Part shown: positions 1 to 64,000 of the stretch, piece after piece | Numbering within the stretch: position 1 is the stretch's first letter | Layout: each line of letters opens with the position of its first letter | Sequence record: PZ452595.1 | Length of the DNA: 64,000 bases | Direction: 5' to 3' (one strand) | Source of the DNA: a phage | Made by a program: the position numbers and the translations under genes | The notes under the pieces: generated by a model | The model's input: the letters and a program-made list of their open reading frames with translations, nothing else | What the model was told of the DNA's origin: nothing | The model's database searches: none

Positions 1-32
1 AATATATTAAAGCATATTAAAGAGGATTAAAA

Positions 33-2012
33 ATGACTTTATTATCTCCGGGCATTGAGCTCAAAGAAACTACGGTTCAAAGCACCGTGGTTAATAACTC
101 TACTGGTACAGCAGCTTTGGCCGGTAAATTCCAGTGGGGTCCTGCTTTTCAGATTAAACAGGTTACAAATGAAGTAGATTTAGTTAATACTTTTGGTCAA
201 CCAACCGCTGAAACTGCTGACTATTTTATGTCTGCGATGAATTTCTTGCAGTACGGAAATGACTTACGAGTAGTTCGTGCTGTTGATAGAGATACCGCTA
301 AAAACTCATCACCAATTGCTGGTAATATTGAATACACAATTTCTACCCCAGGTAGTAACTATGCGGTTGGAGATAAAATCACGGTCAAATATGTTTCAGA
401 TGATATTGAAACTGAAGGTAAAATTACTGAAGTAGACGCAGATGGAAAAATTAAGAAAATTAATATTCCTACTGCAAAAATTATCGCTAAAGCTAAAGAA
501 GTCGGTGAATATCCAGAATTAGGTTCTAACTGGACTGCGGAAATTTCTTCGTCTTCCTCTGGTTTAGCTGCAGTAATAACTCTTGGAAAAATTATTACTG
601 ATTCTGGTATTTTATTAGCTGAAATTGAAAATGCTGAAGCTGCTATGACAGCGGTTGACTTTCAAGCAAATCTCGAAAAATACGGAATTCCAGGAGTAGT
701 AGCTCTTTATCCAGGCGAATTAGGCGATAAAATTGAAATTGAAATCGTATCTAAAGCTGACTATGCAAAAGGAGCTTCTGCATTACTCCCAATTTATCCG
801 GGCGGTGGTACTCGCGCATCTACTGCTAAAGCAGTGTTTGGATATGGACCACAAACTGATTCGCAGTACGCTATTATAGTTCGTCGTAATGATGCTATTG
901 TTCAAAGCGTTGTTCTTTCGACTAAGCGTGGTGAAAAAGATATTTACGATAGTAACATCTATATCGATGACTTTTTCGCAAAAGGCGGCTCAGAATATAT
1001 TTTTGCAACTGCACAAAACTGGCCAGAAGGCTTCTCTGGAATTTTAACTCTGTCTGGTGGATTATCATCAAATGCTGAAGTAACAGCAGGAGATTTGATG
1101 GAAGCTTGGGACTTCTTTGCTGACCGTGAATCTGTTGACGTTCAACTGTTTATTGCGGGTTCTTGTGCCGGTGAATCTTTAGAAACAGCATCTACTGTCC
1201 AAAAACACGTCGTTTCAATTGGGGATGCTCGCCAAGATTGCTTAGTATTGTGCTCACCGCCGCGTGAAACTGTAGTTGGAATTCCTGTAACTCGTGCTGT
1301 TGATAACTTAGTCAATTGGAGAACTGCAGCAGGTTCATACACTGATAATAACTTTAATATCAGTTCAACCTATGCAGCAATTGATGGTAACTATAAGTAT
1401 CAGTATGACAAATATAATGATGTGAATCGTTGGGTTCCATTAGCAGCTGATATTGCTGGTTTATGCGCAAGAACTGATAACGTATCTCAGACTTGGATGT
1501 CTCCAGCTGGTTATAATCGTGGTCAGATTCTTAACGTTATTAAACTGGCTATTGAAACTCGCCAGGCTCAGCGCGACCGTTTATACCAAGAAGCTATCAA
1601 CCCAGTAACTGGTACAGGTGGTGATGGTTACGTATTGTATGGTGATAAAACAGCTACTTCTGTTCCTTCTCCATTTGATCGTATTAACGTTCGTCGTCTG
1701 TTTAATATGTTGAAAACTAATATCGGACGTAGTTCAAAATATCGTTTGTTCGAATTAAACAACGCGTTTACTCGTTCATCATTCCGCACAGAAACTGCCC
1801 AGTACTTGCAGGGAATTAAAGCTCTCGGTGGAATTTATGAATATCGTGTAGTTTGCGATACAACAAATAATACTCCGTCAGTAATTGATAGAAATGAGTT
1901 TGTTGCAACATTCTACATCCAACCGGCTAGAAGCATTAACTACATTACCTTAAACTTCGTAGCAACTGCTACTGGTGCAGATTTCGATGAGTTAACTGGT
2001 CTTGCAGGTTAA
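33..2012 (+). CDS. 18: Tail sheath protein gp18
   Basis: 659 aa ORF, same length as T4 gp18; N-terminus and position upstream of gene 19 match. Confidence 0.95.
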   Translation: MTLLSPGIELKETTVQSTVVNNSTGTAALAGKFQWGPAFQIKQVTNEVDLVNTFGQPTAETADYFMSAMNFLQYGNDLRVVRAVDRDTAKNSSPIAGNIEYTISTPGSNYAVGDKITVKYVSDDIETEGKITEVDADGKIKKINIPTAKIIAKAKEVGEYPELGSNWTAEISSSSSGLAAVITLGKIITDSGILLAEIENAEAAMTAVDFQANLEKYGIPGVVALYPGELGDKIEIEIVSKADYAKGASALLPIYPGGGTRASTAKAVFGYGPQTDSQYAIIVRRNDAIVQSVVLSTKRGEKDIYDSNIYIDDFFAKGGSEYIFATAQNWPEGFSGILTLSGGLSSNAEVTAGDLMEAWDFFADRESVDVQLFIAGSCAGESLETASTVQKHVVSIGDARQDCLVLCSPPRETVVGIPVTRAVDNLVNWRTAAGSYTDNNFNISSTYAAIDGNYKYQYDKYNDVNRWVPLAADIAGLCARTDNVSQTWMSPAGYNRGQILNVIKLAIETRQAQRDRLYQEAINPVTGTGGDGYVLYGDKTATSVPSPFDRINVRRLFNMLKTNIGRSSKYRLFELNNAFTRSSFRTETAQYLQGIKALGGIYEYRVVCDTTNNTPSVIDRNEFVATFYIQPARSINYITLNFVATATGADFDELTGLAG

Positions 2013-2028
2013 TACGGTGCATTCTAAA

Positions 2029-2046
2029 GGCCTGTTTCGGCAGGCC
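2029..2046 (+). terminator. Hairpin after gene 18 (ggcctg-tttcgg-caggcc)
   Basis: Perfect 6-bp inverted repeat directly after the gene 18 stop; may attenuate rather than terminate. Confidence 0.4.
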
Positions 2047-2047
2047 A

Positions 2048-2055
2048 TATAAATA
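2048..2055 (+). promoter_or_regulatory. T4 late promoter motif TATAAATA
   Basis: Exact TATAAATA about 75 nt upstream of the gene 19 ATG. Confidence 0.5.
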
Positions 2056-2106
2056 CACTATATCCTTAATTCTTTAATTCTATATGCCCTAGGTTAAACA
2101 TAGGGA

Positions 2107-2114
2107 TATAAATA
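2107..2114 (+). promoter_or_regulatory. T4 late promoter motif TATAAATA (P19)
   Basis: Exact TATAAATA 15 nt upstream of the gene 19 ATG, followed by SD AGAGG. Confidence 0.6.
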
Positions 2115-2128
2115 CTACAGAGGCTAAT

Positions 2129-2620
2129 ATGTTTGTAGATGATGTAACACGAGCGTTTGAATCTGGTGATTTTGCTCGACCTAACTTATTCCAAGTAGAA
2201 ATTTCTTATCTTGGACAAAATTTTACGTTTCAATGTAAAGCCACTGCTTTACCAGCTGGTATTGTAGAAAAAATTCCAGTCGGATTTATGAACCGTAAAA
2301 TTAACGTAGCAGGCGATCGTACATTCGATGACTGGACTGTTACAGTAATGAACGATGAAGCTCATGATGCTCGCCAGAAGTTCGTTGATTGGCAAAGCAT
2401 TGCTGCGGGGCAAGGAAACGAAATTACTGGTGGAAAACCTGCAGAGTATAAAAAGAGCGCTATCGTTCGTCAATATGCTCGTGACGCTAAAACAGTAACA
2501 AAAGAAATTGAAATTAAAGGTCTGTGGCCTACTAATGTGGGTGAACTTCAATTGGATTGGGATTCAAACAATGAAATCCAAACATTTGAAGTAACTCTTG
2601 CTCTCGATTATTGGGAATAA
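2129..2620 (+). CDS. 19: Tail tube protein gp19
   Basis: 163 aa, same length and position as T4 gp19. Confidence 0.95.
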   Translation: MFVDDVTRAFESGDFARPNLFQVEISYLGQNFTFQCKATALPAGIVEKIPVGFMNRKINVAGDRTFDDWTVTVMNDEAHDARQKFVDWQSIAAGQGNEITGGKPAEYKKSAIVRQYARDAKTVTKEIEIKGLWPTNVGELQLDWDSNNEIQTFEVTLALDYWE

Positions 2621-2626
2621 AATGAA

Positions 2627-2642
2627 TGGGGAGAAATCCCCA
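2627..2642 (+). terminator. Hairpin after gene 19 (tGGGGagaaatCCCCa)
   Basis: GC stem directly after the gene 19 stop. Confidence 0.45.
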
Positions 2643-2652
2643 TCCTGCTTAA

Positions 2653-4277
<1,625 letters not shown>

Positions 4278-4278
<1 letters not shown>

Positions 4279-4523
4279 TGGAAGGTTTAATTGAAGCTAT
4301 TAAATCAAACGACCTCGTAGCCGCTCGTAAATTATTTGCTGAAGCCATGGCTGCAAGAACGATTGATTTAATTAAAGAAGAAAAAATCGCTATCGCTCGT
4401 AATTTCTTAATCGAAGGTGAAGAACCTGAAGACGAGGATGAAGATGAAGATGATGACGAAGATAGCGATGATAAAGACGACAAAAAAGACAAAGACTCTG
4501 ACGAAGACGAGGATGATGAATAA
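4278..4523 (+). CDS. 67: Prohead core protein gp67 with acidic C-terminal tail
   Basis: About 80 aa between genes 20 and 68; C-terminus is a D/E-rich run. Confidence 0.8.
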
Positions 4524-4948
4524 TGCTTCTGATCCCTGAAACTCATGAATTAGTTCTCGAGAATGTCGAAGCACTTATTCCTGAAGCACAGGGTCGCTTT
4601 GACGAATTGTCTTCTGCTTTAAATAAAGACGATATAAATACAATTGTCGAGAATATGCTTGATGATGAAACTGATTTAGCGGTTGCATTAGCTTCTATTA
4701 ATGAAAATATGCCGTTAAATGAATTCATCGTTAAACATGTTTCCGCCCGTGGTGAAATTACTCGCACTAAAGACCGCAAAACGCGTGAACGTAATGCATT
4801 TCAAACCACTGGGCTGTCTAAAGCAAAACGTAGACAAATTGCTCGTAAAGCTACCAAAACGAAGATTGCCAATCCAGCAGGTCAATCTCGTGCTCAGCGT
4901 AAGCGTAAAAAAGCTCTTAAACGCCGTAAAGCATTAGGATTAAGCTAA
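4523..4948 (+). CDS. 68: Prohead core protein gp68 with basic C-terminal tail
   Basis: 141 aa between genes 67 and 21; lysine/arginine-rich C-terminus. Confidence 0.8.
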
Positions 4949-5586
4949 TGAATGAACCCCAATTACTAATTGAAACTTGGGGTCAACCTGGCGAAATTAT
5001 TGATGGCGTACCAATGCTTGAATCTCATGATGGAAAAGACTTAGGTTTAAAACCGGGTTTATACATCGAAGGAATATTCATGCAAGCGGAAGTTGTCAAT
5101 AGAAATAAACGTCTTTATCCAAAACGTATATTAGAAAAAGCGGTAAAAGACTATATTAATGAGCAAGTTTTAACTAAACAAGCTCTCGGAGAATTAAATC
5201 ATCCTCCACGCGCTAATGTTGACCCAATGCAAGCCGCTATCATTATAGAAGATATGTGGTGGAAAGGAAATGACGTATACGGACGAGCTCGTGTTATTGA
5301 AGGTGACCATGGTCCTGGAGATAAATTAGCAGCTAATATTCGTGCCGGATGGATTCCAGGAGTTTCTTCTCGTGGATTAGGTTCATTGACTGACACAAAT
5401 AAAGGTTATCGTATCGTAAACGAAGGATTCAAATTAACTGTAGGTGTTGATGCAGTATGGGGTCCAAGTGCTCCAGATGCATGGGTAACTCCTAAGGAAA
5501 TTACCGAATCACAGACGGCGGAAGCCGATACAAGTGCCGATGACGCCTATATGGCTCTCGCAGAGGCCATGAAAAAAGCGTTATAA
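4948..5586 (+). CDS. 21: Prohead core scaffold protein and protease gp21
   Basis: 212 aa, same length and position as T4 gp21. Confidence 0.9.
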   Translation: MNEPQLLIETWGQPGEIIDGVPMLESHDGKDLGLKPGLYIEGIFMQAEVVNRNKRLYPKRILEKAVKDYINEQVLTKQALGELNHPPRANVDPMQAAIIIEDMWWKGNDVYGRARVIEGDHGPGDKLAANIRAGWIPGVSSRGLGSLTDTNKGYRIVNEGFKLTVGVDAVWGPSAPDAWVTPKEITESQTAEADTSADDAYMALAEAMKKAL

Positions 5587-5616
5587 ATATTATTATCTAA
5601 ACAACAGGACTACAAA

Positions 5617-6426
5617 ATGCTTAAAGAACAACTGATTGCCGAAGCGCAGAAAATTGATGCTTCCGTTGCTCTTGATAGTATTTTCGAATCAGTTAATATT
5701 TCTCCGGAAGCAAAAGAAACTTTCGGCACTGTATTCGAAGCTACCGTCAAGCAGCACGCCGTTAAATTAGCTGAATCTCATATCGCTAAAATTGCTGAAA
5801 AAGCAGAAGAAGAAGTAGAAAAAAATAAAGAAGAAGCCGAAGAAAAAGCTGAGAAGAAAATCGCTGAGCAAGCTTCTAAATTCATTGACCATCTTGCAAA
5901 AGAATGGCTCGCTGAAAATAAATTAGCAGTTGATAAAGGCATCAAAGCCGAACTGTTTGAATCCATGCTTGGTGGATTAAAAGAGCTCTTTGTTGAACAC
6001 AACGTTGTTGTTCCAGAAGAATCAGTTGATGTTGTAGCTGAAATGGAAGAAGAGCTGCAAGAACATAAAGAAGAATCAGCTCGTCTGTTCGAAGAACTCA
6101 ATAAGCGTGACGCATATATCAATTATGTGCAGCGTGAAGTGGCATTGAGCGAAAGTACTAAAGATCTGACTGAGTCTCAAAAAGAAAAAGTCTCTGCTCT
6201 GGTCGAAGGTATGGATTATTCAGATGCATTCTCAAGTAAATTGAGTGCAATCGTAGAAATGGTGAAGAAATCTAATAAAGATGAAAGCACTATTACTGAG
6301 AGTATAAATACTCCTGATACTGAAGCAGCCGGACTGAATTTCGTCACTGAAGCTGTAGAAGATAAAGCTGCACAAGGTGCAGAAGATATTGTAAGTGTAT
6401 ATGCGAAAGTCGCATCTCGTTTCTAA
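5617..6426 (+). CDS. 22: Prohead core scaffold protein gp22
   Basis: 269 aa, E/K-rich coiled-coil-like sequence upstream of gene 23. Confidence 0.9.
   Translation: MLKEQLIAEAQKIDASVALDSIFESVNISPEAKETFGTVFEATVKQHAVKLAESHIAKIAEKAEEEVEKNKEEAEEKAEKKIAEQASKFIDHLAKEWLAENKLAVDKGIKAELFESMLGGLKELFVEHNVVVPEESVDVVAEMEEELQEHKEESARLFEELNKRDAYINYVQREVALSESTKDLTESQKEKVSALVEGMDYSDAFSSKLSAIVEMVKKSNKDESTITESINTPDTEAAGLNFVTEAVEDKAAQGAEDIVSVYAKVASRF
6303..6310 (+). promoter_or_regulatory. T4 late promoter motif TATAAATA inside the 3' part of gene 22 (P23)
   Basis: Exact TATAAATA about 135 nt upstream of the gene 23 ATG. Confidence 0.5.
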
Positions 6427-6444
6427 TTTTAAAGGTTAACACAA

Positions 6445-8010
6445 ATGACTATCAAAACTAAAGCTGAACTTTTGAACAAATGGAAGCCATTACTGGAAGG
6501 TGAAGGTTTACCGGAAATTGCTAATAGCAAACAAGCGATTATCGCTAAAATCTTTGAAAACCAGGAAAAAGATTTCCAGACAGCTCCGGAATATAAAGAC
6601 GAAAAAATTGCTCAGGCATTCGGTTCTTTCTTAACAGAAGCTGAAATCGGTGGTGACCACGGTTACAATGCTACCAACATCGCTGCAGGTCAGACTTCTG
6701 GCGCAGTAACTCAGATTGGCCCAGCTGTTATGGGTATGGTACGTCGTGCTATTCCTAACCTGATTGCTTTCGATATTTGTGGTGTTCAGCCGATGAACAG
6801 CCCGACTGGCCAGGTATTCGCATTGCGTGCAGTATATGGTAAAGACCCAGTGGCTGCCGGTGCTAAAGAAGCATTCCACCCAATGTATGGTCCAGATGCA
6901 ATGTTCTCTGGTCAGGGTGCTGCTAAGAAATTCCCAGCTCTGGCTGCTAGCACACAAACCGTTGTAGGTGATATCTATACTCACTTCTTCCAGGAAACTG
7001 GTACTGTGTATCTGCAAGCTTCCGCTGTAGTAACAATCGATTCTGGTGCGACTGATGCTGCTAAATTAGATGCTGAAATTAAGAAACAAATGGAAGCTGG
7101 TGCACTGGTAGAAATCGCTGAAGGTATGGCTACTTCTATCGCTGAACTCCAGGAAGGTTTCAACGGTTCTACCGATAACCCATGGAATGAAATGGGCTTC
7201 CGTATCGATAAACAAGTTATCGAAGCTAAATCTCGTCAGCTGAAAGCTGCTTACTCTATCGAATTAGCACAAGACCTCCGCGCTGTTCACGGTATGGATG
7301 CTGATGCTGAACTGTCTGGTATTCTGGCTACAGAAATTATGCTGGAAATCAACCGTGAAGTTGTTGATTGGATTAACTACTCAGCACAGGTTGGTAAATC
7401 TGGTATGACCCTGACTCCGGGTTCTAAAGCTGGTGTATTTGACTTCCAGGACCCAATCGATATTCGTGGTGCTCGCTGGGCAGGTGAATCCTTTAAAGCT
7501 CTGTTGTTCCAGATTGACAAAGAAGCAGTTGAAATTGCTCGTCAGACTGGTCGCGGCGAAGGTAACTTCATTATCGCTTCCCGTAACGTAGTTAACGTTT
7601 TGGCTTCAGTTGATACCGGCATTTCTTATGCTGCACAGGGTCTGGCTACCGGCTTCAACACTGATACTACCAAGTCAGTATTTGCTGGTGTTCTGGGTGG
7701 TAAATACCGTGTATATATCGACCAGTATGCTAAACAGGATTATTTCACTGTAGGTTATAAAGGTCCGAACGAAATGGATGCTGGTATTTACTATGCTCCA
7801 TATGTAGCTCTGACTCCGCTGCGTGGTTCCGATCCGAAGAACTTCCAACCGGTAATGGGATTCAAAACTCGTTACGGTATCGGTATCAACCCATTTGCAG
7901 AATCCGCTGCTCAGGCTCCGGCTTCTCGCATCCAGAGCGGTATGCCTTCTATTCTGAACAGCCTTGGTAAAAACGCTTACTTCCGCCGTGTATATGTTAA
8001 AGGTATCTAA
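6445..8010 (+). CDS. 23: Major capsid protein gp23
   Basis: 521 aa, same length as T4 gp23; characteristic sequence and codon usage of a highly expressed gene. Confidence 0.97.
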   Translation: MTIKTKAELLNKWKPLLEGEGLPEIANSKQAIIAKIFENQEKDFQTAPEYKDEKIAQAFGSFLTEAEIGGDHGYNATNIAAGQTSGAVTQIGPAVMGMVRRAIPNLIAFDICGVQPMNSPTGQVFALRAVYGKDPVAAGAKEAFHPMYGPDAMFSGQGAAKKFPALAASTQTVVGDIYTHFFQETGTVYLQASAVVTIDSGATDAAKLDAEIKKQMEAGALVEIAEGMATSIAELQEGFNGSTDNPWNEMGFRIDKQVIEAKSRQLKAAYSIELAQDLRAVHGMDADAELSGILATEIMLEINREVVDWINYSAQVGKSGMTLTPGSKAGVFDFQDPIDIRGARWAGESFKALLFQIDKEAVEIARQTGRGEGNFIIASRNVVNVLASVDTGISYAAQGLATGFNTDTTKSVFAGVLGGKYRVYIDQYAKQDYFTVGYKGPNEMDAGIYYAPYVALTPLRGSDPKNFQPVMGFKTRYGIGINPFAESAAQAPASRIQSGMPSILNSLGKNAYFRRVYVKGI

Positions 8011-8024
8011 TCTTTGACGATTTA

Positions 8025-8042
8025 AGGGACCTTCGGGTCCCT
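8025..8042 (+). terminator. Rho-independent terminator after gene 23 (GGGACC-UUCG-GGUCCC)
   Basis: Perfect GC stem with UUCG tetraloop, followed by a T-rich tract. Confidence 0.7.
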
Positions 8043-8058
8043 TTAGTTGTTTTTATGG

Positions 8059-8066
8059 TATAAATA
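8059..8066 (+). promoter_or_regulatory. T4 late promoter motif TATAAATA (P24)
   Basis: Exact TATAAATA about 28 nt upstream of the gene 24 ATG. Confidence 0.6.
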
Positions 8067-8093
8067 AATCATATAAACCAAAAGGAAAGCGCA

Positions 8094-9377
8094 ATGGCTA
8101 AAATCAACGAACTTCTGCGCGAGTCAACCACAACGAATAGCAACTCAATCGGTCGCCCAAATCTCGTTGCTTTGACTCGCGCTACCACTAAATTAATATA
8201 TTCTGACATTGTAGCAACGCAAAGAACTAATCAACCTGTTGCTGCTTTTTATGGTATCAAATACCTTAACCCAGACAACGAATTTACATTTAAAACTGGT
8301 GCTACTTACGCTGGCGAAGCTGGATATGTAGACCGAGAACAAATCACAGAATTAACAGAAGAGTCTAAATTAACTCTCAATAAAGGCGATTTATTCAAAT
8401 ATAATAACATCGTTTATAAAGTATTAGAAGATACTCCATTCGCTGATATTGAAGAAAGCGACTTAGAGTTAGCTCTTCAGATTGCAATTGTTCTTTTAAA
8501 GGTTCGTCTATTTTCTGACGCAGCGTCAACAAGCAAATTTGAAAGCTCTGATAGCGAAATTGCGGATGCTAGATTTCAGATTAATAAATGGCAAACCGCG
8601 GTTAAATCTCGTAAACTTAAAACTGGTATCACAGTTGAATTAGCGCAAGATTTAGAAGCAAATGGATTCGATGCTCCTAATTTCTTGGAAGATTTGCTTG
8701 CAACTGAAATGGCAGATGAAATCAATAAAGACATTCTGCAGTCTTTGATTACAGTGTCAAAACGCTATAAAGTTACAGGAATTACTGATAGTGGATTCAT
8801 CGATTTGAGTTATGCATCTGCTCCTGAAGCTGGTCGTTCATTATACCGAATGGTATGTGAAATGGTTTCGCATATCCAAAAAGAATCAACTTATACAGCA
8901 ACGTTCTGTGTTGCTTCAGCTCGTGCCGCTGCGATTCTTGCTGCATCAGGTTGGTTAAAACATAAACCAGAAGATGATAAATATCTTTCACAAAATGCCT
9001 ATGGGTTCTTAGCTAATGGTTTACCGCTTTATTGCGATACTAACAGCCCATTAGATTATGTAATCGTTGGCGTAGTAGAAAATATCGGTGAAAAAGAAAT
9101 TGTTGGATCAATTTTCTATGCTCCGTATACAGAAGGTCTCGACTTAGATGACCCTGAACATGTAGGTGCATTTAAAGTTGTGGTTGATCCAGAAAGCTTA
9201 CAACCGTCTATCGGTTTATTAGTTAGATATGCTTTATCTGCAAATCCTTACACCGTAGCAAAAGATGAAAAAGAAGCAAGAATAATTGACGGTGGAGACA
9301 TGGATAAAATGGCGGGTCGTTCAGATTTGTCTGTTTTATTAGGTGTTAAATTACCAAAAATTATTATTGATGAATAA
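8094..9377 (+). CDS. 24: Head vertex protein gp24
   Basis: 427 aa, same length as T4 gp24; directly follows gene 23 with no intervening gene. Confidence 0.93.
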   Translation: MAKINELLRESTTTNSNSIGRPNLVALTRATTKLIYSDIVATQRTNQPVAAFYGIKYLNPDNEFTFKTGATYAGEAGYVDREQITELTEESKLTLNKGDLFKYNNIVYKVLEDTPFADIEESDLELALQIAIVLLKVRLFSDAASTSKFESSDSEIADARFQINKWQTAVKSRKLKTGITVELAQDLEANGFDAPNFLEDLLATEMADEINKDILQSLITVSKRYKVTGITDSGFIDLSYASAPEAGRSLYRMVCEMVSHIQKESTYTATFCVASARAAAILAASGWLKHKPEDDKYLSQNAYGFLANGLPLYCDTNSPLDYVIVGVVENIGEKEIVGSIFYAPYTEGLDLDDPEHVGAFKVVVDPESLQPSIGLLVRYALSANPYTVAKDEKEARIIDGGDMDKMAGRSDLSVLLGVKLPKIIIDE

Positions 9378-9380
9378 AGC

Positions 9381-9402
9381 AAAGGGACCGAAAGGTCCCT
9401 TT
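9381..9402. terminator. Bidirectional terminator hairpin between genes 24 and rnlB (GGGACC-GAAA-GGUCCC)
   Basis: GC stem with GNRA loop, flanked by A-run and T-run, between convergent genes. Confidence 0.7.
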
Positions 9403-9406
9403 TTAT

Positions 9407-10411
9407 TTAGCTCACCAACTCAATCCAAGCTGGACGAAGTACATCTTGTACCATTTTAACTAATTCCTTTTTAATCAAAGAAGGATTATCTGCTTGAGTT
9501 AGAGTAATACCTTCACGAGAAGTTTCTTCCAAAATATCTTGAACAGTTAGCCCCATCACCTTTCCAAAATCTTTAGGACCAATTTCGCCAATTTTAGAAA
9601 TAACGTTATTTACTCGGTTCAGTGTAACGTAACAAGCTAAAATTCCCACCAATTTGTTATCAGCTTCTGATAGCTCAACTTTAGCTTTAATAGGCTTATC
9701 AGACTTTTTCTTTTCACTAAATTTGGAATTCTTGCATTTAATTGCTACACGATTTCCATTACGAAGCCAAGAAGGATAACAAGGTTTCAATACATATCCT
9801 TCAGCGGTAAATACTTCGCCTTTTGCTTCGGCATTCCAAACGCATTTATTTGCATCAACTAATCCAGCATGGTCTACTGTAAAATTATAATCTTGGACGA
9901 CAGAATCTAAATCATTTGGCAATTTAATAAGCTCTTCAAATTTACCGCGACCTAAAAGTGGAGCCATTTTAAATTTAAATGTATTGCAGAATGATTCCAT
10001 CATATAATCGTCGACATAAGTCACATCACCACTTTCTGTAGTGACAATAATGTCAAATACATAAAAATCTTTATCGCCATAATCGACATTCTTCTGAATG
10101 CCAGGTCCAGCGAATTCGCCAAAGACTTGATAAGATACAACTGCTGAAGTTTCCATAATATCTTGTACTGCTTTAATGGAATCAGCGTAATTCTTTAGAA
10201 TAATTTCATACCCAAAGAAATCTTCAGCAGGAAGAATCGGTCCAGTACGTTTAGCGCAAGTTACTTTATCACGCTCAATAATCAATGAGAAATTTGTGCC
10301 GTGAATCTTTTCACGAGCTACCCATTCGCCGCCAGTCAATCCCAAGATGTAAAGTTTTTCAATAAATTTAGAGTTGTAATGATTTTCAAGACTGCTATAC
10401 TTTTTAAACAT
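9407..10411 (-). CDS. rnlB: RNA ligase 2
   Basis: 334 aa, same length as T4 Rnl2; contains the KxHGxN nucleotidyltransferase motif (EKIHGTNFS). Confidence 0.9.
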
Positions 10412-10420
10412 AATTAATCC

Positions 10421-10699
10421 TCAAAATGTAATTTCTAACCAATCACCATCACGCTGATCACTATTGACTTTAAAGCTAAATCCTTCTTTTCTCAGCCAAT
10501 CACCAATTTCTTCAGTAATCAATTTATCACGAGCAATACAATAATAACTAAAATGTGTTTTACCTTGTTCAGCTGCTTTATTAGCAAGTTCTGAAAAATC
10601 TTTAATAAAACACTCTAGCTTAAACTGTTTACTTTTAAATGCTTTTTCGCGTAATTGATTAGCAAAAGATTCATTTTCATAAAGATCATACTGTTCCAT
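10421..10699 (-). CDS. Hypothetical protein (position of T4 24.2)
   Basis: 92 aa ORF with tight spacing to rnlB; function unknown. Confidence 0.55.
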   Translation of the reverse strand: MEQYDLYENESFANQLREKAFKSKQFKLECFIKDFSELANKAAEQGKTHFSYYCIARDKLITEEIGDWLRKEGFSFKVNSDQRDGDWLEITF

Positions 10700-10901
10700 T
10701 TTTCACCTTTTTATTGATATGTCTTTTTCTATAGACAACTTTTTCTCGAGTTTCAAATTTATTCTTAGCAGTCATAGCTCGAGCCCATAATACAGCCACT
10801 TCTTTTGCCTGTAAGTTTAATTCACGAGCAATTTCAATGAATGACTTTCCAGACTCATGAAGAGTAAACACCACAACCTCAGTTCTCATAATCAATCTCA
10901 T
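10686..10901 (-). CDS. Hypothetical small protein with helix-turn-helix-like segment (position of T4 24.3)
   Basis: 71 aa ORF; segment SFIEIARELNLQAKEVAVLWARA looks HTH-like; start could be an internal Met. Confidence 0.5.
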   Translation of the reverse strand: MRLIMRTEVVVFTLHESGKSFIEIARELNLQAKEVAVLWARAMTAKNKFETREKVVYRKRHINKKVKNGTV

Positions 10902-10969
10902 GTTATCGAGTTGGTGCCATTATATACATCATTTTCTGATTGTGTTTTGTGTGCTTTCAAAATGAAGAA

Positions 10970-10985
10970 AGGGGCCGAAGCCCCT
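10970..10985 (-). terminator. Terminator hairpin after hoc (aggggc-UUCG-gcccct on the - strand)
   Basis: Perfect stem and tetraloop just after the hoc stop; the same 16-mer recurs at 31487..31502. Confidence 0.6.
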
Positions 10986-10990
10986 TATGA

Positions 10991-12121
10991 TTATGGATAG
11001 GTATAGATGATACCAGTTTCTAAAGCAGTTTTATGAATGATGTATCCATTACGCGATTCTTGGACATCAACTTCTGGATAGTCTTTCATCATCTTCTGAA
11101 GAGTGTAACGATGCAGGTAGTATTTACTATCTGGATCTTCAGTTTTCCAATCTTTACCTTCTTCAGTCATTTTTTGAATTTCATCCATAACCCACCAACC
11201 GCACCAGATGTAAGCTGAAGTACGATGTGGAAGAGGATGAACATAAGGTAATTCACCTTCTGGTTCTGGAGCAACTTTATCAGTTACCTGAACTTGACCC
11301 GTCGTTTTAACTGTTTTACTATCATAATCAGTTGCAGTAACAACTACAGTAACTTCAATAGTTTGACTTCCAATAGATGAGGTATCAACTGTATATACAT
11401 TAGTTGACCCTTCTACAGGAGAAGAATCTTTCTTCCATGAATACTCAATTTGCGCTTCTTCTGGAGCATCAGTGACATTAGCGGTAAATGTAGCTGAAGC
11501 ATCTTGCTGAACGTTAATAGAAGGAGGAGTCAATGTAACCTGTGGATTCATTGTCTTCTTATTAACTGTTAATGATACTTCATTAGAAGTAACTTCCTTT
11601 TCATTGTAATTTTCTGCTGTTACTTGGGCTACGCATTTAATTCTTTTTACTCCACTTGTAGTTGGAGTATAGCTAAATGTAGAGTTAGTTTCTCCACCAA
11701 CTTGAGAATCATCTACATACCATTTATATGTAGCAGACGCTCCATCAGGTTGAGAAGCTAAGGCAGCAGTAAATTGAACTGGGGTTCCAATTACTCCAAC
11801 AGCGGGACTATTGGGAGTTACTGCCAATGTAGTTGTCTGAGTTTTGTTTTTGACTGTGATAGTTGTAGTAGCTTCTGCTGTTTCAGCTTCAGATTCTGGA
11901 ACTGTATTTGTTGCAACAACTTTAATAGTCTTTTGACCAGCAGGACCTTTTAATACATAATCAAAAGTTGCTTCAGACCCATCTTGTGGAGCATTATCTA
12001 CACTCCAAGCATAAGTAATAGTTCCACCTCCAGTTTCACCACTGGGTGCAGCAGTAAACTGCTTGGTTTCATCAATAACCCCTGTCGGTGTTTTAGGAGT
12101 TATATCAACTGTAAAAGCCAT
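10991..12121 (-). CDS. hoc: Highly immunogenic outer capsid protein Hoc
   Basis: 376 aa, same length as T4 Hoc; T/S/V-rich sequence typical of tandem Ig-like domains. Confidence 0.85.
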   Translation of the reverse strand: MAFTVDITPKTPTGVIDETKQFTAAPSGETGGGTITYAWSVDNAPQDGSEATFDYVLKGPAGQKTIKVVATNTVPESEAETAEATTTITVKNKTQTTTLAVTPNSPAVGVIGTPVQFTAALASQPDGASATYKWYVDDSQVGGETNSTFSYTPTTSGVKRIKCVAQVTAENYNEKEVTSNEVSLTVNKKTMNPQVTLTPPSINVQQDASATFTANVTDAPEEAQIEYSWKKDSSPVEGSTNVYTVDTSSIGSQTIEVTVVVTATDYDSKTVKTTGQVQVTDKVAPEPEGELPYVHPLPHRTSAYIWCGWWVMDEIQKMTEEGKDWKTEDPDSKYYLHRYTLQKMMKDYPEVDVQESRNGYIIHKTALETGIIYTYP

Positions 12122-12130
12122 AAGTTATCC

Positions 12131-12811
12131 TTATTTTAATGTTACGAAAGAAGAATTGCGTGTTTCACGAATTAAAACTGATCCGTCGCGATTAATGTAA
12201 TAAATTAAGCTAAACAAAGTTTGGTGTGCTGACGCGTGTTCAAAACTAGTTGGATGAGATTTCCAATCAGGAGTTTCAGCGATCCATTGATAAATCCACC
12301 AAGGAACCGTACAGAATCCTGGATTTTTCCCCAATAATTGAAGATTCGGGCTAAAGTTTTCCGGAAGAGTAAATACAGACGGCTTTTCAGATTCAATAAT
12401 CTTATCTACAGCTTGTTCAAACTTTTCTTCAACAAAAGGAGTGTCTTCAATCAAAACATCAGTATTTTCAGGAATTTTATCCGTTTCTACCACTTCAATT
12501 TTAATATCAGATTTAACTGGAGAATCAATCAGAAGTGCTGCTTCTGGATTAACTTCTTCATCGTCATATTTTAATCCCTCTGCAGCATCAGCAGCATCAA
12601 TTAAGTCTTTAATAGATAACCCATCAGTCTCTGGCATAGGTTCACTAGCGAGCTTCTGGAGGGCTTCTTCAATATCAACAACGATATTATCAAAAGATTT
12701 ATTCTTTTTGACCTTTATACCAAATTGCTCAGCATATTCAGCTAATTTAGCTTTAGCTTCTTTATTATCATCAAGAGCCTTTAACTCTGCAATATAATCT
12801 TTATCTATCAT
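12131..12811 (-). CDS. inh: Inh, inhibitor of prohead protease
   Basis: 226 aa in the T4 inh position between hoc and uvsW. Confidence 0.65.
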   Translation of the reverse strand: MIDKDYIAELKALDDNKEAKAKLAEYAEQFGIKVKKNKSFDNIVVDIEEALQKLASEPMPETDGLSIKDLIDAADAAEGLKYDDEEVNPEAALLIDSPVKSDIKIEVVETDKIPENTDVLIEDTPFVEEKFEQAVDKIIESEKPSVFTLPENFSPNLQLLGKNPGFCTVPWWIYQWIAETPDWKSHPTSFEHASAHQTLFSLIYYINRDGSVLIRETRNSSFVTLK

Positions 12812-12824
12812 AATATTTCCTCAG

Positions 12825-12832
12825 TATAAATA
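12825..12832 (+). promoter_or_regulatory. T4 late promoter motif TATAAATA (PuvsW)
   Basis: Exact TATAAATA 30 nt upstream of the uvsW ATG. Confidence 0.55.
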
Positions 12833-12861
12833 TAGATATATTTATTACATGGTATTTAGAC

Positions 12862-14373
12862 ATGACTGACATTAAAGTACATTTTTATGATTTTAGTCAC
12901 GTGAGAATTGATTGTGAAGAAAGTACATTTCATGAACTCCGTGATTTCTTTAGCTTCGAAGCTGATGGGTATCGTTTTAATCCGAAATACAAATATGGCC
13001 ACTGGGATGGACGAATCCGTCTTTTAGATTATAATCGTCTTCTTCCATTCGGCTTAGTCGGGCAAATTAAAAAGTTCTGTGATAACTTTGGCTATAAAGC
13101 CTGGATTGACCCACAAATTAACGAAAAAGAAGAATTATCAAGAAAAGATTTTGATGAATGGCTTTCTAAATTAGAAATCTATTCAGGAAATAAAAGAATT
13201 GAACCACATTGGTATCAAAAAGATGCAGTGTTCGAAGGATTAGTTAATCGTCGTAGAATTCTTAATCTTCCAACATCCGCCGGTAAATCTTTAATTCAAG
13301 CTTTGCTTGCGCGATATTATTTGGAAAATTATGAAGGTAAAATTCTTATCATTGTTCCAACAACTGCTTTGACAACTCAGATGGCTGATGACTTTGTTGA
13401 CTATCGTTTATTCAGTCATGCAATGATAAAGAAAATTGGTGGCGGAGCATCAAAAGATGATAAATATAAAAATGATGCACCAGTCGTTGTTGGTACATGG
13501 CAAACTGTAGTTAAACAACCAAAAGAATGGTTCTCACAGTTTGGAATGATGATGAATGATGAATGTCATCTTGCTACAGGAAAAAGTATTTCATCTATCA
13601 TATCAGGTTTAAATAACTGCATGTTCAAATTTGGTTTATCTGGTTCATTACGTGATGGCAAAGCCAATATCATGCAGTATGTTGGAATGTTTGGTGAAAT
13701 ATTTAAGCCAGTAACGACTTCTAAATTAATGGAAGATGGACAAGTAACTGAGCTAAAAATTAATAGTATTTTTCTTCGCTATCCAGATGAGTTCACTACT
13801 AAATTAAAGGGAAAAACTTACCAAGAAGAAATAAAAATTATTACTGGGCTCAGTAAAAGAAATAAATGGATCGCTAAATTAGCTATTAAGCTTGCGCAAA
13901 AAGATGAAAACGCTTTTGTCATGTTTAAACATGTATCGCACGGTAAAGCTATTTTCGATTTAATTAAAAATGAATACGATAAAGTTTATTACGTATCAGG
14001 GGAAGTTGATACTGAAACCCGCAATATAATGAAAACCTTAGCTGAAAATGGTAAAGGAATAATTATAGTAGCTAGTTATGGTGTATTTTCTACTGGTATT
14101 TCAGTTAAAAATCTGCACCACGTTGTTTTAGCACACGGTGTTAAATCAAAAATCATTGTATTACAAACAATCGGTCGTGTATTACGTAAGCATGGTTCTA
14201 AGACAATAGCAACAGTCTGGGACCTCATAGATGATTGTGGTGTTAAGCCAAAATCTGCTAATACGAAAAAGAAATATGTTCATTTGAACTATCTTTTAAA
14301 ACACGGCATTGATCGTATTCAGCGCTACGCAGATGAAAAATTTAATTACGTAATGAAAACAGTTAATTTATAA
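12862..14373 (+). CDS. uvsW: UvsW recombination/repair helicase
   Basis: 503 aa with SF2 helicase motifs (Walker A PTSAGKS, DECH box); N-terminus matches T4 UvsW as recalled. Confidence 0.93.
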   Translation: MTDIKVHFYDFSHVRIDCEESTFHELRDFFSFEADGYRFNPKYKYGHWDGRIRLLDYNRLLPFGLVGQIKKFCDNFGYKAWIDPQINEKEELSRKDFDEWLSKLEIYSGNKRIEPHWYQKDAVFEGLVNRRRILNLPTSAGKSLIQALLARYYLENYEGKILIIVPTTALTTQMADDFVDYRLFSHAMIKKIGGGASKDDKYKNDAPVVVGTWQTVVKQPKEWFSQFGMMMNDECHLATGKSISSIISGLNNCMFKFGLSGSLRDGKANIMQYVGMFGEIFKPVTTSKLMEDGQVTELKINSIFLRYPDEFTTKLKGKTYQEEIKIITGLSKRNKWIAKLAIKLAQKDENAFVMFKHVSHGKAIFDLIKNEYDKVYYVSGEVDTETRNIMKTLAENGKGIIIVASYGVFSTGISVKNLHHVVLAHGVKSKIIVLQTIGRVLRKHGSKTIATVWDLIDDCGVKPKSANTKKKYVHLNYLLKHGIDRIQRYADEKFNYVMKTVNL

Positions 14374-14386
14374 GGGCTTCGGCCCT
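14373..14386 (+). other. Short hairpin (GGGC-UUCG-GCCC) overlapping the uvsW stop
   Basis: Short stem with UUCG tetraloop between uvsW and uvsW.1; possible attenuator. Confidence 0.35.
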
Positions 14387-14398
14387 TTGGAGAAAAAG

Positions 14399-14629
14399 AT
14401 GTTACTAGAATTTAAACAATTTCTTTATGAAGCTTCTATTGATGAATTTATGGGTAAAATTGCCTCTTGCCAAACGATAGAAGGTTTAGAAGAACTTGAA
14501 GCTTATTATAAGAAAAGAGTTAAAGAAACTGAATTAAAAGATACTGATGACATCTCAGTCAGAGATGCTTTGGCAGGAAAAAGAGCTGAATTAGAAGATT
14601 CAGACGATGAAGTAGAAGAAAGCTTTTAA
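14399..14629 (+). CDS. uvsW.1: UvsW.1 small acidic protein
   Basis: Track ORF starts at TTG 14387; ATG at 14399 with SD GGAG gives 76 aa. Confidence 0.75.
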   Translation: MLLEFKQFLYEASIDEFMGKIASCQTIEGLEELEAYYKKRVKETELKDTDDISVRDALAGKRAELEDSDDEVEESF

Positions 14630-14684
14630 ATTAAAAAAGGCCCAACCAAAAAGGAAGGGCCAAAACTATAGACTAAAGGTCACA

Positions 14685-14852
14685 CTATAGCAAAAGTTGT
14701 GTTTCATTTAATTGTTCTTCCGAACTTTCTGAAACTGGTAGTTCTTTAATGTAATTATAGCAAGGCCCAGGATGTACAGGACCTTTGTCTGTTTCAACAA
14801 CCAATGCAGAATCGATTGGAGTTTTACAGACAACACAAATCTTATCTGACAT
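14685..14852 (-). CDS. Small CxxC-containing protein (position of T4 uvsY.-2)
   Basis: Hand-translated 55 aa ORF MSDKICVVCKTPIDSALVVETDKGPVHPGPCYNY..., below the track length cut-off. Confidence 0.45.
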   Translation of the reverse strand: MSDKICVVCKTPIDSALVVETDKGPVHPGPCYNYIKELPVSESSEEQLNETQLLL

Positions 14853-14880
14853 GATTGTCTCCTCTGAATTATATATCTAT

Positions 14881-14973
14881 TTATAACCCCATCTTAAAGC
14901 GCATTTCTTGTACACGCTTTAAACATGCTTCCATTTCTGCTAAAAGTCTAAATACTTCTTTATAATTTGTCAT
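14881..14973 (-). CDS. Possible 30 aa micro-ORF
   Basis: Hand-translated MTNYKEVFRLLAEMEACLKRVQEMRFKMGL, packed between neighbouring ORFs; weak support. Confidence 0.25.
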   Translation of the reverse strand: MTNYKEVFRLLAEMEACLKRVQEMRFKMGL

Positions 14974-14975
14974 AT

Positions 14976-15203
14976 TTACCCCATATCTCTCATATGCATA
15001 TCAATGCCCATATCTTTAGAATAAAAATATTCATCAAGATATCCGGCAAATTTTCCTTTAATATAAAGGACATCTTCACCACACGGGTGGTCGGCCAGGA
15101 TACGAATATCCTGACGCTTAAGATTATGCTTTTTCATTAAGAATTGAATCTCAGTTTCAAATTCTTCTTCATAATTAAAAGCATCATCAATGTTATATCT
15201 CAT
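14976..15203 (-). CDS. Hypothetical protein (position of T4 uvsY.-1)
   Basis: 75 aa ORF immediately downstream of uvsY on the - strand. Confidence 0.6.
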   Translation of the reverse strand: MRYNIDDAFNYEEEFETEIQFLMKKHNLKRQDIRILADHPCGEDVLYIKGKFAGYLDEYFYSKDMGIDMHMRDMG

Positions 15204-15616
15204 TATTTTCCAGCCTCAAATGCCCGCATGTCTTGAATATGCTTAATAGCAAATCCTCGTGATTTGATAGCATCAAGAGCTCCGCTACAGAAATCTAATA
15301 AAATTCCCCAATATTGTAATGAAGTATCAACCTTTAAAACATCCTTATCAGCTGATAGAACTGTTTTCATTTCTGATTTCTCGTAACGATCCATACTAAA
15401 TTCATCACCATCTCCTCGTCCCGAGTAGTAGTCTAATTTAGCTTTAAGAGCAACTTTTTTCTGTGCATCAATTCTAAGCATTTCCTTTTTAATACTTGAA
15501 TGCTTATTAAGCCATTTACTATATAACATCACATTATTAGCTGCTTCATACTGTAATTTAGTCGAATCTATAAACACATCTTTCTTCAATTCTTCTTGAA
15601 GATCTTCTAATCTCAT
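15203..15616 (-). CDS. uvsY: UvsY recombination mediator protein
   Basis: 137 aa, same length as T4 UvsY; preceded by a MotA-type promoter. Confidence 0.9.
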   Translation of the reverse strand: MRLEDLQEELKKDVFIDSTKLQYEAANNVMLYSKWLNKHSSIKKEMLRIDAQKKVALKAKLDYYSGRGDGDEFSMDRYEKSEMKTVLSADKDVLKVDTSLQYWGILLDFCSGALDAIKSRGFAIKHIQDMRAFEAGK

Positions 15617-15656
15617 ATTGTTCTCTATTCAATTGTTATTGGATGGACTTAGATTC

Positions 15657-15682
15657 ATTATACCACGTTTTAACGTGAAGCA
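15657..15682 (-). promoter_or_regulatory. MotA-dependent middle promoter PuvsY
   Basis: On the - strand: MotA box TGCTTCA (plus 15676..15682), 13-bp spacer, -10 TATAAT (plus 15657..15662), about 40 nt upstream of the uvsY ATG. Confidence 0.65.
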
Positions 15683-16081
15683 TTATACTCTATTACTAGA
15701 AGCCAGTTGCAGTTTTATCTGCTCAATATCATCAGGGTTATCGATGACCGAAAAGCGTATTTCTACTATCAGAGTATAATCATCATAAACGGGTATTACA
15801 TTAACTGCTAATTTATCAATACGTGGATCATAGTTTCTTACTGCGCTTTCGATGTTACGCTCAACCGTATCAGCAGTAAGAGGAGTCATATTTTCAAAAA
15901 GCTGATCTGATAAATCACATCCAAATTCAGGGTCAAACGGTCTTGAACCTTTTCTTGTTGTAATAATTCCCAAAAGACTGTTTTTAATTGACCTTAATCC
16001 AAGTGATCTGGAAACGTCTTTGTTCCAATCCATTTTCATTTCCGGGTCAATGTCAGAATAAAGCTTATTAATATTTGACAT
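15683..16081 (-). CDS. 25: Baseplate wedge subunit gp25
   Basis: 132 aa, same length as T4 gp25. Confidence 0.9.
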   Translation of the reverse strand: MSNINKLYSDIDPEMKMDWNKDVSRSLGLRSIKNSLLGIITTRKGSRPFDPEFGCDLSDQLFENMTPLTADTVERNIESAVRNYDPRIDKLAVNVIPVYDDYTLIVEIRFSVIDNPDDIEQIKLQLASSNRV

Positions 16082-16707
16082 TATAGTAACTCAAAGAACT
16101 CTTTGAGGCCTCTTATTACGTGAGCATGGGTTTTTCCACACTCTGGACACTTAATTGGAACAGCCAAATAAACAGTAGGCTTTAAAAGCATATCTTTTAT
16201 AGCTACAATATCTGACTCTGTGATGATAGAATATAAATCTTCCAGTTCTTTTTCATTTAAGTCTTCAACTGGAATACTTTCACCGTTAGCATGAATCGTT
16301 TCTATGCATGATACTATCATGTGGGCTATATTTTTATCATCAAAAATTTTAGGGTATCGGAATTTAATTTTAATGTCACCCAGTGTATACCAGAGGTCTT
16401 CTGGTGCATCTATTTGTGTATGTAATAGATTTATATGGGTTGGTATTTCAGTTCCACAGGTGCACTTCCAGGAGTTTTCGTGATTAACTTCTCCAAGAGA
16501 ATGTGCCCATAAATGAATCAACAATAGTTCTGATTCTTGGCGGTTTAAATCTTTTGCATTTGTGCAGTCTTTGATTAGCTTTTTAACAATTACTTCTACG
16601 GAACCATTATTTTTGGCAGTAATAAGTTCTAGATATTCTTTAAGCGTGAATGCGCGACAATTGATTATTTTAGAACCAACTCTCACATCAAAATTGTATT
16701 CATACAT
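16081..16707 (-). CDS. 26: Baseplate hub subunit gp26
   Basis: 208 aa in the T4 gene 26 position. Confidence 0.85.
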
Positions 16708-16729
16708 ATTTTAGCTCCTTTATTTATCA

Positions 16730-16741
16730 TATTTATAAATA
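16730..16741. promoter_or_regulatory. Overlapping divergent late promoters (TATTTATAAATA) for genes 26 and 51
   Basis: TATAAATA on + at 16734..16741 and its reverse complement on - at 16730..16737, in a 51-bp divergent intergenic region with SDs on both sides. Confidence 0.55.
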
Positions 16742-16758
16742 GAATAAAAGGAGCATCT

Positions 16759-17508
16759 ATGGCAAACATTATTCGTTGTAAATTACCAGATGGTGTTCAT
16801 CGTTTTAAACCATTTACGGTAGAAGATTATCGAGATTTTTTGTTAGTTCGAAACGATATAGAACATCGGTCACCACAAGAACAAAAAGAAATAATTACTG
16901 ATTTAATTGATGATTATTTTGGAGACTATCCGAAGACTTGGCAACCATTTATATTTTTGCAGGTATTTGTAGGGTCAATAGGTAAAACTAAAGTACCGGT
17001 CACATTTGTATGTCCAAAATGTAAAAAAGAAAAGACAGTTCCATTTGAAATATATCAAAAAGAATTAAAGGAACCTGTTTTTGATGTAGCTAATGTTAAA
17101 ATTAAATTAAAGTTTCCTTCTGAGTTTTATGAAAATAAAGCAAAGATGATTACTGAAAATATTCATTCTGTTCAAGTAGATGAAATATGGTATGATTGGA
17201 AGGAAATTAGCGAGTCCAGTCAAATAGAACTAGTTGACGCCATCGAGATAGAAACATTAGAAAAAATTCTCGATGCAATGAATCCTATTAATTTAACTCT
17301 ACATATGTCATGCTGTAATAAGTACATTAAAAAATACACTGATATAGTAAACGTGTTTAAGCTATTAGTTAACCCAGATGAGATATTTACTTTTTATCAA
17401 ATTAATCACACACTCGTAAAAAGTAATTATAGCTTAAATTCAATAATGAAAATGATTCCTGCCGAGCGCGGATTCGTATTAAAACTGATTGAGAAGGATA
17501 AACAATAA
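16759..17508 (+). CDS. 51: Baseplate hub assembly catalyst gp51
   Basis: 249 aa in the T4 gene 51 position. Confidence 0.85.
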
Positions 17509-18683
17509 TGAGTATGTTGCAACGCCCCGGATATCCAAATCTCAGCGTTAAATTATTTGATAGCTACGACGCTTGGAGTAATAATAGATTTGTTGAATTA
17601 GCTGCTACTATTACTACATTAACTATGCGGGATTCTCTTTATGGCCGAAATGAAGGAATGCTGCAGTTTTATGATTCTAAAAACATCCATACAAAAATGG
17701 ATGGAAATGAAATAATTCAGATTTCTGTAGCTAATGCAAATGATATTAATAATGTTAAAACACGAATTTATGGATGTAAGCATTTTTCCGTGTCAGTAGA
17801 TTCAAAAGGTGATAACATCATTGCTATTGAATTGGGAACTATTCATTCTATAGAAAATCTTAAATTTGGTAGACCATTTTTCCCTGATGCAGGTGAATCT
17901 ATAAAAGAAATGCTTGGCGTCATTTATCAGGATCGCACATTATTAACTCCAGCAATAAATGCTATAAATGCTTATGTTCCTGATATTCCGTGGACTAGCA
18001 CATTTGAAAACTATTTGTCATATGTAAGAGAAGTTGCTCTAGCTGTAGGAAGCGACAAATTTGTATTTGTGTGGCAAGACATCATGGGAGTTAACATGAT
18101 GGACTATGATATGATGATAAATCAAGAACCATATCCAATGATTGTTGGTGAGCCATCTTTAATAGGTCAATTTGTCCAAGAATTAAAATACCCATTAGCA
18201 TATGATTTTGTTTGGTTGACTAAATCGAATCCTCACAAACGTGACCCAATGAAAAATGCTACTATCTATGCTCATTCATTTTTAGATTCTTCACTGCCAA
18301 TGATTACTACAGGAAAGGGCGAAAACTCTATTGTAGTGTCAAGGTCAGGTGCTTATTCTGAAATGACTTATAGGAATGGATATGAAGAAGCTATTCGTCT
18401 TCAAACTATGGCACAATATGACGGCTATGCTAAATGTTCTACTGTTGGTAATTTTAACTTGACTCCTGGTGTTAAAATTATTTTTAATGATAGTAAAAAC
18501 CAATTTAAAACAGAATTTTACGTTGATGAAGTTATCCATGAATTATCCAATAATAATTCAGTAACTCATCTATATATGTTCACTAATGCAACGAAACTGG
18601 AAACAATAGACCCAGTTAAGGTTAAAAATGAATTTAAATCTGATACTACCACTGAAGAAAGTAGTTCTTCCAATAAGCAATAA
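17508..18683 (+). CDS. 27: Baseplate hub subunit gp27
   Basis: 391 aa, same length as T4 gp27. Confidence 0.9.
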
Positions 18684-19161
18684 AGAAGTTTCTATTCCTA
18701 AAATGGGTCTTAAACATTATAACATTTTAAAAGATGTTAAAGGCCCTGATGAAAATTTAAAACTTCTTATTGATTCTATTTGTCCGAATTTATCACCGGC
18801 AGAAGTTGATTTCGTTTCTATTCATTTATTGGAATTTAATGGAAAGATTAAATCTCGTAAAGAAATAGATGGCTATACTTATGACATTAATGATGTCTAT
18901 GTATGCCAAAGATTAGAATTTCAATACCAAGGAAATACATTTTATTTTAGACCTCCTGGAAAATTTGAACAATTTTTAACGGTGAGCGATATGTTATCTA
19001 AATGCTTGCTTAAGGTCAACGATGAAGTTAAAGAAATTAATTTTCTTGAGATGCCAGCATTCGTTTTAAAATGGGCAAATGATATTTTTACAACTTTAGC
19101 AATTCCTGGCCCTAATGGTCCAATAACTGGAATTGGCAATATTATTGGATTATTTGAATGA
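18628..19161 (+). CDS. 28: Baseplate hub distal subunit gp28
   Basis: 177 aa; overlaps the 3' end of gene 27 in another frame. Confidence 0.8.
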
Positions 19162-20930
19162 AAAAGCCACAAGAAATGCAAACGATGCGTAGAAAAGTTA
19201 TTTCAGATAATAAACCAACACAGGAAGCGGCTAAATCCGCTTCTAACACTTTATCTGGACTTAATGATATATCTACGAAATTGGATGATGCTCAAGCTGC
19301 TTCTGAATTAATAGCTCAAACTGTCGAAGAAAAATCGAATGAAATAATTGGAGCAATTGACAGCGTAGAAAGCGCAGTGAGTGATACTACTGCCGGTTCT
19401 GAGTTAATTGCTGAAACTGTCGAAATTGGCAACAATATTAATAAAGAAATCGGTGAATCACTCGGAAGTAAATTAGATAAATTAACAAGTTTACTAGAGC
19501 AAAAAATTCAGACAGCTGGAATTCAACAGACTGGAACTAGTTTAGCCACGGTTGAAAGCGCTATTCCTGTTAAAGTCGTTGAGGATGATACTGCCGAATC
19601 TGTGGGTCCTTTATTACCGACTCCTGAAGCAGTTAATAATGATCCTGACGCTGATTTTTTCCCTACCCCTCAGCCAGTTGAGCCAAAGCAAGAATCACCA
19701 GAAGAAAAACAGAAAAAAGAAGCATTTAACTTAAAATTATCTCAAGCTTTAGATAAATTAACAAAGACAGTTGATTTTGGATTTAAGAAATCCATTTCAA
19801 TTAGTGATAAAATATCAAGCATGTTATTTAAGTACACCGTCAGTGCTGCTATTGAAGCTGCTAAAATGACTGCAATGATATTGGCTGTTGTTGTTGGAAT
19901 AGACCTGTTGATGGTTCATTTTAAATACTGGTCAGATAAATTTTCAAAAGCCTGGGATTTATATGGTACTAACTTTAATAAATTCTCTACCGAAACCGGA
20001 ACATGGGGTCCTTTATTACAGAGCATCTTTGGTTCTATTGATAAAATTAGACAACTTTGGGAAGAGGGAGATTGGGGTGGATTGACAACAGCTATCGTAG
20101 AAGGACTTGGAAGTGTTCTTTTTAATTTAGGTGAACTTATTCAATTAGGTATGGCTAAATTATCTGCAGCAATTCTTCGAGTCATTCCTGGTATGAAGGA
20201 TACTGCTGATGAAGTAGAAGGAAGAGCATTAGAAAATTTCCAAAATTCTACTGGAGCATCTCTCAATAAAGAAGACCAGGAAAAAGTTGCAAATTATCAA
20301 GATAAACGAATGAATGGAGACCTTGGTCCGATAGCAAAAGGATTAGATAAAATTGCTAATTGGAAAACTCGTGCATCTAATTGGATTCGTGGGGTTGATA
20401 ATAAAGAAGCACTAACTACCGACGAAGAGCGTGCGGCAGAAGAAGAAAAATTAAAGCAACTTTCACCGGAAGAAAGAAAAAATGCTTTAATGAAGGCTAA
20501 TGAAGCTCGTGCTGCGATGATTCGTTTTGAAAAATATGCCGATTCAGCTGATATGAGTAAAGACTCAACGGTTAAATCAGTTGAAGCTGCCTATGAAGAC
20601 CTTAAAAAACGGATGGATGACCCGGATTTAAATAATTCACCGGCAGTTAAAAAAGAACTTGCTGCTAGATTTTCTAAAATTGATGCTACTTATCAAGAGC
20701 TCAAGAAAAATCAGCCTAATGCCAAACCTGAAACTTCTGCTAAATCACCAGAAGCGAAACAAGTCCAGGTGATTGAAAAGAACAAAGCACAACAAGCTCC
20801 TGTTCAACAAGCATCTCCTTCGATCAATAATACTAATAATGTTATTAAGAAAAATACTGTCGTTCATAATATGACACCCGTAACGAGCACGACTGCTCCT
20901 GGTGTATTTGATGCGACTGGAGTTAATTAA
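19158..20930 (+). CDS. 29: Baseplate hub subunit and tail length determinator gp29
   Basis: 590 aa, same length as T4 gp29. Confidence 0.9.
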   Translation: MKKPQEMQTMRRKVISDNKPTQEAAKSASNTLSGLNDISTKLDDAQAASELIAQTVEEKSNEIIGAIDSVESAVSDTTAGSELIAETVEIGNNINKEIGESLGSKLDKLTSLLEQKIQTAGIQQTGTSLATVESAIPVKVVEDDTAESVGPLLPTPEAVNNDPDADFFPTPQPVEPKQESPEEKQKKEAFNLKLSQALDKLTKTVDFGFKKSISISDKISSMLFKYTVSAAIEAAKMTAMILAVVVGIDLLMVHFKYWSDKFSKAWDLYGTNFNKFSTETGTWGPLLQSIFGSIDKIRQLWEEGDWGGLTTAIVEGLGSVLFNLGELIQLGMAKLSAAILRVIPGMKDTADEVEGRALENFQNSTGASLNKEDQEKVANYQDKRMNGDLGPIAKGLDKIANWKTRASNWIRGVDNKEALTTDEERAAEEEKLKQLSPEERKNALMKANEARAAMIRFEKYADSADMSKDSTVKSVEAAYEDLKKRMDDPDLNNSPAVKKELAARFSKIDATYQELKKNQPNAKPETSAKSPEAKQVQVIEKNKAQQAPVQQASPSINNTNNVIKKNTVVHNMTPVTSTTAPGVFDATGVN

Positions 20931-20938
20931 GGAATAAT

Positions 20939-22033
20939 ATGGCAATTGTTAAAGAAATAACTGCTGATTTAATTAAAAAGTCCGGTGAGAAAATTTCAGC
21001 CGGACAGAGTACTAAATCAGAAGTAGGAACTAAAACATACACTGCCCAGTTTCCAACTGGGCGTGCTAGTGGTAATGACACTACAGGGGACTTCCAGGTA
21101 ACAGATCTATATAAGAATGGATTATTATTTACTGCATACAATATGTCATCTAGGGATTCTGGAAGTCTTAGATCGATGAGATCTAACTACTCTTCTTCAT
21201 CTTCGAGTATTTTACGTACAGCTAGAAACACTATTAGTAGTACAGTATCAAAACTATCAAATGGATTAATATCAAATAATAATTCAGGAACAATAAGTAA
21301 ATCTCCTATCGCAAACATTCTTTTACCGAGATCTAAATCTGATGTTGATACATCATCACATAGATTTAATGATGTTCAAGAAAGCCTTATCAGTAGAGGC
21401 GGAGGTACTGCTACTGGTGTGCTAAGTAATATTGCTTCAACCACAGTATTTGGGGCGCTGGAAAGTATAACACAAGGTATAATGGCTGATAATAATGAAC
21501 AGATTTATACGACAGCCAGAAGTATGTATGGTGGTGCTGAAAATAGAACTAAAGTGTTTACATGGGATTTGACTCCACGTTCAACAGAAGATTTAATGGC
21601 TATTATTAATATCTATCAATATTTTAACTATTTTTCTTATGGTGAAACGGGTAAATCTCAATATGCTGCTGAAATAAAGGGGTATTTAGATGATTGGTAT
21701 CGTTCTACGTTAATTGAACCTTTATCTCCGGAAGACGCAGCTAAAAATAAAACACTATTTGAGAAAATGACATCGAGTTTAACTAACGTTCTAGTAGTTT
21801 CAAACCCGACAGTTTGGATGGTGAAAAACTTTGGTGCAACATCTAAGTTTGATGGAAAAACGGAAATATTTGGTCCATGCCAAATACAGAGCATCAGATT
21901 TGATAAAACACCTAATGGTAACTTTAACGGATTAGCTATTGCTCCAAACCTCCCTAGTACATTTACTCTCGAGATTACTATGAGAGAAATTATCACGTTA
22001 AACCGTGCTTCTTTATATGCGGGGACTTTTTAA
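20939..22033 (+). CDS. 48: Baseplate tail tube cap gp48
   Basis: 364 aa, same length as T4 gp48. Confidence 0.9.
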   Translation: MAIVKEITADLIKKSGEKISAGQSTKSEVGTKTYTAQFPTGRASGNDTTGDFQVTDLYKNGLLFTAYNMSSRDSGSLRSMRSNYSSSSSSILRTARNTISSTVSKLSNGLISNNNSGTISKSPIANILLPRSKSDVDTSSHRFNDVQESLISRGGGTATGVLSNIASTTVFGALESITQGIMADNNEQIYTTARSMYGGAENRTKVFTWDLTPRSTEDLMAIINIYQYFNYFSYGETGKSQYAAEIKGYLDDWYRSTLIEPLSPEDAAKNKTLFEKMTSSLTNVLVVSNPTVWMVKNFGATSKFDGKTEIFGPCQIQSIRFDKTPNGNFNGLAIAPNLPSTFTLEITMREIITLNRASLYAGTF

Positions 22034-22998
22034 TGTATTCTTTAGAGGAATTTAATAATCAAGCAATAAACGCAGATTTCCAACGTAATAATATGTTTAG
22101 CTGCGTTTTTGCAACAACTCCATCAACTAAAAGCTCTTCGTTGATAAGTTCAATTAGCAACTTTTCTTATAATAACTTGGGCCTAAATTCAGATTGGTTA
22201 GGATTAACCCAAGGTGATATTAATCAGGGAATTACCACACTAATTACTGCTGGCACACAAAAACTGATAAGAAAATCAGGGGTTAGTAAATATCTTATTG
22301 GTGCCATGAGTCAACGTACAGTTCAAAGTTTATTAGGCTCATTCACAGTTGGTACATATTTAATTGACTTCTTTAACATGGCATATAACTCATCTGGATT
22401 GATGATATACTCTGTAAAAATGCCAGAGAATAGATTATCCTATGAAACTGACTGGAACTATAATTCTCCTAATATTCGTATAACTGGGAGAGAATTAGAC
22501 CCTTTGGTTATTTCATTTAGAATGGATTCAGAAGCTTGTAACTATCGTGCAATGCAAGACTGGGTTAACTCTGTTCAAGACCCAGTAACTGGATTGCGTG
22601 CTTTGCCACAAGATGTCGAGGCAGATATTCAGGTTAATCTTCATTCTCGTAATGGATTGCCTCATACTGCGGTGATGTTCACCGGATGCATTCCAATATC
22701 AGTTAGCGCTCCTGAGTTATCATATGATGGAGATAACCAAATAACTACATTTGATGTTACTTTTGCGTACAGAGTGATGCAGGCTGGAGCAGTTGATAGG
22801 CAAGCTGCGCTTGAATGGCTTGAATCTGCTGCTATAAATGGTATTCAAAGCGTTCTTGGAAATAGCGGAGGTGTTACTGGACTATCTAATTCGCTTTCAC
22901 GACTTAGTAGATTAGGAGGAACTGCAGGAAGCATTTCAAACATTAATACTATGACAGGAATTGTCAATTCGCAGAGTAAAATATTAGGAGCAATATAA
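22033..22998 (+). CDS. 54: Baseplate tail tube initiator gp54
   Basis: 321 aa in the T4 gene 54 position. Confidence 0.9.
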   Translation: MYSLEEFNNQAINADFQRNNMFSCVFATTPSTKSSSLISSISNFSYNNLGLNSDWLGLTQGDINQGITTLITAGTQKLIRKSGVSKYLIGAMSQRTVQSLLGSFTVGTYLIDFFNMAYNSSGLMIYSVKMPENRLSYETDWNYNSPNIRITGRELDPLVISFRMDSEACNYRAMQDWVNSVQDPVTGLRALPQDVEADIQVNLHSRNGLPHTAVMFTGCIPISVSAPELSYDGDNQITTFDVTFAYRVMQAGAVDRQAALEWLESAAINGIQSVLGNSGGVTGLSNSLSRLSRLGGTAGSISNINTMTGIVNSQSKILGAI

Positions 22999-23002
22999 CA
23001 AT

Positions 23003-23020
23003 GGGGGCCTTTCGGTCCCC
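23003..23020. terminator. Bidirectional terminator hairpin after gene 54
   Basis: GGGGGCC-TTTC-GGTCCCC stem-loop followed by a T-run, between convergent genes. Confidence 0.6.
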
Positions 23021-23026
23021 ATATTT

Positions 23027-23317
23027 TTATTTACGGAATGAAATGAAAGCAGAAACTGAAGCAACTAAACTGTCTTCAATATAAACTTCAATTTTTACAG
23101 GAGCTTCTGACTCAAATTTACCTGTTACTACACCCTGAAAAATACTTTCAGTCTGTTCTGGCTTTGAAAAATTTTCAGAAGGAAAAATTCCGAACTTTTT
23201 ATCTGTTCCAAAAATTTTAATAAATTCATCGTAAACTGCTTCATTAAAAGCATTATCAGCAGGAATAACGCCTTCAACTACAAGTTCTTGACCTAAAAAG
23301 CGCAAAGAAGATTTCAT
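23027..23317 (-). CDS. Hypothetical protein downstream of alt
   Basis: 96 aa ORF preceded by the conserved early promoter/SD cassette. Confidence 0.6.
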   Translation of the reverse strand: MKSSLRFLGQELVVEGVIPADNAFNEAVYDEFIKIFGTDKKFGIFPSENFSKPEQTESIFQGVVTGKFESEAPVKIEVYIEDSLVASVSAFISFRK

Positions 23318-23324
23318 TTTGTGT

Positions 23325-23378
23325 TCCTCATGTTATGTCAGTAAGACTACTATAACACAACACGAGGGACTTGTAAAC
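23325..23378 (-). promoter_or_regulatory. Early promoter plus 5' UTR cassette, copy 1
   Basis: On the - strand: GTTTAC, 18-bp spacer, TGn-TATAGT, then GAGGA SD before the ATG; 54-bp near-identical copy at 39187..39240. Confidence 0.5.
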
Positions 23379-25435
23379 TACATTTTGAACTTTTTAGACA
23401 TTCCGTTGATGTTAACCAAAGAAGCCAAGATTTGAGAAACTTCGTTTTCCTCTTCTTTTGATTCTTCTACAAGGAATTGATTAAATCCAGCCATTGGACG
23501 AACTTCACCAGTTTCCATTAGATGGTCGCCATCATATACTGATTCTTCTAATTGTTCAGAAGGAGGAACGATTGTACCTTCGATTAGATACTTGTTATAA
23601 GCAGTTTCTTTCATAAAGTACGTACTTACTTTATTAATCTTCAGTAAAATTCCACGAGGTAGAATAACTTCAGCTTCTGATGGAAATCCTGATAAATGAC
23701 CTGGAACGATAACTTTGATTCGCTCAGCTCCTTTAATTACCATACCCACGCTAGTTTCAGCATCTTCATTAGCATATGTAGAATGACTACCCATATGCAT
23801 CAAATCTTCTGCATCAACAGAACCTTCTCCTTCGCCAGAAAATACCGCACCGGAATCATCTAAGGCCATATAGTTTTTACCATGCTCACCGAAGATATTT
23901 GGTTTAAGCGATGTGGATACGAAGTTCTTGAAATAGAACATTTTATTTTCAATATTATGACGTAAAGTTTTAAAGGTAACTTCTTGTCCACGATAAAGAG
24001 TAGTTCCTGGAGGAAGAACTGAACCTTTAGCGAATGCAGAATCCAACGTCTCGATGTGCTTAATAGCTCGTTCCATATATTCTTCACGGGTAGAATCTGG
24101 TTTACCCAAAAGGAACGAGTTCATTTCAACATATGAATCTGCACAATAATCTTCAATTACATCAGATTCAGCTTGAGTTAATCCTTTTGGAGTTACTTCG
24201 GTGCTTGCGTATTCATATGCCTGAGCAGCAGATTCATTAATCAATTTATAAATGCCATTCATGACAAATTGAATAATAGCTGTCTTTTCATCTGGCGTAG
24301 CTTTAGAACCTTTAACCAAATCATTGATAATTTTCTTAATAACATCAAAGCTATTAGAAATATTAATATCAGCAAGATCGCTTAAAATTTTATCAGTTTT
24401 ATAATCAAAGAATTCTTTATTCTTTAAATATTCTTGAGAACCTTGATATGTTATATCGCTCTGCAACTTGATAGATGGATCACGTAAACGCGCATGGGCT
24501 AATGCAATATGATTTCGGAAACTTTCTAGTTCATAATCGCTAGATTTAAAACGAGAAGCACTTCTCATACCACCGATAGCTCCTTTGCTGAAGTTTGAAC
24601 CAATCTGAATAACGCCAGAGTTCATTGGTCCTTCTGCTTTATATACCGGAACTTTAGATTCAAACTCTTGATATTTCTTAGCAGCGAAGCTATCACCCTG
24701 AAGTGAAGCATCGACAGTAGAATATTGAGCTTGTGCTGCTAATCGACGACTAATTTTAGTTTTTTGAATAACAGCTTGATCCGTGCGCTTATCATTTTCT
24801 AAAGCAATAGAAGCAGCAACAGCAACAGCTTTAGGAACAGCATTACCTGTTTTAACATCTACATAAACATCACCGACCTTTGATTCAACTTTTGTGAATA
24901 ACTCAGTTGAAATAGGAGGTACACCTGGAATGTCTTCTAAATTGGCATTTTTACGGTAAACCATAATATATGCGTACTTTTTATCATAGTCCCAGATTTC
25001 CTTTAAAAGAACATATCGACCTGCTCCTTTAGTACGTACTAAACGGTCAGCAATAACTTGCATTTGACGAGCTGCGCCATTTGTTTTACTCTTTAGTACG
25101 CGGAATAAGCATGCGTCAATTTTATACTGCTTCATTGTTTGAAGAGCAGTATCAAAAACAGCATTAATGACGCCAATTGGATTTCCACCCAAGTTTCTAA
25201 GCTTAACCAGCGATAATTTCTCGTTGACGCCTATCATTACGATATGCATCATTTTATCGCCTGGCTTAACGTTTTTATTTGTATCACCGCCAGAGGTGTA
25301 TGTACAAAATCTAAATCCAGGAAGCACACTTTCTTCGCCGGCTTGAATAGCAAAAATTTGTGGTATTTTATGCTTAGGATTTAAGTTAACAACCGGCGCC
25401 GAAGCGCCGTCAAATAATTCTGTAATAAGTTCCAT
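23378..25435 (-). CDS. alt: Alt-family ADP-ribosyltransferase, paralog 1
   Basis: 685 aa (T4 Alt is about 682 aa); C-terminal region carries ART-type R, STS and ExE motifs (YRGQ, FVSTSL, EAEVILPRG). Confidence 0.85.
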   Translation of the reverse strand: MELITELFDGASAPVVNLNPKHKIPQIFAIQAGEESVLPGFRFCTYTSGGDTNKNVKPGDKMMHIVMIGVNEKLSLVKLRNLGGNPIGVINAVFDTALQTMKQYKIDACLFRVLKSKTNGAARQMQVIADRLVRTKGAGRYVLLKEIWDYDKKYAYIMVYRKNANLEDIPGVPPISTELFTKVESKVGDVYVDVKTGNAVPKAVAVAASIALENDKRTDQAVIQKTKISRRLAAQAQYSTVDASLQGDSFAAKKYQEFESKVPVYKAEGPMNSGVIQIGSNFSKGAIGGMRSASRFKSSDYELESFRNHIALAHARLRDPSIKLQSDITYQGSQEYLKNKEFFDYKTDKILSDLADINISNSFDVIKKIINDLVKGSKATPDEKTAIIQFVMNGIYKLINESAAQAYEYASTEVTPKGLTQAESDVIEDYCADSYVEMNSFLLGKPDSTREEYMERAIKHIETLDSAFAKGSVLPPGTTLYRGQEVTFKTLRHNIENKMFYFKNFVSTSLKPNIFGEHGKNYMALDDSGAVFSGEGEGSVDAEDLMHMGSHSTYANEDAETSVGMVIKGAERIKVIVPGHLSGFPSEAEVILPRGILLKINKVSTYFMKETAYNKYLIEGTIVPPSEQLEESVYDGDHLMETGEVRPMAGFNQFLVEESKEEENEVSQILASLVNINGMSKKFKM

Positions 25436-25438
25436 GAT

Positions 25439-27535
25439 TTATCCTTGAACGAACTTGTAAGGCATGTTTGTAATATCTATGCAAGACGCAATAATTCCAA
25501 GAGATGATTCTACTTTCTGTTTAACATTTGATGAAACAAATGATGCAAAGTCAACTCTGTCTTCTATTTCAATATCACCTGTCATTGTAACTACTTCGCC
25601 GGTTTCCATTAGACGGTCACCGTCATAAATTACCGATTCGGTGAGTTCTTCCGTGGTCATAACTTCAGCTTGAATGAGTTTTGTATTATTAGATGTTGTT
25701 CCGTCATTATTAGAAGCATCGGTTATTTTATTAACTTTGACCATCAATCCGCGCGGTAGAATAACTTCAGCTTCTGTTGCTATTCCGAGACTTCCTGGAT
25801 ATACAACATTAACTTTATGTGCGCCGTCAATTGCCCATCCTATTTGAACTTTAACGTATTCAGGATTTTCTTTATACGCTCTTATTTCGTTTGGATTAAT
25901 AGTTATTCCTTCTTCATTTTTATCAACTGTTAATTCATTGCGAGCTTCTGGTTCTAAAAGACCAATACCAGCATGTGTAATTCCAAAACGTCCAAAAATG
26001 ATAGGAGTTAAAGAAGTAGATACAAAATTTCTGAAATAGAACACTTTATTTTTAACTAGCGCTTCGTATATAGGAGCAGTCATACTTTGAGCACGATAAA
26101 CTGTAATGCCTTCCGGTATACGGTCACCATTTTCAAAAGCTGAATCTAAATTATTTATAGCAGATTCAATTTCTTTTTCACTCATTACATCATATCGTTC
26201 TGGATTGTAACGACCTAAAAGAAGATTATTAATATCTGTATATCCTGAGCCACAATATTCTCTAATGCCGCGCTTTTGTGATGGAGTATATTTAGAACCA
26301 TCACGGGCAATAGTAATATCAATCATTGGGCCTGCACCAATTCCAGAAAAACTATAAATCATTCGTTTGAGGAATTTAGTTTTTGCCGCATTCCAGGCAT
26401 TTTTAGTTATTTCTCCCCAGACTTCATCTGACTGCCCTTTACGAGTTTTATTATGTTTATCAAGCCAATTATCTTTGTATTCTTCAAAGAATTTATTAAC
26501 AGCTGCTGCGTATTTCTCTAAACATTTTATTGAAGTAGTTGGTTCATTTTTGATTGCGTTAAAAATTACATCTTTAATTTTTTCTGAAACTTCATCAACC
26601 TCACTTTTTGAAAAGAATTTATAGTCATAGTGAAGTTCATTCGCAGTTCCTTCGGCAATAATTTTTGCTGCCTTAGTTTTAGAAGCTAATGAATTAATTC
26701 CAAGCTTCATTTCTTCTGCTTCGGGAATTAAAGGAGCGGTAGCAGGTTTATTGAAATTAGCTGCGGTAGATTCATACTTCTGGAATAATTCACTTTCAAA
26801 TCTAGAAGACTCTAACGATTGACTTTGTGCAATTGCTCTACGGGAAATTTTAACTTTAACGATTACAGCTTGGTCAGAACGTTTATCGTTTTCTTGTGCA
26901 ATAGATGCTGCAATTGCCTCATTTTTAGTTACTTGAGCCCCAGTATCTTTATTGATATAAACATCACCGACCTTCGATTCAACTTTAGTAAAGAGCTCGG
27001 TACTAATTTCCGGAACTCCTGGAATGTCTTCTAGTGATACATTTTTGCGATGTATAAGAATATATGCATACTTTTTATCATAATCCCAGAGTTCCTTAAG
27101 AAGGACGTATCTGCCACCTGAACGACTACGGATAAGTCTATCAGCAATAACTTGAATTTGTCGAGCTTGACCAGCGGTTTTAGACTTAAGAATACGAAGC
27201 ATACAGGCATCAATTTTATACTGACGCATTGTTTGCATCGCAACAGTAAAAACTGAATTGATATAATTAATTGGGCTTGGACCAAGACCTTTTAATTTAG
27301 CAATTGAACCTTTAGCAGTTAATGTAAAAGGAACAATATGCATCATTTTATCGCCCATTTTTAAATCGCGATTAGTATCACCTCCAGATGTATAGGTACA
27401 TAAACGAAAGCCTGGTTGTTCAATTGCATCATCAACGTGAACTGAAAAAATTTGCGGTATTTTCTTCTTTGGATTTAAGTTTGTAATCGGAAGAGTAGTA
27501 TCTTCGTCAAATAATTCTGTAATGAGTTCCATCAT
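25439..27535 (-). CDS. Alt-family ADP-ribosyltransferase, paralog 2
   Basis: 698 aa; N-terminal 230 aa roughly 60-65% identical to paralog 1 by eye; same R, STS and ExE motifs (YRAQ, FVSTSL, EAEVILPRG). Confidence 0.85.
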   Translation of the reverse strand: MMELITELFDEDTTLPITNLNPKKKIPQIFSVHVDDAIEQPGFRLCTYTSGGDTNRDLKMGDKMMHIVPFTLTAKGSIAKLKGLGPSPINYINSVFTVAMQTMRQYKIDACMLRILKSKTAGQARQIQVIADRLIRSRSGGRYVLLKELWDYDKKYAYILIHRKNVSLEDIPGVPEISTELFTKVESKVGDVYINKDTGAQVTKNEAIAASIAQENDKRSDQAVIVKVKISRRAIAQSQSLESSRFESELFQKYESTAANFNKPATAPLIPEAEEMKLGINSLASKTKAAKIIAEGTANELHYDYKFFSKSEVDEVSEKIKDVIFNAIKNEPTTSIKCLEKYAAAVNKFFEEYKDNWLDKHNKTRKGQSDEVWGEITKNAWNAAKTKFLKRMIYSFSGIGAGPMIDITIARDGSKYTPSQKRGIREYCGSGYTDINNLLLGRYNPERYDVMSEKEIESAINNLDSAFENGDRIPEGITVYRAQSMTAPIYEALVKNKVFYFRNFVSTSLTPIIFGRFGITHAGIGLLEPEARNELTVDKNEEGITINPNEIRAYKENPEYVKVQIGWAIDGAHKVNVVYPGSLGIATEAEVILPRGLMVKVNKITDASNNDGTTSNNTKLIQAEVMTTEELTESVIYDGDRLMETGEVVTMTGDIEIEDRVDFASFVSSNVKQKVESSLGIIASCIDITNMPYKFVQG

Positions 27536-27555
27536 ATCCTCTCTAGTGTTTATTC

Positions 27556-27563
27556 TATTTATA
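27556..27563 (-). promoter_or_regulatory. T4 late promoter motif TATAAATA upstream of the alt pair
   Basis: Reverse complement of TATAAATA about 20 nt upstream of the paralog 2 ATG. Confidence 0.55.
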
Positions 27564-27566
27564 AAA

Positions 27567-27588
27567 TTAAAGGCCCGAAGGCCTTTAA
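27567..27588 (-). terminator. Terminator hairpin (AAAGGCC-UUCG-GGCCUUU on the - strand)
   Basis: 9-bp stem overlapping the stop of the 62 aa ORF, upstream of the alt pair. Confidence 0.6.
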
Positions 27589-27773
27589 TAATCTATCGGT
27601 AAGAGAGTACGATATATTTCAAACTTTGGACCTTTTTCATAAGCATCAAAAGTTTCTGTGAATTTATTATAAGCATATGCATCAATAAATTCAATCATGA
27701 TTTGTGATACAGAAGTAGAAACATCTCCGCCTTCTTTTTGAGCCACAACAATTGTTTCTAAGTAAGCTTTCAT
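27585..27773 (-). CDS. Hypothetical protein
   Basis: 62 aa ORF overlapping the gene 30 stop by 4 nt. Confidence 0.5.
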   Translation of the reverse strand: MKAYLETIVVAQKEGGDVSTSVSQIMIEFIDAYAYNKFTETFDAYEKGPKFEIYRTLLPIDY

Positions 27774-29233
27774 AAACCAGTTACCTCATGAAAATCGCCA
27801 AATACATCTTCGAATGTATTAGCTTTAGTTTTATCTTCACGTAAACGAATCGCAATCGGAAGAAATAATTTAACGTAATCAGTGCGGCCATCGGATTTTA
27901 ACCAACCGTTGCATTCGCACTCTAGAATTTTTCCAATATAATAATTTTGGTTTTCCATAATGCGAGTACGGTCAAGTTCATGCGATTTTACACCGGCTTT
28001 ATCTTTTAAGCCTGAACCAGCATTTACTTTAATTTTTCCACACTCTGACTCAAGAATAAATCCACCTGCTTTAGTAGGGTCTTTACGGTGAGGATAAATT
28101 CCTACAATTTTTAAATCAACATCAATTACTTCTTTAAATTTATAGAGATTTTTTGAACGAGCATTTTCCCATAATCCATCAATATTTTTGAGAATAATAC
28201 CTTCAAGACCTTGGTCAATATACTTTTTATAAATTACCTTAGCTTCATCTAGGTTATTTACTACCTGGTTTTCAATTAAAATTACTTTATCATAGCCTGA
28301 TGTCATTTGTTCTAGTTTAGAAAAACGTACATCATATTTCAAACGAAATGCTGGAAGACCGTATATTTCTACTAATGGAACATAATCCCAGACCTGAAAC
28401 TTCATGCACCGTGCTTCTTTTTCTGAAATAGTTCCCTTTAAAGATTTATTGGCGATTCCATTAGAAGCAGTACGTGATTCAGCTACTTCTGTGAAGTCTT
28501 TAGCTTTACTGTTTTCAGGATGAGCATCAAAAAGAAAATCTAGGCCTTCTGGCTCCTTTTTAACTTGCTCATGGTATACCAATTCGCCATCAATCAACAC
28601 ACCTTCTGGATGAATCTGGCGGGCTTCAGCGGTCATTTTGATTAACTCTTCTTTAAGAAGATCTAATCCTAGATACTCATTACCGGCTCGTGATAAAAGA
28701 CGAACATCATCTAATTCATCACCTCTGACTTCAGCAAAGCACCGAGCTCCATCAGCTTTTAACTGGGCAAAAGCTGGAAATTTGATATTCTTATTAATGC
28801 CTTTTTCATCATAAGAACTTGCAAGCATTTGAGGTTGTTCAGGAATTAAACCTGGCCAAACTTTGTTTGCAATAGATACTGAAGCACCACATTCAAGGTC
28901 TCGCATCATCACTCGACGCAAAACTTCAACATCATCTTTTTTACCGTCAGTAATATAACCTACTAATTCCTCAATTGCTGCATTTCCAGTCAATTTCCGA
29001 GTAGCTAATGTAAATTCAATGAAGTCAAGCATATCGGTAAGAGTCAACATTCCAAAACTCTGGGTAGCAATACCAGGTTTAGGCCATTTCTTGATATAAT
29101 ACTGTAACCCACGAGAATAAGTCAGACGATATACCCGTTTAAGCAATTCATTATCTTTATTCTTTTCAAGAATTGCTTGTTTTTGTTTAGTTGAACCAAT
29201 AGATGCTATTTCATTCAGAATTTTAAGAATCAT
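27770..29233 (-). CDS. 30: ATP-dependent DNA ligase gp30
   Basis: 487 aa, same length as T4 DNA ligase; KxDG adenylation motif (AQLKADGARC). Confidence 0.97.
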   Translation of the reverse strand: MILKILNEIASIGSTKQKQAILEKNKDNELLKRVYRLTYSRGLQYYIKKWPKPGIATQSFGMLTLTDMLDFIEFTLATRKLTGNAAIEELVGYITDGKKDDVEVLRRVMMRDLECGASVSIANKVWPGLIPEQPQMLASSYDEKGINKNIKFPAFAQLKADGARCFAEVRGDELDDVRLLSRAGNEYLGLDLLKEELIKMTAEARQIHPEGVLIDGELVYHEQVKKEPEGLDFLFDAHPENSKAKDFTEVAESRTASNGIANKSLKGTISEKEARCMKFQVWDYVPLVEIYGLPAFRLKYDVRFSKLEQMTSGYDKVILIENQVVNNLDEAKVIYKKYIDQGLEGIILKNIDGLWENARSKNLYKFKEVIDVDLKIVGIYPHRKDPTKAGGFILESECGKIKVNAGSGLKDKAGVKSHELDRTRIMENQNYYIGKILECECNGWLKSDGRTDYVKLFLPIAIRLREDKTKANTFEDVFGDFHEVTGL

Positions 29234-29499
29234 TGTTCATCCTTCAGAGTTTGATTTACAGTTCTATTATAAATCAATTCATCATTAAGCTCAGTCAAAG
29301 ATCTATGATATGTAGTTCTAACTTTATTTCCTTGCATCCAGTGCTTGACGTAAATGAAACCTTGCTCTACGCATTTTTTAAAAATTCGTTCGTCTTTTTG
29401 AGCTCGGAATTCTGGATTGCATCTAAAAAATTGATTTACGTGACCGTAATCACGTGTAGTATTACCTTCATTTTCATAAATAGTATGAACGACAAACAT
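29230..29499 (-). CDS. Hypothetical protein (position of T4 30.1)
   Basis: 89 aa ORF with 4-nt overlap coupling to neighbours. Confidence 0.6.
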   Translation of the reverse strand: MFVVHTIYENEGNTTRDYGHVNQFFRCNPEFRAQKDERIFKKCVEQGFIYVKHWMQGNKVRTTYHRSLTELNDELIYNRTVNQTLKDEQ

Positions 29500-30335
29500 T
29501 AGAATGCTCCTTGGAAAATATTATCACCACAAGTAGGTCTATTATACAAATACTCTATGCCACCGGGTTTAATATAGTTCCATGTCTGAAACGGATGCGT
29601 CTGATATGGATGATATAGATTATAAGGATTAAATCCAGGAGTTCTCCAGGTAGTGTTCCAAGGAAAAGAATCGTTTTTAATCATCTTTTCAATTACATCT
29701 TTTATAGCTTTTTCACTATCAAAGCTTTCTTTATTTTCCTTTGGTGAAAAAAGCTTATTCTCTACATCGTTCCATGTATAAACTCGCTGAGCAGTTTTTG
29801 GAATATTGTCACGCTCTCCTCGAGCCATCCAATAAACAGGAACATTTAATATTTCACTCGCGTGATCGCAGTGGTGAGCGAGATCGTCAATATAACAAAT
29901 TACGTTATATTTCTCTTTTGCCTTTTTGAACAACTCTTCTTTTGAAGAATCATGACCACACATCATTACTTCTGAGAAGGCACCAGGAAAAAGAGCATTC
30001 AAATTAAATTGACGATTCAGCAGAGCGTCAATAGAATCACCCAGTGCTGTAACAGCTACAAAATTATAATCTTCTTTTAATTTGTTAATTACACACAGAG
30101 CATCTTTATATGGAGACAAGTAACGAATAAAATCCGAACGATTGTATTTTTCAATTAACTTGACGCCAAGTTCTTCATCACAATTAAAAAGTTTACCTGG
30201 AGAAATAAATTTCTCATCTTGGATCATTTTTAAAATATGTTCCAACGGAAGGTTATATTTCTGGGCAAAATAAGGAAGGCCTGATTGCCAGCTTAAACAT
30301 ACTCCATCAATATCAGTTAAAATAGTAGGCTTCAT
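29499..30335 (-). CDS. HAD-like hydrolase (position of T4 30.2)
   Basis: 278 aa; N-terminal DxDGV motif (LTDIDGVCL) typical of HAD-superfamily phosphatases/nucleotidases. Confidence 0.6.
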   Translation of the reverse strand: MKPTILTDIDGVCLSWQSGLPYFAQKYNLPLEHILKMIQDEKFISPGKLFNCDEELGVKLIEKYNRSDFIRYLSPYKDALCVINKLKEDYNFVAVTALGDSIDALLNRQFNLNALFPGAFSEVMMCGHDSSKEELFKKAKEKYNVICYIDDLAHHCDHASEILNVPVYWMARGERDNIPKTAQRVYTWNDVENKLFSPKENKESFDSEKAIKDVIEKMIKNDSFPWNTTWRTPGFNPYNLYHPYQTHPFQTWNYIKPGGIEYLYNRPTCGDNIFQGAF

Positions 30336-30796
30336 AGAGAGTCTCTTAATAGGTTTAACACATCAATAAATTCAGCTTCGGTTAGTATTGTATCATCTTT
30401 TGTTAGACCACTAGCCATGCTGTGCTTCAAAACTTTTCCTTTCGAGGCTTGTAATGCATCGCGAAAGCCCCTATTTTGGATCGCTGCTTCAAAATATGCA
30501 TTTGTGTATAATTCTTTCCACGCTGGGGAGTATCTTGAAAATGGAACTCCAAGCCAGAAGAGGGTCCCACGGTCCTGAGCTCTAGCATAAGACCTTCCAG
30601 CTTGTTGGGCGGCAAGCCCAGATAACCCAAATATACGACGTTGTTGTTCAACGTTTTTCACCTTGCATCCTTGGAGGAATCCTTCAAGACCTCCAAATTG
30701 AATACCATCCATAACGAAAGGCCAATGGGCGAAATTACTTAATGCGCATGATGGCCACCTAAAATTGCTTCTAATCTCTAACTCAGACATTTTCAA
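30332..30796 (-). CDS. NADAR-like (YbiA/DUF1768-like) protein (position of T4 30.3)
   Basis: 154 aa; N-terminal LSNFAHWPFVMDGIQF resembles the NADAR signature (SNFxxxP...DG); recalled similarity, not searched. Confidence 0.5.
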   Translation of the reverse strand: MKMSELEIRSNFRWPSCALSNFAHWPFVMDGIQFGGLEGFLQGCKVKNVEQQRRIFGLSGLAAQQAGRSYARAQDRGTLFWLGVPFSRYSPAWKELYTNAYFEAAIQNRGFRDALQASKGKVLKHSMASGLTKDDTILTEAEFIDVLNLLRDSL

Positions 30797-30989
30797 TGCT
30801 TATAATTTCAACATCAGCCCAATGACCATAGCAAGGAAGACGAAATTCAACTGGCCAGTTAGGGTCCTTTTCTAATATAATAGACTCAACTTGTGGTTCT
30901 TCGTGTTCATCAGTATACGGATTTTTATCTGTTACTTTATATGTGACCTTAATGTACTGAATTCCAAAAATCTTATTAATTATATTCAT
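30783..30989 (-). CDS. Hypothetical protein
   Basis: 68 aa ORF in the 30.x early cluster. Confidence 0.5.
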   Translation of the reverse strand: MNIINKIFGIQYIKVTYKVTDKNPYTDEHEEPQVESIILEKDPNWPVEFRLPCYGHWADVEIISIENV

Positions 30990-31183
30990 ACTAATTCCTT
31001 TAATCCGTAGATAGGAGATAATTCATCGCCCATATGAAGGTCTTCATTTCCATCTACCCAAGAAACAATATAAGCCTCTTTTACTTGAACATCTCCCAAT
31101 TTAAATGCGGGTAAAACCTTAGAAATTAATCCAGGTATACCAACTCCCTTTAATTCAACGGTTTGACCTAAAAAGAATTTCAT
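30986..31183 (-). CDS. Hypothetical protein
   Basis: 65 aa ORF in the 30.x early cluster. Confidence 0.5.
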   Translation of the reverse strand: MKFFLGQTVELKGVGIPGLISKVLPAFKLGDVQVKEAYIVSWVDGNEDLHMGDELSPIYGLKELV

Positions 31184-31470
31184 TAGAACCTCATCTGAAA
31201 CCCATGTGATTTAACATTACCGCCATTAATATCAGAACTATTAATTTCGCGTGCAATTGAGGGATCAATGTCAATTTCACGATTGAGTTTAGCGATAGCT
31301 AGAGTATCACGCCCATTTACAGTACGAAACTCTAAAGGGCAGACTGCATTAACATAGTTTTTAATCGATTCACTGGTAGGTTGCAAATGAGCAGGAAGGT
31401 CTTTAGGCGCCTTAGAGAAAACCACTTCACAGAAATTTTTGCGGGTATCAAAATAAGTAGTCATAAACAT
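31183..31470 (-). CDS. Hypothetical protein
   Basis: Track ORF 31183..31521 runs through a terminator hairpin; the ATG at 31470 with SD GAGGAAA gives 95 aa. Confidence 0.55.
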   Translation of the reverse strand: MFMTTYFDTRKNFCEVVFSKAPKDLPAHLQPTSESIKNYVNAVCPLEFRTVNGRDTLAIAKLNREIDIDPSIAREINSSDINGGNVKSHGFQMRF

Positions 31471-31486
31471 AGTATTTTCCTCAGTA

Positions 31487-31502
31487 AGGGGCCGAAGCCC
31501 CT
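31487..31502 (-). terminator. Terminator hairpin (aggggc-UUCG-gcccct), identical to the hoc terminator
   Basis: Same 16-mer as 10970..10985, just after the stop of the upstream ORF. Confidence 0.55.
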
Positions 31503-31510
31503 GTTTTATT

Positions 31511-31876
31511 TTAAATATCAAATTCGTTAAGAACTACATCAAAGATTGCTTCAAGATGCTCAGGTTTAGCTCTGTTACTCAAAATATGACGAATCCAAGT
31601 TTTAACCAGAAGCTTACGATTGACGCCATTCCAGCAAGGATGAGTCCCTAAATCACGTTGACGAAAATCATCATCTAATGCGATTTTAAAAGAAGAACCT
31701 TCTTTCGTGATTGAAACCGTGATGCCATTTTCAAATCGCATATAAACGTAGTTAGGAGTCATATACTGTTCAATTTCGCATACTGATCCATTTTGATGTT
31801 TCCAAAGGCAGATAGTATCAATAGAACCTGCAATACCGTTAGAAACATATTTACGTTCAAAGTTGATGTAGTTCAT
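31511..31876 (-). CDS. Hypothetical protein
   Basis: 121 aa ORF. Confidence 0.6.
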   Translation of the reverse strand: MNYINFERKYVSNGIAGSIDTICLWKHQNGSVCEIEQYMTPNYVYMRFENGITVSITKEGSSFKIALDDDFRQRDLGTHPCWNGVNRKLLVKTWIRHILSNRAKPEHLEAIFDVVLNEFDI

Positions 31877-31944
31877 TTTTATTCTCCGAGATGTTTAATT
31901 GCGGTACAGATATATAATATCATATCTTGTACCAAAGTAAACAA

Positions 31945-32277
31945 TTATTTTACTACTTTCCAATGCTTCATGTCAAGTTTACCAACTTTTTTCATCTTCT
32001 CAATTAAGCGTTCGGCATGTTGGCGAGCTGTAACATAATACCATTCACCTAATTCATTTTGTTCAATTTTTCCAACGATTACTGTATTCAATTCATAAAT
32101 CCAACCAGTAAAGAAATTATGAACTTGGATTGTAAAGGTGAAATCTGTTCCCATACCTTCTGTTGTTTCTACTTCAATAATATCACCTTCAACTGCCATT
32201 AAGAACCACATAGTTTCATCATATTTACCATTGAAGCATTTAGTTTTAACTGTAGCGTTCAGATTAATCGTTTTCAT
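31945..32277 (-). CDS. Hypothetical protein
   Basis: 110 aa ORF with putative early promoter upstream. Confidence 0.6.
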   Translation of the reverse strand: MKTINLNATVKTKCFNGKYDETMWFLMAVEGDIIEVETTEGMGTDFTFTIQVHNFFTGWIYELNTVIVGKIEQNELGEWYYVTARQHAERLIEKMKKVGKLDMKHWKVVK

Positions 32278-32304
32278 TTTATTCTCCTTTGTTTGTGTAA
32301 GATA

Positions 32305-32334
32305 ATACTATCACAAAGGAACCGTACTGTAAAC
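32305..32334 (-). promoter_or_regulatory. Putative sigma70-type early promoter
   Basis: On the - strand: GTTTAC (plus 32329..32334), 18-bp spacer, TGA-TAGTAT (plus 32305..32310); same architecture as the duplicated cassette. Confidence 0.4.
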
Positions 32335-32363
32335 AACTTTGTGCAATCTTTGGAAAATAAAAA

Positions 32364-32383
32364 AGGACTCCCGAAGGAGTCCT
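32364..32383 (-). terminator. Strong Rho-independent terminator (AGGACUCC-UUCG-GGAGUCCU then U-run on the - strand)
   Basis: Perfect 8-bp GC-rich stem, tetraloop and T-tract just after the stop at 32388. Confidence 0.75.
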
Positions 32384-32387
32384 CAAC

Positions 32388-32564
32388 TTATGCTTTCTGC
32401 TTACCAAAACGAGAAGCATCATCTCGAAGAACCGCACGTGCTCGGCGCATGATCTTCTCAACAGTTTGATTGATACGAGAGTTCGACCCACGCTTGTAAC
32501 CAGCGCGTTTAGAATCACCAACTTTCTTTTCAACTGCTTTCTTTGCTTTAGCTTGTTTTGCCAT
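32388..32564 (-). CDS. Small basic protein
   Basis: Track ORF 32388..32606; ATG at 32564 gives 58 aa (MAKQAKAKKAVEKK...), lysine/arginine-rich. Confidence 0.5.
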   Translation of the reverse strand: MAKQAKAKKAVEKKVGDSKRAGYKRGSNSRINQTVEKIMRRARAVLRDDASRFGKQKA

Positions 32565-32852
32565 TATAAATTCTCTTTTAAATGAAAATGCAGGACTTAT
32601 TGGCATTGCCTGCGCAAGCCCTCAAGGGGAACATAGGTTTTGAATATTTACCGACAGGATAACCATAAACCTCGTCAACATACCACCAAGACTTACACAG
32701 ATAACACTTTTCTGACGCATGATAGTAACATTCAAGAGGTACACCATAAAACTGCCGGGGTCTTAAAACTATAATGATTCGCAAATCATTAATCAGACAG
32801 TTCGATGGCTCCTCGATTTTAGCTCACACTAAGGCAGTGAATCTCCAATAAA

Positions 32853-33101
32853 TTACTTCAGTGTTACCACAAAGTGACGAACTGCTTTTCGTGCAGCAGA
32901 AGCCAAAGGCTTAGCATATTTAAGTTCATCTTTTTCCTGAAGCTCAGCAGCTAATGCAGTTTGAGCAGGATTCAGATGTTTGAAATAACGCAGGATTTCA
33001 AGAGCTTCGGCTTCAACATCAATAGATGCGCCATAGTTTTCGTGACCATTATTCCATGCGTTTCGTTGCAGTTCAAGAGCGTGTTGTAATTGTTTAATCA
33101 T
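32853..33101 (-). CDS. rIII: rIII lysis inhibition accessory protein
   Basis: 82 aa, same length and position as T4 rIII. Confidence 0.8.
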   Translation of the reverse strand: MIKQLQHALELQRNAWNNGHENYGASIDVEAEALEILRYFKHLNPAQTALAAELQEKDELKYAKPLASAARKAVRHFVVTLK

Positions 33102-33240
33102 TTAAAAATTCTCGTTAGAGATTAAAACTCGGTAGTCACGTTCTTCTGAATTTCATCTTCTTTCGACAGATCTCTCAGTTGTAGACTACCACATAGAATT
33201 GTTCGGTTAACTTATTATTCCGACACCCAATTCATATTAT

Positions 33241-33248
33241 TATTTATA
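33241..33248 (-). promoter_or_regulatory. T4 late promoter motif TATAAATA upstream of rIII
   Basis: Reverse complement of TATAAATA in the gene 31-rIII intergenic region. Confidence 0.35.
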
Positions 33249-33584
33249 TCACTTATAAAGACACGGAATAGCTTTATAGTGACAGGTAACGAATTTTTGT
33301 TTAATTTCTTTTGGCTGCTTAAGACCCAGAGCTACAAAAGGATGCGGAACATTTCGAATTTGACCAACTGGAAGAGAAGTCAAATCACCAACTTCGCAGA
33401 AACCTTCAGGAACATCAGGACCGACAGAGTGAACTACACACAGTTCAGGAACTTCACCTTGGACACGTTTACCGATAATAAGTCCTGATTCTGTAACTTC
33501 TTCATCACCCGCCTGTGCGGGTTCAGAAACTAAAATAACATATTCACCGACAGCACGAATTGGTAGCTGTTGTACTTCAGACAT
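33249..33584 (-). CDS. 31: Head assembly co-chaperonin gp31 (GroES-like)
   Basis: 111 aa, same length as T4 gp31. Confidence 0.93.
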
Positions 33585-33614
33585 TGTTTTTCCTTTTTGT
33601 TAACAGATGAATTA

Positions 33615-33639
33615 ATAATAACAAATAATTCTTAAAGCA
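33615..33639 (-). promoter_or_regulatory. Putative MotA-dependent middle promoter for gene 31
   Basis: On the - strand: exact MotA box TGCTTTA (plus 33633..33639), 12-bp spacer, -10 TATTAT, then SD AAGGAAA before the gene 31 ATG. Confidence 0.5.
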
Positions 33640-33640
33640 T

Positions 33641-33949
33641 TTATTTACCAATAAATTGAAGCAAATGCTCAACTTTCATACCATTAACGGAAATCAATTT
33701 GTCAATAGAAAAACCTCGCCATGCACCAAGCTCAACATCAAATACTGGAATCATATCAGTAGATTCTTTCCGAGTAGATTCAGTTAATTTACCAGTTTGC
33801 ATGGTTGGCATAAAGTCTGCGTCACGAGTACCTTTCATAGTACGAATAGTACCATCAGACTTTTCAAAAACTACGTTTGAAACACCCATGGACAATTTAG
33901 TTTTCAAAATTTCACGAATTGCTACTTTCTGCTCAGTTGTCAGTTTCAT
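33641..33949 (-). CDS. Hypothetical protein (position of T4 31.1)
   Basis: 102 aa ORF. Confidence 0.6.
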   Translation of the reverse strand: MKLTTEQKVAIREILKTKLSMGVSNVVFEKSDGTIRTMKGTRDADFMPTMQTGKLTESTRKESTDMIPVFDVELGAWRGFSIDKLISVNGMKVEHLLQFIGK

Positions 33950-34189
33950 TTATTTACCTATCACAGTTTTAATATGAGTTGTTCCACGTTCTTTAAGGGT
34001 GGAAAGTAATTTTTGGCATTTTTCTAAATCAGATTTCCAACTATATGGTCTATCAATACTAGTCCAATCAGTTTTATAATACTGTTTCCATTTAGAGAAA
34101 AAATATTTCTTATACTCTACAGCAAATGAGATGTTCTCATTAGAATAAGAACTAATTGCTGTGAGCTTTACCAAACGAAATTTCATCAT
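33950..34189 (-). CDS. Hypothetical protein (position of T4 31.2)
   Basis: 79 aa ORF. Confidence 0.55.
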   Translation of the reverse strand: MMKFRLVKLTAISSYSNENISFAVEYKKYFFSKWKQYYKTDWTSIDRPYSWKSDLEKCQKLLSTLKERGTTHIKTVIGK

Positions 34190-34767
34190 TCACCACAGAA
34201 TTCGTTGATATTTTCCCAGTTTAACTTATTCAAGTTTTTCTTAGGAACATTAAACACTTCAATACCTGCATTTCGCAAAATATCATCCCAACCAGGTTTA
34301 TTTTTGTCGTATGTTTCGCAATAAACTAGTTTTTTAATTCCAGATTGAGCTATCGCTTTTGCGCAATCCGGACATGGAGAAAGTGTTACATACATAGTAG
34401 CACCTTCAATAGAAGAACCATTTCGTGCAGCAAACAAAATTGCATTTAGTTCAGCATGAATTTCATTTTTAGATGACCATTCCGAGTGAGCGCTGCGGTG
34501 TTCTTTCGCCAAGACAAAACGATCAGTTGAACCAAATGATACACATTCAGGCTTATGACCTTGAATGATAGTATGTTTAGGCTTATTCAATAACCAACCT
34601 TGCTCAGCAGCATAATCACAACAGTTCACACCCCCTGCGGGTGAACCATTATACCCAGTAGAAATAATACGCCCATTCTTTTCAATTACTGCTCCTACCT
34701 TCCAGGAGCAACATTTTGATTCCTGCGATACTAAATATGCAATTTGAAGTACTGTACTCGCTTTCAT
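34186..34767 (-). CDS. cd: dCMP deaminase
   Basis: 193 aa, same length as T4 Cd; zinc-deaminase motifs HAE and PCxxC (IHAELNA, SPCPDCAKAI). Confidence 0.93.
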   Translation of the reverse strand: MKASTVLQIAYLVSQESKCCSWKVGAVIEKNGRIISTGYNGSPAGGVNCCDYAAEQGWLLNKPKHTIIQGHKPECVSFGSTDRFVLAKEHRSAHSEWSSKNEIHAELNAILFAARNGSSIEGATMYVTLSPCPDCAKAIAQSGIKKLVYCETYDKNKPGWDDILRNAGIEVFNVPKKNLNKLNWENINEFCGE

Positions 34768-35102
34768 TTCATAATCACCAGATAAGCAGATTTAGCAGTT
34801 TCAACACGATAAATTTCGTGACGAAGTTTAGTTATACTTTTAATAACAGAACTAATTATATTCTGCCCATCTTTAAAGCGGTTTTTCTTATCAATAAAAA
34901 CTGCGCCAACCATCTTTTTGTGAAGCTCAACTGGATACTTCGTCACAATAATAGCATCATACACAGAAGGATGAATACTATTCACCAGAGTATCATTCAT
35001 TAAAGTTATTCTAATGAACTGTGCTGTTTCAGAATCAAGCGCTCTATGATCGCCAGTATCATTTTCAAGACAATTATCAATTATATCAGTTAAATTCATC
35101 AT
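34764..35102 (-). CDS. Hypothetical protein (cd.1 position)
   Basis: 112 aa ORF. Confidence 0.55.
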   Translation of the reverse strand: MMNLTDIIDNCLENDTGDHRALDSETAQFIRITLMNDTLVNSIHPSVYDAIIVTKYPVELHKKMVGAVFIDKKNRFKDGQNIISSVIKSITKLRHEIYRVETAKSAYLVIMK

Positions 35103-35338
35103 AGTACGCCATACACCCTTTGTGCTTCAACTAATCCATCAAAATCCAGTTTAAGATGCGATATTTGATCGCCATCACCTGGATTTACAATTACTAATAC
35201 TGAACGAGGAGTTTCGGTAATAACACGAACCGATGTTTCAGGAAATCGTTCAGAAACCTTATTTACCAATTCCTGTGCAAATAGCTTAACTTTTTCTTGG
35301 AATTCTTTAACAGTAATTGGTTTTTCACTTAGCAGCAT
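35099..35338 (-). CDS. Hypothetical protein (cd.2 position)
   Basis: 79 aa ORF. Confidence 0.55.
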   Translation of the reverse strand: MLLSEKPITVKEFQEKVKLFAQELVNKVSERFPETSVRVITETPRSVLVIVNPGDGDQISHLKLDFDGLVEAQRVYGVL

Positions 35339-35859
35339 GTTGATCCCAGCTCCTTACTTTCAACGTTTTTAACTAATTTGACAGAAACTAATTCAGCATC
35401 TTGAGTAATCATTACCGGACCTTCTTCATACTCTTCAAGATATTCTAGAGCTTTCTTTTTAGCTTCTTCCTTCGTATCAGTTTGAGCATAGATATAAAAC
35501 ATACAACCAGTAATACCTACTACTTTCCACTTAATTTCTTTATCAGCTTTAATTTCAAATTTACTGACAGAATCATCTTTTTGAACTTCTTCGAAAAAAG
35601 AATATTCTAACATATAAGCAATTGAAAATAACGGGCTAACTTTATAGGATTCGCCCATTACATCAACAGCTTTATACCAGCAGTCATCAATTTCGCGTTT
35701 AATGCTAATAACATTTTTCGCAGGATCTATTTTTACTTTAAATGAATTTTCCCCAATAAACTGGGCAATTCGTTTATTAGCCCCGCAAGTTTCATTAAAA
35801 ATATCTTTATATCCAGTTTTAAAGCGATAAACCTTATCTTCTTCAAACCATTCGCTCAT
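35329..35859 (-). CDS. Hypothetical protein (cd.3 position)
   Basis: 176 aa ORF. Confidence 0.6.
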   Translation of the reverse strand: MSEWFEEDKVYRFKTGYKDIFNETCGANKRIAQFIGENSFKVKIDPAKNVISIKREIDDCWYKAVDVMGESYKVSPLFSIAYMLEYSFFEEVQKDDSVSKFEIKADKEIKWKVVGITGCMFYIYAQTDTKEEAKKKALEYLEEYEEGPVMITQDAELVSVKLVKNVESKELGSTCC

Positions 35860-35921
35860 TTCAATTTCCTCATTTGTTTTGGTAGAGCTATAATATCACA
35901 ACTCTACCGTAAAGTAAACCA

Positions 35922-36197
35922 TTAAATCGCTTTGAATTCCGCAGTTTGAGATTCAAAGCGAATGTCGCCTTTGATAACTAGCTCAGCATCAAGACCAAAT
36001 ACGACAATGATATGCGCGGAACCTGGATACAGTGTAATGGCAATAGAATCCACCTGGTCTGGAAGCAAAGTGTTCAATACATGAGTCACTTGAGCATGGA
36101 TTCGAAGCTCAGCTGCGTTATCAAGTTTTTCAAACATATTATTAGCGATAATTTGGCTAAACACTACTTCTACGATTTTAGAGTAAGTCGGAAACAT
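35922..36197 (-). CDS. Hypothetical protein (cd.4 position)
   Basis: 91 aa ORF. Confidence 0.55.
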   Translation of the reverse strand: MFPTYSKIVEVVFSQIIANNMFEKLDNAAELRIHAQVTHVLNTLLPDQVDSIAITLYPGSAHIIVVFGLDAELVIKGDIRFESQTAEFKAI

Positions 36198-36199
36198 AT

Positions 36200-36400
36200 T
36201 TACCTCACATAATTTTCTTCAAGCCAATCAATAACATCCAACGCATTATCAAAAGTTGAACCATCTACTCTGTCTTCTGTTTCATAATCAAGAACATCTA
36301 GGCCTACTCTTCCGTCAACAATAGGCCATAGACAAAATAGATATTTCTTTTCTTTTTCAATTTTATCACAAAGACGATAAATCTTTTCTAGGTTATTCAT
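36200..36400 (-). CDS. Hypothetical protein (cd.5 position)
   Basis: 66 aa ORF. Confidence 0.5.
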   Translation of the reverse strand: MNNLEKIYRLCDKIEKEKKYLFCLWPIVDGRVGLDVLDYETEDRVDGSTFDNALDVIDWLEENYVR

Positions 36401-36589
36401 AAGTTTTCCATGGTAAAGGCAGTTTAGTTTTCTTTACTACTAGTTCAACATCAGGATTCTTTTCTCTTAATTTAAGACATTCCTCCCATGCTCTATTTTC
36501 ACTAGTAAATACACAAAATTGCCCATTACTAGTACCAACTAAACCGCTATTTACAATAACAATAGCCCAAGTTTCATGATGCCAAGCCA

Positions 36590-36590
<1 letters not shown>
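36393..36590 (-). CDS. Hypothetical protein downstream of pseT
   Basis: Track ORF 36393..36620; the ATG at 36590 forms a TAATG overlap with the pseT stop, giving 65 aa. Confidence 0.45.
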
Positions 36591-37808
<1,218 letters not shown>

Positions 37809-37812
<4 letters not shown>

Positions 37813-38039
37813 TTATTTTTCTCAACCAATGATTGAATATAATCATGCAGGTCTTTAGATGCTTTACCCCACTTATTTTGATATTCATTTTTGAGATTAG
37901 CACGTGATTGAGCTAATAAAACATCATTAGTTGGAGGTAAAGATTCTAACCGCTGAATCTGGCGTCCATAAATCATTGCAGCCATCTCGGATTCATAAAT
38001 CAATCCTTTGAGATGTTCAAATTGATGCCATGAAATCAT
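37809..38039 (-). CDS. Hypothetical protein (pseT.2 position)
   Basis: 76 aa ORF. Confidence 0.55.
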
Positions 38040-38335
38040 TTACATTTATCCTCTTTTAACTCTTGGCGATAATAACATATCATAGTTTTCTGGTCATGTA
38101 CATATCGTTTTACATCATTAAGCCAAATACGAAATTCCTGGGAATCTTCAAATTGCATACCGACCCAAGCTTTACCATCAATAACTTTAACTTGCCAAGA
38201 TAGTTTAGCTTCGTCATATGACTTTATTTGTACAGGCCAATTAGGATGAACTGTTTCTTTCTTTACTTCTAGAGGCTTTGTCGAACAACCAACTAGAAGA
38301 CCAATAGATAATATTACTGCTGATAGTTTAATCAT
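38036..38335 (-). CDS. Putative lipoprotein (pseT.3 position)
   Basis: 99 aa; N-terminal signal peptide with lipobox LVGC (MIKLSAVILSIGLLVGCS). Confidence 0.6.
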   Translation of the reverse strand: MIKLSAVILSIGLLVGCSTKPLEVKKETVHPNWPVQIKSYDEAKLSWQVKVIDGKAWVGMQFEDSQEFRIWLNDVKRYVHDQKTMICYYRQELKEDKCK

Positions 38336-38685
38336 TTAGAAAGGTCCTGGATGTCTTCTGCGAACTTGTTGAAGGAGTTGTTAATTTGTTTTTCAACCAA
38401 TCCTGGCTTATGAGCCACCACATCCGCCTTCTTTGCGTCTTTGCGCAGTTTTTCATTTTCACGCTCAATAGCAGCAATTGCCTCACGATTTTTATTATTC
38501 ATCGCATCAATATAATTATACTGAATTCGCAAATTATTTAATGCTAAAGCGTTTTCATTGGCTGTTTTTGTAATTTCAGTAACTGATGTTTCTAATCTTT
38601 CTACCTTATTTTTTAAAATAATAGATGTTCCGCCAAATGCTATTACAAGTAATAGCAATCCAGCTGTAAAATTACTTACATGCAT
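38332..38685 (-). CDS. Putative single-pass membrane protein with coiled-coil
   Basis: 117 aa; hydrophobic N-terminal helix (GLLLLVIAFGGTSIIL) then charged coiled-coil-like region. Confidence 0.55.
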   Translation of the reverse strand: MHVSNFTAGLLLLVIAFGGTSIILKNKVERLETSVTEITKTANENALALNNLRIQYNYIDAMNNKNREAIAAIERENEKLRKDAKKADVVAHKPGLVEKQINNSFNKFAEDIQDLSK

Positions 38686-39182
38686 AAAGTTTTAATAACC
38701 TCTATAATATCGTCTTGAGAAAGACCGTTAATTAAAATATGATGTTCAGCTGGAGATTTAGAAATTTTAAAGCATGCCTCAACATCTTCTGCCATATCCG
38801 ATGCACTACGATTTGGATTACTAATACCAAGGCGGTGTTTTCCCGTCAAAGGATTAACGATGATATAGCATTTGCAGCTATTGATATGAACATTGGGTTG
38901 AGTCTGATTAATGAACACTTCACAATCATACTTAGCGAGTTGATTTTCTAAAAAGACTTTCATCTCTTCAACCGCATCAGGAAGCATATCACGGGCTTGC
39001 TCAAGACGACGATTTCGATATTCTTTAATGGTCGTTTTCCGCTTGACTTGTTTAGCTAAATCTTTCTTAAGATCAGTGATATATCCAACTCGACGATTTC
39101 CTTTGAATACAGAAATCCCATCTGTAGTATCACCGTATGCTTCAACGACCATTTCAGTAGTAATAAGCTGCAAATCCATCAT
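38676..39182 (-). CDS. alc: Alc, inhibitor of host transcription
   Basis: About 167 aa, same length and position as T4 Alc; preceded by the early promoter cassette. Confidence 0.85.
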   Translation of the reverse strand: MMDLQLITTEMVVEAYGDTTDGISVFKGNRRVGYITDLKKDLAKQVKRKTTIKEYRNRRLEQARDMLPDAVEEMKVFLENQLAKYDCEVFINQTQPNVHINSCKCYIIVNPLTGKHRLGISNPNRSASDMAEDVEACFKISKSPAEHHILINGLSQDDIIEVIKTLCM

Positions 39183-39186
39183 AAAG

Positions 39187-39240
39187 TCCTCATGTTATGT
39201 TAGTAAGACTACTATAACACAACACGAGGGACTTGTAAAC
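39187..39240 (-). promoter_or_regulatory. Early promoter plus 5' UTR cassette, copy 2
   Basis: Near-identical 54-bp copy (1 mismatch) of 23325..23378, ending in GAGGA SD before the alc ATG. Confidence 0.5.
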
Positions 39241-39243
39241 AGC

Positions 39244-40831
<1,588 letters not shown>

Positions 40832-40838
40832 AATAAAA

Positions 40839-40852
40839 TGGGCCTTGCGGCC
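40839..40852 (-). other. Hairpin (GGGCC-GCAA-GGCCC on the - strand) in the denA leader
   Basis: GC stem between an upstream GGAG and the AUUUUAUU-AUG start of denA; terminator and/or translational structure. Confidence 0.45.
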
Positions 40853-40858
40853 CACTCC

Positions 40859-42037
40859 TTAAAAGTATTTTTTAAAACTCATCATAACTTTATCATCAAC
40901 ATCATTATCAATCTGTGCAACAAGGTAAGATGACAGTTCTACTTCTTGTGGCGCGGATTGAACATTATCAGAATTAAGATATTCACGAATCCAAGGATAC
41001 GGATGTTTAACCGGAGCATCGGTAATTGGGCATGGAAGACCACACTGTTTCATACGAGATACAGTTAAGTAATCAATAAAGCTCCACATGCTATTTGTAT
41101 TTAATCCAGGAACATCGCCGTCTTTAAATAAATGAACTGCCCAATCTTTTTCTTGGCGGTTAACTTCCATGAAAATATCAACTGCTTCTTGTTCACACTC
41201 TTGAGCAATTTTAACCCATTCATCGCCATCAGTGCCAAGTTGAAGTTGACGAATAATATATTGAGTGCCTTTAAGGTGAAGCTGCTCATCACGTGCAATG
41301 AACTTCATAATCTTGGCATTACCTTCCATGATTTCCATGTTTTTATGGAAGTTAAAGGTACATGCGAAAGATACATAAAAACGAATAGCTTCCAATGCGT
41401 TGATTACATGCAAACAGAGGTAAAGAGATTTCATTAGCTCACGCTTCCAATATGTCTCATGCTCAATAGCATCTTCAATAACGTCTTCGTCTGCATTAAT
41501 TTCTTTTTGGTATTCGATATCAGCTTTAGCGTTTTCCCAATAACGAGTTTTAATCAGAACATCATCATAATAACGTCCAATGGATTCAGCACGTTTCATA
41601 ATAGCTTCATCTAATACAATTTCATCAAATACCTTCGATGGATCAGTATAAAGATTTCGCATGATATGTGTATATGAACGGCTGTGAATAGTTTCACTAA
41701 AAGTCCACGTAGCAACCCATGTATCAAGGCTTGGGTCTGAAATTAATGACATAAGTACAGCAGACGGCGCACGACCCTGAATGCTATCCAAAAGTGATTG
41801 ATACTTCAGATTATTAGTAAAAATATTTTGCTGATACTGAGGAAGCTTATTAAACTGTGCAGCATCCATCATCAAGTTTACTTCTTCAGGACGCCAGAAA
41901 AATGATAATTGCTTTTCGGTTAAATCTTCAAAAACTTTATGACGTTGAATATCATAACGCGCAATACCAAGACCTGAACCAAAAAACATAGGTTCTTTTA
42001 AAACATCAACTGGATTTGTATTAAAAACTGTGCTCAT
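40859..42037 (-). CDS. nrdB: Ribonucleotide reductase small subunit, uninterrupted
   Basis: 392 aa continuous ORF with the diiron/tyrosyl-radical family sequence; no intron-sized interruption. Confidence 0.93.
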   Translation of the reverse strand: MSTVFNTNPVDVLKEPMFFGSGLGIARYDIQRHKVFEDLTEKQLSFFWRPEEVNLMMDAAQFNKLPQYQQNIFTNNLKYQSLLDSIQGRAPSAVLMSLISDPSLDTWVATWTFSETIHSRSYTHIMRNLYTDPSKVFDEIVLDEAIMKRAESIGRYYDDVLIKTRYWENAKADIEYQKEINADEDVIEDAIEHETYWKRELMKSLYLCLHVINALEAIRFYVSFACTFNFHKNMEIMEGNAKIMKFIARDEQLHLKGTQYIIRQLQLGTDGDEWVKIAQECEQEAVDIFMEVNRQEKDWAVHLFKDGDVPGLNTNSMWSFIDYLTVSRMKQCGLPCPITDAPVKHPYPWIREYLNSDNVQSAPQEVELSSYLVAQIDNDVDDKVMMSFKKYF

Positions 42038-42063
42038 AAATTTTCCGCTTAGTTAATAGATAG

Positions 42064-42081
42064 TGACTCGTCCATGAGTCA
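42064..42081 (-). other. Hairpin in the nrdA-nrdB intercistronic region
   Basis: tgactc-gtccat-gagtca inverted repeat in a 51-bp intergenic spacer. Confidence 0.35.
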
Positions 42082-42088
42082 AATTATA

Positions 42089-44353
42089 TCATAATTTACA
42101 GGATGAACAATCTTCAGCTTTTGGAGTTTCTATTTCATAATCATCAGTACCAGAACCATCACGGGTATTATGATAATAGAAATTTTTTCCGCCAAAATAC
42201 CAAAAATACAAAAGGTCATCAATCATTATTGACATTGGAACCTTGCCTTTAGGGAAGATTTGGGGGTCATAATATGTATTCGCTGAAGCTGATTGACACA
42301 CCCATTTCAGCATAATAGCTACCTGCGTAAGATAAGGTTTATTACCTTTCTTAGCTAATTTCCATGTATAATCATAGAGGTCTATGTTATGCTCAATATT
42401 GGGCACGACTTGATTAAAGGAGCCCTCTTTTGATTCTTTAACAGAGACTGGTCCACGTGGAGGCTCGATACCGTTTGTACTGTTAGAAACTTGGGAAGAT
42501 GACTCACATGGCATAAGTGCTGATAATGTGCTATTACGGATGCCAAAGAGCTTAAGGTCTTCCCGCAGCGACGACCAGTCACAAACGTATTTTGGAGCTG
42601 CGATTTGGTCAATCTTTTTATTGTACCAGTCGATAGGTAATTCGCCTCGAGACCAACGAGTGTCTGAATAATATTCGCAAGGTCCTTTTTCTTTGGCGAG
42701 CTTAATGGATGCTTTAATGAGTCCATACTGTAATCTCTCAAATAGTTCATGTGTTAAATCGTTAGCATCTTCATAAGAAGCAAAGTTACTTGCCAGCCAA
42801 GCTGCATAGTTAGTAACACCTACACCGAGGTTACGACGCTTTTTAGCTTTTTCTGCTTCAGGAACTGGATATCCTTGGTAATCCAAAAGATTATCAAGAG
42901 CGCGAACTTGAACTTCTGCCAATTCATTAATTTTATCTTGGTCTTGCCAGTCAAAATTATCTAGTACGAATGCAGAGAGAGTACACAATCCAATTTCAGC
43001 ATCAGGACTATTCACATCATTTGTTGGAATAGCAATTTCACAGCACAAGTTACTCTGACGAATAGGTGCCTTTTCACGAATAAACGGAGTATAGTTATTC
43101 GTATTATCAATGAACTGTACATAAATCCTTGCTGTTCCTGAGCGTTCAGTCATGAGCAATTCAAATAGTTCACGGGCTTTAATACGCTTTTTACGAATAT
43201 TAGGGTCTTTTTCTGCTGCTTCGTATAATTCACGGAAACGGTCTTGGTCTTTAAAATAAGAATAATAAAGCTCGCCACCCATTTCATGCGGACTGAACAA
43301 AGTAATGTAATCGTTCTTTCCAAAACGTTCCATCATCAAATCATTCAGCTGAACACCATAATCCATATGACGAATGCGGTTTTCTTCTACACCTTTGTTA
43401 TTTTTCAAAACGAGAAGATTTTCAACTTCCAAATGCCAAATAGGATAATAAGCAGTAGCAGCGCCGCCACGAATTCCACCCTGTGAGCATGATTTAACAG
43501 CAGTCTGAAAATGTTTCCAAAAAGGAATAACCCCAGTATGGCGTACTTCACCCATGCCAATCTTAGAACCTTCGGCACGAATCATACCAACGTTAATACC
43601 GATTCCAGCTCGTTTGGAAATATATTCAACAATTGAAGCAGAAGCCTTATTGATAGACTTCAGCGAATCTCCTGCCTCAATAACAACGCATGAACTAAAC
43701 TGTCGAGTCGGAGTACGACAACCAGCCATAATAGGAGTTGGCAATGAAATCTGTCGAGTAGATACTGCTTCATAAAAACGAATAACATGTTTTAATCTAT
43801 CAACAGGTTCATCTTGATGCAGTGCCATTCCAATAGTCATAAATGCAAACTGCGGAGTTTCATAAATTTGACCAGTGGTTTTATCTTTAACTAGATATTT
43901 TTCTTTTAATTGCATCGCCCCGGAATAAGTAAATTCCATATCCCGCTCGTGCTTAATTTTTGATTCTAAAAATGTAATTTCTTCTGCTGAATATTTTGAC
44001 AATAATTCAGGGTCATATTTACCTTCATTTACACAGTAAGAAATATGGTCAATAAATGAACGTGGTTCATACTGCCCATAAACATGCTTACGAAGAGCAA
44101 ACATTAAACAGCGTGCAGCTACATATTGATAATCAGGTTCTTCAACCGAAATAGAATTCGCAGCAGCCTTAATGACAATAGTCTGAATGTCATCAGTTGT
44201 CATTCCATCACGGAGATATGATTTAATATTTTCATATAATTCATAAGGATCTACTGATGTTCCCTCAGCTGCCCAAGATAAAACTTTAATAATTTTTTGT
44301 GGGTCAAAGCTCTGAGAAACACCACTACTTTTGATAACATTAATTAATTGCAT
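42089..44353 (-). CDS. nrdA: Ribonucleotide reductase large subunit
   Basis: 754 aa, same length as T4 NrdA; C-terminal cysteine pair (CSSCKL). Confidence 0.95.
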   Translation of the reverse strand: MQLINVIKSSGVSQSFDPQKIIKVLSWAAEGTSVDPYELYENIKSYLRDGMTTDDIQTIVIKAAANSISVEEPDYQYVAARCLMFALRKHVYGQYEPRSFIDHISYCVNEGKYDPELLSKYSAEEITFLESKIKHERDMEFTYSGAMQLKEKYLVKDKTTGQIYETPQFAFMTIGMALHQDEPVDRLKHVIRFYEAVSTRQISLPTPIMAGCRTPTRQFSSCVVIEAGDSLKSINKASASIVEYISKRAGIGINVGMIRAEGSKIGMGEVRHTGVIPFWKHFQTAVKSCSQGGIRGGAATAYYPIWHLEVENLLVLKNNKGVEENRIRHMDYGVQLNDLMMERFGKNDYITLFSPHEMGGELYYSYFKDQDRFRELYEAAEKDPNIRKKRIKARELFELLMTERSGTARIYVQFIDNTNNYTPFIREKAPIRQSNLCCEIAIPTNDVNSPDAEIGLCTLSAFVLDNFDWQDQDKINELAEVQVRALDNLLDYQGYPVPEAEKAKKRRNLGVGVTNYAAWLASNFASYEDANDLTHELFERLQYGLIKASIKLAKEKGPCEYYSDTRWSRGELPIDWYNKKIDQIAAPKYVCDWSSLREDLKLFGIRNSTLSALMPCESSSQVSNSTNGIEPPRGPVSVKESKEGSFNQVVPNIEHNIDLYDYTWKLAKKGNKPYLTQVAIMLKWVCQSASANTYYDPQIFPKGKVPMSIMIDDLLYFWYFGGKNFYYHNTRDGSGTDDYEIETPKAEDCSSCKL

Positions 44354-44670
44354 AAGTCCTCAACTTGAAAATCGTCTTTAAACAATCGGTTAACTATATG
44401 AGCTATTATATCACCATGACACGGCTTTGGTTTACATGTGCATCCTAGCCTCATTCCACGTAAAGGCTCTAAATGTGCTTTAGTTATTTCTCCGGATTTA
44501 ATTCGACGTATAAAATCTTTTTTGAATAATTCAATGGCAGCCTCCCGGCTGCCAGCATCTTTACCGACGTAATTTCCCCAAAATGTACCACGGTGAATAT
44601 TAACATCAAAGTCGGATTTATATTTATTCACTACCCGACATAGACGGCCCGCGCGGTGATAATTCGGCAT
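44344..44670 (-). CDS. Hypothetical Cys/His-containing protein (nrdA.1 position)
   Basis: 108 aa ORF with [11 protein letters not shown] segment. Confidence 0.55.
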
Positions 44671-44899
44671 ATTGTTTTTCCGTTAAAACAGTAATATCAT
44701 AATAACAGTCAGAAGAAATTTTAATGGTGGAAACTTTATTATCAAAATACTCACGGGTCATTTTATGAGTATAATATTTTTTGCCATAAATGATAATAGG
44801 CTGATTTGGTCCTGGAACTTCTAACTCGCTTGGGTTAGGAAGTGTAAAAAGAACAACGTCAGAAGTATCTTTAAATCGTAAAATCATAAATCCTCGCAA
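44624..44899 (-). CDS. Hypothetical protein (nrdA.2 position)
   Basis: 91 aa track ORF; start uncertain, overlaps the previous ORF. Confidence 0.45.
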
Positions 44900-44907
44900 T
44901 AATAAAA

Positions 44908-45767
44908 TTATACCGCCATCTTTCCTTTAATTGGCGGGTGAGATACATAGTCGTTAAGAACAAAATTATGCGGCTTTGCGAATTGACTCAACCAAAATAC
45001 CTGTGATTCTGTGTCCCATTCATCAAATTCATCTGGGAATTTTAATTGTAATTCGCATAAATCCATAGGTTCACGACGCAAAATTTCTTTACATTGTTCT
45101 ACGTGATTCATATAGATATGAGTATTACCGCCAGAAAATATCAAATCTCCCGGAATAAGATTACATATCTTAGCTACAATATGAACTAACGCAGCATATG
45201 ATGCAATATTAAATGGAAGACCGAGGAAAACATCTACTGATCGTTGATACCACTGAAGGTCAAGGTATCCATTACGAACATTAAATTGATAGAACATATG
45301 ACAAGGTGGTAATGCCATCTGCTTGAGTTCAGCTGGATTCCATGCTGAAACAATTTGACGCCTATCATTTGGCAGTTTTTTAATACGATCAATAACTTCT
45401 ATAATTTGGTCTACACCACCAAAATCACGCCACTGTTTTCCATAAATTGGACCAAGTTCACCGCTATGGTATCCTAAATCTTTTGCTTGATTTTCGTAAT
45501 TTTCATCCCAAACTGTTTTGCCTTGGATTAACGAATCATGTTGAATTAATCGCAAATCATTGACATTTGTGCTTCCCGATAAAAACCATATTAGCTCAGC
45601 AATGCAAGCTTTCCAGGCGAGCTTCTTAGTTGTTACTGCAGGAAAACCTTTAGTTAAATCCCAGCGTAATTTAGTACCGAACAAAGCAATTGTTCCTGTG
45701 CCTGTTCGGTCATCGGTTTCGTAGCCATTTTCCAGGATATCTTTAATTAAAAATTGGTATTGTTTCA

Positions 45768-45768
<1 letters not shown>
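44908..45768 (-). CDS. td: Thymidylate synthase, uninterrupted
   Basis: Track start is TTG at 45780; the ATG at 45768 (MKQYQ...) gives 286 aa; continuous ORF with no intron. Confidence 0.93.
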
Positions 45769-46793
<1,025 letters not shown>

Positions 46794-46809
<16 letters not shown>

Positions 46810-47153
46810 TGAAAAGAGCTAGAAGCAAATCCGCTATCTTTAATCATTTTAACTAAAGTTACCATTCCTCTGTTAACTGCTTGTGCGATTTCATCAAAAA
46901 CTTCATCAATATCACCATAAAGATCGCTAAAAAGTTCTAATACGTTCTTCTGAACTTTTAATTTACAGCCAACAAATTCGCCTACAGTAAATTCGTTTCC
47001 GCCAATTCCAGTGTAAAACGTAATTACACCAGTTAATGGTCTTTCACTAGAACATAGGTCGTGTGATAAATTAATATAAGCCGTCCCGGGTGTAGTTTTA
47101 AGTTGGCAACGAATACTTACTCGAGCAATTCCAGCTACACGAATGTCAGACAT
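46794..47153 (-). CDS. Hypothetical protein (frd.2 position)
   Basis: 119 aa ORF. Confidence 0.55.
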
Positions 47154-47163
47154 ATTATTTTCC

Positions 47164-47406
47164 TCAAACAGACTTTTTCACAATTTTCCAATCAGCTTTA
47201 AACTGCTCGACGTCAGAATGGTAAATCCAGAATCCTGCGCTTTCTCCGTCTTCATAAAGAGGACATCCATCGCATTCATCTTCCCATCCCATGTCACGTA
47301 AAAGATGTTCAGCTTTTTCAACAAGCTCAGAATCTTTACCGATGATATTAAAATACCATTTACCTCTAACTTCTGAATCTTTGATGCTCTGGCGTTGTAA
47401 TCTCAT
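47164..47406 (-). CDS. Hypothetical protein (frd.3 position)
   Basis: 80 aa ORF. Confidence 0.55.
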   Translation of the reverse strand: MRLQRQSIKDSEVRGKWYFNIIGKDSELVEKAEHLLRDMGWEDECDGCPLYEDGESAGFWIYHSDVEQFKADWKIVKKSV

Positions 47407-47466
47407 TTTATTCTCCTCAGTAGTTGATAGGGTAATAGTATCACACTACTACCCTGTTGTAAACAA

Positions 47467-47760
47467 TTATTTTTGAATTTTATCGAGCCACTTACCAAGC
47501 TTAATCATTTCTTTAGTAGCCTTTTCCATACTTCTGAACTTAACCAATAGAGGATAGGTATCGACACCCATAACTAAACTGGTTACAAGACTGTGTTCAC
47601 CCACAAGCCATAATGAATACGTTTGAATATCGAGCCCGTAATTTCTGTCTTTATGGACCCGTACACCCATCACTTCAAATTTCTCACTAGCTTTTTCTAC
47701 CGCATCCAGGAAATCATCTTTAGTCATATTAGGCCTTAAAAGTTTTTCGCAAAAGTTCAA
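47467..47760 (-). CDS. Hypothetical protein
   Basis: 97 aa track ORF; start uncertain. Confidence 0.45.
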   Translation of the reverse strand: MNFCEKLLRPNMTKDDFLDAVEKASEKFEVMGVRVHKDRNYGLDIQTYSLWLVGEHSLVTSLVMGVDTYPLLVKFRSMEKATKEMIKLGKWLDKIQK

Positions 47761-48130
47761 TGATTTCGTCTACATTATTTTCGTCAACAATGCAGTGAAT
47801 TTTTGTTACGCCAGAAACCTTGTCTTCGATTTCATCTTCTTCAGAAGTCGGTTCTTTATATTCGCGGAAACAATAAAACTCTTCTTCACGAAGTTCAAAA
47901 TAATCATCACCCATACCATCATCATTATAGATTTCACCATTAGCACAAATGATTTCGGTTACATAATCAAAGCCATCTAAACTTAATATTGATTTAACTT
48001 CAAACCAACCACCATTTTCTTGAATGATGCCGACCATACTAGCATTTGATGAACTAATATCAATGAAAGATTTAATACGATGTGGATTTAACTCGTATTT
48101 TTTGCCGATTTCCATTTTGATTTTCCTCAT
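47729..48130 (-). CDS. Hypothetical acidic protein
   Basis: 133 aa ORF. Confidence 0.5.
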   Translation of the reverse strand: MRKIKMEIGKKYELNPHRIKSFIDISSSNASMVGIIQENGGWFEVKSILSLDGFDYVTEIICANGEIYNDDGMGDDYFELREEEFYCFREYKEPTSEEDEIEDKVSGVTKIHCIVDENNVDEIIELLRKTFKA

Positions 48131-48136
48131 TTTAAT

Positions 48137-48154
48137 AGGGGCTTGATAGCCCCT
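48137..48154 (-). terminator. Hairpin (aggggc-ttgata-gcccct)
   Basis: Inverted repeat between two - strand ORFs. Confidence 0.4.
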
Positions 48155-48160
48155 TGATAA

Positions 48161-48391
48161 TTATTGTTCAATCAGTCCCATGTAAAATTCTGCGTCTTCA
48201 GAATCCATGCCATCACAATATTCATTAGCCATAAAGCGGGTGAGGTCTTCAAGAGGACCTTCAATGACAATAGAAAAATTGCAATAATTGGGATCATCGT
48301 GAATACTTGTGATACTAAGTTCAGGATAACGATTACGAATAATTTCTTCGATATATTCAAAATCAACGATGTCAATATCAACTTTAGCCAT
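48161..48391 (-). CDS. Hypothetical acidic protein
   Basis: Track ORF 48161..48454; internal ATG (MAKVDIDIV...) gives 76 aa. Confidence 0.45.
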
Positions 48392-48494
48392 ATTATTTTC
48401 CTCTTTAATTATCAGCAGTATTGCCGATAGTTTTATAGTACCATGGAAGGACAAGGATGTAAACAGTTTTGCGAAAAATTTTTAAAATAAAAAA

Positions 48495-48513
48495 GGGGAC
48501 CCTAGAGGTCCCC
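48495..48513 (-). terminator. Gene 32 Rho-independent terminator
   Basis: GGGGACC-loop-GGTCCCC followed by a T-run on the - strand, 20 nt after the gene 32 stop. Confidence 0.75.
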
Positions 48514-48535
48514 AATTAATTAGTAATATAATCTA

Positions 48536-49444
48536 TTAAAGGTCATTCAAAAGGTCATCCAGGTCCGTGTCATCAGCACTAGATGAACTGCCAGAGCTTG
48601 AGCTCATAAAATCATCTTCAGTTTTTGTATTGAAGTCATCAACATTGAATGCATCCAAATCATCAGCAACTTTATCAGCTTTCTTAGCAGCAGTTGCAGC
48701 GGCACCGCCCATCACAGCAGTTCCCATAACTTGACCGAATTTAGTGCTCAGTTCTTCAAATGATTTGAATTTATCTTTAGAAGTCATTTCAGAAAGGTCA
48801 ACCATTTGTTCGAACAGTTCTTTCTGGAAAGATTCATCATCAATGTTTGGAATCGCAGATTGATTCAGGAATTTAGATTCATCGTAGTTACTAAATCCAG
48901 AAACCTGTTTAACTTTCAGTACAAAGTTAGCACCTTCCCACGGACAAGTTACATCAACCGGAGTTTCACCCATTTCAACATCAACTGCAATCATTGCATT
49001 GATTTTATCCCAGATTTTCTTACCGAAACGGTATTTAAATACTTTACCTTCATTTTCTGGAGCAGCTGGGTCTTTTACAACAAGAATGTTAGCCCAGTAA
49101 GAAGTTTTACGTTTAACAAGACTGTACTCTTTATTGTCAGTGTTGTACAGATCATTTTTACTGATGTATTGACATACTGGGCAAGAATCGTAATCACCGT
49201 GGGTAGATGAACAGTTTTCAATATACCATTTACCATTTTTCTTGAAACCGTGATTTACAAGAATTGCGAATGGTGCTTGTTCATCATTTTTAGACGGAAG
49301 AAAACGAATTACTGCTTGACCGTTACCCGCATTGTCGAGTTTCAGTTTCCACTCGCCTTTATCTTCAGAAGAAAAACCACCTTTATTTCCAGCCAGTTTA
49401 GCCATTTGCGCAGCGAGTTCAGCAGTAGATTTACGTTTAAACAT
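48536..49444 (-). CDS. 32: Single-stranded DNA-binding protein gp32
   Basis: About 301 aa; N-terminal basic segment, zinc-binding Cys/His region ([14 protein letters not shown]), acidic S/D-rich C-terminus. Confidence 0.95.
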
Positions 49445-49543
49445 TTTTATTTCCTTTTTAATTTAATTAACAGTTGGTGCTATGACGATGTATGACCTCA
49501 TAGCTGGTCAGTAAGATAATTATAATCTATTTATAATAAGCAA
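49445..49543 (-). promoter_or_regulatory. Gene 32 leader with A/U-rich translational operator and late promoter motif
   Basis: Unstructured AUUAAAUUAAAAAGGAAAUAAAA before the AUG; reverse complement of TATAAATA at 49528..49535. Confidence 0.5.
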
Positions 49544-50197
49544 TTAATACTTGCAAGATTTCACAGTTTCAATGAAAACATTTTTAGCTTTCTGTGAATC
49601 AATATTTAAAATTTTTCTATAAGCCTTTAACTTTATAGAATAATTATTCCAGACTAAATTATCAGTCTGTTCATCATGTTTATCAATTATATTTAAAAAC
49701 GAATCAAGCAAGATAAACGTCTCAAACGAAATTATGTTCGATTGCAGAAGTTTAAAAATATAACTTGACTGAACCTTTGGATTATATTCAAAGATTTCTT
49801 TAAAAGCAGAAACTTCAACTTTTTTACTAAAATAGTAAATATTGCGAATATCTTCTTCAAACTTAAATTTAATTTGCTTTAAGCGTCCGATATATTCACG
49901 ATAAAACACAAGTGCATCAGCGTCAGAGATGTCACCAATCCAAGCATCTTGGTTAGCAACCAAATTACTTATAAAGATTAAAGCAAGTTCCTTTAATTTA
50001 TATTTTTCTGATAACTTCTGGAAAAAATACTTATCCCTTCGCTTTTGATAAGCGGCATCAGACACCCGCATGCACCAATTATACTTAATTACATCATACT
50101 TTCCATTCATATGCTGTTTTATCATTAAGTATAATTTATAAACTGATTTACCATCAATGTATCTTTCACCACCAGCAGGCATGCGGAGTTTAATCAT
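49544..50197 (-). CDS. 59: Helicase loader gp59
   Basis: 217 aa, same length as T4 gp59. Confidence 0.93.
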   Translation of the reverse strand: MIKLRMPAGGERYIDGKSVYKLYLMIKQHMNGKYDVIKYNWCMRVSDAAYQKRRDKYFFQKLSEKYKLKELALIFISNLVANQDAWIGDISDADALVFYREYIGRLKQIKFKFEEDIRNIYYFSKKVEVSAFKEIFEYNPKVQSSYIFKLLQSNIISFETFILLDSFLNIIDKHDEQTDNLVWNNYSIKLKAYRKILNIDSQKAKNVFIETVKSCKY

Positions 50198-50532
50198 AGC
50201 AGAAAATCTAATGTATTAGTTTTTTCACAACGAACAACAGAAGGACGTAAAAGATTTTCGTCAATAGCTTCTGACTGAATTTTTTCAATTATACCCGAAG
50301 GAATAAATTTAGCAAATTGAGTTTCAGGAATAGAGTTTTCTTCTAAGAATGCTGTTGTAGCTTCAAGATAACTCATTCCAAACTCTTCTACCATTTTTTC
50401 AATAATAAATCCGTTTTCTTGACGATCAAGAAGCTTTGCTATTTCATCCTTTTCTTTCTTAATTGAAAGTTCTTTTTCTGAAAGACCGGTCTCATCGACC
50501 GGACGAATATCATTTAGAGAAAACTGTGTCAT
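50194..50532 (-). CDS. 33: Late transcription co-activator gp33
   Basis: Track ORF 50194..50541; the ATG at 50532 (MTQFSLNDIRP) gives 112 aa. Confidence 0.85.
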   Translation of the reverse strand: MTQFSLNDIRPVDETGLSEKELSIKKEKDEIAKLLDRQENGFIIEKMVEEFGMSYLEATTAFLEENSIPETQFAKFIPSGIIEKIQSEAIDENLLRPSVVRCEKTNTLDFLL

Positions 50533-50779
50533 AAAGTTCAACTACCTCTTCAGTTTCAGCTTCAAACACATCACGGTTATCTTTATGATACAAAGCTAAT
50601 AGACGATTAAACATCTTACCATCAACGCCAAGTTCATCTTTGGCACGAATTCGAATATCTTTAATCAGTTCATTATAACCGGAAATTTTCAGTTTATGAT
50701 CAGATGCTTCTTTAATAAATTTAGCCAAGTCTTCGCCATGGATAGCTTCATCAAATTCAACCATTTCTTTTTTAGCCAT
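50510..50779 (-). CDS. dsbA: DsbA double-stranded DNA-binding protein
   Basis: 89 aa in the T4 dsbA position. Confidence 0.8.
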   Translation of the reverse strand: MAKKEMVEFDEAIHGEDLAKFIKEASDHKLKISGYNELIKDIRIRAKDELGVDGKMFNRLLALYHKDNRDVFEAETEEVVELYDTVFSK

Positions 50780-50787
50780 TATTCACC

Positions 50788-51705
50788 TCAAAATTCATTA
50801 ATGCTATTAGTTAATTTAGAAAGACCCGCTTTTACAAAATATGAATAAATTTTGCCACGCGGTGGTAATTTATATGAATTATAGTAATTCACAATGTTTG
50901 AAGCAATATTATCAGGAATATAATCAAAATCAATTAGAACTAAATTTTCTTTATAACGATTATATTCAGATTCTGTGAGAAGCACCTTAGCTTGCTCACG
51001 GTCATTAGCAATAGCTTCAACGATTGAAGTTTTCATTGAAGGAGTTCGTTCACCTTCAACTCTGGTAAACCAAAAGTCAGATCGTACTTTAACTGAAGCA
51101 ACGTTATCCTTTTTGTCGCCTTTAAGGATTTTAGTCATACAATCAATTTCAGCAGAACCGCTTTTAATTTTAACCCATTTCTTATGCATCGGAGACCATT
51201 GCTTAACATTTGGATATTTGTGAAGCTGAGTGAAGTCACCATCAGATGAAATGATTAAAATCTTATGTCCTTCTAAAGAGAACTTTTTAACAAGAACAGC
51301 AATGTGGTCATCTGCTTCATACTTATCAATATCCATAACAATGTATGGCATATAAGCTTTTAATTCATCTATAACTTTATGGCTGGATTCAAAATAACCT
51401 TCCCAGTCCCAAGTAGATTCTTCTCGTGCTTTTCCACGGTTTTTCTTATAATAATAGGCGAAATCACGACGCCAATATCCAGATTTCGCGTTATCAATAC
51501 ACAGTACAATTTTAGTGTATCCAAGCGTTTTTGCTTTTTTGACATTAAACTTAATTGAGTTCAATATCAAATGACGAACCATTGATAAATTAATTTTTTC
51601 TTTATCTGGGAAGTTTACAAGAGCAGTTGAAAGCGCAATTTGACTAAAGTCAATAAAGCAAATTCCTTCTTTGTAGTCTTCATCCAGCATCATTTCTAAA
51701 TCCAT
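50788..51705 (-). CDS. rnh: RNase H / 5'-3' exonuclease
   Basis: Track ORF 50788..51720; the ATG at 51705 (MDLEMMLDEDYKEG) gives 305 aa, the T4 RNase H length. Confidence 0.9.
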   Translation of the reverse strand: MDLEMMLDEDYKEGICFIDFSQIALSTALVNFPDKEKINLSMVRHLILNSIKFNVKKAKTLGYTKIVLCIDNAKSGYWRRDFAYYYKKNRGKAREESTWDWEGYFESSHKVIDELKAYMPYIVMDIDKYEADDHIAVLVKKFSLEGHKILIISSDGDFTQLHKYPNVKQWSPMHKKWVKIKSGSAEIDCMTKILKGDKKDNVASVKVRSDFWFTRVEGERTPSMKTSIVEAIANDREQAKVLLTESEYNRYKENLVLIDFDYIPDNIASNIVNYYNSYKLPPRGKIYSYFVKAGLSKLTNSINEF

Positions 51706-51767
51706 ATGAACCTCGTTCAATTAGTGAGATTTCTATTATATACCATCTAAATCTTAAAGTAAACAAG

Positions 51768-51775
51768 TATAAATA
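51768..51775 (+). promoter_or_regulatory. T4 late promoter motif TATAAATA (P34)
   Basis: Exact TATAAATA about 35 nt upstream of the gene 34 ATG. Confidence 0.6.
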
Positions 51776-51809
51776 CTTATTATTGAAAACACAATAGGAG
51801 CCCGGGAGA

Positions 51810-54800
51810 ATGGCCGAGATTAAAAGAAAGTTCAGAGCAGAAGATGGTCTGGACGCAGGTGGTGATAAAATAATCAACGTAGCTTTAGCTGATCGTGCCG
51901 TAGGAACTGATGGCGTTAACGTTGATTACTTAATTCAAGAAAACACAGTTCAACAATATGATCCAACTCGTGGATATTTAAAAGATTTTGTAATCATTTA
52001 TGATAACCGCTTTTGGGCTGCTATAAATGATATTCCAAAACCAGCAGGAGCTTTTAATAGCGTACGATGGAGAGCGTTACGTACTGATGCAAACTGGACA
52101 ACTGTTTCATCAGGACCTTATCAATTAAAATCGGGCGAATCAATTTCAGTTGATACTGCAGCTGGTAATGACATTACATTTACTTTACCATCTTCTCCAA
52201 TTGATGGTGATACCATCGTTCTCCAAGATATTGGAGGAAAACCTGGAGTTAATCAAGTTTTAATTACAGCTCCGGTACAAAGCATTGTAAATTTTAGAGG
52301 TCAGCAAGTACGTTCAGTACTAATGACTCATCCAAAATCACAGATAGTTTTAATTTTTAGTAATCGTCTGTGGCAAATGTATGTCGCTGATTATAGTAGA
52401 GAAGCTGTAGTTGTAACGCCTGCGAGTCTCTATCAAGCGCAATCAAACGATTTTATCGTACGTAGATTTACTTCTGCTGCACCAATTAATGTTAAACTTC
52501 CAAGATTTGCTAATCATGGAGATATTATTAATTTCGTCGATTTAGATAAACTAAATCCACTTTATCATACAATTGTTACTACATACGATGAAACGACTTC
52601 AGTACAAGAAGTTGGAACTCATTCCATTGAAGGCCGTACAACGATTGACGGTTTCTTGATGTTTGATGATAATGAGAAATTGTGGAGATTGTTTGACGGG
52701 GATAGTAAAGCGCGTTTACGCATTATAACGACTAATTCTAATATTCGTCCAAATGAAGAAGTTATGGTATTTGGCGCGAATAATGGAACAACCCAAACAA
52801 TTGAACTTCAGCTTCCAACTAATATTTCTGTTGGTGATACTGTTAAAATTTCCATGAATTACATGAGAAAAGGACAATCAGTTAAAATCAAAGCTGCAGG
52901 TGAAGATAAAATTGCTTCTTCAGTTCAATTGCTGCAATTCCCAAAACGCTCAGAATATCCACCTGAAGCTGAATGGGTAACAGTTCAAGAATTAGTTTTT
53001 AACGGTGAAACTAATTATGTTCCAGTTTTGGAGCTTGCTTATATAGAAGATTCTGATGGAAAATACTGGGTTGTACAACAAAACGTTCCAACTGTAGAAA
53101 GAGTAGATTCTTTAAATGATTCTACTAGAGCAAGATTAGGCGTAATTGCTTTAGCTACACAAGCTCAAGCAAATGCTGATTTAGAAAATTCTCCACAAAA
53201 AGAATTGGCAATTACTCCAGAAACGTTAGCTAATCGTACTGCTACAGAAACTCGTAGAGGTATTGCAAGAATAGCAACTACTGCTCAAGTTAACCAGGAT
53301 ACTACATTCTCTTTTGCTGATGATATTATCATCACTCCTAAAAAGCTAAATGAAAGAACAGCTACTGAAACTCGCAGAGGTGTTGCTGAAATTGCTACGC
53401 AGCAAGAAACTAATGCAGGAACCGATGATACTACAATCATTACTCCTAAAAAGCTTCAAGCTCGTCAAGGTTCTGAGTCATTATCTGGTATTGTAACTTT
53501 TGTATCTACTGCAGGTGCTACTCCAGCTTCTAGCCGTGAATTAAATGGTACGAATGTTTATAATAAAAACACTAATAATTTAGTTGTTTCACCTAAAGCT
53601 TTGGATCAGTATAAAGCTACTCCAACGCAACAAGGCGCAGTAATTTTAGCAGTTGAAAGTGAAGTAATTGCTGGACAGAGTCAAGAAGGATGGGCAAATG
53701 CGGTTGTAACGCCAGAAACGTTACATAAAAAGACATCAACTGATGCAAGAATTGGTTTAATTGAAATTGCTACGCAAAGTGAAGTTAATACAGGAACTGA
53801 TTATACACGTGCAGTCACTCCTAAAACTTTAAATGACCGTAGAGCAACTGAAAGTTTAAGTGGTATAGCTGAAATTGCTACGCAAGTTGAATTCGACGCA
53901 GGCGTCGACGATACTCGTATCTCTACACCATTAAAAATTAAAACCAGATTTAATAGTACTGATCGTACTTCTGTTGTTGCTCTATCTGGATTAGTTGAAT
54001 CAGGAACTCTCTGGGACCATTATACCCTTAATATTCTTGAAGCAAATGAGACACAGCGTGGTACACTTCGTGTAGCTACACAAGTCGAAGCTGCTGCAGG
54101 AACATTAGATAATGTTTTAATAACTCCTAAAAAGCTTTTAGGTACTAAATCTACTGAAGCACAAGAAGGTGTTATTAAAGTTGCAACTCAGTCTGAAACT
54201 GTGACTGGAACATCAGCAAATACTGCTGTATCTCCAAAAAATTTAAAATGGATCGTGCAGAGCGAACCTACCTGGGCAGCTACTACTCTAATAAGAGGTT
54301 TTGTTAAAACTTCATCTGGTTCAATTACGTTTGTTGGTAATGATACAGCTGGTTCAACACAGCCATTAGAATCATATGAGAAAAATGGTTATGCAGTATC
54401 ACCATATGAATTAAACCGTGTATTAGCAAATTATTTGCCATTAAAAGCAAAAGCTGTAGATAGTAATTTATTGGATGGTCTAGATTCATCTCAGTTCATT
54501 CGTAGGGACATTGCGCAGACAGTTAATGGTTCACTAACCTTAACCCAACAAACGAATCTGAGTGCCCCTCTTGTATCATCTAGTACTGCTACGTTTGGTG
54601 GTTCAGTTTCGGCAAATAGTGTACTAACTATTTCTAATACTGGAACAGAAACTCATCTGATTTTTGAGAAAGGACCTCAAACTGGAACTAACCAAGCGCA
54701 GACGGTGACTATTAGAGTGTGGGGTAATCAATTTAGTGGGGAATCAGATACAACACGTTCTACTGTATTTGAAGTTGGTGATGAAACGTCTAATCACTTT

Positions 54801-55679
54801 TATTCTCAGCGTAATAAAGCTGGAAATATAACATTTAATATCAATGGTACAGTAACACCTATAAATGTTAATGCTTCAGGAACATTGAATGCAAATGGTG
54901 TAGCAACATTTGGTAATTCAGTCACTGCAACTGGTGAAATTATTTCTCGAAGCGCAAATGCTTTCCGTGCTATTAACGGAAATTATGGTTTCATTGTTCG
55001 CAATGATGGATCAGTAACGAATTTTATGCTTACTGCATCGGGTGATCAAACTGGCGGATTTAATGGATTGCGTCCTTTAGCTATTAATAATGCATCTGGC
55101 CAAGTAACGATTGGCGAAAGCTTAATTATTGCCAAAGGTGCTACTATAAATTCAGGCGGTTTGACTGTTAACTCGAGAATTCGTTCTCAGGGTACTAAAA
55201 CATCTGATTTATATACACGCGCACCAACATCTGATACTGTAGGATTCTGGTCAATTGATATTAACGATTCAGCCACTTATAATCAGTTCCCGGGTTATTT
55301 TAAAATGGTTGAAAAAACTAATGAAGTGACTGGACTTCCATACTTAGAACGTGGTGAAGAGGTTAAATCTCCTGGTACATTGACTCAGTTTGGTAACACA
55401 CTTGATTCGCTTTACCAAGATTGGATTACTTATCCAACAACTCCAGAAGCGCGTACCACTCGTTGGACGCGTACATGGCAGAAAACTAAAAATTCTTGGT
55501 CAAGTTTTGTTCAGGTATTTGACGGAGGTAACCCTCCTCAGCCATCTGACATCGGTGCTTTACCATCTGATAATGCTATAATGGGTAATCTTACTATTCG
55601 TGATTTCTTACGAATTGGTAATGTTCGCATTATTCCTGACCCAGTGAATAAAACTGTTAAATTTGAATGGGTTGAATAA
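51810..55679 (+). CDS. 34: Long tail fibre proximal subunit gp34
   Basis: 1289 aa, same length as T4 gp34; repeated fibre motifs. Confidence 0.95.
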   Translation: MAEIKRKFRAEDGLDAGGDKIINVALADRAVGTDGVNVDYLIQENTVQQYDPTRGYLKDFVIIYDNRFWAAINDIPKPAGAFNSVRWRALRTDANWTTVSSGPYQLKSGESISVDTAAGNDITFTLPSSPIDGDTIVLQDIGGKPGVNQVLITAPVQSIVNFRGQQVRSVLMTHPKSQIVLIFSNRLWQMYVADYSREAVVVTPASLYQAQSNDFIVRRFTSAAPINVKLPRFANHGDIINFVDLDKLNPLYHTIVTTYDETTSVQEVGTHSIEGRTTIDGFLMFDDNEKLWRLFDGDSKARLRIITTNSNIRPNEEVMVFGANNGTTQTIELQLPTNISVGDTVKISMNYMRKGQSVKIKAAGEDKIASSVQLLQFPKRSEYPPEAEWVTVQELVFNGETNYVPVLELAYIEDSDGKYWVVQQNVPTVERVDSLNDSTRARLGVIALATQAQANADLENSPQKELAITPETLANRTATETRRGIARIATTAQVNQDTTFSFADDIIITPKKLNERTATETRRGVAEIATQQETNAGTDDTTIITPKKLQARQGSESLSGIVTFVSTAGATPASSRELNGTNVYNKNTNNLVVSPKALDQYKATPTQQGAVILAVESEVIAGQSQEGWANAVVTPETLHKKTSTDARIGLIEIATQSEVNTGTDYTRAVTPKTLNDRRATESLSGIAEIATQVEFDAGVDDTRISTPLKIKTRFNSTDRTSVVALSGLVESGTLWDHYTLNILEANETQRGTLRVATQVEAAAGTLDNVLITPKKLLGTKSTEAQEGVIKVATQSETVTGTSANTAVSPKNLKWIVQSEPTWAATTLIRGFVKTSSGSITFVGNDTAGSTQPLESYEKNGYAVSPYELNRVLANYLPLKAKAVDSNLLDGLDSSQFIRRDIAQTVNGSLTLTQQTNLSAPLVSSSTATFGGSVSANSVLTISNTGTETHLIFEKGPQTGTNQAQTVTIRVWGNQFSGESDTTRSTVFEVGDETSNHFYSQRNKAGNITFNINGTVTPINVNASGTLNANGVATFGNSVTATGEIISRSANAFRAINGNYGFIVRNDGSVTNFMLTASGDQTGGFNGLRPLAINNASGQVTIGESLIIAKGATINSGGLTVNSRIRSQGTKTSDLYTRAPTSDTVGFWSIDINDSATYNQFPGYFKMVEKTNEVTGLPYLERGEEVKSPGTLTQFGNTLDSLYQDWITYPTTPEARTTRWTRTWQKTKNSWSSFVQVFDGGNPPQPSDIGALPSDNAIMGNLTIRDFLRIGNVRIIPDPVNKTVKFEWVE

Positions 55680-55687
55680 GAGGTATT

Positions 55688-56803
55688 ATGGAAAAATTTA
55701 TGGCAGAGTTTGGACAAGGATACGTCCAAACGCCATTTTTATCGGAAAGCAATTCAGTAAGATACAAAATAAGTATAGCGGGTTCTTGCCCGCTTTCTAC
55801 CGCAGGACCATATGTTAAATTTCAGGATAATCCTGTAGGAAATCAAACATTTAGCGCAGGTCTTCATTTAAGAGTTTTTGATCCTTCTACAGGAGCATTA
55901 GTTGATAGTAAGTCATATGCTTTTTCTACTTCAAATGATACTACATCAGCTGCTTTTGTTAGTTTCATGAATTCTTTGACAAATAATAGAATTGTTGCTA
56001 TATTAACTAGCGGAAAGGTTAATTTTCCTCCTGAAGTAGTATCTTGGTTAAGAACCGCCGGAACGTCTGCTTTTCCATCTGACTCTATATTGTCAAGATT
56101 TGATGTATCATATGCTGCTTTTTATACTTCTTCTAAAAGAGCTATTGCATTAGAGCATGTTAAATTAAGTAATAGAAAAAGCACAGATGATTATCAAACT
56201 ATTTTAGATGTTGTATTTGACAGTTTAGAAGACGTTGGAGCTACCGGGTTTCCAAGAAGAACATATGAAAGCGTTGAGCAGTTTATGTCAGCGGTTGGTG
56301 GAACTAATAACGAAATTGCACGTCTACCAACTTCATCCGCGATAAGTAAACTTTCTGACTACAATTTAATTCCTGGCGATGTTCTTTATCTTAAAGCACA
56401 ACTATATGCTGATGCCGATTTACTTGCTCTTGGAACTACGAATATATCCATTAGATTTTATAATGAATCGGATGGATATATTTCTTCAACACATGCTGAG
56501 TTTACTGGTCAAGCTGGGTCATGGGAATTAAAGGAAGACTATGTAGTTGTTCCTGAAAATGCGGTAGGATTTACGATATATGCACAAAGAACTGCCCAAG
56601 CAGGTCAAGGAGGCATGAGAAATTTAAGCTTTTCTGAAGTATCAAGAAATGGCGGCATTTCAAAACCTGCTGAATTCGGCGTCAATGGTATTCGTGTTAA
56701 TTATATCTGTGAATCTGCTTCACCTCCGGATATAATGGTACTTCCTACACAAGCATCGTCTAAAACTGGTAAAGTGTTTGGGCAAGAATTTAGAGAAGTT
56801 TAA
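55688..56803 (+). CDS. 35: Long tail fibre hinge connector gp35
   Basis: 371 aa in the T4 gene 35 position. Confidence 0.9.
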   Translation: MEKFMAEFGQGYVQTPFLSESNSVRYKISIAGSCPLSTAGPYVKFQDNPVGNQTFSAGLHLRVFDPSTGALVDSKSYAFSTSNDTTSAAFVSFMNSLTNNRIVAILTSGKVNFPPEVVSWLRTAGTSAFPSDSILSRFDVSYAAFYTSSKRAIALEHVKLSNRKSTDDYQTILDVVFDSLEDVGATGFPRRTYESVEQFMSAVGGTNNEIARLPTSSAISKLSDYNLIPGDVLYLKAQLYADADLLALGTTNISIRFYNESDGYISSTHAEFTGQAGSWELKEDYVVVPENAVGFTIYAQRTAQAGQGGMRNLSFSEVSRNGGISKPAEFGVNGIRVNYICESASPPDIMVLPTQASSKTGKVFGQEFREV

Positions 56804-56808
56804 ATTGA

Positions 56809-56826
56809 GGGAGCCTTCGGGTTCCC
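56809..56826 (+). terminator. Terminator hairpin after gene 35 (GGGAGCC-UUCG-GGUUCCC)
   Basis: Stem with UUCG tetraloop followed by a T-run. Confidence 0.6.
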
Positions 56827-56834
56827 TTTTTCTT

Positions 56835-56842
56835 TATAAATA
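56835..56842 (+). promoter_or_regulatory. T4 late promoter motif TATAAATA (P36)
   Basis: Exact TATAAATA about 24 nt upstream of the gene 36 ATG. Confidence 0.6.
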
Positions 56843-56865
56843 CTATTAAAATAAAGGGGCATACA

Positions 56866-57522
56866 ATGGCTGATTTAAAAGTAGGTTCAACAACCGGAGG
56901 CTCTGTCATTTGGCATCAAGGAAATTTTCCATTGAATCCAGCCGGTGACGATGTACTCTATAAATCATTTAAAATATATTCAGAATATAATAAACCACAA
57001 GCTGCTGATAACGATTTCGTTTCTAAAGCTAATGGCGGTACTTATTTAAATAAAGTAATTTTTAATAAAGGAATGACTGTTCCTGGCGCAGGGTCAGGTG
57101 ATAATGGTATTTTTGCTGGTCCTGGTGATAGTGCCACGTATGATACTACAAATATGGATATTGTTTCGTGGTATGGTATTGGTTTTAAATCATCACAAGG
57201 AACAGCAGGTAGAACTGTAGTAATTAACACACGAAATGGAGATATTAGCTCAAAGGGCGTAATTGAAGCATCACAAATCCGTGTAACTTCGTTATCACCA
57301 GTAAATAATTATGACCTTACGCGGAAAGATTATGTTGATGGAGCAATAAATATTGTTACAGCAAACGCAAACTCTAGGGTATTACGCTCTGGAGACACTA
57401 TGATAGGAAATTTAACTGCGCCAAACCTTTTTTCACAGAATCCTGCATCTCAACCCTCGCATGTTCCACGATTTGACCAAATTGTTATTAAGGATTCTGT
57501 TCAAGATTTCGGCTATTATTAA
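56866..57522 (+). CDS. 36: Long tail fibre distal connector gp36
   Basis: 218 aa in the T4 gene 36 position. Confidence 0.9.
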   Translation: MADLKVGSTTGGSVIWHQGNFPLNPAGDDVLYKSFKIYSEYNKPQAADNDFVSKANGGTYLNKVIFNKGMTVPGAGSGDNGIFAGPGDSATYDTTNMDIVSWYGIGFKSSQGTAGRTVVINTRNGDISSKGVIEASQIRVTSLSPVNNYDLTRKDYVDGAINIVTANANSRVLRSGDTMIGNLTAPNLFSQNPASQPSHVPRFDQIVIKDSVQDFGYY

Positions 57523-57530
57523 GAGGACTT

Positions 57531-60500
57531 ATGGCTACTTTAAAACAAATACAATTTAAAAGAAGCAAAACTGCAGGAGCACGTCCTGCCGCTTCAGTAT
57601 TAGCCGAAGGTGAATTGGCTATAAACTTAAAAGACCGTGTACTTTTTACTAAAGATGACCAAGGAAATATTATTGATCTGGGTTTTGCTAAAGGCGGTAG
57701 TATTGACGGGAATGTTATTCATACAGGCAATTATAACCAAACTGGCGATTATACTTTAAATGGTGTCTTCACTCAGACTGGTAATTTTAATTTAACTGGT
57801 ATTGCTCGAGTAACTCGCGATATTATTGCCGCTGGGCAGATTATGACTGAAGGCGGAGAACTTATTACAAAAAGTTCAGGTACAGCGCATGTTCGTTTTT
57901 TCGATAACAATAGTCGCGAACGCGGAATCATTTATGCCCCGGCTAATGATGGTTTAACTACACAAGTACTTAATATCAGGGTTCAAGACTACGCCGCTGG
58001 TAGCGAAAGCACTTATGCATTTTCAGGCAGTGGACTATTTACTTCACCTGAAGTATCAGCATGGAAATCTATTTCGTCTCCACAAATTCTGACCGACAAA
58101 GTTATTACAAATGGGAAGAAGACGGGAGATTATGACATTTATTCTATGGCAGACAACGTTCCATTGTCTGAAAGCACTACTGCTATTAATCATCTCCGTG
58201 TTATGCGCAATGCTGTAGGCGCTGGTGTATTCCATGAAGTTAAAGATAATGATGGAATAACTTGGTATACTGGAGATGGCTTAGACACTTATCTTTGGTC
58301 GTTTACCTGGACCGGTGGATTGAAAGCAGGCCATTCTATTTCTGTTGGTACTCCTGGTGGCAATAAAGGATACTCTGAATTAGGGACTGCTTCAATTTCT
58401 CTTGGCGATAATGATACCGGGCTAAAATGGCATCAGGACGGATATTTCTATACAGTAAACAACGGAACAAGAACTTTCATCTATGGTCCAGGAGAAACGC
58501 AAAGCCTTAGAAAAATGGTTATGGCTTATTCTCCAGATGGGCTTCTTATGACAACGCCACCGACAGAAAACTATGCTTTGGCTACTGTTGTTACTTACCA
58601 TGATAATAACGCATACGGTGACGGTCAAACTCTTTTAGGATATTATCAAGGCGGTAACTATCATCATTATTTTCGCGGTAAGGGTACTACAAACATTAAT
58701 ACTCACGGCGGTTTGTTAGTTACTCCTGGTAATATTGACGTTATTGGTGGTTCTGTTAATATCGATGGTAGAAATAATGCTTCTACACTGATGTTTAGAG
58801 GTAACACAACTGGTAGTAGTTCAGTTGATAATATGACAATTTCCGTTTGGGGCAATACGTTTACTAATCCTAGTGTAGGTAATCGTAAAAACGTCATGGA
58901 AATTTCTGATGCAACTAGCTGGATGAGTTATATTCAAAGACTTACAACAGGTGAAGTAGAAATGAACGTTAACGGTTCATTTGAATCATCTGGTGTTACT
59001 GCTGGAAATAGAGGAGTTCACACAACGGGCGAAATTTCATCTGGGGCTGTGAATGCGCTTCGTATTTGGAACGCAGATTATGGAGCTATTTTTAGACGTT
59101 CAGAAGGTAGTCTTCATATTATTCCAACTGCTTATGGTGAAGGTAAACATGGTGATATCGGCCCACTTCGCCCGTTTAGTATGGCTTTAGATACCGGTAA
59201 AGTTACTATTCCAGATTTACAATCAAGTTACAATACGTTCGCAGCGAACGGCTATATTAAATTTGTTGGTCATGGAGCGGGTGCCGGCGGTTATGACATT
59301 CAATATGCTCAAGCGGCTCCTATTTTCCAGGAAATTGATGATGATGCTGTAAGCAAATATTATCCTATTGTTAAACAGAAGTTTTTAAATGGTAAAGCCG
59401 TTTGGTCTTTAGGTACTGAAATTAATTCGGGTACATTCGTTATTCATCATCTGAAAGAAGATGGATCACAGGGCCATACATCAAGATTTAATGCTGATGG
59501 TACAGTTAATTTCCCCGATAACGTTCAGGTCGGCGGCGGTGAAGCTACTATTGCTCGCAATGGTAATATTTTCTCAGATATTTGGAAATCGTTTACTTCT
59601 GCGGGAGACACTACAAATATTCGCGATGCGATAGCTACTCGTGTTGCCAAAGAAGGCGATACGATGACCGGTAGGTTGACTTTATCTGCTGGAAATGATG
59701 CCCTTGTTTTAACTGCGGGCGCTGGCGCTTCATCGCACATCCGTAGTGATGTAGGTGGTACAAATAATTGGTATATAGGCAAAGGCGGCGGCGACAATGG
59801 TCTAGGTTTTTACAGTTACATTACACAAGGCGGTGTATACATAACAAATAACGGCGAAATAGCGCTTTCTCCTCAAGGACAAGGAACATTTAATTTTAAT
59901 AGAGACCGCCTTCATATAAACGGTACACAATGGACTGCGCACCAGGGTGGTGGCTGGGGAAACCAATGGAATCAAGAAGCTCCGATATTTATAGATTTTG
60001 GTAATGTTGGTAATGATAGTTATTATCCTATTATTAAAGGAAAATCTGGTATTACTAATGAAGGATACATATCTGGCGTTGATTTTGGTATGCGACGCAT
60101 TACTAATAACTGGGCGCAAGGTATTATTCGTGTAGGTAACCAGGAAAATGGTTCTGATCCACAAGCTATCTATGAATTTCATCACAATGGAGTTCTGTAT
60201 GTTCCTAACATGGTTAAAACTGGAGCAAGATTATCAGCTGGCGGTGGTGACCCGGTGTGGCAAGGCGCATGCGTTGTTATTGGTGATAATGATACTGGAT
60301 TAGTTCATGGTGGTGATGGACGAATTAATATGGTTGCAAATGGAGTTCATATTGCTTCATGGTCTTCATCTTATCATTCTCATCCAGGCCTTTGGGATTC
60401 AAACGGAGCTTTGTGGACAGAAGTTGGCAAAGCAATTATTTCTCATGGTCATTTAGTTCAGGCGAATGACAGCTATTCAACGTTTGTCCGTGATGTTTAT

Positions 60501-60842
60501 GTCCGCTCTGATATTCGTGTTAAAAAAGACCTCGTTAAATTTGAAAATGCTTCTGAAAAGCTTTCTAAAATTAACGGTTACACTTATATGCAGAAACGTG
60601 GAACTGACGAAGAAGGTAATCAGAAATGGGAACCTAACGCCGGTTTAATTGCTCAAGAAGTTCAAGCTATTTTACCAGAATTAGTTGAAGGCGACCCGGA
60701 TGGTGAAGCTTTACTTCGTTTGAACTATAACGGTGTAATTGGTTTAAATACAGCTGCAATCAATGAGCATACTGCAGAAATTGCGGAACTTAAATCAGAA
60801 ATTGAAGAACTTAAAGCATTAGTTAAATCATTGTTAAAATAA
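57531..60842 (+). CDS. 37: Long tail fibre distal subunit gp37 with C-terminal intramolecular-chaperone-like domain
   Basis: 1103 aa; last 120 aa (SDIRVKKDL...YTYMQKRG...coiled-coil end) resemble auto-cleaving fibre chaperone domains. Confidence 0.9.
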
Positions 60843-60846
60843 TAAG

Positions 60847-60862
60847 AGGGGCTTCGGCCCCT
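60847..60862 (+). terminator. Hairpin after gene 37 (GGGGC-UUCG-GCCCC)
   Basis: Stem with UUCG tetraloop between gene 37 and the gene 38 SD. Confidence 0.5.
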
Positions 60863-60873
60863 TGGAGGTTTAT

Positions 60874-61650
60874 ATGGCAGTAACAGGACCGTGGGTAGGA
60901 TCGTCTGCAGTAGTTAATACAGGACAAAATTGGATGGGTGGTGCCGCGCAGAGATTGAGAATGGGAATTCCGTTTTGGATGAGTAATATGATAGGTCGAT
61001 CTGTTGAAATAATTCACACGCTTGGAGCAGACCATAACTTCAATGGTCAATGGTTCCGAGATAGATGTTTTGAGGCAGGTAGTGCACCTATAGTGTTTAA
61101 TATCACTGGAGATTTAGTATCATATTCTAAAGATGTTCCTTTATTCTTCATGTATGGAGATACACCCAATGAATATGTTCAGTTGAATATACACGGCGTA
61201 ACGATGTATGGTCGTGGCGGTAATGGCGGTAGCAATAGTCCTGGCTCAGCTGGAGGTCATTGTATTCAAAACGATATTGGTGGGAGACTAAGAATTAATA
61301 ATGGTGGAGCTATTGCAGGCGGCGGTGGCGGCGGTGGCGGCGGATATTATTCTCCTTTTTCACAAATGAGATTGACCTTTGGCGGCGGCGGTGGGCGTCC
61401 GTTTGGTGCACCTGGCGGATCTATTGATATGCAATCAGGAGCGACTGGCGGTACTATTTCTGCACCTGGCTCAGGATCCGTGAATGGTATCTATAATGGT
61501 GGAAACGGTGGTGAAGTAGGTTCCGCGGGAGGTAGATGCAATATTCGCGGTCAAGGATCTGAATATAATGGCGGCGATGCTGGTTATGCCGTCATAGGGT
61601 CCGCTCCAACGTGGATAAATGTTGGAGCAATATATGGTCCAAGAGTATAA
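60874..61650 (+). CDS. 38: T2-type tail fibre adhesin gp38 with glycine-rich motifs
   Basis: Track start is TTG at 60862; the ATG at 60874 with SD GGAGG gives 258 aa; poly-Gly islands ([37 protein letters not shown]) separated by variable segments. Confidence 0.85.
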
Positions 61651-61680
61651 TTTGAATAAATATCCTTAAAAGGAGGGTCT

Positions 61681-62337
61681 ATGGCAGCACCTAGAATATC
61701 ATTTTCGCCCTCTGATATTCTGTTTGGTGTTCTAGATCGCTTGTTCAAAGATAACGCTACCGGGAAAGTTCTTGCTTCCCGGGTAGCTGTCGTAATTCTT
61801 TTATTTATGATGGCGATTGTTTGGTATAGGGGAGATAGTTTCTTTGAGTACTATAAGCAATCAAAGTATGAAACATACAGTGAAATTATTGAAAAGGAAA
61901 GAAATGCACGCTTTGAATCTGTCGCCCTGGAACAACTCCAGATAGTTCATATATCATCTGAGGCAGACTTTAGTGCGGTGTATTCTTTCCGCCCTAAAAA
62001 CTTAAACTATTTTGTTGATATTATAGCATATGAAGGAAAATTACCTTCAACAATAAGTGAAAAATCACTTGGAGGATATCCTGTTGATAAAACTATGGAT
62101 GAATATGCAGTTCATTTAAATGGACGTCATTATTATTCCAACTCAAAATTTGCTTTTTTACCAACTAAAAAGCCTACTCCCGAAATAAACTACATGTACA
62201 GTTGTCCATATTTTAATTTGGATAATATCTATGCTGGAACGATAACCATGTACTGGTATAGAAATGATCATATAAGTAATGACCGCCTTGAATCAATATG
62301 TGCTCAGGCGGCCAGAATATTAGGAAGGGCTAAATAA
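61681..62337 (+). CDS. t: Holin T
   Basis: 218 aa, same length as T4 holin; one N-terminal TM segment and large periplasmic domain. Confidence 0.93.
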   Translation: MAAPRISFSPSDILFGVLDRLFKDNATGKVLASRVAVVILLFMMAIVWYRGDSFFEYYKQSKYETYSEIIEKERNARFESVALEQLQIVHISSEADFSAVYSFRPKNLNYFVDIIAYEGKLPSTISEKSLGGYPVDKTMDEYAVHLNGRHYYSNSKFAFLPTKKPTPEINYMYSCPYFNLDNIYAGTITMYWYRNDHISNDRLESICAQAARILGRAK

Positions 62338-62610
62338 TTATTTGTTCGTATACATCTCTAGATATCGATATACACCCTCAAAACCCTCGTTGAATTCGTC
62401 GATGAGGGTTTTCTTATCTTCCTGAGTTAATTCAGAAACAATTTTACGGAATGAATTCTGATTTAACTTTCTACCTTCATGCGTTACTCCAATCTCATTC
62501 AGAAATGCAATAAAATTAGCACGATTTTCAACAATATCTTCTCTGGAAAATTTAATCAAAATAGACGCAACAGTAATAATTTCACGAACTGTATCAATGT
62601 TTTTATTCAT
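62338..62610 (-). CDS. asiA: Anti-sigma70 protein AsiA
   Basis: 90 aa, same length as T4 AsiA. Confidence 0.93.
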   Translation of the reverse strand: MNKNIDTVREIITVASILIKFSREDIVENRANFIAFLNEIGVTHEGRKLNQNSFRKIVSELTQEDKKTLIDEFNEGFEGVYRYLEMYTNK

Positions 62611-62622
62611 TAACTATACCAC

Positions 62623-62775
62623 TCAATTAGTTGACTTTGTTATAATATCATCAGACGCTTGATTTGTAAACTGGTCTGTGTTATTTTCTTCAAAAATTTT
62701 TTCTACGAATTCCTTGAACGACTCACGTTCCTGAGCTACATTGTGCTCGATTACCTTTTCAAGATTATGACTCAT
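62623..62775 (-). CDS. Possible 50 aa acidic ORF between asiA and arn
   Basis: Hand-translated MSHNLEKVIEHNVAQERESFKEF...; its ATG overlaps the arn stop as ATGA. Confidence 0.35.
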   Translation of the reverse strand: MSHNLEKVIEHNVAQERESFKEFVEKIFEENNTDQFTNQASDDIITKSTN

Positions 62776-63050
62776 TCGAAATAATCTTCAATTTCGTAAT
62801 CATGGACATAAATCATTATAGTTTTTAATACATCATCAATACTTTTTCCTGGAGCTGGAATTACGTAAAAATATCCTACTTTTGAGAGGTCTTTATAAGT
62901 TCCAATTAAGAAATCGTTATTCTCAAGATGTAGTTCTTCAACTAATTCATTGACAATTGAATGGTATAGATTTGGTAGAAACTTATATAGCTTTTCTAGA
63001 ATATCAATTTTGATTGTGTATTGAACCACGGATTGAGAATCAATAATCAT
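62772..63050 (-). CDS. arn: Arn anti-restriction protein (McrBC inhibitor)
   Basis: 92 aa acidic protein in the T4 arn position. Confidence 0.75.
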   Translation of the reverse strand: MIIDSQSVVQYTIKIDILEKLYKFLPNLYHSIVNELVEELHLENNDFLIGTYKDLSKVGYFYVIPAPGKSIDDVLKTIMIYVHDYEIEDYFE

Positions 63051-63133
63051 AGACCTTCCCCTTATGTTTCTGTTTGCGATTAGATTCTTTAAACGCTTTC
63101 TTCTTATCCTTATGAACAGAAGCTTTATTAAAA

Positions 63134-63352
63134 TTATGTTTTGCGACTAAATTGTTCATAGTGCTGAATTACCTCTCTCAAACATTTGCATGTGAATGAA
63201 AACTTTTTAGCTACACCACATTCAAATATATGTTCTCTTAAATCACATGTATCGGTATATCCCATCTCAACAATAAAATGCCGTATTAGATTTTTATCTT
63301 TATCATTGAGAGAATTAAAATAATCAGATTTTGAATTAATTTCCCTGGCCAA
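63134..63352 (-). CDS. Hypothetical Cys-containing protein (arn.1 position)
   Basis: 72 aa ORF. Confidence 0.5.
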   Translation of the reverse strand: MAREINSKSDYFNSLNDKDKNLIRHFIVEMGYTDTCDLREHIFECGVAKKFSFTCKCLREVIQHYEQFSRKT

Positions 63353-63632
63353 ATTGAATCACCTTCAGTTGACGTTTTAGTTCTTTTATCATCTCTTCGT
63401 TCATTGCAATATAAAGATCGCGTAGAGCAGGTTTTAGCATTCCATTTACCGGAGAACTAAATGGGCATACATAATCTTTTCCTACGAGCTTTTTAGTGAA
63501 TTCCATATCACAGAACTTAAATCCCGGCTCATTGGTATAAATTCCCCAATTGGTTGACATCATTTTATTAGCATATTCCAGTGCCTGGATTTGATTCATA
63601 ATTCCATCAATTTGAAACTTTTTAATATTCAT
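63336..63632 (-). CDS. Hypothetical protein
   Basis: 98 aa ORF. Confidence 0.5.
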   Translation of the reverse strand: MNIKKFQIDGIMNQIQALEYANKMMSTNWGIYTNEPGFKFCDMEFTKKLVGKDYVCPFSSPVNGMLKPALRDLYIAMNEEMIKELKRQLKVIQFGQGN

Positions 63633-64000
63633 TAGTAAAGGTCCTCAGAGTAAAGTTCTTTTTCACTACCACCACGTTCAATACGTACTTGTCCAGCGTA
63701 AGTTGCAATAATCATTGCTTCTTCACGTGTCCAATAATTACTATATTGGTCAATAAACCCTTGGTCATCATCACAAACTTGTTGAGTAACTAATTGAGGT
63801 TTAACTACATCTAAAACTTCTGCCATATCTTTAGAATAATGACGAGCACCTGGAATAATAAGAGTTCGTCCATCTTTTAATTTAAAACGGTTGGCTGCAC
63901 AAACAATTCGTCGTTGATACTTTTGGTTTTCATCCCAATACGCAGTCTGCCAACAGATTTCAGGAACTTCATCTAAAACATTTTGTTCTGTATATTCACC
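63632..64000 (-). CDS. Hypothetical protein, possibly 5'-truncated by the window edge
   Basis: Track lists 63632..63826 (64 aa), but the same frame stays open from the window edge with no stop; true start may lie beyond 64000. Confidence 0.4.

What the first reader, a model, noticed from the sequence alone, without database searches (positions are those of the whole stretch)
29499..30796. NADAR-like and HAD-like genes immediately downstream of DNA ligase, near the ADP-ribosyltransferase pair
The 154 aa ORF has an N-terminal segment (LSNFAHWPFVMDGIQF) resembling the NADAR / YbiA signature; this family processes ADP-ribose adducts, including removal of ADP-ribose from DNA bases. The adjacent 278 aa ORF has a HAD-type DxDGV motif. 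A NADAR enzyme in a phage that also injects ADP-ribosyltransferases could reverse host DNA ADP-ribosylation defences or tune the phage's own modifications.
Basis: inference. Interest (0 to 1): 0.55.

Follow-up and report, generated by a model that had tools for sequence, protein, structure and literature searches.

The report
T4 adfN (NADAR) plus HAD phosphatase
The two genes are T4 genes 30.3 and 30.2: the first is the already published enzyme AdfN, which strips ADP-ribose off phage DNA to defeat the bacterial DarTG1 defence, and the second is an ordinary-looking, non-essential HAD-family phosphatase whose substrate is still unknown.

Summary
The window is a T4/T6-like Tequatrovirus. The interval holds minus-strand genes 30.3 and 30.2.

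**Gene 30.3 (30332-30790, 152 aa).** It is 149/152 identical to T4 gp30.3, published as AdfN. AdfN is a NADAR-fold DNA ADP-ribosylglycohydrolase that is necessary and sufficient against DarTG1 (Nat Commun 2025;16:1598; Toxins 2024;16:208; HIDEN-SEQ TnSeq). My checks agree:
- It hits Pfam PF08010, not NADAR, directly. But 16/40 relatives hit NADAR and the family profile hits YbiA.
- The three best solved-structure matches of the AlphaFold model (pLDDT 93) are the NADAR structures.
- E36, K43 and the phage-type H123 are conserved.

**Gene 30.2 (29499-30335, 278 aa).** It is a HAD phosphatase with all four motifs and a helical cap.
- Its nearest relatives are NT5C-type 5'(3')-deoxyribonucleotidases.
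- Published T4 TnSeq shows it is non-essential and irrelevant to DarTG1 (log2FC -0.12, against -7.25 for 30.3).
- In 60 related loci it always sits next to the ligase. The NADAR is adjacent in only 20.

No link to the Alt ADP-ribosyltransferases is supported.

The parts
30332..30790 (-). Gene 30.3 = adfN.
   Evidence: PF08010 at 1.7e-69. 149/152 identical to T4 gp30.3. Model pLDDT 93. Top folds are YbiA 2b3w, 8bau and 8bat. E36 and H123 invariant, K43 at least 90% conserved. Published function.
29499..30335 (-). Gene 30.2. HAD-superfamily phosphatase with a C1 helical cap (core about residues 1-200) and a low-confidence Pro/aromatic-rich C-terminal tail (about 200-278). NT5C-like; substrate unknown.
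30783..30989 (-). Gene 30.4 (68 aa, unknown function). Its stop overlaps the 30.3 ATG by 8 nt (ATGTCTGA).
   Evidence: phrog_2042 at 4e-35. Junction sequence. It is the second of only two significant genes in the T4 DarTG1 TnSeq (log2FC -1.79, padj 0.014).
29230..29499 (-). Gene 30.1 (DUF3045, 89 aa), between 30.2 and the ligase. It overlaps 30.2 by 1 nt (TAATG) and the ligase by 4 nt (ATGA).
   Evidence: PF11243 at 1.5e-63. Junctions.
27770..29233 (-). Gene 30, ATP-dependent DNA ligase. It is the invariant downstream neighbour of gene 30.2.
   Evidence: PF01068 at 6.9e-33. The ligase lies within 800 nt downstream of the 30.2 homologue in 60/60 related loci.
31947..31976 (-). Best sigma-70-like promoter match upstream of the 30.7-30 gene string (TTGACA-18-TAAAAT). 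Candidate early promoter only.
   Evidence: 11/12 consensus match. The total count of such matches does not exceed shuffles, so this is weak evidence.

Best explanation
The interval contains two translationally coupled genes of a T-even phage.

Gene 30.3 encodes AdfN, a minimal NADAR-fold enzyme. Host DarT1 ADP-ribosylates guanine bases in phage DNA and blocks replication. AdfN hydrolyses the base-ribose bond, using Glu36, Lys43 and the clade-specific His123 in the last strand. This releases ADP-ribose and restores a replicable template. It acts as an orphan copy of the DarG1 antitoxin. For this window, identity to T4 AdfN, the fold and the catalytic residues are shown here; activity is taken from published work on the 98%-identical T4 protein.

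Gene 30.2 encodes a HAD phosphatase (Asp8 nucleophile, Asp10 acid/base, Thr96, Lys132, Asp150/151) with a closed helical cap. That architecture points to a small-molecule substrate. It is most probably a (deoxy)nucleoside monophosphate, because the nearest characterised relatives are 5'(3')-deoxyribonucleotidases. The fold and motifs are shown; the substrate is inferred. Gene 30.2 is dispensable in the laboratory and does not take part in the anti-DarTG1 function. Its constant partner is the DNA ligase gene, not the NADAR gene.
For: AdfN: (family, residues, fold, 98% identity to T4). Published genetics and biochemistry: Nat Commun 2025;16:1598; Toxins 2024;16:208; Toxins 2026;18:82: T4 phage NADAR hydrolyses G-ADPr; HIDEN-SEQ: 30.3 log2FC -7.25, padj 0 under DarTG1. 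The allele here is full length, with the C-terminal helix 138-151 intact, unlike the truncated RB69 allele.

gp30.2: invariant HAD motif residues. HAD fold. NT5C is the most frequent Pfam hit among relatives, 39/84, best 4.2e-10; one distant member exceeds the NT5C gathering score. The family profile matches the putative 5'(3')-deoxyribonucleotidase 3bwv over its full length at E=1.7e-6, followed by other nucleotide phosphatases. W16, at least 90% conserved, aligns with the Phe after motif I of mouse cdN. Non-essential, 72/72 TA sites hit. No effect under DarTG1 or DarTG2. Ligase adjacent in 60/60 loci; NADAR adjacent in 20/60.
Confidence: 0.85

Rival explanations
1. gp30.2 is a functional partner of AdfN. 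It might process the released ADP-ribose or ribose-5-phosphate, or be the unidentified T-even factor that Johannesman et al. suggest is needed for full AdfN activity.
For: The genes are adjacent and overlap by ATGA. The published discussion proposes an additional T-even factor. The NADAR-HAD-ligase order recurs in Acinetobacter phages.
Against: T4 insertions in 30.2 are not depleted under DarTG1 (log2FC -0.12, p=0.61), while 30.3 drops by -7.25. The NADAR is directly adjacent to the HAD gene in only 20/60 related loci and is absent from the flank in 32/60. Ectopic AdfN alone fully rescues RB69.
Confidence: 0.04
2. gp30.2 is a DNA-end 3'-phosphatase (PNKP-like) that prepares nicks for the adjacent ligase.
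For: The ligase lies within 800 nt downstream in 60/60 loci. There is a weak hit to the PHROG polynucleotide kinase family (E=0.002). 1/84 relatives hit HAD_PNKP. A jumbo-phage homologue sits beside clamp loader and polymerase genes.
Against: A roughly 75-residue helical C1 cap (helices 16-86) normally restricts HAD enzymes to small molecules; macromolecule-acting HADs are capless (established HAD classification, from knowledge). NT5C hits far outnumber PNKP hits, 39 against 1. T4-like phages already carry PseT. Insertions are fully tolerated although the ligase is essential.
Confidence: 0.1
3. AdfN reverses or tunes ADP-ribosylation made by the phage's own Alt-type transferases encoded nearby.
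For: Only proximity: about 3 kb from the two Alt-like genes.
Against: Reported NADAR substrates are ADP-ribosylated guanine and cytosine bases in DNA or RNA, whereas Alt is annotated as an RNA-polymerase (protein) ADP-ribosyltransferase. Insertions in alt are neutral under DarTG1. In many relatives the NADAR gene is not in this neighbourhood while alt still is.
Confidence: 0.03

Closest known systems
T4 AdfN (gp30.3), anti-DarT factor NADAR; Pfam PF08010 Phage_30_3
   Same: 149/152 identical and the same length. It has the same E36, K43 and H123, the same gene order (30.4-30.3-30.2-30.1-30), and the same 8-nt overlap with 30.4.
   Different: Three substitutions (Q22H, K107R, I125M), none at catalytic positions. 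Activity of this exact allele is untested.
DarG1 antitoxin (DarT1-associated NADAR, e.g. Geobacter lovleyi 8bat)
   Same: The same fold and catalytic Glu/Lys, and the same reaction: removal of ADP-ribose from guanine in DNA.
   Different: There is no cognate DarT toxin gene and no N-terminal extension. The last-strand acidic residue (Asp in DarG1) is His here. T4 AdfN did not rescue DarT1 toxicity in uninfected cells.
E. coli YbiA (2b3w), YbiA-type NADAR
   Same: It is the best structural match (Foldseek E=3.3e-5, TM 0.66). A sequence-profile match covers the SNFA...E..FQ..K motif.
   Different: 18% identity. YbiA has Glu in the last strand and a housekeeping role in riboflavin metabolism.
NT5C family 5'(3')-deoxyribonucleotidases (mouse/human cdN and mdN; S. 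epidermidis 3bwv)
   Same: HAD core with a C1 cap. Motif I is DxDGV followed by an aromatic residue eight positions after the nucleophile. Motifs II-IV are present. The family profile hits 3bwv at E=1.7e-6.
   Different: Only 16-21% identity. The protein itself is below Pfam thresholds. It carries a family-specific invariant R108/N111 segment and an extra roughly 80-residue, low-confidence C-terminal tail. Its substrate is unknown.

Membership tests
NADAR superfamily | YbiA fold (helical core flanked by small sheets) | tested here: met
   AF2 model pLDDT 93.3, pTM 0.88. The only confident PDB matches are YbiA 2b3w, PnNADAR 8bau and Geobacter NADAR 8bat, probability 0.98-1.00.
NADAR superfamily | Catalytic Glu and Lys that contact ADP-ribose (E36 and K43 in T4 AdfN) | tested here: met
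   E36 is invariant and K43 at least 90% conserved in 40 relatives. Both align with the Glu and Lys of YbiA. Their mutation impairs T4 AdfN.
NADAR superfamily | Charged catalytic residue in the last beta-strand (Glu in YbiA type, Asp in DarG1 type, His in phage type) | tested here: met
   H123 is invariant and lies in the last strand, 120-123, of the model. The phage-type His is described.
NADAR superfamily | Significant match to the Pfam NADAR model PF08719 | tested here: inconclusive
   This protein has no hit at E<=1, but 16/40 family members hit it, best 1.5e-7.
NADAR superfamily | ADP-ribosylglycohydrolase activity on guanine-ADP-ribose | not testable with these tools
   Published for the 98%-identical T4 protein in vitro and in vivo.
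DarG1 antitoxin of a DarTG1 operon | Encoded next to a DarT1 toxin; N-terminal extension before the NADAR core | tested here: not met
   The neighbours are 30.4 and 30.2, with no ART beside it. The protein is the 152 aa core only. It is therefore an orphan antitoxin-like enzyme, not a DarG1.
HAD superfamily phosphatase | Motif I DxD (nucleophile plus Asp+2 acid/base), motif II Thr/Ser, motif III Lys, motif IV DD | tested here: met
   D8, D10 and K132 are invariant. T96, D150 and D151 are at least 90% conserved in 36 relatives. D8, D10 and K132 remain invariant in 84 more distant relatives.
HAD superfamily phosphatase | Rossmann-like HAD core fold with a cap inserted after motif I (C1) | tested here: met
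NT5C 5'(3')-deoxyribonucleotidase family (PF06941) | Match to the family model | tested here: inconclusive
   This protein does not hit it. 6/36 close and 39/84 distant relatives do. The family profile hits 3bwv at E=1.7e-6.
NT5C 5'(3')-deoxyribonucleotidase family (PF06941) | Dephosphorylation of deoxynucleoside monophosphates | not testable with these tools
   No biochemical data found.

The most novel reading that the evidence does not exclude
Gene 30.2 encodes a nucleotide phosphatase that works with the DNA ligase or replication module rather than with AdfN. It might remove a nucleotide by-product, or a nucleotide made by a host defence. It is one of the most widely conserved uncharacterised genes of Straboviridae: it was next to the ligase in all 60 loci examined, and 1432 family clusters were found. 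A smaller point also remains open: whether the DarTG1-specific depletion of insertions in the tiny upstream gene 30.4 reflects a real accessory role for AdfN or only polarity.
Probability: 0.15. Interest if true: 0.45.

Novelty: already known. Interest (0 to 1): 0.15.

Why it matters
AdfN is a good example of a lytic phage carrying an orphan antitoxin-like enzyme to undo a DNA-modifying defence. That story was published in 2023-2025, so this window adds only another intact allele. The residual value lies in gene 30.2. It is a well-conserved, confidently folded HAD phosphatase with no known substrate. Published TnSeq data and my synteny count separate it from AdfN and tie it to the ligase gene instead.

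Tried and rejected
- Direct single-sequence searches gave nothing beyond the phage-specific families: Pfam, NCBIfam, PADLOC and PDB sequences.
- Rfam found no RNA family in 27000-34000.
- A MotA-box middle-promoter pattern has no match between 29032 and 33614, so none lies close upstream of 30.3 or 30.2. Sigma-70-like matches do not exceed shuffles.
- Longer gp30.2 relatives were scanned for informative fusion partners. None had a Pfam domain outside the HAD part.
- No paper holds 'gp30.2', and a numeric search for the gene names returned only unrelated papers. A search for phage deoxyribonucleotidases gave nothing on T4 30.2.
- I considered 30.4 as an obligate AdfN partner and rejected it. 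15 loci have the NADAR without a 30.4-like ORF, and 11 have a 30.4-like ORF without a local NADAR.
- I considered the T4-annotated internal ORF 30.3' as a real gene and rejected it.

Full report
**What the window is.** Megablast of 29000-31200 and of 25000-34000 finds hundreds of Tequatrovirus genomes at 95-99% identity, including T6, T4-like isolates and Shigella phage Sf22. Against the T4 reference annotation the minus-strand gene order is:

| Gene | Window coordinates |
|---|---|
| 30.4 | 30783-30989 |
| 30.3 | 30332-30790 |
| 30.2 | 29499-30335 |
| 30.1 | 29230-29499 |
| 30 (DNA ligase) | 27770-29233 |
| alt.1 | 27585-27773 |
| Alt-like gene 1 | 25439-27535 |
| Alt-like gene 2 | 23378-25435 |

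**The observation.** Both ORFs and both quoted motifs are present. They are true genes. The first hits PF08010 at 1.7e-69 and the second hits phrog_420 at 3.2e-93. Of 14 substitutions relative to T4 in gene 30.3, 13 fall on third codon positions.

T4 annotates the ATG two codons later (152 aa), and the published residue numbering E36/K43 fits that start. The genes are upstream of the ligase in transcription order, not downstream, and 30.1 lies between them and the ligase. Consecutive genes overlap: ATGTCTGA at 30.4/30.3, ATGA at 30.3/30.2, TAATG at 30.2/30.1 and ATGA at 30.1/30. They are therefore probably translated as a coupled string.

**Gene 30.3 is AdfN, a NADAR.** The protein alone does not reach the Pfam NADAR model, PDB sequences, NCBIfam or PADLOC. 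More sensitive tests all agree:
- In an alignment of 40 relatives down to 35% identity, E36 and H123 are invariant and K43 is at least 90% conserved.
- 16 of the 40 hit PF08719 NADAR, best 1.5e-7.
- The family profile hits E. coli YbiA at E=0.0054, with the Glu and Lys aligned.
- An AlphaFold2 model has pLDDT 93.3. Its only confident solved-structure matches are YbiA (E=3.3e-5), Phytophthora NADAR with ADP-ribose (8bau) and Geobacter NADAR (8bat).
- H123 sits in the last strand of the model. The literature places the family-distinguishing catalytic residue there: Glu in the YbiA type, Asp in the DarG1 type and His in phage NADARs.

The window protein is 149/152 identical to T4 gp30.3 and is full length. 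It lacks the RB69 frameshift that removes the C-terminal helix.

**Published work on T4 gp30.3.**
- Johannesman et al. (Nat Commun 2025;16:1598) mapped DarTG1 resistance to gene 30.3 by phage crosses and renamed it adfN. Ectopic AdfN fully rescues RB69 on DarTG1. In the final version E36A and K43A gave only partial rescue. The purified protein removes ADP-ribose from DarT1-modified DNA.
- Independent in vitro work shows that the T4 phage NADAR reverses guanine ADP-ribosylation but not thymidine ADP-ribosylation.
- A T4 transposon screen (HIDEN-SEQ) found 30.3 non-essential on K-12 but completely depleted under DarTG1: log2FC -7.25, adjusted p 0.

**Gene 30.2 is a HAD phosphatase, probably nucleotidase-like.** No Pfam model hits the protein itself. 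In 36 relatives D8, D10 and K132 are invariant, and T96, D150 and D151 are at least 90% conserved. These are the four HAD motifs, including the Asp+2 residue typical of phosphatases.

Sequence evidence does separate them:
- An exhaustive profile search finds 1432 family clusters.
- Among 84 distant members, 39 hit Pfam NT5C (best 4.2e-10), against 18 for the generic HAD model.
- The family profile aligns over the full length of the putative 5'(3')-deoxyribonucleotidase 3bwv at E=1.7e-6. Other nucleotide phosphatases and the mitochondrial and cytosolic deoxyribonucleotidases follow.
- W16 aligns with the Phe that follows motif I in mouse cdN. From memory of the cdN/mdN structures, that residue stacks on the base. 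I did not verify this here.

Some GenBank records already call the homologue 'HAD-like protein', 'putative phosphatase' or '5' nucleotidase'. I found no experimental study.

**Are the two genes a functional pair?** The evidence says no.
- In the T4 screen 30.2 tolerates insertions at 72 of 72 sites.
- Under DarTG1 its log2FC is -0.12 (p=0.61), and under DarTG2 it is 0.00.
- In 60 related viral loci the ligase lies within 800 nt downstream of the 30.2 homologue in all 60. A NADAR gene is directly upstream in 20, elsewhere within 6 kb in 8, and absent from the flank in 32.
- In Aeromonas phage 31 the order is 30.2 then ligase, with no NADAR beside them. In Acinetobacter phage DLP2 the order is YbiA-like, HAD-like, ligase.
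- A jumbo Pseudomonas phage homologue sits beside clamp-loader and polymerase genes.

The stable association is with the ligase and replication genes. Because gene order is broadly conserved in this virus family, that is only weak evidence of functional coupling.

**No link to Alt.** The two Alt-like genes are real. However, insertions in alt are neutral under DarTG1, and published NADAR substrates are nucleic-acid bases.

**Verdict.** The NADAR part is already known in detail. The HAD part is a new member of a very well-known superfamily with an unknown, dispensable role.

Noticed in passing
window 30783-30989 (-), gene 30.4: In the published T4 TnSeq under DarTG1, exactly two genes are significant: 30.3 and this 68 aa ORF (log2FC -1.79, padj 0.014). 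Its stop overlaps the adfN ATG, so polarity is the simplest explanation. Yet insertions in 30.1, just upstream of the essential ligase, are fully tolerated. Co-occurrence with the NADAR is not strict.
   Followed up: partly
window 30427-30654 (-), T4 'gene 30.3-prime': T4 annotates this internal out-of-frame ORF as a gene. Here its ATG is ACG. The synonymous changes in the 30.3 frame cause 8 amino-acid changes in the 30.3' frame, so it is probably not a real gene.
   Followed up: yes
window 23378-25435 and 25439-27535 (-): There are two full-length tandem Alt-like ADP-ribosyltransferases, 42% identical. They are conserved over roughly the first 240 residues and in the ART domain but divergent in between. 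T4 keeps only fragments of the second copy, alt.-1 and alt.-2.
   Followed up: partly
window 29499-29735 (-), gp30.2 residues about 200-278: This is a low-confidence, Pro/Trp/Tyr-rich C-terminal tail. It is absent from many homologues of about 200 aa, but several genera share a short 'G-IEYLxxQPT' motif. It may be a docking peptide; its function is unknown.
   Followed up: no
L003 (Vibrio phage 6E35-1b) 919-4576: A distant gp30.2 homologue lies about 1.5 kb from a nicotinamide phosphoribosyltransferase gene, on the opposite strand. This is a possible hint of NAD or nucleotide salvage. It is a single case.
   Followed up: no
window 32363-32384 (-): A strong terminator-like hairpin (9 bp stem, GAGGACTCC-TTCG-GGAGTCCTT plus a T-run) lies between genes 30.9 and 30.8. 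It is followed by the best sigma-70-like promoter match at 31947-31976. Together these may define the start of the 30.7-to-ligase early transcript.
   Followed up: no
literature (PMC11125620, methods): The Toxins 2024 paper lists its T4 gp30.3 construct as residues 1-208, whereas the annotated T4 protein and this one are 152 aa. The discrepancy is unexplained.
   Followed up: no

Follow-up and report, generated by a model that had tools for sequence, protein, structure and literature searches.

A modular structured RNA in the rIII-30.9 interval of a T4-like phage

The 288-nt interval between rIII and 30.9 on the minus strand of a T4-like phage genome segment is a modular array of sense-strand RNA structures, designated modules A and B, the "cassette," and modules C and D. 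This interval, the "gap," is very probably a non-coding structured RNA. The best explanation, held with slightly better than even confidence, is that it is a structured intercistronic leader of the rIII-30.9 mRNA, with modules C and D serving 30.9. The longest reading frame in the gap, 68 codons beginning with TTG, is not a gene.

Gene order and transcription unit

The window, meaning the whole stretch of 64,000 nt that was analyzed (sequence record PZ452595.1), is a Tequatrovirus (T4-like) segment; an 851-nt query around the gap matched 796 phage records, the best of them with 99.9% identity. The minus strand carries, in the T4 order, gene 31 (33584..33249), rIII (32853..33101), the gap, gene 30.9 (32388..32564), a terminator (32363..32384), and 30.8. 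The upstream cistron rIII encodes the lysis-inhibition accessory protein of 82 amino acids (aa), and 30.9 encodes a basic protein of 58 aa (gp30.9) that belongs to phrog_1427 and is of unknown function; a search of the PDB found no relative of it. An earlier interpretation of the window, made from its letters only and called here the "sequence-only reading," had described a 290-bp stretch between rIII and a gene for a small basic protein, and a strong terminator downstream of this gene. These coordinates hold, with a gap length of 288 nt (32852..32565), and the intrinsic terminator that closes the rIII-30.9 unit was found as a 9-bp stem followed by a U tract. It carries a terminator annotation in phage wV7 as well.

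A scan of the gap for promoters and terminators revealed neither a sigma-70-like promoter nor an intrinsic terminator or attenuator, the only terminators being located downstream of 30.9, and inspection of the gap by eye gave no match to the T4 late promoter (TATAAATA) or to a MotA box. Because the gap has no promoter or terminator of its own, it should be read through from rIII and be part of the rIII-30.9 transcript. A promoter-like sequence, TTTACA-17-TAGTAT with a TG, is located on the minus strand at 32305-32333, directly after the 30.9 terminator and before 30.8, which is consistent with a separate transcription unit beginning before 30.8. The initiation regions of 30.9 (AAAGAGAAUUUAUAAUG, window positions 32564-32578) and of rIII (AACGAGAAUUUUUAAAUG, 33102-33116) are similar to each other (repeat D3). 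Both genes may share a translational operator; alternatively, the similarity could be the ordinary composition of T4 ribosome-binding sites (RBSs).

In the T4 RefSeq record, the corresponding gap of 244 nt carries no annotation. Other GenBank records (e.g., LR597657, OL964745, and NC_054935) call the gap a "hypothetical protein" or a "1,4-alpha-glucan (glycogen) branching enzyme, GH-13-type." The branching-enzyme label is a RAST artefact, and the labels on the gap are likely propagated misannotations. A few records place the glucan-enzyme label on 30.9 itself, and an old name, "11.1 kDa," is attached to 30.9 in some records.

RNA modules of the gap

All modules are on the minus (sense) strand, and position p of the interval corresponds to plus-strand coordinate 32853-p. 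Module A (positions 1-43, 32810..32852) is a small hairpin, UUCAC-UGCCUUAGU-GUGAG (positions 12-30, 32841..32823), with a covarying stem that reads CAC/GUG in the window and in T4, CGC/GCG in VR26 and PKM.Lu.22.1, and UGC/GCA in Jiaodavirus. RB69-type alleles do not contain module A, which is thus dispensable.

Module B (positions 37-125, 32728..32816) is a long branched hairpin composed of the helices H1 (UCGAGG/UCUUGA), H2 (GCCR/YGGU), H3 (ACUGUC/GGCAGU), and H4 (AAUGAUU-UGCG-AAUCAUU). The 29 pairs proposed for modules A and B were standard pairs in 97.3% of the cases across 16 alleles, compared to 33-55% paired in slid controls. Most pairs of module B are invariant and hence uninformative with respect to covariation; among those that do change, pair 47-107 is GC in 9, AU in 5, and GU in 1, and helix H3 shows a double change in L010. 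The minimum free energy (MFE) of module B is -24.5 kcal/mol for the sense strand (z = -2.76) and -18.8 for the antisense strand. Four invariant G-U pairs in this module also mark the sense strand, and together with the lower sense folding energy they indicate that the sense strand is the functional one. PP01 has UUG in place of the tip of module B, H3 plus H4, and the tip of STML-198 is a short one.

The variable cassette (positions 126-170, 32683..32727) is a closed stem-loop of 45 nt in the window, UACUAUCA...CAGA-loop-UCUG...UGGUGGUA. Its inner stem covaries, with CAGA/UCUG in the window versus CAGC/GCUG in the Mosigvirus S143_2. In relatives, the cassette position is either empty, as in T4, or filled with an RNA of 140 nt, the "core."

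Module C (positions 171-223, 32630..32682) is an H-type pseudoknot. Stem S1 pairs GACG[A]GG (32676..32670) with CCUGUC (32658..32653), and stem S2 pairs GGUU in the loop (32664..32661) with AACC (32639..32636), which follows a 14-nt A-rich linker, GGUAAAUAUUCAAA. Both stems were complementary in 11 of 11 lineages despite changed sequences: S1 also occurs as GAC-UGG/CCAGUC, GUC-UAG/CUAGAC, GUGG/CCAC, and GGCG-GG/CCUGCC, and S2 as GGUU/AACC, GUAGU/ACUAC, GUGAG/CUCAC, and GUUGGUU/AACCAAC. For the pseudoknot, 7 of the 12 pairs change on both sides, and the covariation score was 0.323 versus 0.145 for shuffled alignments, a value reached in 0 of 500 shuffles, albeit the MAFFT alignment behind this score is imperfect. 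With regard to a riboswitch, which would need an aptamer and a platform with alternative pairing, a pseudoknot with a conserved A-rich linker was observed, but neither a terminator/antiterminator switch nor an alternative pairing that sequesters the SD sequence was demonstrated.

Module D (positions 224-288, 32565..32629) contains the hairpins D1 and D2, followed by the ribosome-binding region of 30.9. D1 is CCC-UUGA-GGG with a conserved CUUG behind it, and GGGCUUG is conserved across genera. The D2 stem, GCAGG (32613..32609) with CCUGC (32594..32590), encloses a loop, CAAUGCCAAUAAGU, that is conserved in the T-even types, and the stem was rebuilt with unrelated sequences in six lineages, STML-198, PEi20, UTI-K4, L161, PS49, and EcS1. 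The single-sequence folding z-scores of modules A, C, and D are unremarkable. A long-range pairing of UUUAUUGG in module A with CCAAUAAG in the D2 loop, as present in the MFE structure of the whole interval, was rejected, for the D2 loop persists in RB69-type alleles without module A, and changes in VR26 and STML-198 are uncompensated.

Sequence conservation and allele series

Judged from comparisons across genera, the gap sequence is NEVERTHELESS under strong constraint. Versus two Gapriverviruses, the nucleotide identity of the genes is 78-81% for gp31, 84-86% for rIII, and 81% for 30.9, and that of the blocks in the gap is 97-99% for B, 89-91% for C, and 92-94% for D, with block borders that deviate from the final module coordinates by a few bases. 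Versus the Gelderlandvirus STML-198, rIII is 75% identical, module A 100% over 37 nt, and module C 91%. Part of this identity across genera could come from recent recombination. Further copies of the modules were not found within the 64-kb window.

The alleles of the T-even group differ by gain and loss of whole modules, and indels remove whole hairpins or hairpin tips. The shortest allele, of 119 nt in Shigella phage BCPShso_001, consists of C plus D only. It is followed by 163 nt in S143_2 (cassette, C, and D), 194 nt in PP01 (A, B with the UUG instead of its tip, C, and D), 244 nt in T4 (cassette missing), the 288 nt of the window with all modules and the 45-nt cassette, and 396 nt in ESh16, JS10, VR5, VR26, and others, which possess A and B, the 140-nt core instead of the cassette, and C plus D. 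This pattern of variation is that of a structured RNA and not that of genes or random spacers. The 119 nt of C plus D are the only part that was found in every allele examined.

Between rIII and 30.9, gaps of 200-370 nt with the same blocks in different orders are also present in Jiaoda-, Kanagawa-, Gelderland-, Karam-, and Kagamiyamavirus. In every T-even-type allele that was examined (Tequatro-, Mosig-, and Gaprivervirus), as in Gelderland-, Karam-, and Kagamiyamavirus, C plus D adjoins 30.9. Jiaoda- and Kanagawavirus display the order C-A-core-D, with only D adjoining 30.9. The locus is rearranged in PD06-type phages of about 150 kb (L008:8330-8900, L015), where the start codon of 30.9 comes after the RNA array, is joined to the 3' end of rIII, and gives way directly to tRNA genes; both junctions carry the repeat TTTATTGGAGAT, and the tRNA starts with GGAGATT, like module A. 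In distant genera (L136:1129-1160, L139, L137, and L138), the region just before 30.9 has AUGUAUUUCUCC...AUGGAAGA(U/C)..UAA/UGA in common. Depending on the phage, this motif is a tiny upstream open reading frame (MED* or MYFSKMED*) or an in-frame N-terminal extension; alternatively, it may represent pairing between an anti-Shine-Dalgarno and a Shine-Dalgarno (SD) sequence, UCUCC with GGAAGA.

The 140-nt core RNA of relatives

The core is located at the cassette position, between B and C, in ESh16 (L004:767-906) and takes this place in many genera of the Tevenvirinae; L136, L137, and L139-L143 also contain copies of it. As the "150-nt insertion" of ESh16, it was found in 407 phage records of many genera with at least 90% identity. 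An RNAalifold consensus of 16 diverse copies contains 37 pairs, of which 19 show compensatory changes, and describes a four-way junction that is perfectly paired and has a GNRA (GAAA) hairpin and the invariant sequences GGCAAG, AUGGCCUAU, and CUAACGGUGUGCAAC. A search of the core against Rfam gave no match. A covariance model of the core, R1, scored 108-173 bits on the relatives. It matched neither T4 nor any part of the 64-kb window, and switching the filters off brought no match in the gap either. The possibility that the core left the 45-nt cassette behind as a relic was rejected, as R1 with filters off yielded only noise below 6 bits. A scan of 185,579 bacterial genomes with 18-mers of the core returned 3 chance matches only.

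Two phages contain the core outside the 30.9 context. In the Slopekvirus K41P2 (L143:801-1180), the core is followed by D1 and an intrinsic terminator, between the uvsY region and a helicase and with no adjacent 30.9. In PKM.Lu.22.1, an unrelated phage of 76 kb from the Grimontviridae (L141:900-1100), an SSB-like gene is followed by the core, module A, an intrinsic terminator, and a sigma-like gene. The combination of the core with A or D1 and a terminator of its own in unrelated contexts suggests an autonomous, horizontally moving RNA gene. The far-reaching conclusion, which is put forward only tentatively, would be that the gap is an unannotated T4-type RNA locus of horizontally exchanged modules, lined up as beads on a string, and the core a new class of functional RNA, i.e., a riboswitch, a ribozyme, or an anti-defence RNA decoy. 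The window and T4 would then be natural core-less variants that keep the pseudoknot leader.

Function in cis or in trans

According to the best explanation, the gap would be transcribed within the rIII-30.9 mRNA and would fold into the independent modules A, B, cassette, C, and D1/D2 ahead of the RBS of 30.9. That C plus D is kept next to 30.9 points to a functional 5' leader of this gene, and from its position C plus D would act in cis and would set the translation of the 30.9 message, its stability, or both. The chances of this specific role as a cis leader are judged to be even. A conserved pseudoknot and hairpins upstream of the gene for a small basic protein suggest protein-mediated control, so that the likeliest form would be a protein-bound operator, by analogy with known leaders, with the small and basic gp30.9 as the obvious candidate for the binder. 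A, B, and the cassette would be accessory hairpins, and the site of the cassette would be the insertion point of the four-way-junction RNA. The distance of the pseudoknot speaks against this explanation. It lies about 60-70 nt upstream of the AUG of 30.9 and, in contrast to operators of the classical entrapment type, neither overlaps nor occludes the RBS; the SD sequence of 30.9 is reached by no more than a weak UUUUC/GAGAA pairing.

In K41P2 and PKM.Lu.22.1, A, D1, and the core occur away from 30.9, which is an argument for a function in trans of at least some of the modules. The modules may accordingly be parts of a trans-acting non-coding RNA that is released from the rIII-30.9 transcript and captures a factor of the host or the phage in the manner of a decoy or sponge, and the window would then contain a core-less, possibly crippled allele. 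The order of the modules, shuffled across genera (C-A-core-D, D1-core-C, or core-A-terminator), is in agreement with such a function, as is their nature as independent stem-loops. On the other hand, C plus D stays beside 30.9 in the T-even-type alleles even when everything else is deleted, and the gap of the window has neither a promoter nor a terminator of its own and shows no evidence of processing sites. A function in trans is the main rival explanation and is regarded as less likely than the cis leader. On both views, A, B, and the cassette count as accessory parts that a phage can do without.

Coding potential and other explanations

Three possibilities had been offered by the sequence-only reading for the gap, a real protein with a non-canonical start, a decaying gene, and a structured RNA leader. 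Only the last one is supported, by the covariation, the sense-specific G-U pairs, the indels matching the modules, and a conservation above that of the neighboring genes. The reading had also considered the outcome that nothing would be conserved in relatives; conservation is strong instead.

The 68-codon TTG frame (32578..32784, minus strand) had been described as cysteine-rich, without an ATG, and ending 13 nt before the ATG of 30.9. It indeed contains 5 Cys in 68 residues and stops with TAA at this distance. No ATG could start the long frame, which agrees with the description, but there is an internal ATG at 32634, the M of ...KPMFPL..., which yields a peptide of only 18 aa. The TTG (32784..32782) is buried in the 8-bp hairpin H4, where it extends from the last base of the stem into the UGCG loop, and no GGAG-like SD sequence is present upstream of it. 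Searches of Pfam and PHROGs with the translated frame identified no family. A tblastn search with it found matches at the rIII-30.9 locus only, and 322 of 755 records covered at least 80% of it in one piece.

A check of the frame against T4, wV7, teqsoen, ESh16, Sso113, and RB69 revealed frame-breaking differences among very close relatives. The T4 gap differs from that of the window by a 44-nt deletion and single-base indels, that of RB69 by +6 and +1, and in wV7 and teqsoen, which are 97-99% identical, a change of CCCC to CCCCC breaks the frame; it is also broken in ESh16 and others. The length over which this frame stays open varies among 16 distinct alleles (9, 19, 20, 36, 59, 61, or 67 codons), and the C-termini are unrelated to each other. 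Runs of 40-80 codons that lack a stop exist in various frames on both strands of 16 alleles from relatives, so the openness of the TTG frame is not beyond chance. The nucleotide conservation of the region and the covariation of its base pairs do exceed chance, and the substitutions in the gap track base pairing rather than codon position.

A pseudogene, i.e., a former protein gene that decays through indels, would account for the numerous length variants and frameshifts in close relatives. This explanation is very unlikely: no ATG-initiated frame was found in the equivalent gap of distant genera, and no intact ATG-initiated version exists in any relative, with at least 10 genera covered, so that the ATG-initiated orthologue sought at the suggestion of the sequence-only reading did not turn up. 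The indels keep to the borders of the RNA modules, and the gap is more conserved than the flanking genes, which is the reverse of decay.

The internal ATG opens an 18-codon mini-ORF, MFPLRACAGNANKSCIFI (32634..32578), with its stop 13 nt before the 30.9 start. It might be an upstream open reading frame that controls 30.9 through translational coupling, since its length is the same in the window, T4, RB69, VR26, and L007, and several differences are synonymous in its frame. Such a function is improbable, because teqsoen, Sso113, L182, and STML-198 have lost the ATG (CCUAAGUACC), wV7 has a shifted frame, no SD sequence precedes the ATG, and the same bases also form D1 and D2 with their covarying stems. 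An in-frame upstream extension of 30.9, a 72-aa ORF starting at an ATG at 32606, was rejected as well, being out of frame in VR26 and without the ATG in RB69.

The conservation might instead stem from an element at the DNA level, for instance a promoter, an origin of replication, or a site of recombination or homing. Cassette exchange between genera has a hotspot here, and the PD06-type phages are rearranged at their repeat. The promoter scan of the gap was negative, however, and selection on the sense RNA is indicated by the compensatory changes plus the G-U pairs, whose counterparts on the opposite strand would be A-C mismatches, leaving little probability for this explanation. A real small cysteine-containing protein from the TTG frame (32784..32578) is the least probable of all and largely refuted already, since the frame, although open in the window plus about 20 records with at least 99% identity and annotated as a CDS in some GenBank records, is not conserved even at this level of nucleotide identity and shows the other deficits listed above.

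Implications

The T4 group has been annotated intensively, yet the rIII-30.9 gap is unannotated in the T4 RefSeq record or mislabelled elsewhere. Reading it as a structured RNA frees hundreds of records from a spurious gene call and provides the widely conserved basic gp30.9 with a candidate regulatory or partner RNA. The natural allele series from 119 to 396 nt can be used as a ready experiment on the function of the modules. Such a reading also draws attention to a 140-nt phage RNA that covaries strongly and has no Rfam family; this core, which is not in the window, is the more novel object, and the window carries a reduced allele.

Comparison with known structured RNAs

The feature in the window is best read as a structured intercistronic leader RNA outside any described family. 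A search against Rfam 15 with permissive E-values, using the window, T4, RB69, and ESh16, gave nothing in the gap and only weak matches that were driven by the terminator after 30.9. ARAGORN detected no tRNA or tmRNA in the gap, and a limited literature search did not bring up a description of an rIII-30.9 RNA. A catalogue from 2023 (PMC10690425) reportedly lists more than 10,000 candidate viral structured RNAs and may include the gap RNA anonymously.

Among the closest objects is the 140-nt core itself, which in relatives occupies exactly the cassette position, between the same flanking modules B and C. It folds as a four-way junction carrying a GNRA hairpin, and the window lacks it. T4 produces rnaC and rnaD (species 1 and 2), which are stable RNAs with tRNA-like 3' ends. 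Like the gap RNA, they are small structured RNAs of T4-type phages, of unknown function and co-transcribed with their neighbors; they differ from it in locus, sequence, and structure, and a kinship was rejected, as R1 finds nothing in the T4 tRNA region.

In Escherichia coli, the leader pseudoknots of rpsO, bound by S15, and of the alpha operon, bound by S4, are operators that include the SD sequence and the AUG. With these the gap shares a small basic protein encoded directly downstream of a conserved pseudoknot, which by analogy suggests feedback. Its candidate operator differs in excluding the SD sequence and the AUG and in having no match to an Rfam leader, and the only family of gp30.9 is phrog_1427.

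The leader of T4 gene 32 contains an H-type pseudoknot that is conserved among the T-even phages and serves as an autoregulatory operator for a gene product that binds nucleic acid. No sequence similarity connects it to the gap, whose pseudoknot stands among several modules at a distance of about 60-70 nt from the start codon. In both cases, an H-type pseudoknot is located in the 5' leader of a T-even gene, and gp30.9 may plausibly bind nucleic acid as well.

Follow-up and report, generated by a model that had tools for sequence, protein, structure and literature searches.

The junction of nrdB and denA

How do ribosomes reach the start codon of denA when the only good Shine-Dalgarno (SD) sequence ahead of it lies on the far side of a stable hairpin? 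The question is raised by a 64-kb stretch of DNA, analysed here as a whole and referred to as the window, that belongs to a T-even type phage of the genus Tequatrovirus. The nrdB–denA locus of this phage is 99.9% identical to that of phage vB_EcoM_G4507 and 97.4% identical to that of a T4 record, and the gene order on the minus strand is nrdB, denA, rnlA. The list of open reading frames and the nrdB annotation of matching phage records identify nrdB as an intron-free coding sequence for 392 aa (40859..42037, minus strand), which ends in a UAA codon at 40861–40859. The product of denA (40421..40831, minus strand) is endonuclease II, a protein of 136 aa that is supported by the list of open reading frames and by a PHROG endonuclease match (E = 1.9e-65); its AUG codon occupies 40831–40829. 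The intergenic gap between the nrdB UAA and the denA AUG is 27 nt, so the two genes of the window show neither the stop/start overlap nor the spacing of a few nucleotides that would indicate translational coupling. On the other side of nrdB, the gap to nrdA is only 51 nt (42038–42088, minus strand) and holds neither mobE nor nrdB.1, so that the window differs from T4 in this gap as well as in its intron-free nrdB. A weak hairpin, TGACTCATGGACGAGTCA, was listed by a promoter/terminator scanner within this gap, whereas a published comparison describes no terminator in the nrdA–nrdB gap of phages that lack mobE.

Read on the minus strand, the junction is UAC UUU UAA GGAG U GGGCC GCAA GGCCC AUUUUAUU AUG AAA GAA. 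The order of SD, hairpin, spacer and AUG that a preliminary description had given for this strand is seen in the sequence as described, with some corrections of detail. The SD sequence AAGGAG (40855..40860) overlaps the nrdB stop codon, a feature that the earlier description did not mention, and together with the stop bases it forms UAAGGAG; its GGAG core occupies 40858–40855. The hairpin, GGGCC-GCAA-GGCCC (40840..40853), is defined by folding and covariation and consists of five G-C pairs and a GNRA tetraloop. It does follow the GGAG core, as stated earlier, but a single U (U40854) intervenes, and this U can pair with A40839 on the 3' side of the stem to form a sixth pair, which makes a 6-bp helix. 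The U-rich spacer AUUUUAUU (40832..40839) leads from the hairpin to the AUG and would be the U tract if the hairpin terminates transcription. The distance of 27 nt quoted earlier for SD and start is correct if the count begins at the first G of GGAG and runs up to the A of AUG, but the gap between GGAG and AUG is 23 nt. Even so, this gap exceeds the approximately 15 nt above which an SD is too distant in the linear sequence.

The folding energy of the core hairpin is −10.0 kcal/mol, or −11.6 kcal/mol with the flanking U-A pair, and the 66-nt context of the hairpin has a z-score of −3.0 against shuffled sequences. The pattern GGGCCN4GGCCC occurs exactly once in the 64 kb of the window, which has roughly 35% G+C; when one mismatch is allowed, there are two matches, against 0.11 expected. 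The observation at the nrdB–denA junction is real and goes beyond chance. A search of positions 40300–41300 against Rfam at a permissive threshold returned only noise, with L20_leader as the top match at 22 bits versus a gathering score of 58.7.

The upstream SD had been called the only good one, and duplex energies with the 3' end of 16S rRNA agree: UUAAGGAGU reaches −8.7 kcal/mol, versus −3.0 kcal/mol for the best match elsewhere in the leader, which is the AAGG formed by the loop and the 3' arm of the hairpin. By such energies, the stretch from the hairpin to the denA AUG holds no second SD-like sequence. The whole hairpin fits into the gap that separates SD from AUG, and without its helix the spacing in the window shrinks to 7–9 nt, inside the workable range of 5–11 nt. 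The AAGG of the GCAA loop and 3' arm was itself considered as a ribosome-binding site and rejected: at −3.0 kcal/mol it is weak, it is buried in the stem, and it is absent in relatives with a UUCG loop.

Conservation of the junction among related phages

Two DenA scans of viral contigs, combined with GenBank records, yielded 42 usable loci that represent 27 distinct junctions. Among the divergent representatives that were aligned, DenA is 59–79% identical to the protein of the window. A comparison with the denA leader of T4, which had been suggested earlier, is uninformative since the T4 junction is identical to that of the window. Likewise, when IMG/VR was scanned by pattern for T4-type junctions whose stems vary, no contigs turned up beyond five that were already in the set.

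Nearly all junctions consist of an nrdB stop codon overlapping AAGG(A), 0–4 nt, a hairpin, a U-rich spacer and the AUG, and the layout of SD, hairpin and AUG is present in at least six named genera (Tequatrovirus, Mosigvirus, Jiaodavirus, Bragavirus, Marfavirus and Gualtarvirus). The hairpins of the relatives are G+C-rich and have 4–7 bp; the tetraloop is mostly UUCG, with GCAA or GUAA in the T4 type. Stem sequences vary (GGGCC, GGGAC, GGGGC, GGGAGAC, AGGGC and others) with pairing kept. Covariation was evaluated for a 7-pair helix on the A2 alignment, with 500 shuffles and slid controls for reference. In this helix 89.9% of the cells are paired, five of the seven pairs show double-sided change, and 30 cells are compensatory; none of the 500 shuffles matches the observed covariation score, and the slid controls are 23–68% paired. 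The hairpin is kept by compensatory changes in related phages.

The SD is conserved together with the hairpin. Across the 27 distinct junctions, UAAGG is conserved in at least 70–90% of columns, and in every one of them the strongest anti-SD match (−4.4 to −9.3 kcal/mol) is upstream of the hairpin; in or 3' of the hairpin no match is better than −3.7 kcal/mol. As in the window, the relatives provide no alternative SD at the usual distance. A GGAG is present in the T4-type phages, and most relatives carry AAGGAA, AAGGAU, AAGGAC or AAGGU instead. The target of RegB is a GGAG in the initiation region of early genes, which is cleaved by RegB with protein S1 (PMC3014915); the GGAG of the T4-type phages would be a candidate for such cleavage.

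The spacing also follows a common pattern. In all 27 junctions the spacer between hairpin and AUG is 6–10 nt by a Watson-Crick definition of the helix. Measured from the GG anchor of the SD, the AUG is 24.7 ± 1.1 nt away (range 22–29 nt), or 9.0 ± 1.6 nt after removal of the helix. The L013 junction has two extra stem pairs compared with its relative L009, so that the total distances are 29 and 25 nt, respectively, and the collapsed distance is 11 nt in both. The total length from stop to AUG varies even less than the collapsed length, and this constancy could instead reflect a simple scarcity of insertions and deletions.

In the L028 locus (660–705), whose DenA is 73% identical, hairpin and SD have both been lost, and the stop codon of nrdB shares bases with the start codon of denA (UUAUGA). 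Because this ATGA overlap stands without hairpin and without SD, denA appears to be expressible by coupling alone. In L046/47, where DenA is 51% identical, the gene is not located beside nrdB and is preceded by a terminator-like hairpin followed by an ordinary SD.

Comparison with the split initiation sites of genes 25 and 38

A hairpin between a distant SD and its start codon has precedents in T4. The initiation region of gene 25, at the gene 26–25 junction, is said to have been described by Nivinskas in 1999 and by Malys and Nivinskas in 2009 as one in which 27 nt are reduced to 11 nt. This split ribosome-binding site is also found in the window (16079..16115, minus strand), where it was recognised from scans, from the sequence itself and from a PHROG baseplate wedge subunit match, and it reads UAAGAGG-C-CUCAAAG AGUU CUUUGAG-UUACUAUA-AUG. 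As in the denA leader, a 4-nt SD core is separated by 1 nt from a hairpin with a 4-nt loop, and 8 nt lead from there to the AUG. Its hairpin is A/U-rich and weaker (−6.4 kcal/mol) than the G+C-rich hairpin of denA (−10 to −11.6 kcal/mol). Furthermore, the gene 25 hairpin presumably lies inside the coding sequence of gene 26 and hence could not serve as a terminator, whereas the denA hairpin is intergenic and has a U tract behind it.

The T4 gene 37–38 junction, UAAGGAG-A-GGGGC UUCG GCCC..UAAAU-AUG, resembles the denA leader in an overlap of UAA with UAAGGAG, followed by 1 nt, a G+C-rich tetraloop hairpin, a short A/U spacer and the AUG. The intergenic gap is 26 nt at gene 37–38 and 27 nt at nrdB–denA, and the SD is separated from the AUG by 22 nt in gene 38, 23 nt in denA and 27 nt in gene 25. 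The loop of gene 38 is UUCG, as in most denA relatives, in place of the GCAA of T4-type denA, and gene 38 is a late gene whereas denA is a pre-replicative one. For T4 genes 38 and 25, the hairpin between distant SD and AUG shortens a 22-nt spacing to 5 nt and a 27-nt spacing to 11 nt, respectively; destabilising mutations in these hairpins reduce initiation, the gene 25 structure has been seen in vivo, and the split site of gene 25 is conserved together with its structure among T-even relatives (PMC3014915). While bridging in gene 38 has mutational evidence (PMC3014915), denA is placed beside it by sequence and analogy.

In one group of relatives (L022) the nrdB–denA junction, UAAGGAGAGGGCCUUCGGGCCCUUCUGUUAUG, is nearly the same string as the T4 gene 37–38 junction, UAAGGAGAGGGGCUUCGGCCCUUCUAAAUAUG (L063 623–652; T4 159622–159651). 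The resemblance could be due to a reusable module of stop, SD, hairpin and AUG or to convergence under the same constraints. Gene 38 of the window (60835–60876, plus strand) is of the T2/T6 adhesin type and has UAAGAGG, the hairpin GAGGGGC-UUCG-GCCCCUU and an ordinary GGAGG 5 nt upstream of the AUG; in contrast to its T4 counterpart, this gene can do without bridging.

A blind scan for such sites was carried out on a composite T4-type genome assembled from T4 1–99,800, the window (about T4 98,504–162,540) and T4 159,000–168,903. A candidate had to be the start of an open reading frame of at least 25 aa with a Watson-Crick hairpin of −5 kcal/mol or lower ending 3–12 nt before it, an anti-SD match of at least −5.5 in strength adjoining the hairpin on its 5' side, and none better than −4 past the loop. 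Exactly three starts in the composite genome pass: gene 38, gene 25 and denA. A match at 48130 on the minus strand, from a separate first scan for hairpins, was discarded as a wrong start, the real one lying 15 nt downstream with an ordinary SD after the hairpin. At this position (48115–48160, minus strand) the hairpin AGGGGCU-AUCA-AGCCCCU is followed by AUG AGG AAA AUC AAA AUG, in which the first AUG is probably not a start and the SD of the second, GAGGAAA, is formed partly by the first codon. With this one included, the hairpins that precede other genes in the window (14399, plus strand; 60874, plus strand; 48115, minus strand) have a normal SD on their 3' side. Since this is the case at these three places and in L046/47, such phages are evidently able to put an SD 3' of a hairpin that is not part of an initiation site.

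The earlier proposal that the denA hairpin would fold to bring SD and AUG together is well supported by comparison, both across the 27 distinct junctions and with the geometry of genes 25 and 38. On these sequence and analogy grounds, denA is probably the third example, after genes 38 and 25, of the known hairpin-bridged site, and its hairpin has the look of a fixed building element within the ribosome-binding site, not of a switch.

Competing readings, termination and the expression of denA

Several other readings of the junction have to be weighed against bridging. The least probable, to which we give very little credence, is that the true start of denA is the GTG at the SD/stem junction (40855–40853, minus strand), which would give a protein of 144 aa produced by re-initiation 3 nt past the nrdB stop and would make the hairpin coding. 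This GTG is in frame with denA, the nrdB UAA is 3 nt upstream of it, and the denA CDS of the T4 RefSeq record begins there (NC_000866.4, 137517–137951; L039 3018–3452). However, an in-frame NTG at −24 occurs in only five of the 27 distinct junctions, from three lineages (T4 type, L010 type and L044), and is absent or out of frame in the other 22; in several relatives the frame is closed by a stop. The eight extra residues are not conserved, whereas MKEIA/MKDIA is, and the SD abuts the GTG without any spacer. Moreover, the ATG (136 aa) is used by most records and by the PDB 2WSH construct, which begins MKEIATEY. In view of its poor conservation and of the crystal-structure construct, the GTG is probably not the main start; the ATG is the conserved start of denA, although re-initiation after nrdB might yield a minor longer form of DenA. 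Quite unlikely, in turn, is an inhibitory role, in which an extended helix (GGAGU/AUUUU, CUUUUA/UGAAAG) would hide both SD and AUG, keep the toxic nuclease low, and open only on passage of the ribosomes that translate nrdB, in the manner of T4 e, soc, 49 and I-TevI. Those genes have inhibitory hairpins at their initiation regions, with the SD and/or the AUG inside a conserved helix. The likeness to denA is that of an RNA helix at the initiation region, and the predicted minimum free energy fold of the 66-nt denA context (−18 kcal/mol) does pair both SD and AUG. For many relatives folding predicts a low probability of an unpaired SD (median 0.26), and the G's of the SD could form G-U pairs with the U tract in 17–21 of the 27 junctions. 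Unlike in the e, soc, 49 and I-TevI leaders, however, the covarying helix of denA is confined to the interval from SD to AUG and contains neither of them. Double-sided change is absent from the outer pairs, which are expected wherever a purine run faces a U run, and slid controls reach 62–68% pairing; RNAalifold applied to −55..+25 recovers the core hairpin only. These outer G-U and A-U pairs are weak, and an SD/anti-SD duplex of −6 to −9 kcal/mol should displace them. Because the purines of the SD are predicted to pair weakly (G-U, A-U) with the U-rich spacer, the SD could be partly masked; given the lack of double-sided change, the similar slid controls and the RNAalifold result, we take masking as a possible damping effect and not as the function.

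Rather unlikely, although less so than masking, is a role of the hairpin solely as a terminator and/or a stabiliser of the nrdB mRNA 3' end, with denA translated without the upstream SD. Ribosomes leaving nrdB would then re-initiate 27 nt downstream, or the A/U-rich spacer would drive initiation, and UAAGGAG would be irrelevant or would merely keep ribosomes near. Consistent with this, several records annotate the hairpin and its U tract as a terminator, most relatives have a U-rich spacer, and L028 relies on a pure ATGA overlap with neither SD nor hairpin. In addition, since the nrdB stop is only 5 nt from the stem, terminating nrdB ribosomes must, judging from known ribosome footprints, melt it. 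On the other hand, the AAGG directly after the stop is conserved despite being non-coding, and adjoining spacer positions vary. The SD is never found 3' of the hairpin at the nrdB–denA junction, yet it is so placed at other hairpins; many relatives that retain hairpin, SD and spacing have only a weak U tract or none; and the geometry is exactly that of two validated bridged sites. We lean, with modest confidence, towards the view that the hairpin of 14–16 nt belongs to the denA ribosome-binding site as a conserved structural element and, in the T4-type phages, is also a probable leaky terminator.

The start region of denA is annotated in various ways. An AUG or GUG is found between SD and stem in about seven lineages (for example, L009, L010, L013, L024, L030 and L044); in the A2 alignment these codons are in or out of the denA frame and could be incidental or serve as re-initiation codons after nrdB. 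In phage 107 (L002 756–758) the denA ribosome-binding site is annotated on the AGG within the hairpin, and the annotation of Morganella phage MP1 (L057 541–1018) is limited to a 44-aa 'endonuclease' fragment located 3' of the hairpin. With the GTG of the T4 RefSeq record, the in-hairpin site and the truncated denA, automated annotation misplaces the start of denA or its ribosome-binding site.

The preliminary description had also suggested that the same hairpin acts as the nrdB terminator. This is plausible for the T4-type phages, in which the 6-bp stem is followed by UUUUAUU and the window junction scores positive by a rough terminator rule. By this rough score, however, only 10 of the 27 junctions are positive: the spacer is U-rich in most relatives, but many that keep hairpin, SD and spacing have a poor U tract or lack one, and L032 and L033 have GUAAAGCU or AUAAAGCU where it would stand. 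The records of G4507 and MP1 label the hairpin a putative terminator, a prediction that is automated or based on MFOLD, and a 'terminator' feature appears under the match in two further GenBank records. The denA hairpin was missed by the promoter/terminator scanner, which we take as uninformative because the scanner probably extended the stem into the U tract. The junction does not mark the end of a transcription unit: denA starts 8 nt past the stem, which would make the hairpin at most an internal leaky terminator. Crude consensus patterns for late, middle and early promoters found none between the nrdB start and denA that would serve denA alone. In view of this result and of the unconserved U tract in many relatives, any termination would have to be leaky and could not be efficient; such leaky termination is likely in the T4-type phages. 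With a U tract that is poor or lacking in many relatives and with denA dependent on read-through, we do not consider termination to be the reason why the hairpin is conserved. A MotA-box-like middle promoter candidate, TGCTTCCA-N12-TACTAT (40395..40420, minus strand), was found by pattern scan directly past the denA stop and upstream of rnlA; it would make rnlA transcription independent of read-through from nrdB.

A terminator of this kind has been characterized in the same region of T4. Wilson and Edgell (2009, PMC2790892) described a leaky terminator inside mobE, at which 30–50% of transcripts stop, past which 50–70% of polymerases proceed and behind which a nuclease gene is less expressed; its position, within coding sequence, was mapped by RNase protection and 3' RACE (PMC2790892). 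It shares with the denA hairpin its short length, a loop of 4 nt and a short run of U residues, and belongs to the same nrd gene cluster. The two differ in that the mobE terminator has been mapped and is inside a coding sequence, whereas the denA hairpin sits between SD and AUG and its terminator role is predicted. In T4 time-course omics data, denA RNA is classed as 'middle' and that of nrdA, nrdB and rnlA as 'early', and DenA protein was detected (PMC9697503, supplementary files 4 and 6). The RNA of mobE is likewise 'middle' and that of its upstream neighbours 'early' (PMC9697503). The 'middle' class of denA and mobE is consistent with both genes lying behind leaky terminators.

We found neither an account of the denA leader nor a mapping of 3' ends downstream of nrdB in the searchable literature; older subscription sources fall outside it, and an earlier mention is possible. 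From the junction sequences and the parallel with genes 38 and 25, we infer that ribosomes use the denA SD across the hairpin and that RNA polymerase partially terminates there. In the proposed mechanism, denA would be read from transcripts coming through nrdB, as no promoter of its own was found. The G+C-rich tetraloop hairpin would fold and reduce the 23-nt gap between SD and AUG to about 7–9 nt; the 30S subunit could then pair with the SD and hold the AUG in its P site with the hairpin looped out, as for genes 38 and 25. In the T4-type phages, the hairpin with UUUUAUU would probably also act as a leaky intrinsic terminator and protect the 3' ends of nrdA–nrdB transcripts, and leaky termination would make the denA message scarcer than that of nrdB.

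An extension of this mechanism, which we regard as unlikely and offer as speculation, would link three processes. Because the nrdB stop is only 5 nt from the stem, a ribosome close behind RNA polymerase at the end of nrdB might cover the 5' arm of the hairpin and block the terminator, so that polymerase reads through; after the ribosome leaves, the hairpin would build the denA initiation site. Transcription of denA would thus be gated by translation of nrdB and its translation by the same hairpin, and the module would be reusable among T-even phages, occurring also at gene 37–38.

If bridging is confirmed, denA would be the third T4 gene with a ribosome-binding site assembled by an intervening hairpin and, because its hairpin is intergenic and has a U tract behind it, the first such site whose hairpin could double as a terminator. 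Start-site predictors that require an SD 5–10 nt upstream can be expected to fail on this hairpin-bridged class. The arrangement would represent a compact natural design that provides little of a toxic nuclease beside an abundant enzyme.

Follow-up and report, generated by a model that had tools for sequence, protein, structure and literature searches.

In phage T4, td is interrupted by an intron encoding I-TevI and nrdB by one that contains the I-TevIII remnant; T4 also carries nrdB.1/mobE, segD, segE and segG. The nucleotide-metabolism cluster studied here raises the question of whether a relative of T4 holds any of these elements and, if not, how such a phage would behave towards T4. The window, i.e., the whole stretch of DNA analysed, is a 64-kb Tequatrovirus segment extending from gene 18 to arn, and all statements below refer to it. 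In blastn comparisons with T4 (NC_000866) it is colinear: gene order and orientation agree, and nucleotide identity is 93-99% along most of its length.

Continuous genes in the nucleotide-precursor cluster

On the minus strand, the genes follow the order frd-(68-aa ORF)-td-nrdA.2-nrdA.1-nrdA-nrdB-denA, that of the Tequatrovirus nucleotide-precursor cluster. The cluster aligns colinearly with T4 137517-145690 (blastn), and the identities of ORFs to T4 range from 87 to 100% (tblastn). The features are as follows:

40421-40855, minus strand: denA, endonuclease II, GIY-YIG (T4 match, Pfam, phrog_1111 endonuclease)
40859-42037, minus strand: nrdB, class Ia ribonucleotide reductase beta subunit, 392 aa, uninterrupted (ORF list)
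41361-41364, minus strand: empty nrdB intron site, where T4 has a group I intron of about 600 bp with the I-TevIII remnant (blastn, junction alignment)
41907-41924, minus strand: nucleotides 114-131 of nrdB, MobE nick region, T2-type allele with AAG at codon 42 (T2 comparison)
42038-42088, minus strand: nrdA-nrdB spacer, 51 bp, no ORF; T4 holds nrdB.1 and mobE here (blastn, ORF list)
42089-44353, minus strand: nrdA, class Ia ribonucleotide reductase alpha subunit, 754 aa (ORF list)
44344-44670, minus strand: nrdA.1 homologue, 108 aa, DUF4326 (96.3% aa identity to T4; Pfam PF14216)
44624-44899, minus strand: nrdA.2 homologue, DUF5496 (86.8% aa identity to T4; Pfam PF17600)
44908-45768, minus strand: td, thymidylate synthase, 286 aa from ATG, uninterrupted (ORF list)
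45195-45260, minus strand: empty td intron site between 45220 and 45219, with the flanking I-TevI homing-site region (blastn, junction alignment)
45768-45974, minus strand: 68-aa ORF lying between frd and td and overlapping each of them at its start and stop codons (ORF list)
45971-46552, minus strand: frd, dihydrofolate reductase, 193 aa (97.4% aa identity to T4 frd)

A preliminary description had presented td and nrdB as continuous ORFs of 286 and 392 aa, in contrast to the intron-bearing genes of T4, and the alignments bear this out for both. In td, the 1017 bp that make up the T4 intron with I-TevI are missing and the exons abut at 45219/45220 (blastn and junction alignment); the longest ORF, starting from an upstream TTG, has 290 aa. 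In nrdB, the breakpoints lie at 41361/41364 of the window versus 138457/139058 of T4 (blastn). Both exon junctions are exact and in frame, and no T4-type intron splitting either gene was found. The products of td, nrdA and nrdB all score above the curated NCBIfam cut-offs, with 293 bits for td against TIGR03284 (cut-off 108), 992.5 bits for nrdA against NF006578 (cut-off 813) and 485.7 bits for nrdB against NF006576 (cut-off 346). NrdA is equal in length to its T4 counterpart, with 98.5% aa identity over 754 aa and no intein or other insertion relative to it.

It had also been proposed that the 51-bp nrdA-nrdB spacer lacks mobE. Indeed, the nrdB.1 and mobE sequences of T4, about 700 bp, are missing opposite window positions 42038-42092 (blastn), and the spacer contains a TATAAT-like hexamer, a hairpin with a 6-bp stem and the nrdB ribosome-binding region. 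The denA product bears a GIY-YIG domain (27.2 bits in Pfam, cut-off 22.6) but is no homing endonuclease. Of its residues, 144/144 are identical to T4 denA (tblastn; 99.3% with the first residue set to M).

The 68-aa ORF encodes a basic protein which has no counterpart in T4, where frd and td overlap directly, while T2 has an unrelated 115-aa ORF in that slot. Another ORF of 176 aa (35329-35859), located between cd.2 and cd.3, is present neither in T4 nor in T2. Small lineage-variable ORFs fill intergenic slots in which T4, T2 and the window phage all differ.

Empty sites outside the cluster and searches for mobile elements

Three further sites at which T4 carries seg genes are contained in the window:

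6445-8010: gene 23, followed by gene 24 after 83 bp
8011-8093, plus strand: 23-24 spacer, 83 bp, empty segD site (blastn)
8094-9377: gene 24, starting 83 bp past gene 23
12131-12811, minus strand: inh (ORF coordinates)
12812-12861, no strand assigned: inh-uvsW spacer, 50 bp, holding TATAAATA, empty segE site
12862-14373, plus strand: uvsW (ORF coordinates)
49445-49543, minus strand: 59-32 spacer, 99 bp, holding TATAAATA, empty segG site

As had been described, gene 23 is followed by gene 24 and inh by uvsW with no seg ORF in between. The segD sequence (T4 106522-107310) is missing opposite window 8022-8081, and segE (T4 112045-112679) opposite 12849-12867 (blastn). The 23-24 spacer holds a terminator-like hairpin together with the late-promoter motif TATAAATA. 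The empty segG site, where T4 147919-148541 is missing opposite window 49508-49542 (blastn), represents a sixth element that the earlier description did not list.

The alignment to T4 that had been suggested as a check thus yields six clean deletions, located exactly where T4 mobile elements sit. All six elements of the span (segD, segE, the nrdB intron with I-TevIII, nrdB.1/mobE, the td intron with I-TevI, and segG) are missing and no remnants of them were found. Since the result is one of presence or absence and not a statistical signal, chance is not an issue.

Profile, translated and junction searches revealed no intron or homing endonuclease sequence in these genes or spacers. When 15 T4 homing endonucleases and nrdB.1 were compared with the window by tblastn, a set-up in which denA was matched at 100%, nothing significant was obtained, the best E-value of 0.021 falling inside an alt paralog. 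With T4 intron and endonuclease DNA as query (blastn, nhmmer), nothing credible was detected in the window; apart from one match of 30 nt (E = 2e-5) with the initial bases of the gene 23-segD spacer, which lies away from any empty site, no match was below E = 0.003. A six-frame hmmsearch of the window with Seg/Tev and Mob profiles, which detect all T4 endonucleases, even the mobA remnant of 37 aa that had no part in building them, gave nothing below E = 1.7. Likewise, the EC101 MobE-like protein found no match in the window, and no Seg or Mob ORF was found in the spacers of 83, 50, 51 and 99 bp by tblastn, six-frame hmmsearch or Pfam. The suggested domain search was also negative: among 50 small, unknown or window-specific ORFs, Pfam detected no GIY-YIG, HNH or other homing-endonuclease domain besides denA, in agreement with the claim that denA is the sole GIY-YIG protein of the window.

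A scan of the window with the Rfam group I intron model (Intron_gpI, RF00028) was negative both at the gathering threshold and at E <= 1. However, on T4 the same model scored the nrdB intron at 35.7 bits, short of gathering, and failed to detect the td intron, so that it is the alignments and not the covariance scan that carry the proof of absence. Taken together, the lack of introns and homing endonuclease genes in this T4-like nucleotide cluster is confirmed.

Comparison with T2 and other relatives

The preliminary description had placed the phage closer to T2-type genomes in this respect, and the comparison with T2 (AP018813) agrees with it. Like the window, T2 has td (861 bp) and nrdB (1179 bp) without interruption, and its four spacers have the same lengths as ours, with identities of 83/83 (23/24), 50/50 (inh/uvsW), 50/51 (nrdA-nrdB) and 98/99 (59/32). 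The nrdB genes are equal in length and share 1107 of 1179 nucleotides. Both phages also have two full-length alt paralogs, whereas T4 keeps only the alt.-1/alt.-2 remnants of a second alt gene, and both have the adhesin type of gp38.

T2-type sequence was likewise found at the targets of two T4 endonucleases. The I-TevI homing site comprises the sequence on either side of the insertion point and, 23-25 nt upstream of that point, a cleavage motif (PMC2988022). The window td has kept the CAACG cleavage motif with the expected spacing, and from this motif to +25 there are two differences with respect to T2, plus four among the outermost bases shown on the upstream side. In T4 x T2 crosses with T2 as the recipient, MobE-dependent nicking of T2 nrdB was mapped to nt 122-126, at codon 42, which is AAG and adjoins an FFWRPEE block (PMC2790892). 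The window nrdB is identical to that of T2 over nt 97-128, with AAG at codon 42 and FFWRPEE at aa 46-52. The alleles at the T4 mobile-element sites are essentially those of T2.

None of the database genomes equals the window; the best one reaches about 98% across 25 kb. The top matches for the 11-kb region include Shigella phage Sf21 (MF327007), RB27 and AR1, which are a few per cent divergent elsewhere and whose listed feature names include no homing endonuclease, as well as vB_EcoM_Maryam (PQ799574) and EC101 (OL310488), with about 97% identity. The latter two also possess the 68-aa frd-td ORF but, unlike the window, contain a td intron of 1017 bp with I-TevI, 99.7% identical to that of T4 and located exactly at window position 45219/45220. 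Outside the intron, their td genes are 96% (Maryam) and 91% (EC101) identical to ours, and exon 1 shows only a short T4-type patch adjoining the cleavage site. Since this patch is largely common to the intron-less T2, it is not unique evidence of co-conversion. In addition, EC101 has a gene of 243 aa of the MobE family between nrdA and nrdB, where the window has none; its nrdB nick-region sequence equals that of the window, so in that region sequence alone does not separate Mob-bearing from Mob-less phages.

Empty sites are frequent in the database. Uninterrupted sequences were obtained for td in 402 of 617 phage records with a match, for the nrdB site in 509 of 618, for nrdA-nrdB in 408 of 548, for 23-24 in 598 of 809, for inh-uvsW in 447 of 607 and for 59-32 in 357 of 499, i.e., 65-82% of matching phage records across the six junction searches. 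The intron- and endonuclease-free state is already known as the usual, well-documented, majority condition of T4 relatives such as T2, and T4 has already been named an outlier in the literature.

Probable susceptibility to homing and alternative explanations

The elements are absent and the sequences at their sites are of the T2 type. We consider it very likely that this is a standard T-even nucleotide-precursor operon in its unoccupied configuration; the phage would probably be a recipient of T4 elements. td and nrdB are each read as a single continuous ORF, so that no RNA splicing is needed, the short spacers hold regulatory signals only, and the unoccupied state extends to 23/24, inh/uvsW and 59/32. 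T4 homing endonucleases cut endonuclease-less alleles, and repair copies in the endonuclease gene with flanking DNA; a phage with T2-type sites may therefore be expected to lose these markers and gain T4 elements in mixed infection with T4. When T4 and T2 are crossed, T2 is classically the recipient. The MobE region shared with T2, the retained CAACG motif and the relatives with an intron at this very junction suggest that our phage, too, is probably invadable, being susceptible to cleavage and homing.

An unoccupied site might also be a cured one. The lineage may once have had some of the elements, which then disappeared through precise deletion or were replaced when co-infecting relatives supplied empty alleles for recombination, a course of events that we regard as rather unlikely. 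A homing cycle of invasion, decay and loss has been discussed (PMC2988022), and T4 itself shows element decay in its I-TevIII and mobA remnants. Moreover, the region is mosaic: td is 99.9% identical at the nucleotide level to that of Sf21, itself uninterrupted, and only 87% to that of T2, from which its C-terminal cassette differs, while the spacers are T2-identical. This combination of an Sf21-like td with T2-identical spacers indicates that allele replacement by recombination is frequent. On the other hand, DNA, protein and profile searches found no remnant of any element and the junctions are exact and in frame, although an empty allele that took the place of an occupied one would not be traceable. 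As loss by such recombination leaves no scar, "naive" in the sense of never invaded, the word used in the preliminary description, says more than can be shown.

That the sites are empty but resistant, with polymorphisms shielding the phage from T4 endonucleases so that it would be no recipient, seems improbable. Six positions around the I-TevI site differ from the T4 exon junction, and exon 1 of nrdB shares only 84.5% identity with its T4 counterpart (blastn). However, differences from T4 are expected, because its own alleles are protected or interrupted, and the relevant comparison is T2, with which the MobE region is identical and the td site, CAACG intact, nearly so (two differences; PMC2790892). 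Relatives with a window-like td did acquire the intron. Furthermore, I-TevI tolerates many substitutions in its site.

We give very little credence to the idea that the 68-aa or 176-aa ORF is a new selfish or homing-related cassette or an anti-homing factor, or that the replacement cassettes with sharp boundaries within td (aa 234-263) and nrdB (around aa 170-200) are footprints of endonuclease-driven gene conversion. Very improbable, too, is a cryptic or novel mobile element among the six small ORFs that T4 lacks: they occupy intergenic slots varying between phages, as free-standing endonuclease genes do, five of the six are without a Pfam family and the covariance scans are weak evidence given the missed T4 td intron, but Pfam, NCBIfam, PADLOC and PHROGs gave no GIY-YIG, HNH, LAGLIDADG, NUMOD or other nuclease match for the small ORFs. 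An endonuclease would not fit into 68 aa, and the protein of 176 aa shows 90% identity or more in each of the about 300 Tequatrovirus records having it (hypothetical in the annotation of those listed). In addition, none of td, nrdA and nrdB is broken or truncated.

For annotators, our results call for caution: as the Rfam group I model misses the ORF-bearing td intron of T4, a negative covariance scan alone is insufficient for calling a phage gene intron-free. Beyond annotation, it is of small significance that each of the six T4 mobile-element sites in the window has an unoccupied allele of the T2 type. Nevertheless, the phage may be useful as a natural recipient in homing and marker-exclusion crosses and for mapping the mosaic history of the td-nrd region.

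Intact genes and empty T4 element sites

The window covers 64 kb of a Tequatrovirus (T4-like) phage, with gene 18 at one end and the arn region at the other. In the alignment it was colinear with positions 98504-162528 of T4 (NC_000866), with a nucleotide identity of mostly 93-99%. Megablast with the window recovered approximately 1000 related phage records, none of them identical; the best relatives (G2540, the RB3 group, Sf21/Sf22, RB27, AR1 and Maryam) were ~97-98% identical, and the top database match reached ~98% over 25 kb.

In the preliminary description, td and nrdB had been read as continuous genes, the nrdA-nrdB spacer as too short for mobE, and genes 23 and 24, as well as inh and uvsW, as direct neighbours without seg ORFs between them. 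The ORF lists and the NCBIfam matches gave the following arrangement, and all of the numbers proved to be correct.

Intact genes and spacers in the window
40859-42037, minus strand: nrdB, 392 aa (ORF list; NCBIfam, above the curated cut-off)
42038-42088: nrdA-nrdB spacer, 51 bp
42089-44353, minus strand: nrdA, 754 aa (ORF list; NCBIfam, above the curated cut-off)
44908-45768, minus strand: td, 286 aa from its ATG (NCBIfam, above the curated cut-off)
8010 (end of gene 23) to 8094 (start of gene 24): 83 bp between
inh-uvsW: spacing of 50 bp

The window was then aligned with T4, whose record was used with its annotation over the first 165 kb. Relative to T4, six clean deletions appeared, and every one of them corresponds to an annotated T4 mobile element. 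One of these sites, that of segG, had not been mentioned in the preliminary description.

T4 mobile elements absent from the window (T4 alignment)
8022-8081: segD
12849-12867: segE
junction 41361/41364: nrdB intron and I-TevIII remnant
42038-42092: nrdB.1 and mobE
junction 45219/45220: td intron and I-TevI, 1017 bp
49508-49542: segG

The exon junctions of td and nrdB abut in frame and both translations are full-length. The proof of intron absence rests on these junction alignments, and the observation of the preliminary description is confirmed.

Searches for hidden endonucleases and introns

When all 15 T4 homing endonucleases and nrdB.1 were searched against the window by tblastn, no significant match was obtained, while denA matched T4 at 100% in the same search. 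The best match, of segF to 26756-27091 (E = 0.021), was weak and lies within an Alt ADP-ribosyltransferase paralog (Pfam ADPrib_exo_Tox); it was dismissed as chance. Searches of the window with T4 intron and endonuclease DNA by blastn and nhmmer gave nothing credible: all matches but one had E >= 0.003, and the remaining one (30 nt, E = 2e-5) falls on the opening bases of the spacer between gene 23 and segD, away from any empty site. A six-frame hmmsearch of the window with Seg/Tev and Mob profiles gave nothing below E = 1.7. These profiles were built from T4 proteins, and in the control they recovered every T4 endonuclease, as well as a 37-aa mobA remnant outside the training set.

A per-ORF comparison left seven ORFs without a T4 counterpart.

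ORFs without a T4 counterpart
35329-35859, minus strand: 176 aa, between cd.2 and cd.3; also absent from T2
37492-37812, minus strand: 106 aa
45768-45974, minus strand: basic, 68 aa, between frd and td, overlapping both of them at its start and stop codons; phrog_9550, no Pfam family
46552-46809, minus strand: 85 aa
46794-47153, minus strand: 119 aa, DUF7247
47467-47760, minus strand: 97 aa
gp38, plus strand: 262 aa

Pfam showed no nuclease domain in any of the seven, and no nuclease was found among the six small ones in PHROGs, NCBIfam or PADLOC either; the ORFs of 106, 85, 119 and 97 aa each match a PHROG of unknown function. When 40 additional ORFs, small or of unknown function, were scanned with Pfam, denA (endonuclease II) was the only carrier of a GIY-YIG domain (27.2 bits), in agreement with the earlier reading. 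Thus, the domain search suggested at that time, carried out by tblastn, profiles and Pfam, revealed no homing endonuclease. Since the large window genes keep their T4 lengths at >90% identity, there is no room in them for inteins or fused domains.

A covariance scan had also been proposed. Across the whole window, Rfam gave no group I intron, whether at the gathering score or with a limit of E <= 1; the test is a weak one. In the control, the T4 td-nrdB stretch, nothing was found at the gathering score, and at a permissive threshold only the nrdB intron appeared.

Group I introns in the T4 control stretch
8458-9057: nrdB intron, Intron_gpI 35.7 bits, below the gathering score of 50
13547-14563: td intron, undetected by Intron_gpI

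Because known introns of T4 were missed, the negative result on the window is weak evidence and was set aside as a decisive argument. The control also indicates that covariance scans under-call ORF-bearing phage introns.

Resemblance to T2 and variable segments

The role of T2 in marker exclusion, as the partner poor in endonucleases, has been recognized for decades. In T2 (AP018813), td (861 bp) and nrdB (1179 bp) are uninterrupted and the spacers have the same lengths as in the window, with 83/83 (23-24), 50/50 (inh-uvsW), 50/51 (nrdA-nrdB) and 98/99 (59-32) identical positions. The proposed resemblance to T2-type genomes is therefore borne out. These T2-matching spacers are not empty DNA, as judged from the promoter motifs and hairpins within them. 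Three of the four contain the T4 late-promoter motif TATAAATA, the 23-24 spacer also bears a terminator-like hairpin, and a TATAAT-like hexamer lies together with a small hairpin between nrdA and nrdB. It has been reported that phages without mobE have the nrdB middle promoter either within this spacer or at the nrdA 3' end (Wilson and Edgell, PMC2790892).

Several other parts of the window differ from T4, and none of them points to a mobile element.

Variable segments
~44965-45065, minus strand: td, residues ~234-263, a sharply bounded ~90-nt cassette near the 3' end, completely unlike T4 and T2
~41438-41558, minus strand: nrdB, residues ~160-200, net +4 aa versus T4, just upstream of the empty intron site
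23378-25435 and 25439-27535, minus strand: tandem full-length Alt-like ADP-ribosyltransferase genes, 685 and 698 aa
57531-61650, plus strand: C-terminal part of gp37 and whole gp38, not T4-like
14886-14986, minus strand: ~100 bp between uvsY.-1 and uvsY.-2, absent from T4 and T2, with a possible 31-aa micro-ORF (MTNYKEVFRLLAEMEACLKRVQEMRFKMGL) and, after it, the late-promoter motif TATAAATA
63632-63826, minus strand: arn.3 homologue, 64-aa ORF with an in-frame stop ahead of it (152 aa in T4)

Despite the replacement of the cassette, td keeps its length of 286 aa. Since Maryam and Sf21 carry the window version and EC101 that of T4, td has at least two cassette types, which recombine independently of the intron. 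In nrdB, identity to T4 drops to 84.5% in exon 1, compared with 97.7% in exon 2. The slot between frd and td varies between phages, as the 68-aa ORF of the window is replaced by a direct overlap of frd and td in T4 and by an unrelated 115-aa ORF in T2. Both full-length alt paralogs are present in T2, while only alt.-1/alt.-2 remnants of the first copy are left in T4. The window gp38 is of the adhesin type (PF05268; Pfam GP38 and Gp38_N), which would imply a receptor specificity different from that of T4. The window ends at 64000, where the upstream part of arn.3 is partly visible, and the gene may be truncated or split.

The 176-aa ORF occurs at >=90% identity in ~300 Tequatrovirus records. 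Its product had no match in Pfam, NCBIfam, PADLOC (defence systems) or a PDB sequence search, a PHROG link to goF was weak and unsupported by BLASTP, and the single-sequence AlphaFold2 model (mean pLDDT 38.5) was too poor for a fold search. Phage PaulHMueller has a partial copy of this ORF, next to which a putative homing endonuclease has been annotated. Nothing in these searches points to a nuclease in the 176-aa protein itself.

Occupancy in related phages and recipient status

The absence of introns and homing endonuclease genes from such T4-like genes was already known; T4 has been described as an oddity with its 15 homing endonucleases, most related genomes having few (Edgell, Gibb and Belfort, PMC2988022). 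We searched with short junction-centred queries, whose match is split into two places by an insertion, and counted the phage records with a match.

Uninterrupted sites per records with a match (approximate: duplicate records are included, and divergence can also shorten matches)
td site: 402/617
nrdB intron site: 509/618
nrdA-nrdB: 408/548
23-24: 598/809
inh-uvsW: 447/607
59-32: 357/499

Even with these approximations, the uninterrupted state is clearly the majority at each site.

The window phage had been described as a naive recipient. The target of I-TevI spans 38 bp, and the enzyme cleaves it 23 and 25 nt upstream of the insertion site (PMC2988022). The CAACG motif is kept in the window td at this distance; from the motif to +25 the window differs from T2 at 2 positions, with 4 more differences in the outermost upstream bases shown. 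In two near relatives, Maryam (PQ799574) and EC101 (OL310488), a 1017-bp td intron lies at exactly 45219/45220 and is 99.7% identical to that of T4, whereas the surrounding td is only 90-93% identical to T4 and, in Maryam, 96% identical to the window. Identities of this kind are known to mark a recent transfer of an intron, here into window-like alleles. A short T4-type patch beside this intron is weakened as proof of co-conversion, as most of it is also found in intron-less T2.

MobE-dependent nicks have been mapped to nt 122-126 of T2 nrdB, at codon 42, which in mobE-less phages is AAG and adjoins an FFWRPEE block (Wilson and Edgell, PMC2790892). In the window nrdB, codon 42 is AAG, FFWRPEE occupies residues 46-52, and nt 97-128 are the same as in T2, while T4 diverges over this stretch. 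As a marker of MobE sensitivity, AAG is weakened by EC101, which shares the nick-region sequence of the window and carries between nrdA and nrdB a 243-aa HNH gene of the MobE family (4238-4969 of the EC101 stretch). This protein is 62% identical to T4 MobE at the N-terminus but similar to MobB and SegE in its C-terminal part; given the shared nick region, it may have another target than T4 MobE.

Within the window, the interpretation of the preliminary description is supported, with a naive history as a presumption. Since most of the T4-type patch is present in T2 and EC101 shares the nick-region sequence, susceptibility to cleavage and homing is what we infer for the window phage, which would be a likely recipient of these elements.

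Follow-up and report, generated by a model that had tools for sequence, protein, structure and literature searches.

A T4-like island between frd and gene 32 that contains frd.3, frd.2 and an accessory gene absent from T4

In the Tequatrovirus analysed here, the three open reading frames closest to gene 32 are very probably the orthologs of T4 frd.3 and frd.2, followed by a small accessory gene, ORF86, that T4 lacks, within a region already known to be hyperplastic. We derive this reading, which extends to the layout of the whole interval between frd and gene 32 and to its relation to T4, from profile matches, gene order and alignments of a stretch of 64,000 nucleotides (record PZ452595.1; hereafter the window). 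The content of the interval has been described before: frd.2 and frd.3 are Pfam-family genes, and annotations of ORF86, ORF119 and ORF81 exist for RB27, AR1, JS98 and hundreds of further genomes. Hyperplastic regions with promoter/stem-loop elements have likewise been published for T4-like phages (PMC4122927). The significance of the present analysis is mainly one of correct annotation: for this island, T4 appears to be a reduced genome rather than the reference state, and the six-ORF arrangement commonly annotated in RB27 and AR1 is also that of the present phage. In practical terms, the analysis yields a clean map of the true gene starts, of the putative transcription unit, and of the genes that are really extra with respect to T4.

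Results

All genes in the part of the window around frd and gene 32, together with the associated signals, lie on the minus strand. Following the direction of transcription, gene 59 (49544-50197) and gene 32 (48536-49444) are succeeded by the terminator hairpin of the latter (48495-48513), a promoter-like site (48435-48463), frd.3 (48161-48391; 76 aa), a hairpin (48137-48154), frd.2 (47729-48115; 128 aa, or 133 aa if read from an ATG at 48130), ORF86 (47467-47727; 86 aa), a second promoter-like site with an embedded hairpin (47429-47463), frd.1 (47164-47406; 80 aa), ORF119 (46794-47153; 119 aa), ORF81 (46552-46797; 81 aa), frd itself (45971-46552) and td (44908-45780), which is free of an intron. 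The initial annotation had counted six small ORFs between frd and gene 32, as opposed to three in T4, and this count is correct, both by the ORF list of the window and by the T4 annotation (NC_000866), in which the order is frd, frd.1, frd.2, frd.3, 32. ORFs on the plus strand of the interval (e.g. 47795-47980 and 48164-48430) we regard as antisense artefacts of the conserved minus-strand genes.

A megablast search with positions 47100-48600 against 50,697 phage records returned 657 matching records, nearly all of them from T4-like coliphages, with the closest DNA found in RB27 (97.4% over 100% of the query) and AR1 (96.9%). An identical six-ORF layout is annotated in these two phages, where frd.1, frd.2 and frd.3 are labelled at matching positions. 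In the sampled Tequatrovirus records, the span from frd to gene 32 ranges from 2745 bp (T4, RB59) to 3662 bp, with 3474 bp in the window; as this variation amounts to almost 1 kb among close relatives, the region is plastic, and the general idea of the initial annotation, an accessory island richer in small ORFs than T4, holds.

The ORF next to gene 32 matches PF05798 (Phage_FRD3) with residues 1-76 on profile positions 1-75 of 75, at an E-value of 6e-38 and a score of 129.6 bits (cut-off 28.1). Its product is 87% identical to T4 Frd.3 (NP_049853), from which it differs in a short internal patch, at residues about 30-40, with a one-residue indel, and it is predicted to adopt a ferredoxin-like alpha/beta fold. 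The neighbouring ORF matches PF03197 (FRD2) at an E-value of 2.5e-38 and 131.1 bits (cut-off 29), and its product is 97% identical to T4 Frd.2 (NP_049852). Both genes have the same order, strand and place directly downstream of gene 32 as in T4, and this is also their order in RB27 and AR1, whereas in JS98 frd.3 is found elsewhere within the island. As for the starts, the ATG of frd.3 at 48391 is preceded by AGAGGA, and the ATG that yields the 128-residue Frd.2 by GAGG; the 97-residue version of Frd.3 considered initially would begin at a TTG inside the promoter spacer, immediately behind the -35 hexamer, and is to be abandoned in favour of the 76-residue protein.

Beyond its Pfam assignment, Frd.2 belongs to phrog_622 and additionally shows a weak match to the goF PHROG (E 0.005). 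T4 Frd.2 has been placed, together with GoF and MotB.1, in a family with a predicted LSm-like fold, for which an N-terminal bent five-stranded antiparallel beta-barrel is characteristic and of which AlphaFold models of T4 Frd.2 have been published (PMC12152347). With its near-identity to this named member, the protein of the window would fall into the same family, and the weak goF match agrees with this placement.

At the other end of the island, the ORF at 47164-47406 encodes a DUF5417 protein (E 1.2e-33) that is 100% identical to T4 Frd.1, and the two ORFs between it and frd have no counterpart in the T4 locus. ORF119 is a DUF7247 protein (E 1.4e-30), 94% identical to RB27_231 and ar1_245, while ORF81 belongs to phrog_3183 (E 2e-41), has a pI of 4.08 and is 95% identical to RB27_230 and ar1_244. 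The initial annotation had distributed the names differently, taking the three ORFs nearest frd for a block of frd.1, frd.2 and frd.3, and the three nearest gene 32 for additions relative to T4. The total of six against three would suit that arrangement too, but the FRD3 and FRD2 matches and the identities of the respective proteins to their T4 counterparts put Frd.3 and Frd.2 beside gene 32, and it is the 119-aa and 81-aa ORFs beside frd that are missing in T4; we consider the reversed assignment extremely unlikely. Of the trio closest to gene 32, T4 consequently shares two ORFs and lacks only ORF86. Likewise, the statement that these three ORFs encode acidic proteins without recognisable motifs needs to be divided: Frd.3 (pI 4.05) and Frd.2 (pI 4.3-4.5) are indeed acidic but belong to named Pfam families, whereas ORF86, for which no Pfam match was obtained, is not acidic (pI 7.95). 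As a side observation, two of the three truly extra ORFs, ORF119 and ORF81, adjoin frd and are situated outside the interval 47467-48454 on which attention had originally been focused.

ORF86 matches phrog_4423 over its entire length (residues 1-86 on profile positions 1-86 of 86; E 8.5e-50). Its ATG at 47727 follows the stop codon of frd.2 at a distance of 1 nt and is provided with a Shine-Dalgarno sequence; it is also the start annotated in RB27, AR1 and JS98, and the homologs align from the first residue. A longer reading of 97 aa had been proposed for this ORF too, but its TTG start overlaps the end of frd.2. In comparison with seven relatives, ORF86 exhibits 19-28 synonymous and 2-10 non-synonymous codon changes, mostly in third positions, a pattern which indicates a genuine gene subject to purifying selection. 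The exact protein has been recorded from 231 contigs, always as 'hypothetical protein'. One might still ask whether the small ORFs of the island are mere chance products of intergenic DNA, given their small size and the AT-rich composition of the region (GC 0.33-0.37). However, they match curated families at E-values of 1e-30 or better, every one of them is preceded by a suitably spaced Shine-Dalgarno sequence, the codon changes in ORF86 are strongly biased towards synonymous ones, and all are annotated in hundreds of genomes, which leaves next to no probability for a chance origin.

An AF2 model of ORF86 has an alpha-beta3-alpha topology at a pLDDT of 74. Foldseek searches with ORF86 against BFVD gave nothing at an E-value of 0.001 or better, and a profile search against PDB sequences gave chance-level matches only (E above 1); for neither Frd.3 nor ORF86 did a database match point to a biochemical function. 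None of the three proteins encoded between gene 32 and the promoter-like site before frd.1 was matched by PADLOC at an E-value of 0.1 or better, a result that says little on an anti-defence role, because the PADLOC models exclude anti-defence proteins. In an exhaustive HMM search of 1.84 billion representatives, ORF86 homologs were found in 12 clusters, all of them stand-alone proteins of 64-98 aa and none with a domain fusion; the family is small and restricted.

The interval that comprises frd.3, frd.2 and ORF86 is flanked by two promoter-like sites of the T4 early type, TTTACA-N17-TACTAT with an upstream TG extension, running from 48463 to 48435 before frd.3 and from 47463 to 47435 before frd.1. 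Both fit the PST/T4 PeSL consensus TTTACW-N17-TAYWAT (PMC4122927), and downstream of each lie a Shine-Dalgarno sequence and an ATG. Our promoter and terminator calls are consensus matches; as the number of promoter-like sites in the region does not exceed the expectation from shuffled sequences (17 found versus 15.0 +/- 3.9), promoter activity is here deduced from matches in the sequence.

Hairpins had been reported to bound the small ORFs, and inverted-repeat scans and folding confirmed them at three places. The first, at 48495-48513, is the intrinsic terminator of gene 32, with GGGGACC-loop-GGTCCCC followed by a T-run and a folding energy of -15.2 kcal/mol. The second, between frd.3 and frd.2 at 48137-48154, is a GC-rich hairpin (AGGGGCT-loop-AGCCCCT; -12.9 kcal/mol) that has no T-run and was not called a terminator. 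The third, at 47429-47455, has a stem of 9-12 bp within the spacer and -10 region of the frd.1 promoter (-15.2 kcal/mol); its stem is kept in eight of ten folded variants, with several different stem sequences, and for this comparison individual fold energies were used, the variants pairing in different registers of the MAFFT alignment. An Rfam scan of positions 45500-49800 returned only a chance-level tmRNA match, whose 16 bits fall short of the gathering score of 84.

Since both sites fit the early-promoter consensus, the interval would lie between two early promoters and can be read as a single early transcription unit. Transcription would initiate at the early promoter that closely follows the terminator of gene 32, pass through frd.3, the internal hairpin, frd.2 and then ORF86, and arrive at the second early promoter with its embedded hairpin, which would drive frd.1. 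Before frd.1, both RB27 and T4 carry a mini-ORF of 22 codons that is missing in the window; the corresponding indel falls between two copies of the Shine-Dalgarno sequence.

Searches with tblastn detected ORF86 homologs in 352 phage records, about 195 of which, from Tequatrovirus and Dhakavirus-type phages, show an identity of at least 90%. The proteins RB27_233 of RB27 and ar1_247 of AR1 are 100% identical to ORF86 and JS98 orf232 (EpJS98_gp232) is 96.5% identical, and in each of these phages the gene is located directly after a frd.2-type gene. Beyond these, Phapecoctavirus phages carry homologs of 59-65% identity and the Webervirus siphoviruses of Klebsiella homologs of 42-47%, and the gene is also present in a few phages of Pectobacterium and Serratia; the Webervirus homolog, too, matches phrog_4423 (E 6.8e-36). 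The core of the protein, KDRNYGLDxQTYSLWLVGEHS, is very strongly conserved. Outside the T-even phages, the homologs sit amid runs of small hypothetical genes.

The close association with frd.2 raises the question of whether ORF86 could be devoted to Frd.2 as its partner or regulator, both genes forming a two-gene module with coupled translation and joint action on RNA. In 11 of the 11 Tevenvirinae loci examined, the ORF86 start is found 1 nt past the stop of a frd.2-type gene, in the form TAA-N-ATG, a spacing that survives duplication of frd.2 and is also seen behind upstream copies of the divergent frd.2a type. T4, however, possesses frd.2 without ORF86, and the homologs in Phapecoctavirus and Webervirus are preceded by members of phrog_25207, phrog_27940 and phrog_29074 instead of phrog_622, for which BLASTP detected no similarity to Frd.2. 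We consider a dedicated partnership distinctly improbable. As a general rule, a conserved pair of Frd.2 and ORF86 was rejected, since in Webervirus KOX1 and Phapecoctavirus nepoznato the genes upstream of the ORF86 homologs are unrelated to Frd.2.

An alignment of the window with T4 and RB27 shows ORF86 to be cleanly missing from T4, as an indel of about 265 bp, and the gene has no match in the T4 locus. T4 frd.2 ends in ...ACTTTC AAA AAG TAG ('...ACTTTCAAAAAGTAG') and is followed directly by the GTTTACA of the -35 element. Its tail, 'TCAAAAAGTAG', is the counterpart of the final codons of ORF86 and the bases downstream of them, which read ATTCAAAAATAA in the window and AAAAAGTAG before the -35 element in other phages (L013-L015). 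Because the tail of T4 frd.2 resembles the 3' end of ORF86, T4 looks like the product of a deletion at a TT microhomology, by which frd.2 would have been fused to the final codons of ORF86; the C-terminus of Frd.2 ends in ...TFKK in T4 as opposed to ...TFKA here because the presumed junction is located at precisely this point. A comparable scar is seen beside frd, where the 72-bp gap between frd.1 and frd of T4 contains the first ~16 codons of ORF119 (MYVIEIIQVSIRFQLK-stop) joined to the last codons of ORF81 (GGATTTACGTAATG in the T4 scar, GGCTTTGCGTAATG in the window), so that a second deletion would have taken out the 119-aa and 81-aa ORFs. With apparent deletion scars at both places, T4 appears to represent the reduced state, and the most likely history is that it lost ORF86 by a deletion of about 265 bp at a short microhomology.

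That ORF86 was lost from T4 is read from a short scar of about 12 nt, which leaves some probability to a gain in the present lineage. ORF86 and the promoter/hairpin downstream of it could have arrived as a cassette from a Dhakavirus-like donor, through recombination in the conserved 3' end of frd.2 and in the promoter, with T4 preserving the ancestral state. The comparison of the window with JS98 offers some encouragement for such a scenario, since the segment comprising ORF86 and the downstream promoter is about 90% identical at the DNA level, whereas Frd.1, Frd.2 and Frd.3 are only 60-73% identical at the protein level, and the flanking frd.2 is much more diverged. Moreover, the genes downstream of the shared promoter differ, with frd.1 in the window and frd.3 in JS98, where frd.2 is also duplicated, and in several Dhakavirus-size genomes (H137, H138) the megablast with the island matches nothing but the ORF86-promoter segment. 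A gain would, however, leave the resemblance of the T4 sequence after frd.2 to the 3' end of ORF86 to be accounted for; it also sits uneasily with the fact that ORF86 immediately follows a frd.2 paralogue in all of the Tevenvirinae loci examined (two genera), which fits an old linkage, and with the clear scar in T4 at the neighbouring ORF119/ORF81 indel, which marks the T4 lineage as prone to deletions here. We judge a gain to be unlikely, if by no means far-fetched, and favour the loss of ORF86 in T4. The near-identity of ORF86 between genera argues that lateral exchange occurs as well, and the two processes are compatible with each other.

Discussion

ORF86 emerges from these comparisons as a widespread, dispensable and mobile accessory gene. 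What it and its neighbours do can be stated with much less strength than their identities, their layout and their relation to T4. Judging from gene position, size, dispensability and horizontal distribution, our best inference is that Frd.3, Frd.2 and ORF86 serve as accessory proteins of early infection, dispensable to the phage and directed at macromolecules of the host or of the phage itself. Frd.2 would probably target RNA by means of its published LSm-like barrel, Frd.3 and ORF86 would probably bind a host or phage partner, and all three would raise fitness on some hosts while being non-essential. In T4, a frd.2 amber mutant is viable and plates normally (PMC12152347), and frd.2 was the only gene of unknown function classified as 'Fit' in a CRISPRi-ART screen (PMC11879866). 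In the study of the GoF/MotB.1/Frd.2 family, RNA stability was altered only by the GoF(D25Y) mutant (PMC12152347). The mRNA of frd.3 is among the most abundant NAD-capped RNAs of T4 (bioRxiv 10.1101/2024.04.04.588121).

A more specific proposal would be that ORF86 is a mobile early gene for host takeover or anti-defence, swapped among Tevenvirinae, Phapecoctavirus and Webervirus, that is, among unrelated virulent phages of enterobacteria, and perhaps acting in T-even phages with the LSm-like Frd.2, to which its translation appears to be coupled; we put this forward as a rather doubtful idea. As dispensable conserved early genes, ORF86, ORF119 and ORF81 are reasonable candidates for systematic screens of T-even accessory genes for effects on host range or anti-defence.

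The two promoter-like sites partly resemble the PeSL elements of T4-like phages (Arbiol et al. 2010; Comeau et al. 2014, PMC4122927), namely in the consensus, the association with a stem-loop and the adjoining indels. They differ in other respects. PeSLs carry their stem-loop upstream of the promoter, which at frd.3 would correspond to the gene 32 terminator, about 30 nt upstream of the -35 element, whereas the stem-loop at frd.1 is embedded in the spacer and -10 region. Nor do the indel junctions fall at the element: the ORF86 indel ends about 10 nt upstream of the -35 element, and the presumed deletion junction of T4 falls within coding sequence, where the ends of frd.2 and ORF86 share a microhomology of 2-3 nt (TT). 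At the frd.3 site, one and the same hairpin would double as terminator of gene 32 and as stem-loop upstream of the putative early promoter.

Hairpin and mini-ORF upstream of frd.1

The predicted early promoter upstream of frd.1 contains a hairpin of 9-12 bp, which lies within window 47429-47463 and occupies the spacer and the -10 region. We folded ten variants from related phages; equivalent sites lie in JS98 (locus L004) and in loci L007-L016. The stem was kept in eight of them, with folding energies of -8.8 to -15.6 kcal/mol, and lost in the other two. The stems themselves vary in sequence, among them GGGTAGTAG/CTATTACCC, AGGCTAT/ATAGCCT and GGTCTATAG/CTATAGACC, with another stem in L016, and the pairing registers are not uniform across the variants. 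These data suggest that the site is a composite element under selection, combining a promoter with a 3'-end hairpin.

In T4 and RB27 (L002), a hydrophobic mini-ORF of 22 codons (MFAPYIMAAVMLVCLYLLIKAC*), equipped with its own Shine-Dalgarno sequence, is found between this promoter/hairpin and frd.1; in T4 it is located on the minus strand at about 6010-6078 of the T4 locus (L001). The window lacks the mini-ORF, the site of absence being 47407-47428, and the loss corresponds to a 76-bp deletion bounded by two copies of GGAGAAnAnAAAATG. A tblastn search matched the peptide in 201 phage records; since it is identical in 162 of these, a test for coding selection has no power. Among the matches listed, the mini-ORF is an annotated feature in none of 30 records.

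Variable gene content from td to gene 59

On the other side of frd.1, T4 carries a 72-bp intergenic gap (L001 5692-5762) between frd.1 and frd, which looks like a deletion scar: within it, some 16 codons from the start of the DUF7247 ORF (MYVIEIIQVSIRFQLK*) are fused to the final codons of the 81-aa ORF. The interval between frd and td differs between these phages as well. There, the window encodes ORF68 on the minus strand (45768-45974), a basic protein of 68 aa (pI 10.3; phrog_9550), whereas RB27 and AR1 have a different ORF of 115 aa in its place and td directly adjoins frd in T4. The sequence is 98.5% identical to JS98 L004 4525-4728, a stretch that bears no annotation in the JS98 record; ORF68 is a further accessory gene, near-identical in another genus. 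A weak Rfam match to beta_tmRNA on the minus strand at 45904-46073, within the frd/ORF68 coding sequence, was taken as chance; at 16.4 bits (E 0.036) it falls short of the gathering score, which is 84.

The td gene of the window (44908-45780) contains neither a group I intron nor I-TevI, as is also the case in RB27 and AR1, and the gap between genes 32 and 59 (49445-49543) contains no segG homing endonuclease gene; in T4, by contrast, both the td group I intron with I-TevI and segG are present.

The island of JS98 is arranged differently from that of the window, in the order 32, frd.2a, frd.2b, ORF86, frd.3, frd.1. Its two frd.2 paralogues lie in tandem at L004 1741-2499, and Frd.2 of the window is 31% identical to frd.2a and 60% identical to frd.2b.

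Follow-up and report, generated by a model that had tools for sequence, protein, structure and literature searches.

The closest solved relative of the fibre tip described here is that of Salmonella phage S16, in which gene 37, encoding the distal subunit of the long tail fibre, is followed by gene 38 (6F45; Dunne et al. 2018). According to the summary given in PMC7917993, S16 gp37 sheds its last 113 residues by autocleavage at the bond joining the two serines in DLNVS^SDRRIKK, which exposes the docking surface for gp38. In the crystal structure, as presented in PMC6851490, the base of the gp37 trimer has three symmetry-related pockets, which receive the tryptophan prongs of gp38. For T2 and T6, proteolytic processing of gp37 was reported to remove the C-terminus of the protein, after which gp38 caps the tip (Drexler, Riede and Henning 1986, J Mol Biol 191:267, as cited in PMC3157838). 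The C-terminal subtypes of gp37 pair with N-terminal subtypes of gp38, and T2-, T6- and K3-like types are distinguished (PMC3157838). In the fPS phages, a cut after the R of DVYIR^SDGRLKI has been predicted to open the docking site for gp38 (PMC7917993).

The chaperones of the S74 family are built around a central trimeric coiled coil (PMC4690869). In the K1F endosialidase, T5 pb1, the GA-1 and phi29 appendages and the eukaryotic MYRF, the domain forms trimers and acts as chaperone for the triple beta-helix ahead of it; cleavage in K1F, T5, GA-1 and MYRF is autocatalytic, occurs in heterologous hosts as well and is abolished by Ser-to-Ala or Lys-to-Ala exchanges (PMC4690869, PMC3742443). PMC3742443 describes the Ser-Lys dyad and how it depends on trimerisation. 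In T5, Ser1264 and Lys1269 act together with an Arg of the neighbouring chain (PMC4690869). The dyad is competent only once a residue of the neighbouring chain completes the oxyanion hole (PMC4690869, PMC3742443), and cleavage thus reports correct folding. Upstream of the cut, K1F and T5 also possess a helper Arg, the 'folding sensor', and an acidic residue (PMC4690869).

We analysed a window of 64,000 nucleotides of phage DNA (PZ452595.1), whose backbone shares about 97% identity with phages AR1 and Sf21 in a DNA comparison, which places it in Tequatrovirus. The gp37-gp38 segment is more divergent, its highest identity to any record in the DNA comparison being 93.9%. The ORFs follow the order of a T-even long-tail-fibre operon, with lengths of 1289 (gp34-like), 371 (gp35), 218 (gp36), 1103 (gp37), 258 (gp38) and 218 aa (holin-like), and the nearest counterparts of gp37 in other phage records are annotated as 'long tail fiber protein distal subunit'. 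The peptide that a sequence-only reading of this DNA had quoted as the gp37 C-terminus is indeed found at the end of the 1103 aa ORF, which is closed by tandem TAA TAA stops. Two further ORFs that overlap this region, 60466-60648 on the + strand and 60823-61050 on the - strand, were discarded; both fall within or straddle well-supported genes, and nothing speaks for them as genes. The positions of all features are listed in the following table.

Table. Features of the gp37-gp38 region, in positions of the window
Feature	Position	Strand	Basis and remarks
Gene 37, long tail fibre distal subunit precursor	57531..60842	+	ORF list; stop codon included; 1103 aa, 118.4 kDa
Predicted mature gp37, residues 1-992, 106.2 kDa	57531..60506	+	Motif aligned with S16 DLNVS^SDRRIKK and fPS DVYIR^SDGRLKI
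Predicted scissile bond R992-S993 (codons CGC TCT)	60504..60509	+	Homology with S16, T5 pb1 and K1F; start of 3GUD
C-terminal intramolecular chaperone domain (Peptidase S74)	60507..60839	+	Residues S993-K1103; 111 aa, 12.3 kDa
Predicted catalytic Ser993	60507..60509	+	Invariant in 11-sequence alignment; aligns with PF13884 position 1
Predicted Lys998, general-base partner of the Ser-Lys dyad	60522..60524	+	Ser+5; invariant in 11-sequence alignment
Predicted long terminal alpha-helix, probable trimeric coiled coil	60726..60836	+	gp37 residues 1066-1102; AlphaFold2 monomer model
Intercistronic hairpin AGGGGC-TTCG-GCCCCT	60847..60862	+	Sequence and stem-loop scan; between gp37 stops and gp38 RBS
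Gene 38, T2/S16-type tail-fibre adhesin	60874..61650	+	258 aa; PF05268 GP38 E 3.2e-71, PF21721 Gp38_N E 1.4e-21
gp38 N-terminal attachment domain	60874..60993	+	Residues 1-40; W7, W20, W35; PF21721 positions 1-40 of 40

At its extreme C-terminus, over the last 111 of its 1103 residues, gp37 carries a domain for which the Pfam search returned a clear match to PF13884 (Peptidase_S74, 'chaperone of endosialidase'). The match extends over residues 993-1052 and over profile positions 1-57 of 58, begins exactly at S993 and scores 54.2 bits (E 1.8e-14) against a gathering cut-off of 22 bits. Among solved structures, the best match is chain A of 6F45, the distal subunit of the S16 long tail fiber (E 4.9e-38). 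The alignment with this chain spans the tip segment ahead of the serine and the entire C-terminal domain; the segment that precedes S993 is homologous to the trimeric beta-helix tip of 6F45. At the level of sequence comparison, these matches confirm that residues 993-1103 form a C-terminal intramolecular chaperone domain of the Peptidase S74 family, with a resemblance to chaperone domains far beyond chance. The sequence-only reading had named a lack of profile similarity to chaperone domains as grounds for refutation, and such similarity is plainly there. The chaperone-like domain proposed in that reading is thus borne out, while its extent needs correction: as the serine is residue 993, the domain comprises 111 residues and not the last 120. 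Of the interval 60460-60842 assigned to it there, the end is right, being the last base of the first TAA, and the start lies one base out of frame (60459 would be in frame) and 47 nt upstream of the codon for S993.

The domain is widespread among phages. A tblastn search of phage genomes with the 111 aa matched 1417 phage records. In 179 of these the identity reaches at least 95%, and in one, phage FL08, it is 100%. When the 127-aa tail was used in a word-indexed protein search, 10 proteins came back, mostly tail fragments of 170-183 aa that start at internal Met codons; their precomputed Pfam annotation already lists PF13884. We aligned 11 sequences, namely that of the window, T2 gp37, a T5-like fibre, the gp37 tails of Citrobacter phage Ci1 and Escherichia phage TH40 (both Straboviridae), fibres of Thermus, Synechococcus, Pseudomonas and Klebsiella phages as well as two proteins from metagenomes. 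The S, D and K of the motif S-D-x-x-x-K are invariant in all of them, and a G, a GxxAQ motif and a P are conserved further on. A profile built from the homologue alignment reaches the ICA domain of MyRF (7DC3, E 2.8e-14), the tail fibre 8JOV and the released neck appendage chaperone of phage GA-1 (3GUD), the chain of which begins with SDERHK. The K1F endoNF (3GW6) and T5 pb1 (4UW8) were not reached by this profile search of the PDB at E <= 0.01, so the kinship of the gp37 domain with these two is founded on Pfam family membership and on the literature.

The Ser and Lys of the dyad have clear counterparts in gp37. S993 aligns with the SD serine of S16 gp37 and with Ser1 of the chaperone of GA-1 (3GUD), and Lys998 corresponds to T5 Lys1269 (PMC4690869) and to MYRF K583 (PMC3742443). 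The motif around the predicted cut reads DVYVR^SDIRVKK. Its P1 residue varies among relatives, with R here and in T2, S in S16 and T in T5. Candidates for the Arg 'folding sensor' and the acidic residue are R987 and D988 at positions -6 and -5, an RD pair that is also conserved in S16 and Ci1.

In a comparison with S16, the gene order, 37 then 38, the domain and its place are the same, the chaperone domains are 56% identical and share the S-D-x-x-x-K motif, the tip ahead of the cleavage site is homologous, and gp38 is homologous from residue 1 on, with the three Trp prongs conserved. The two systems differ in the reported S16 P1 residue (Ser in DLNVS^SD, Arg here in DVYVR^SD), in the reported length of the S16 domain (113 residues against 111), in the upstream shaft of gp37 and in the hypervariable loops of gp38, which is closer here to PP01 gp38 (9V85). 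T2 gp37 has the same motif (NVYIR^SDIRLK), but its chaperone domain, with 99 aa and about 34% identity, belongs to another subtype, in keeping with the known T2-, T6- and K3-like subtypes. The fPS phages have a Tequatrovirus gp37 with the near-identical motif given above, where cleavage after R is likewise a prediction (PMC7917993), but with another shaft and other receptors. T5 pb1 and the K1F endosialidase, the prototypes of Peptidase S74, resemble the arrangement proposed for gp37 in having a trimeric chaperone at the C-terminus, a Ser-Lys(+5) dyad, a cut that follows correct folding of the trimer and removal of the Ser; their domains are longer, however (133 residues in T5), and grip the receptor-binding domain with beta-hairpin 'tentacles' (PMC4690869). 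In both, the mature tip binds the receptor itself, whereas here a separate adhesin would cap the tip.

The gp37 of T4 occupies the same gene position and has a homologous N-terminal fibre part. It lacks the S74 domain, however, and its own C-terminal needle serves as the adhesin, and its folding depends on separate chaperones, gp38 and gp57A (PMC3157838, PMC6851490).

The assignment of the downstream gene as a gp38 adhesin, also made from the sequence alone, held up: its product matches PF05268 and PF21721 and is homologous to S16 gp38, and its W7, W20 and W35 correspond to all three S16 tryptophans. Among solved structures, the best agreement is with PP01 gp38 (9V85, E 1.1e-78), and S16 gp38 (6F45_D) is matched at E 7e-53. 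The ORF list places the start of gp38 at TTG 60862. The true start is almost certainly the ATG at 60874, because both the Pfam Gp38_N profile and S16 gp38 align from there and a good Shine-Dalgarno sequence is present. In the intercistronic space we noticed a hairpin with a UUCG tetraloop that ends one base before the GGAGG ribosome binding site of gp38. A terminator between genes 37 and 38 was considered and rejected; the hairpin has no T-run on the + strand, where the scan found no terminator-like site, such sites being confined to the - strand. The hairpin may instead stabilise the mRNA or modulate translation of gp38.

Taken together, the identity of the domain, the conservation of the catalytic residues, the homology of the gp37 tip and of gp38 to the S16 complex and the order of the genes are shown for this phage. 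We consider it very probable, by analogy with the characterised homologues, that the S74 chaperone trimerises, folds the tip and cleaves itself off at R992-S993, and that gp38 then caps mature gp37. In such a pathway, three gp37 chains would associate via the domain, with the terminal helices forming a trimeric coiled coil, and the domain would nucleate the folding of the triple beta-helical tip ahead of it and set its register. Only in a correctly folded trimer would Ser993 be set beside Lys998, with an oxyanion-stabilising residue supplied by the neighbouring chain. The R992-S993 bond would then be cut in each chain, and dissociation of the 12.3 kDa chaperone trimer would leave a mature gp37 of 992 residues ending in ...FVRDVYVR. 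The exposed flat tip of gp37 would finally be capped by one copy of gp38 by means of the three Trp of its N-terminal helical bundle. That cleavage takes place in this phage at all, the exact bond, the dependence on trimerisation and the release of the chaperone are steps we infer from the homologues.

The bond that is cut deserves closer consideration. The sequence-only reading had proposed the S-D junction, and if the same domain cleaved itself at S993-D994, the serine would stay behind as the last residue of mature gp37. The phi29 appendage, and of the characterised cases it alone, has been modelled in this way, though 'with less convincing density' in the words of the same source, which also reports that the Ser departs with the chaperone in K1F and in T5, where the Thr1263-Ser1264 bond is cut (PMC4690869). 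In S16, the closest solved relative with 56% identity in the domain, the cut is reported to lie before the SD serine (PMC7917993). The GA-1 chaperone chain in 3GUD likewise starts with SD, and MYRF's C-terminal piece begins at S578 (PMC3742443). Since S16, T5, K1F, the GA-1 chain start and MYRF S578 all place the cut before the Ser, we expect it at R992-S993 in gp37 as well, with the Ser leaving together with the chaperone, and regard a cut one residue further on as unlikely.

It seems very unlikely that the domain is an inactive or uncleaved chaperone-like module that stays on the mature fibre while gp38 binds elsewhere. Ser993 and Lys998 are intact and invariant. Both the docking domain of gp38 and the gp37 tip have their homologues in the S16 complex, and there gp38 occupies the face that cleavage exposes. 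Moreover, the uncleaved T5 fibre is non-functional in competition assays (PMC4690869). Least probable of all, and hardly to be expected, is trimming of gp37 in trans by a separate phage or host protease with the S74-like domain as a mere folding aid. The title of the T2 paper, as cited in PMC3157838, speaks of 'proteolytic processing' and names no protease, which would leave room for such an enzyme, but cleavage is autocatalytic in every characterised member (K1F, T5, GA-1 and MYRF; PMC4690869, PMC3742443) and the dyad is conserved both here and in T2 gp37.

Self-cleavage at R992-S993 followed by capping could conceivably be extended by a role of the released chaperone trimer in handing the tip over to gp38. 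The trimer might fill the hydrophobic pockets until it is displaced by the tryptophans, or it might recruit gp38 transiently. We give this addition little credence; the only thing in its favour is the observation that the chaperone and gp38 work on the same gp37 face and are passed on jointly. If it were true, cleavage and adhesin loading would be mechanistically coupled, and this coupling would be reflected in the pairing of chaperone subtypes with gp38 N-termini.

An AlphaFold2 monomer model of the region has a beta-hairpin and a short helix, together with a long terminal helix. The model is poor (mean pLDDT 58, from a shallow alignment of seven sequences). Such low values fit both the shallow alignment and the fact that the domain is trimeric in its characterised relatives. 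The terminal helix corresponds to model residues 104-140, with a block pLDDT of about 89 over its C-terminal two-thirds and of 67-69 at its start. The top Foldseek match of this weak model in the PDB is the MyRF ICA domain (probability 1.0, E 2.7e-3, TM 0.47). We consider this match alone meaningful and dismissed the others (HIV Env and others) as noise.

Further upstream, gp37 is mosaic. Compared with gp37 of phage FL08, identity is 46% at residues 451-500 and 56-58% at 701-800, and it rises to 100% at 1001-1103. This pattern fits the published picture of a conserved module for the chaperone and gp38 attachment that is flanked by exchangeable segments. Residues 450-550 (58878-59180) also match PF21446 'Gp34_trimer' above its cut-off (E 1.1e-7), and this domain is therefore common to the proximal and distal half-fibres.

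The C-terminal domain of gp37 is an established feature, already known from T2, T6 and S16, and it has been correctly re-identified here. It is not new, because the processing of T2 gp37, the structural explanation in S16 and the fPS prediction for an almost identical motif all came before, and it leaves current understanding unchanged. For annotation, it means that the mature distal fibre of this phage is best given as gp37(1-992) with gp38, and the last 111 residues of gp37 as a removable chaperone. For engineering, such as swaps of receptor-binding tips or expression of fibres for diagnostics, the chaperone has to stay on the construct and has to suit the N-terminal subtype of gp38.

Five of the proteins from the word-indexed search, NCBI entries of 170-183 aa named 'tail fiber domain-containing protein [Escherichia coli]', are gp37 C-terminal tails read from internal Met codons. 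Four of them come from contigs of about 166-167 kb, the whole set from contigs of about 60-167 kb, and gp37 was apparently not called at full length. These contigs look like T-even phage genomes that have been deposited as E. coli. In Synechococcus phage ACG-2014f (KJ019150.1, 214893-215327), a complete S74-like domain including the motif SDATRK is encoded in one frame. The large upstream CDS annotated as 'baseplate wedge initiator' ends in another frame at position 10 of this locus, and only the last 52 codons are annotated as a separate small CDS, which suggests a frameshift or a misannotation that detaches the chaperone domain from its fibre.
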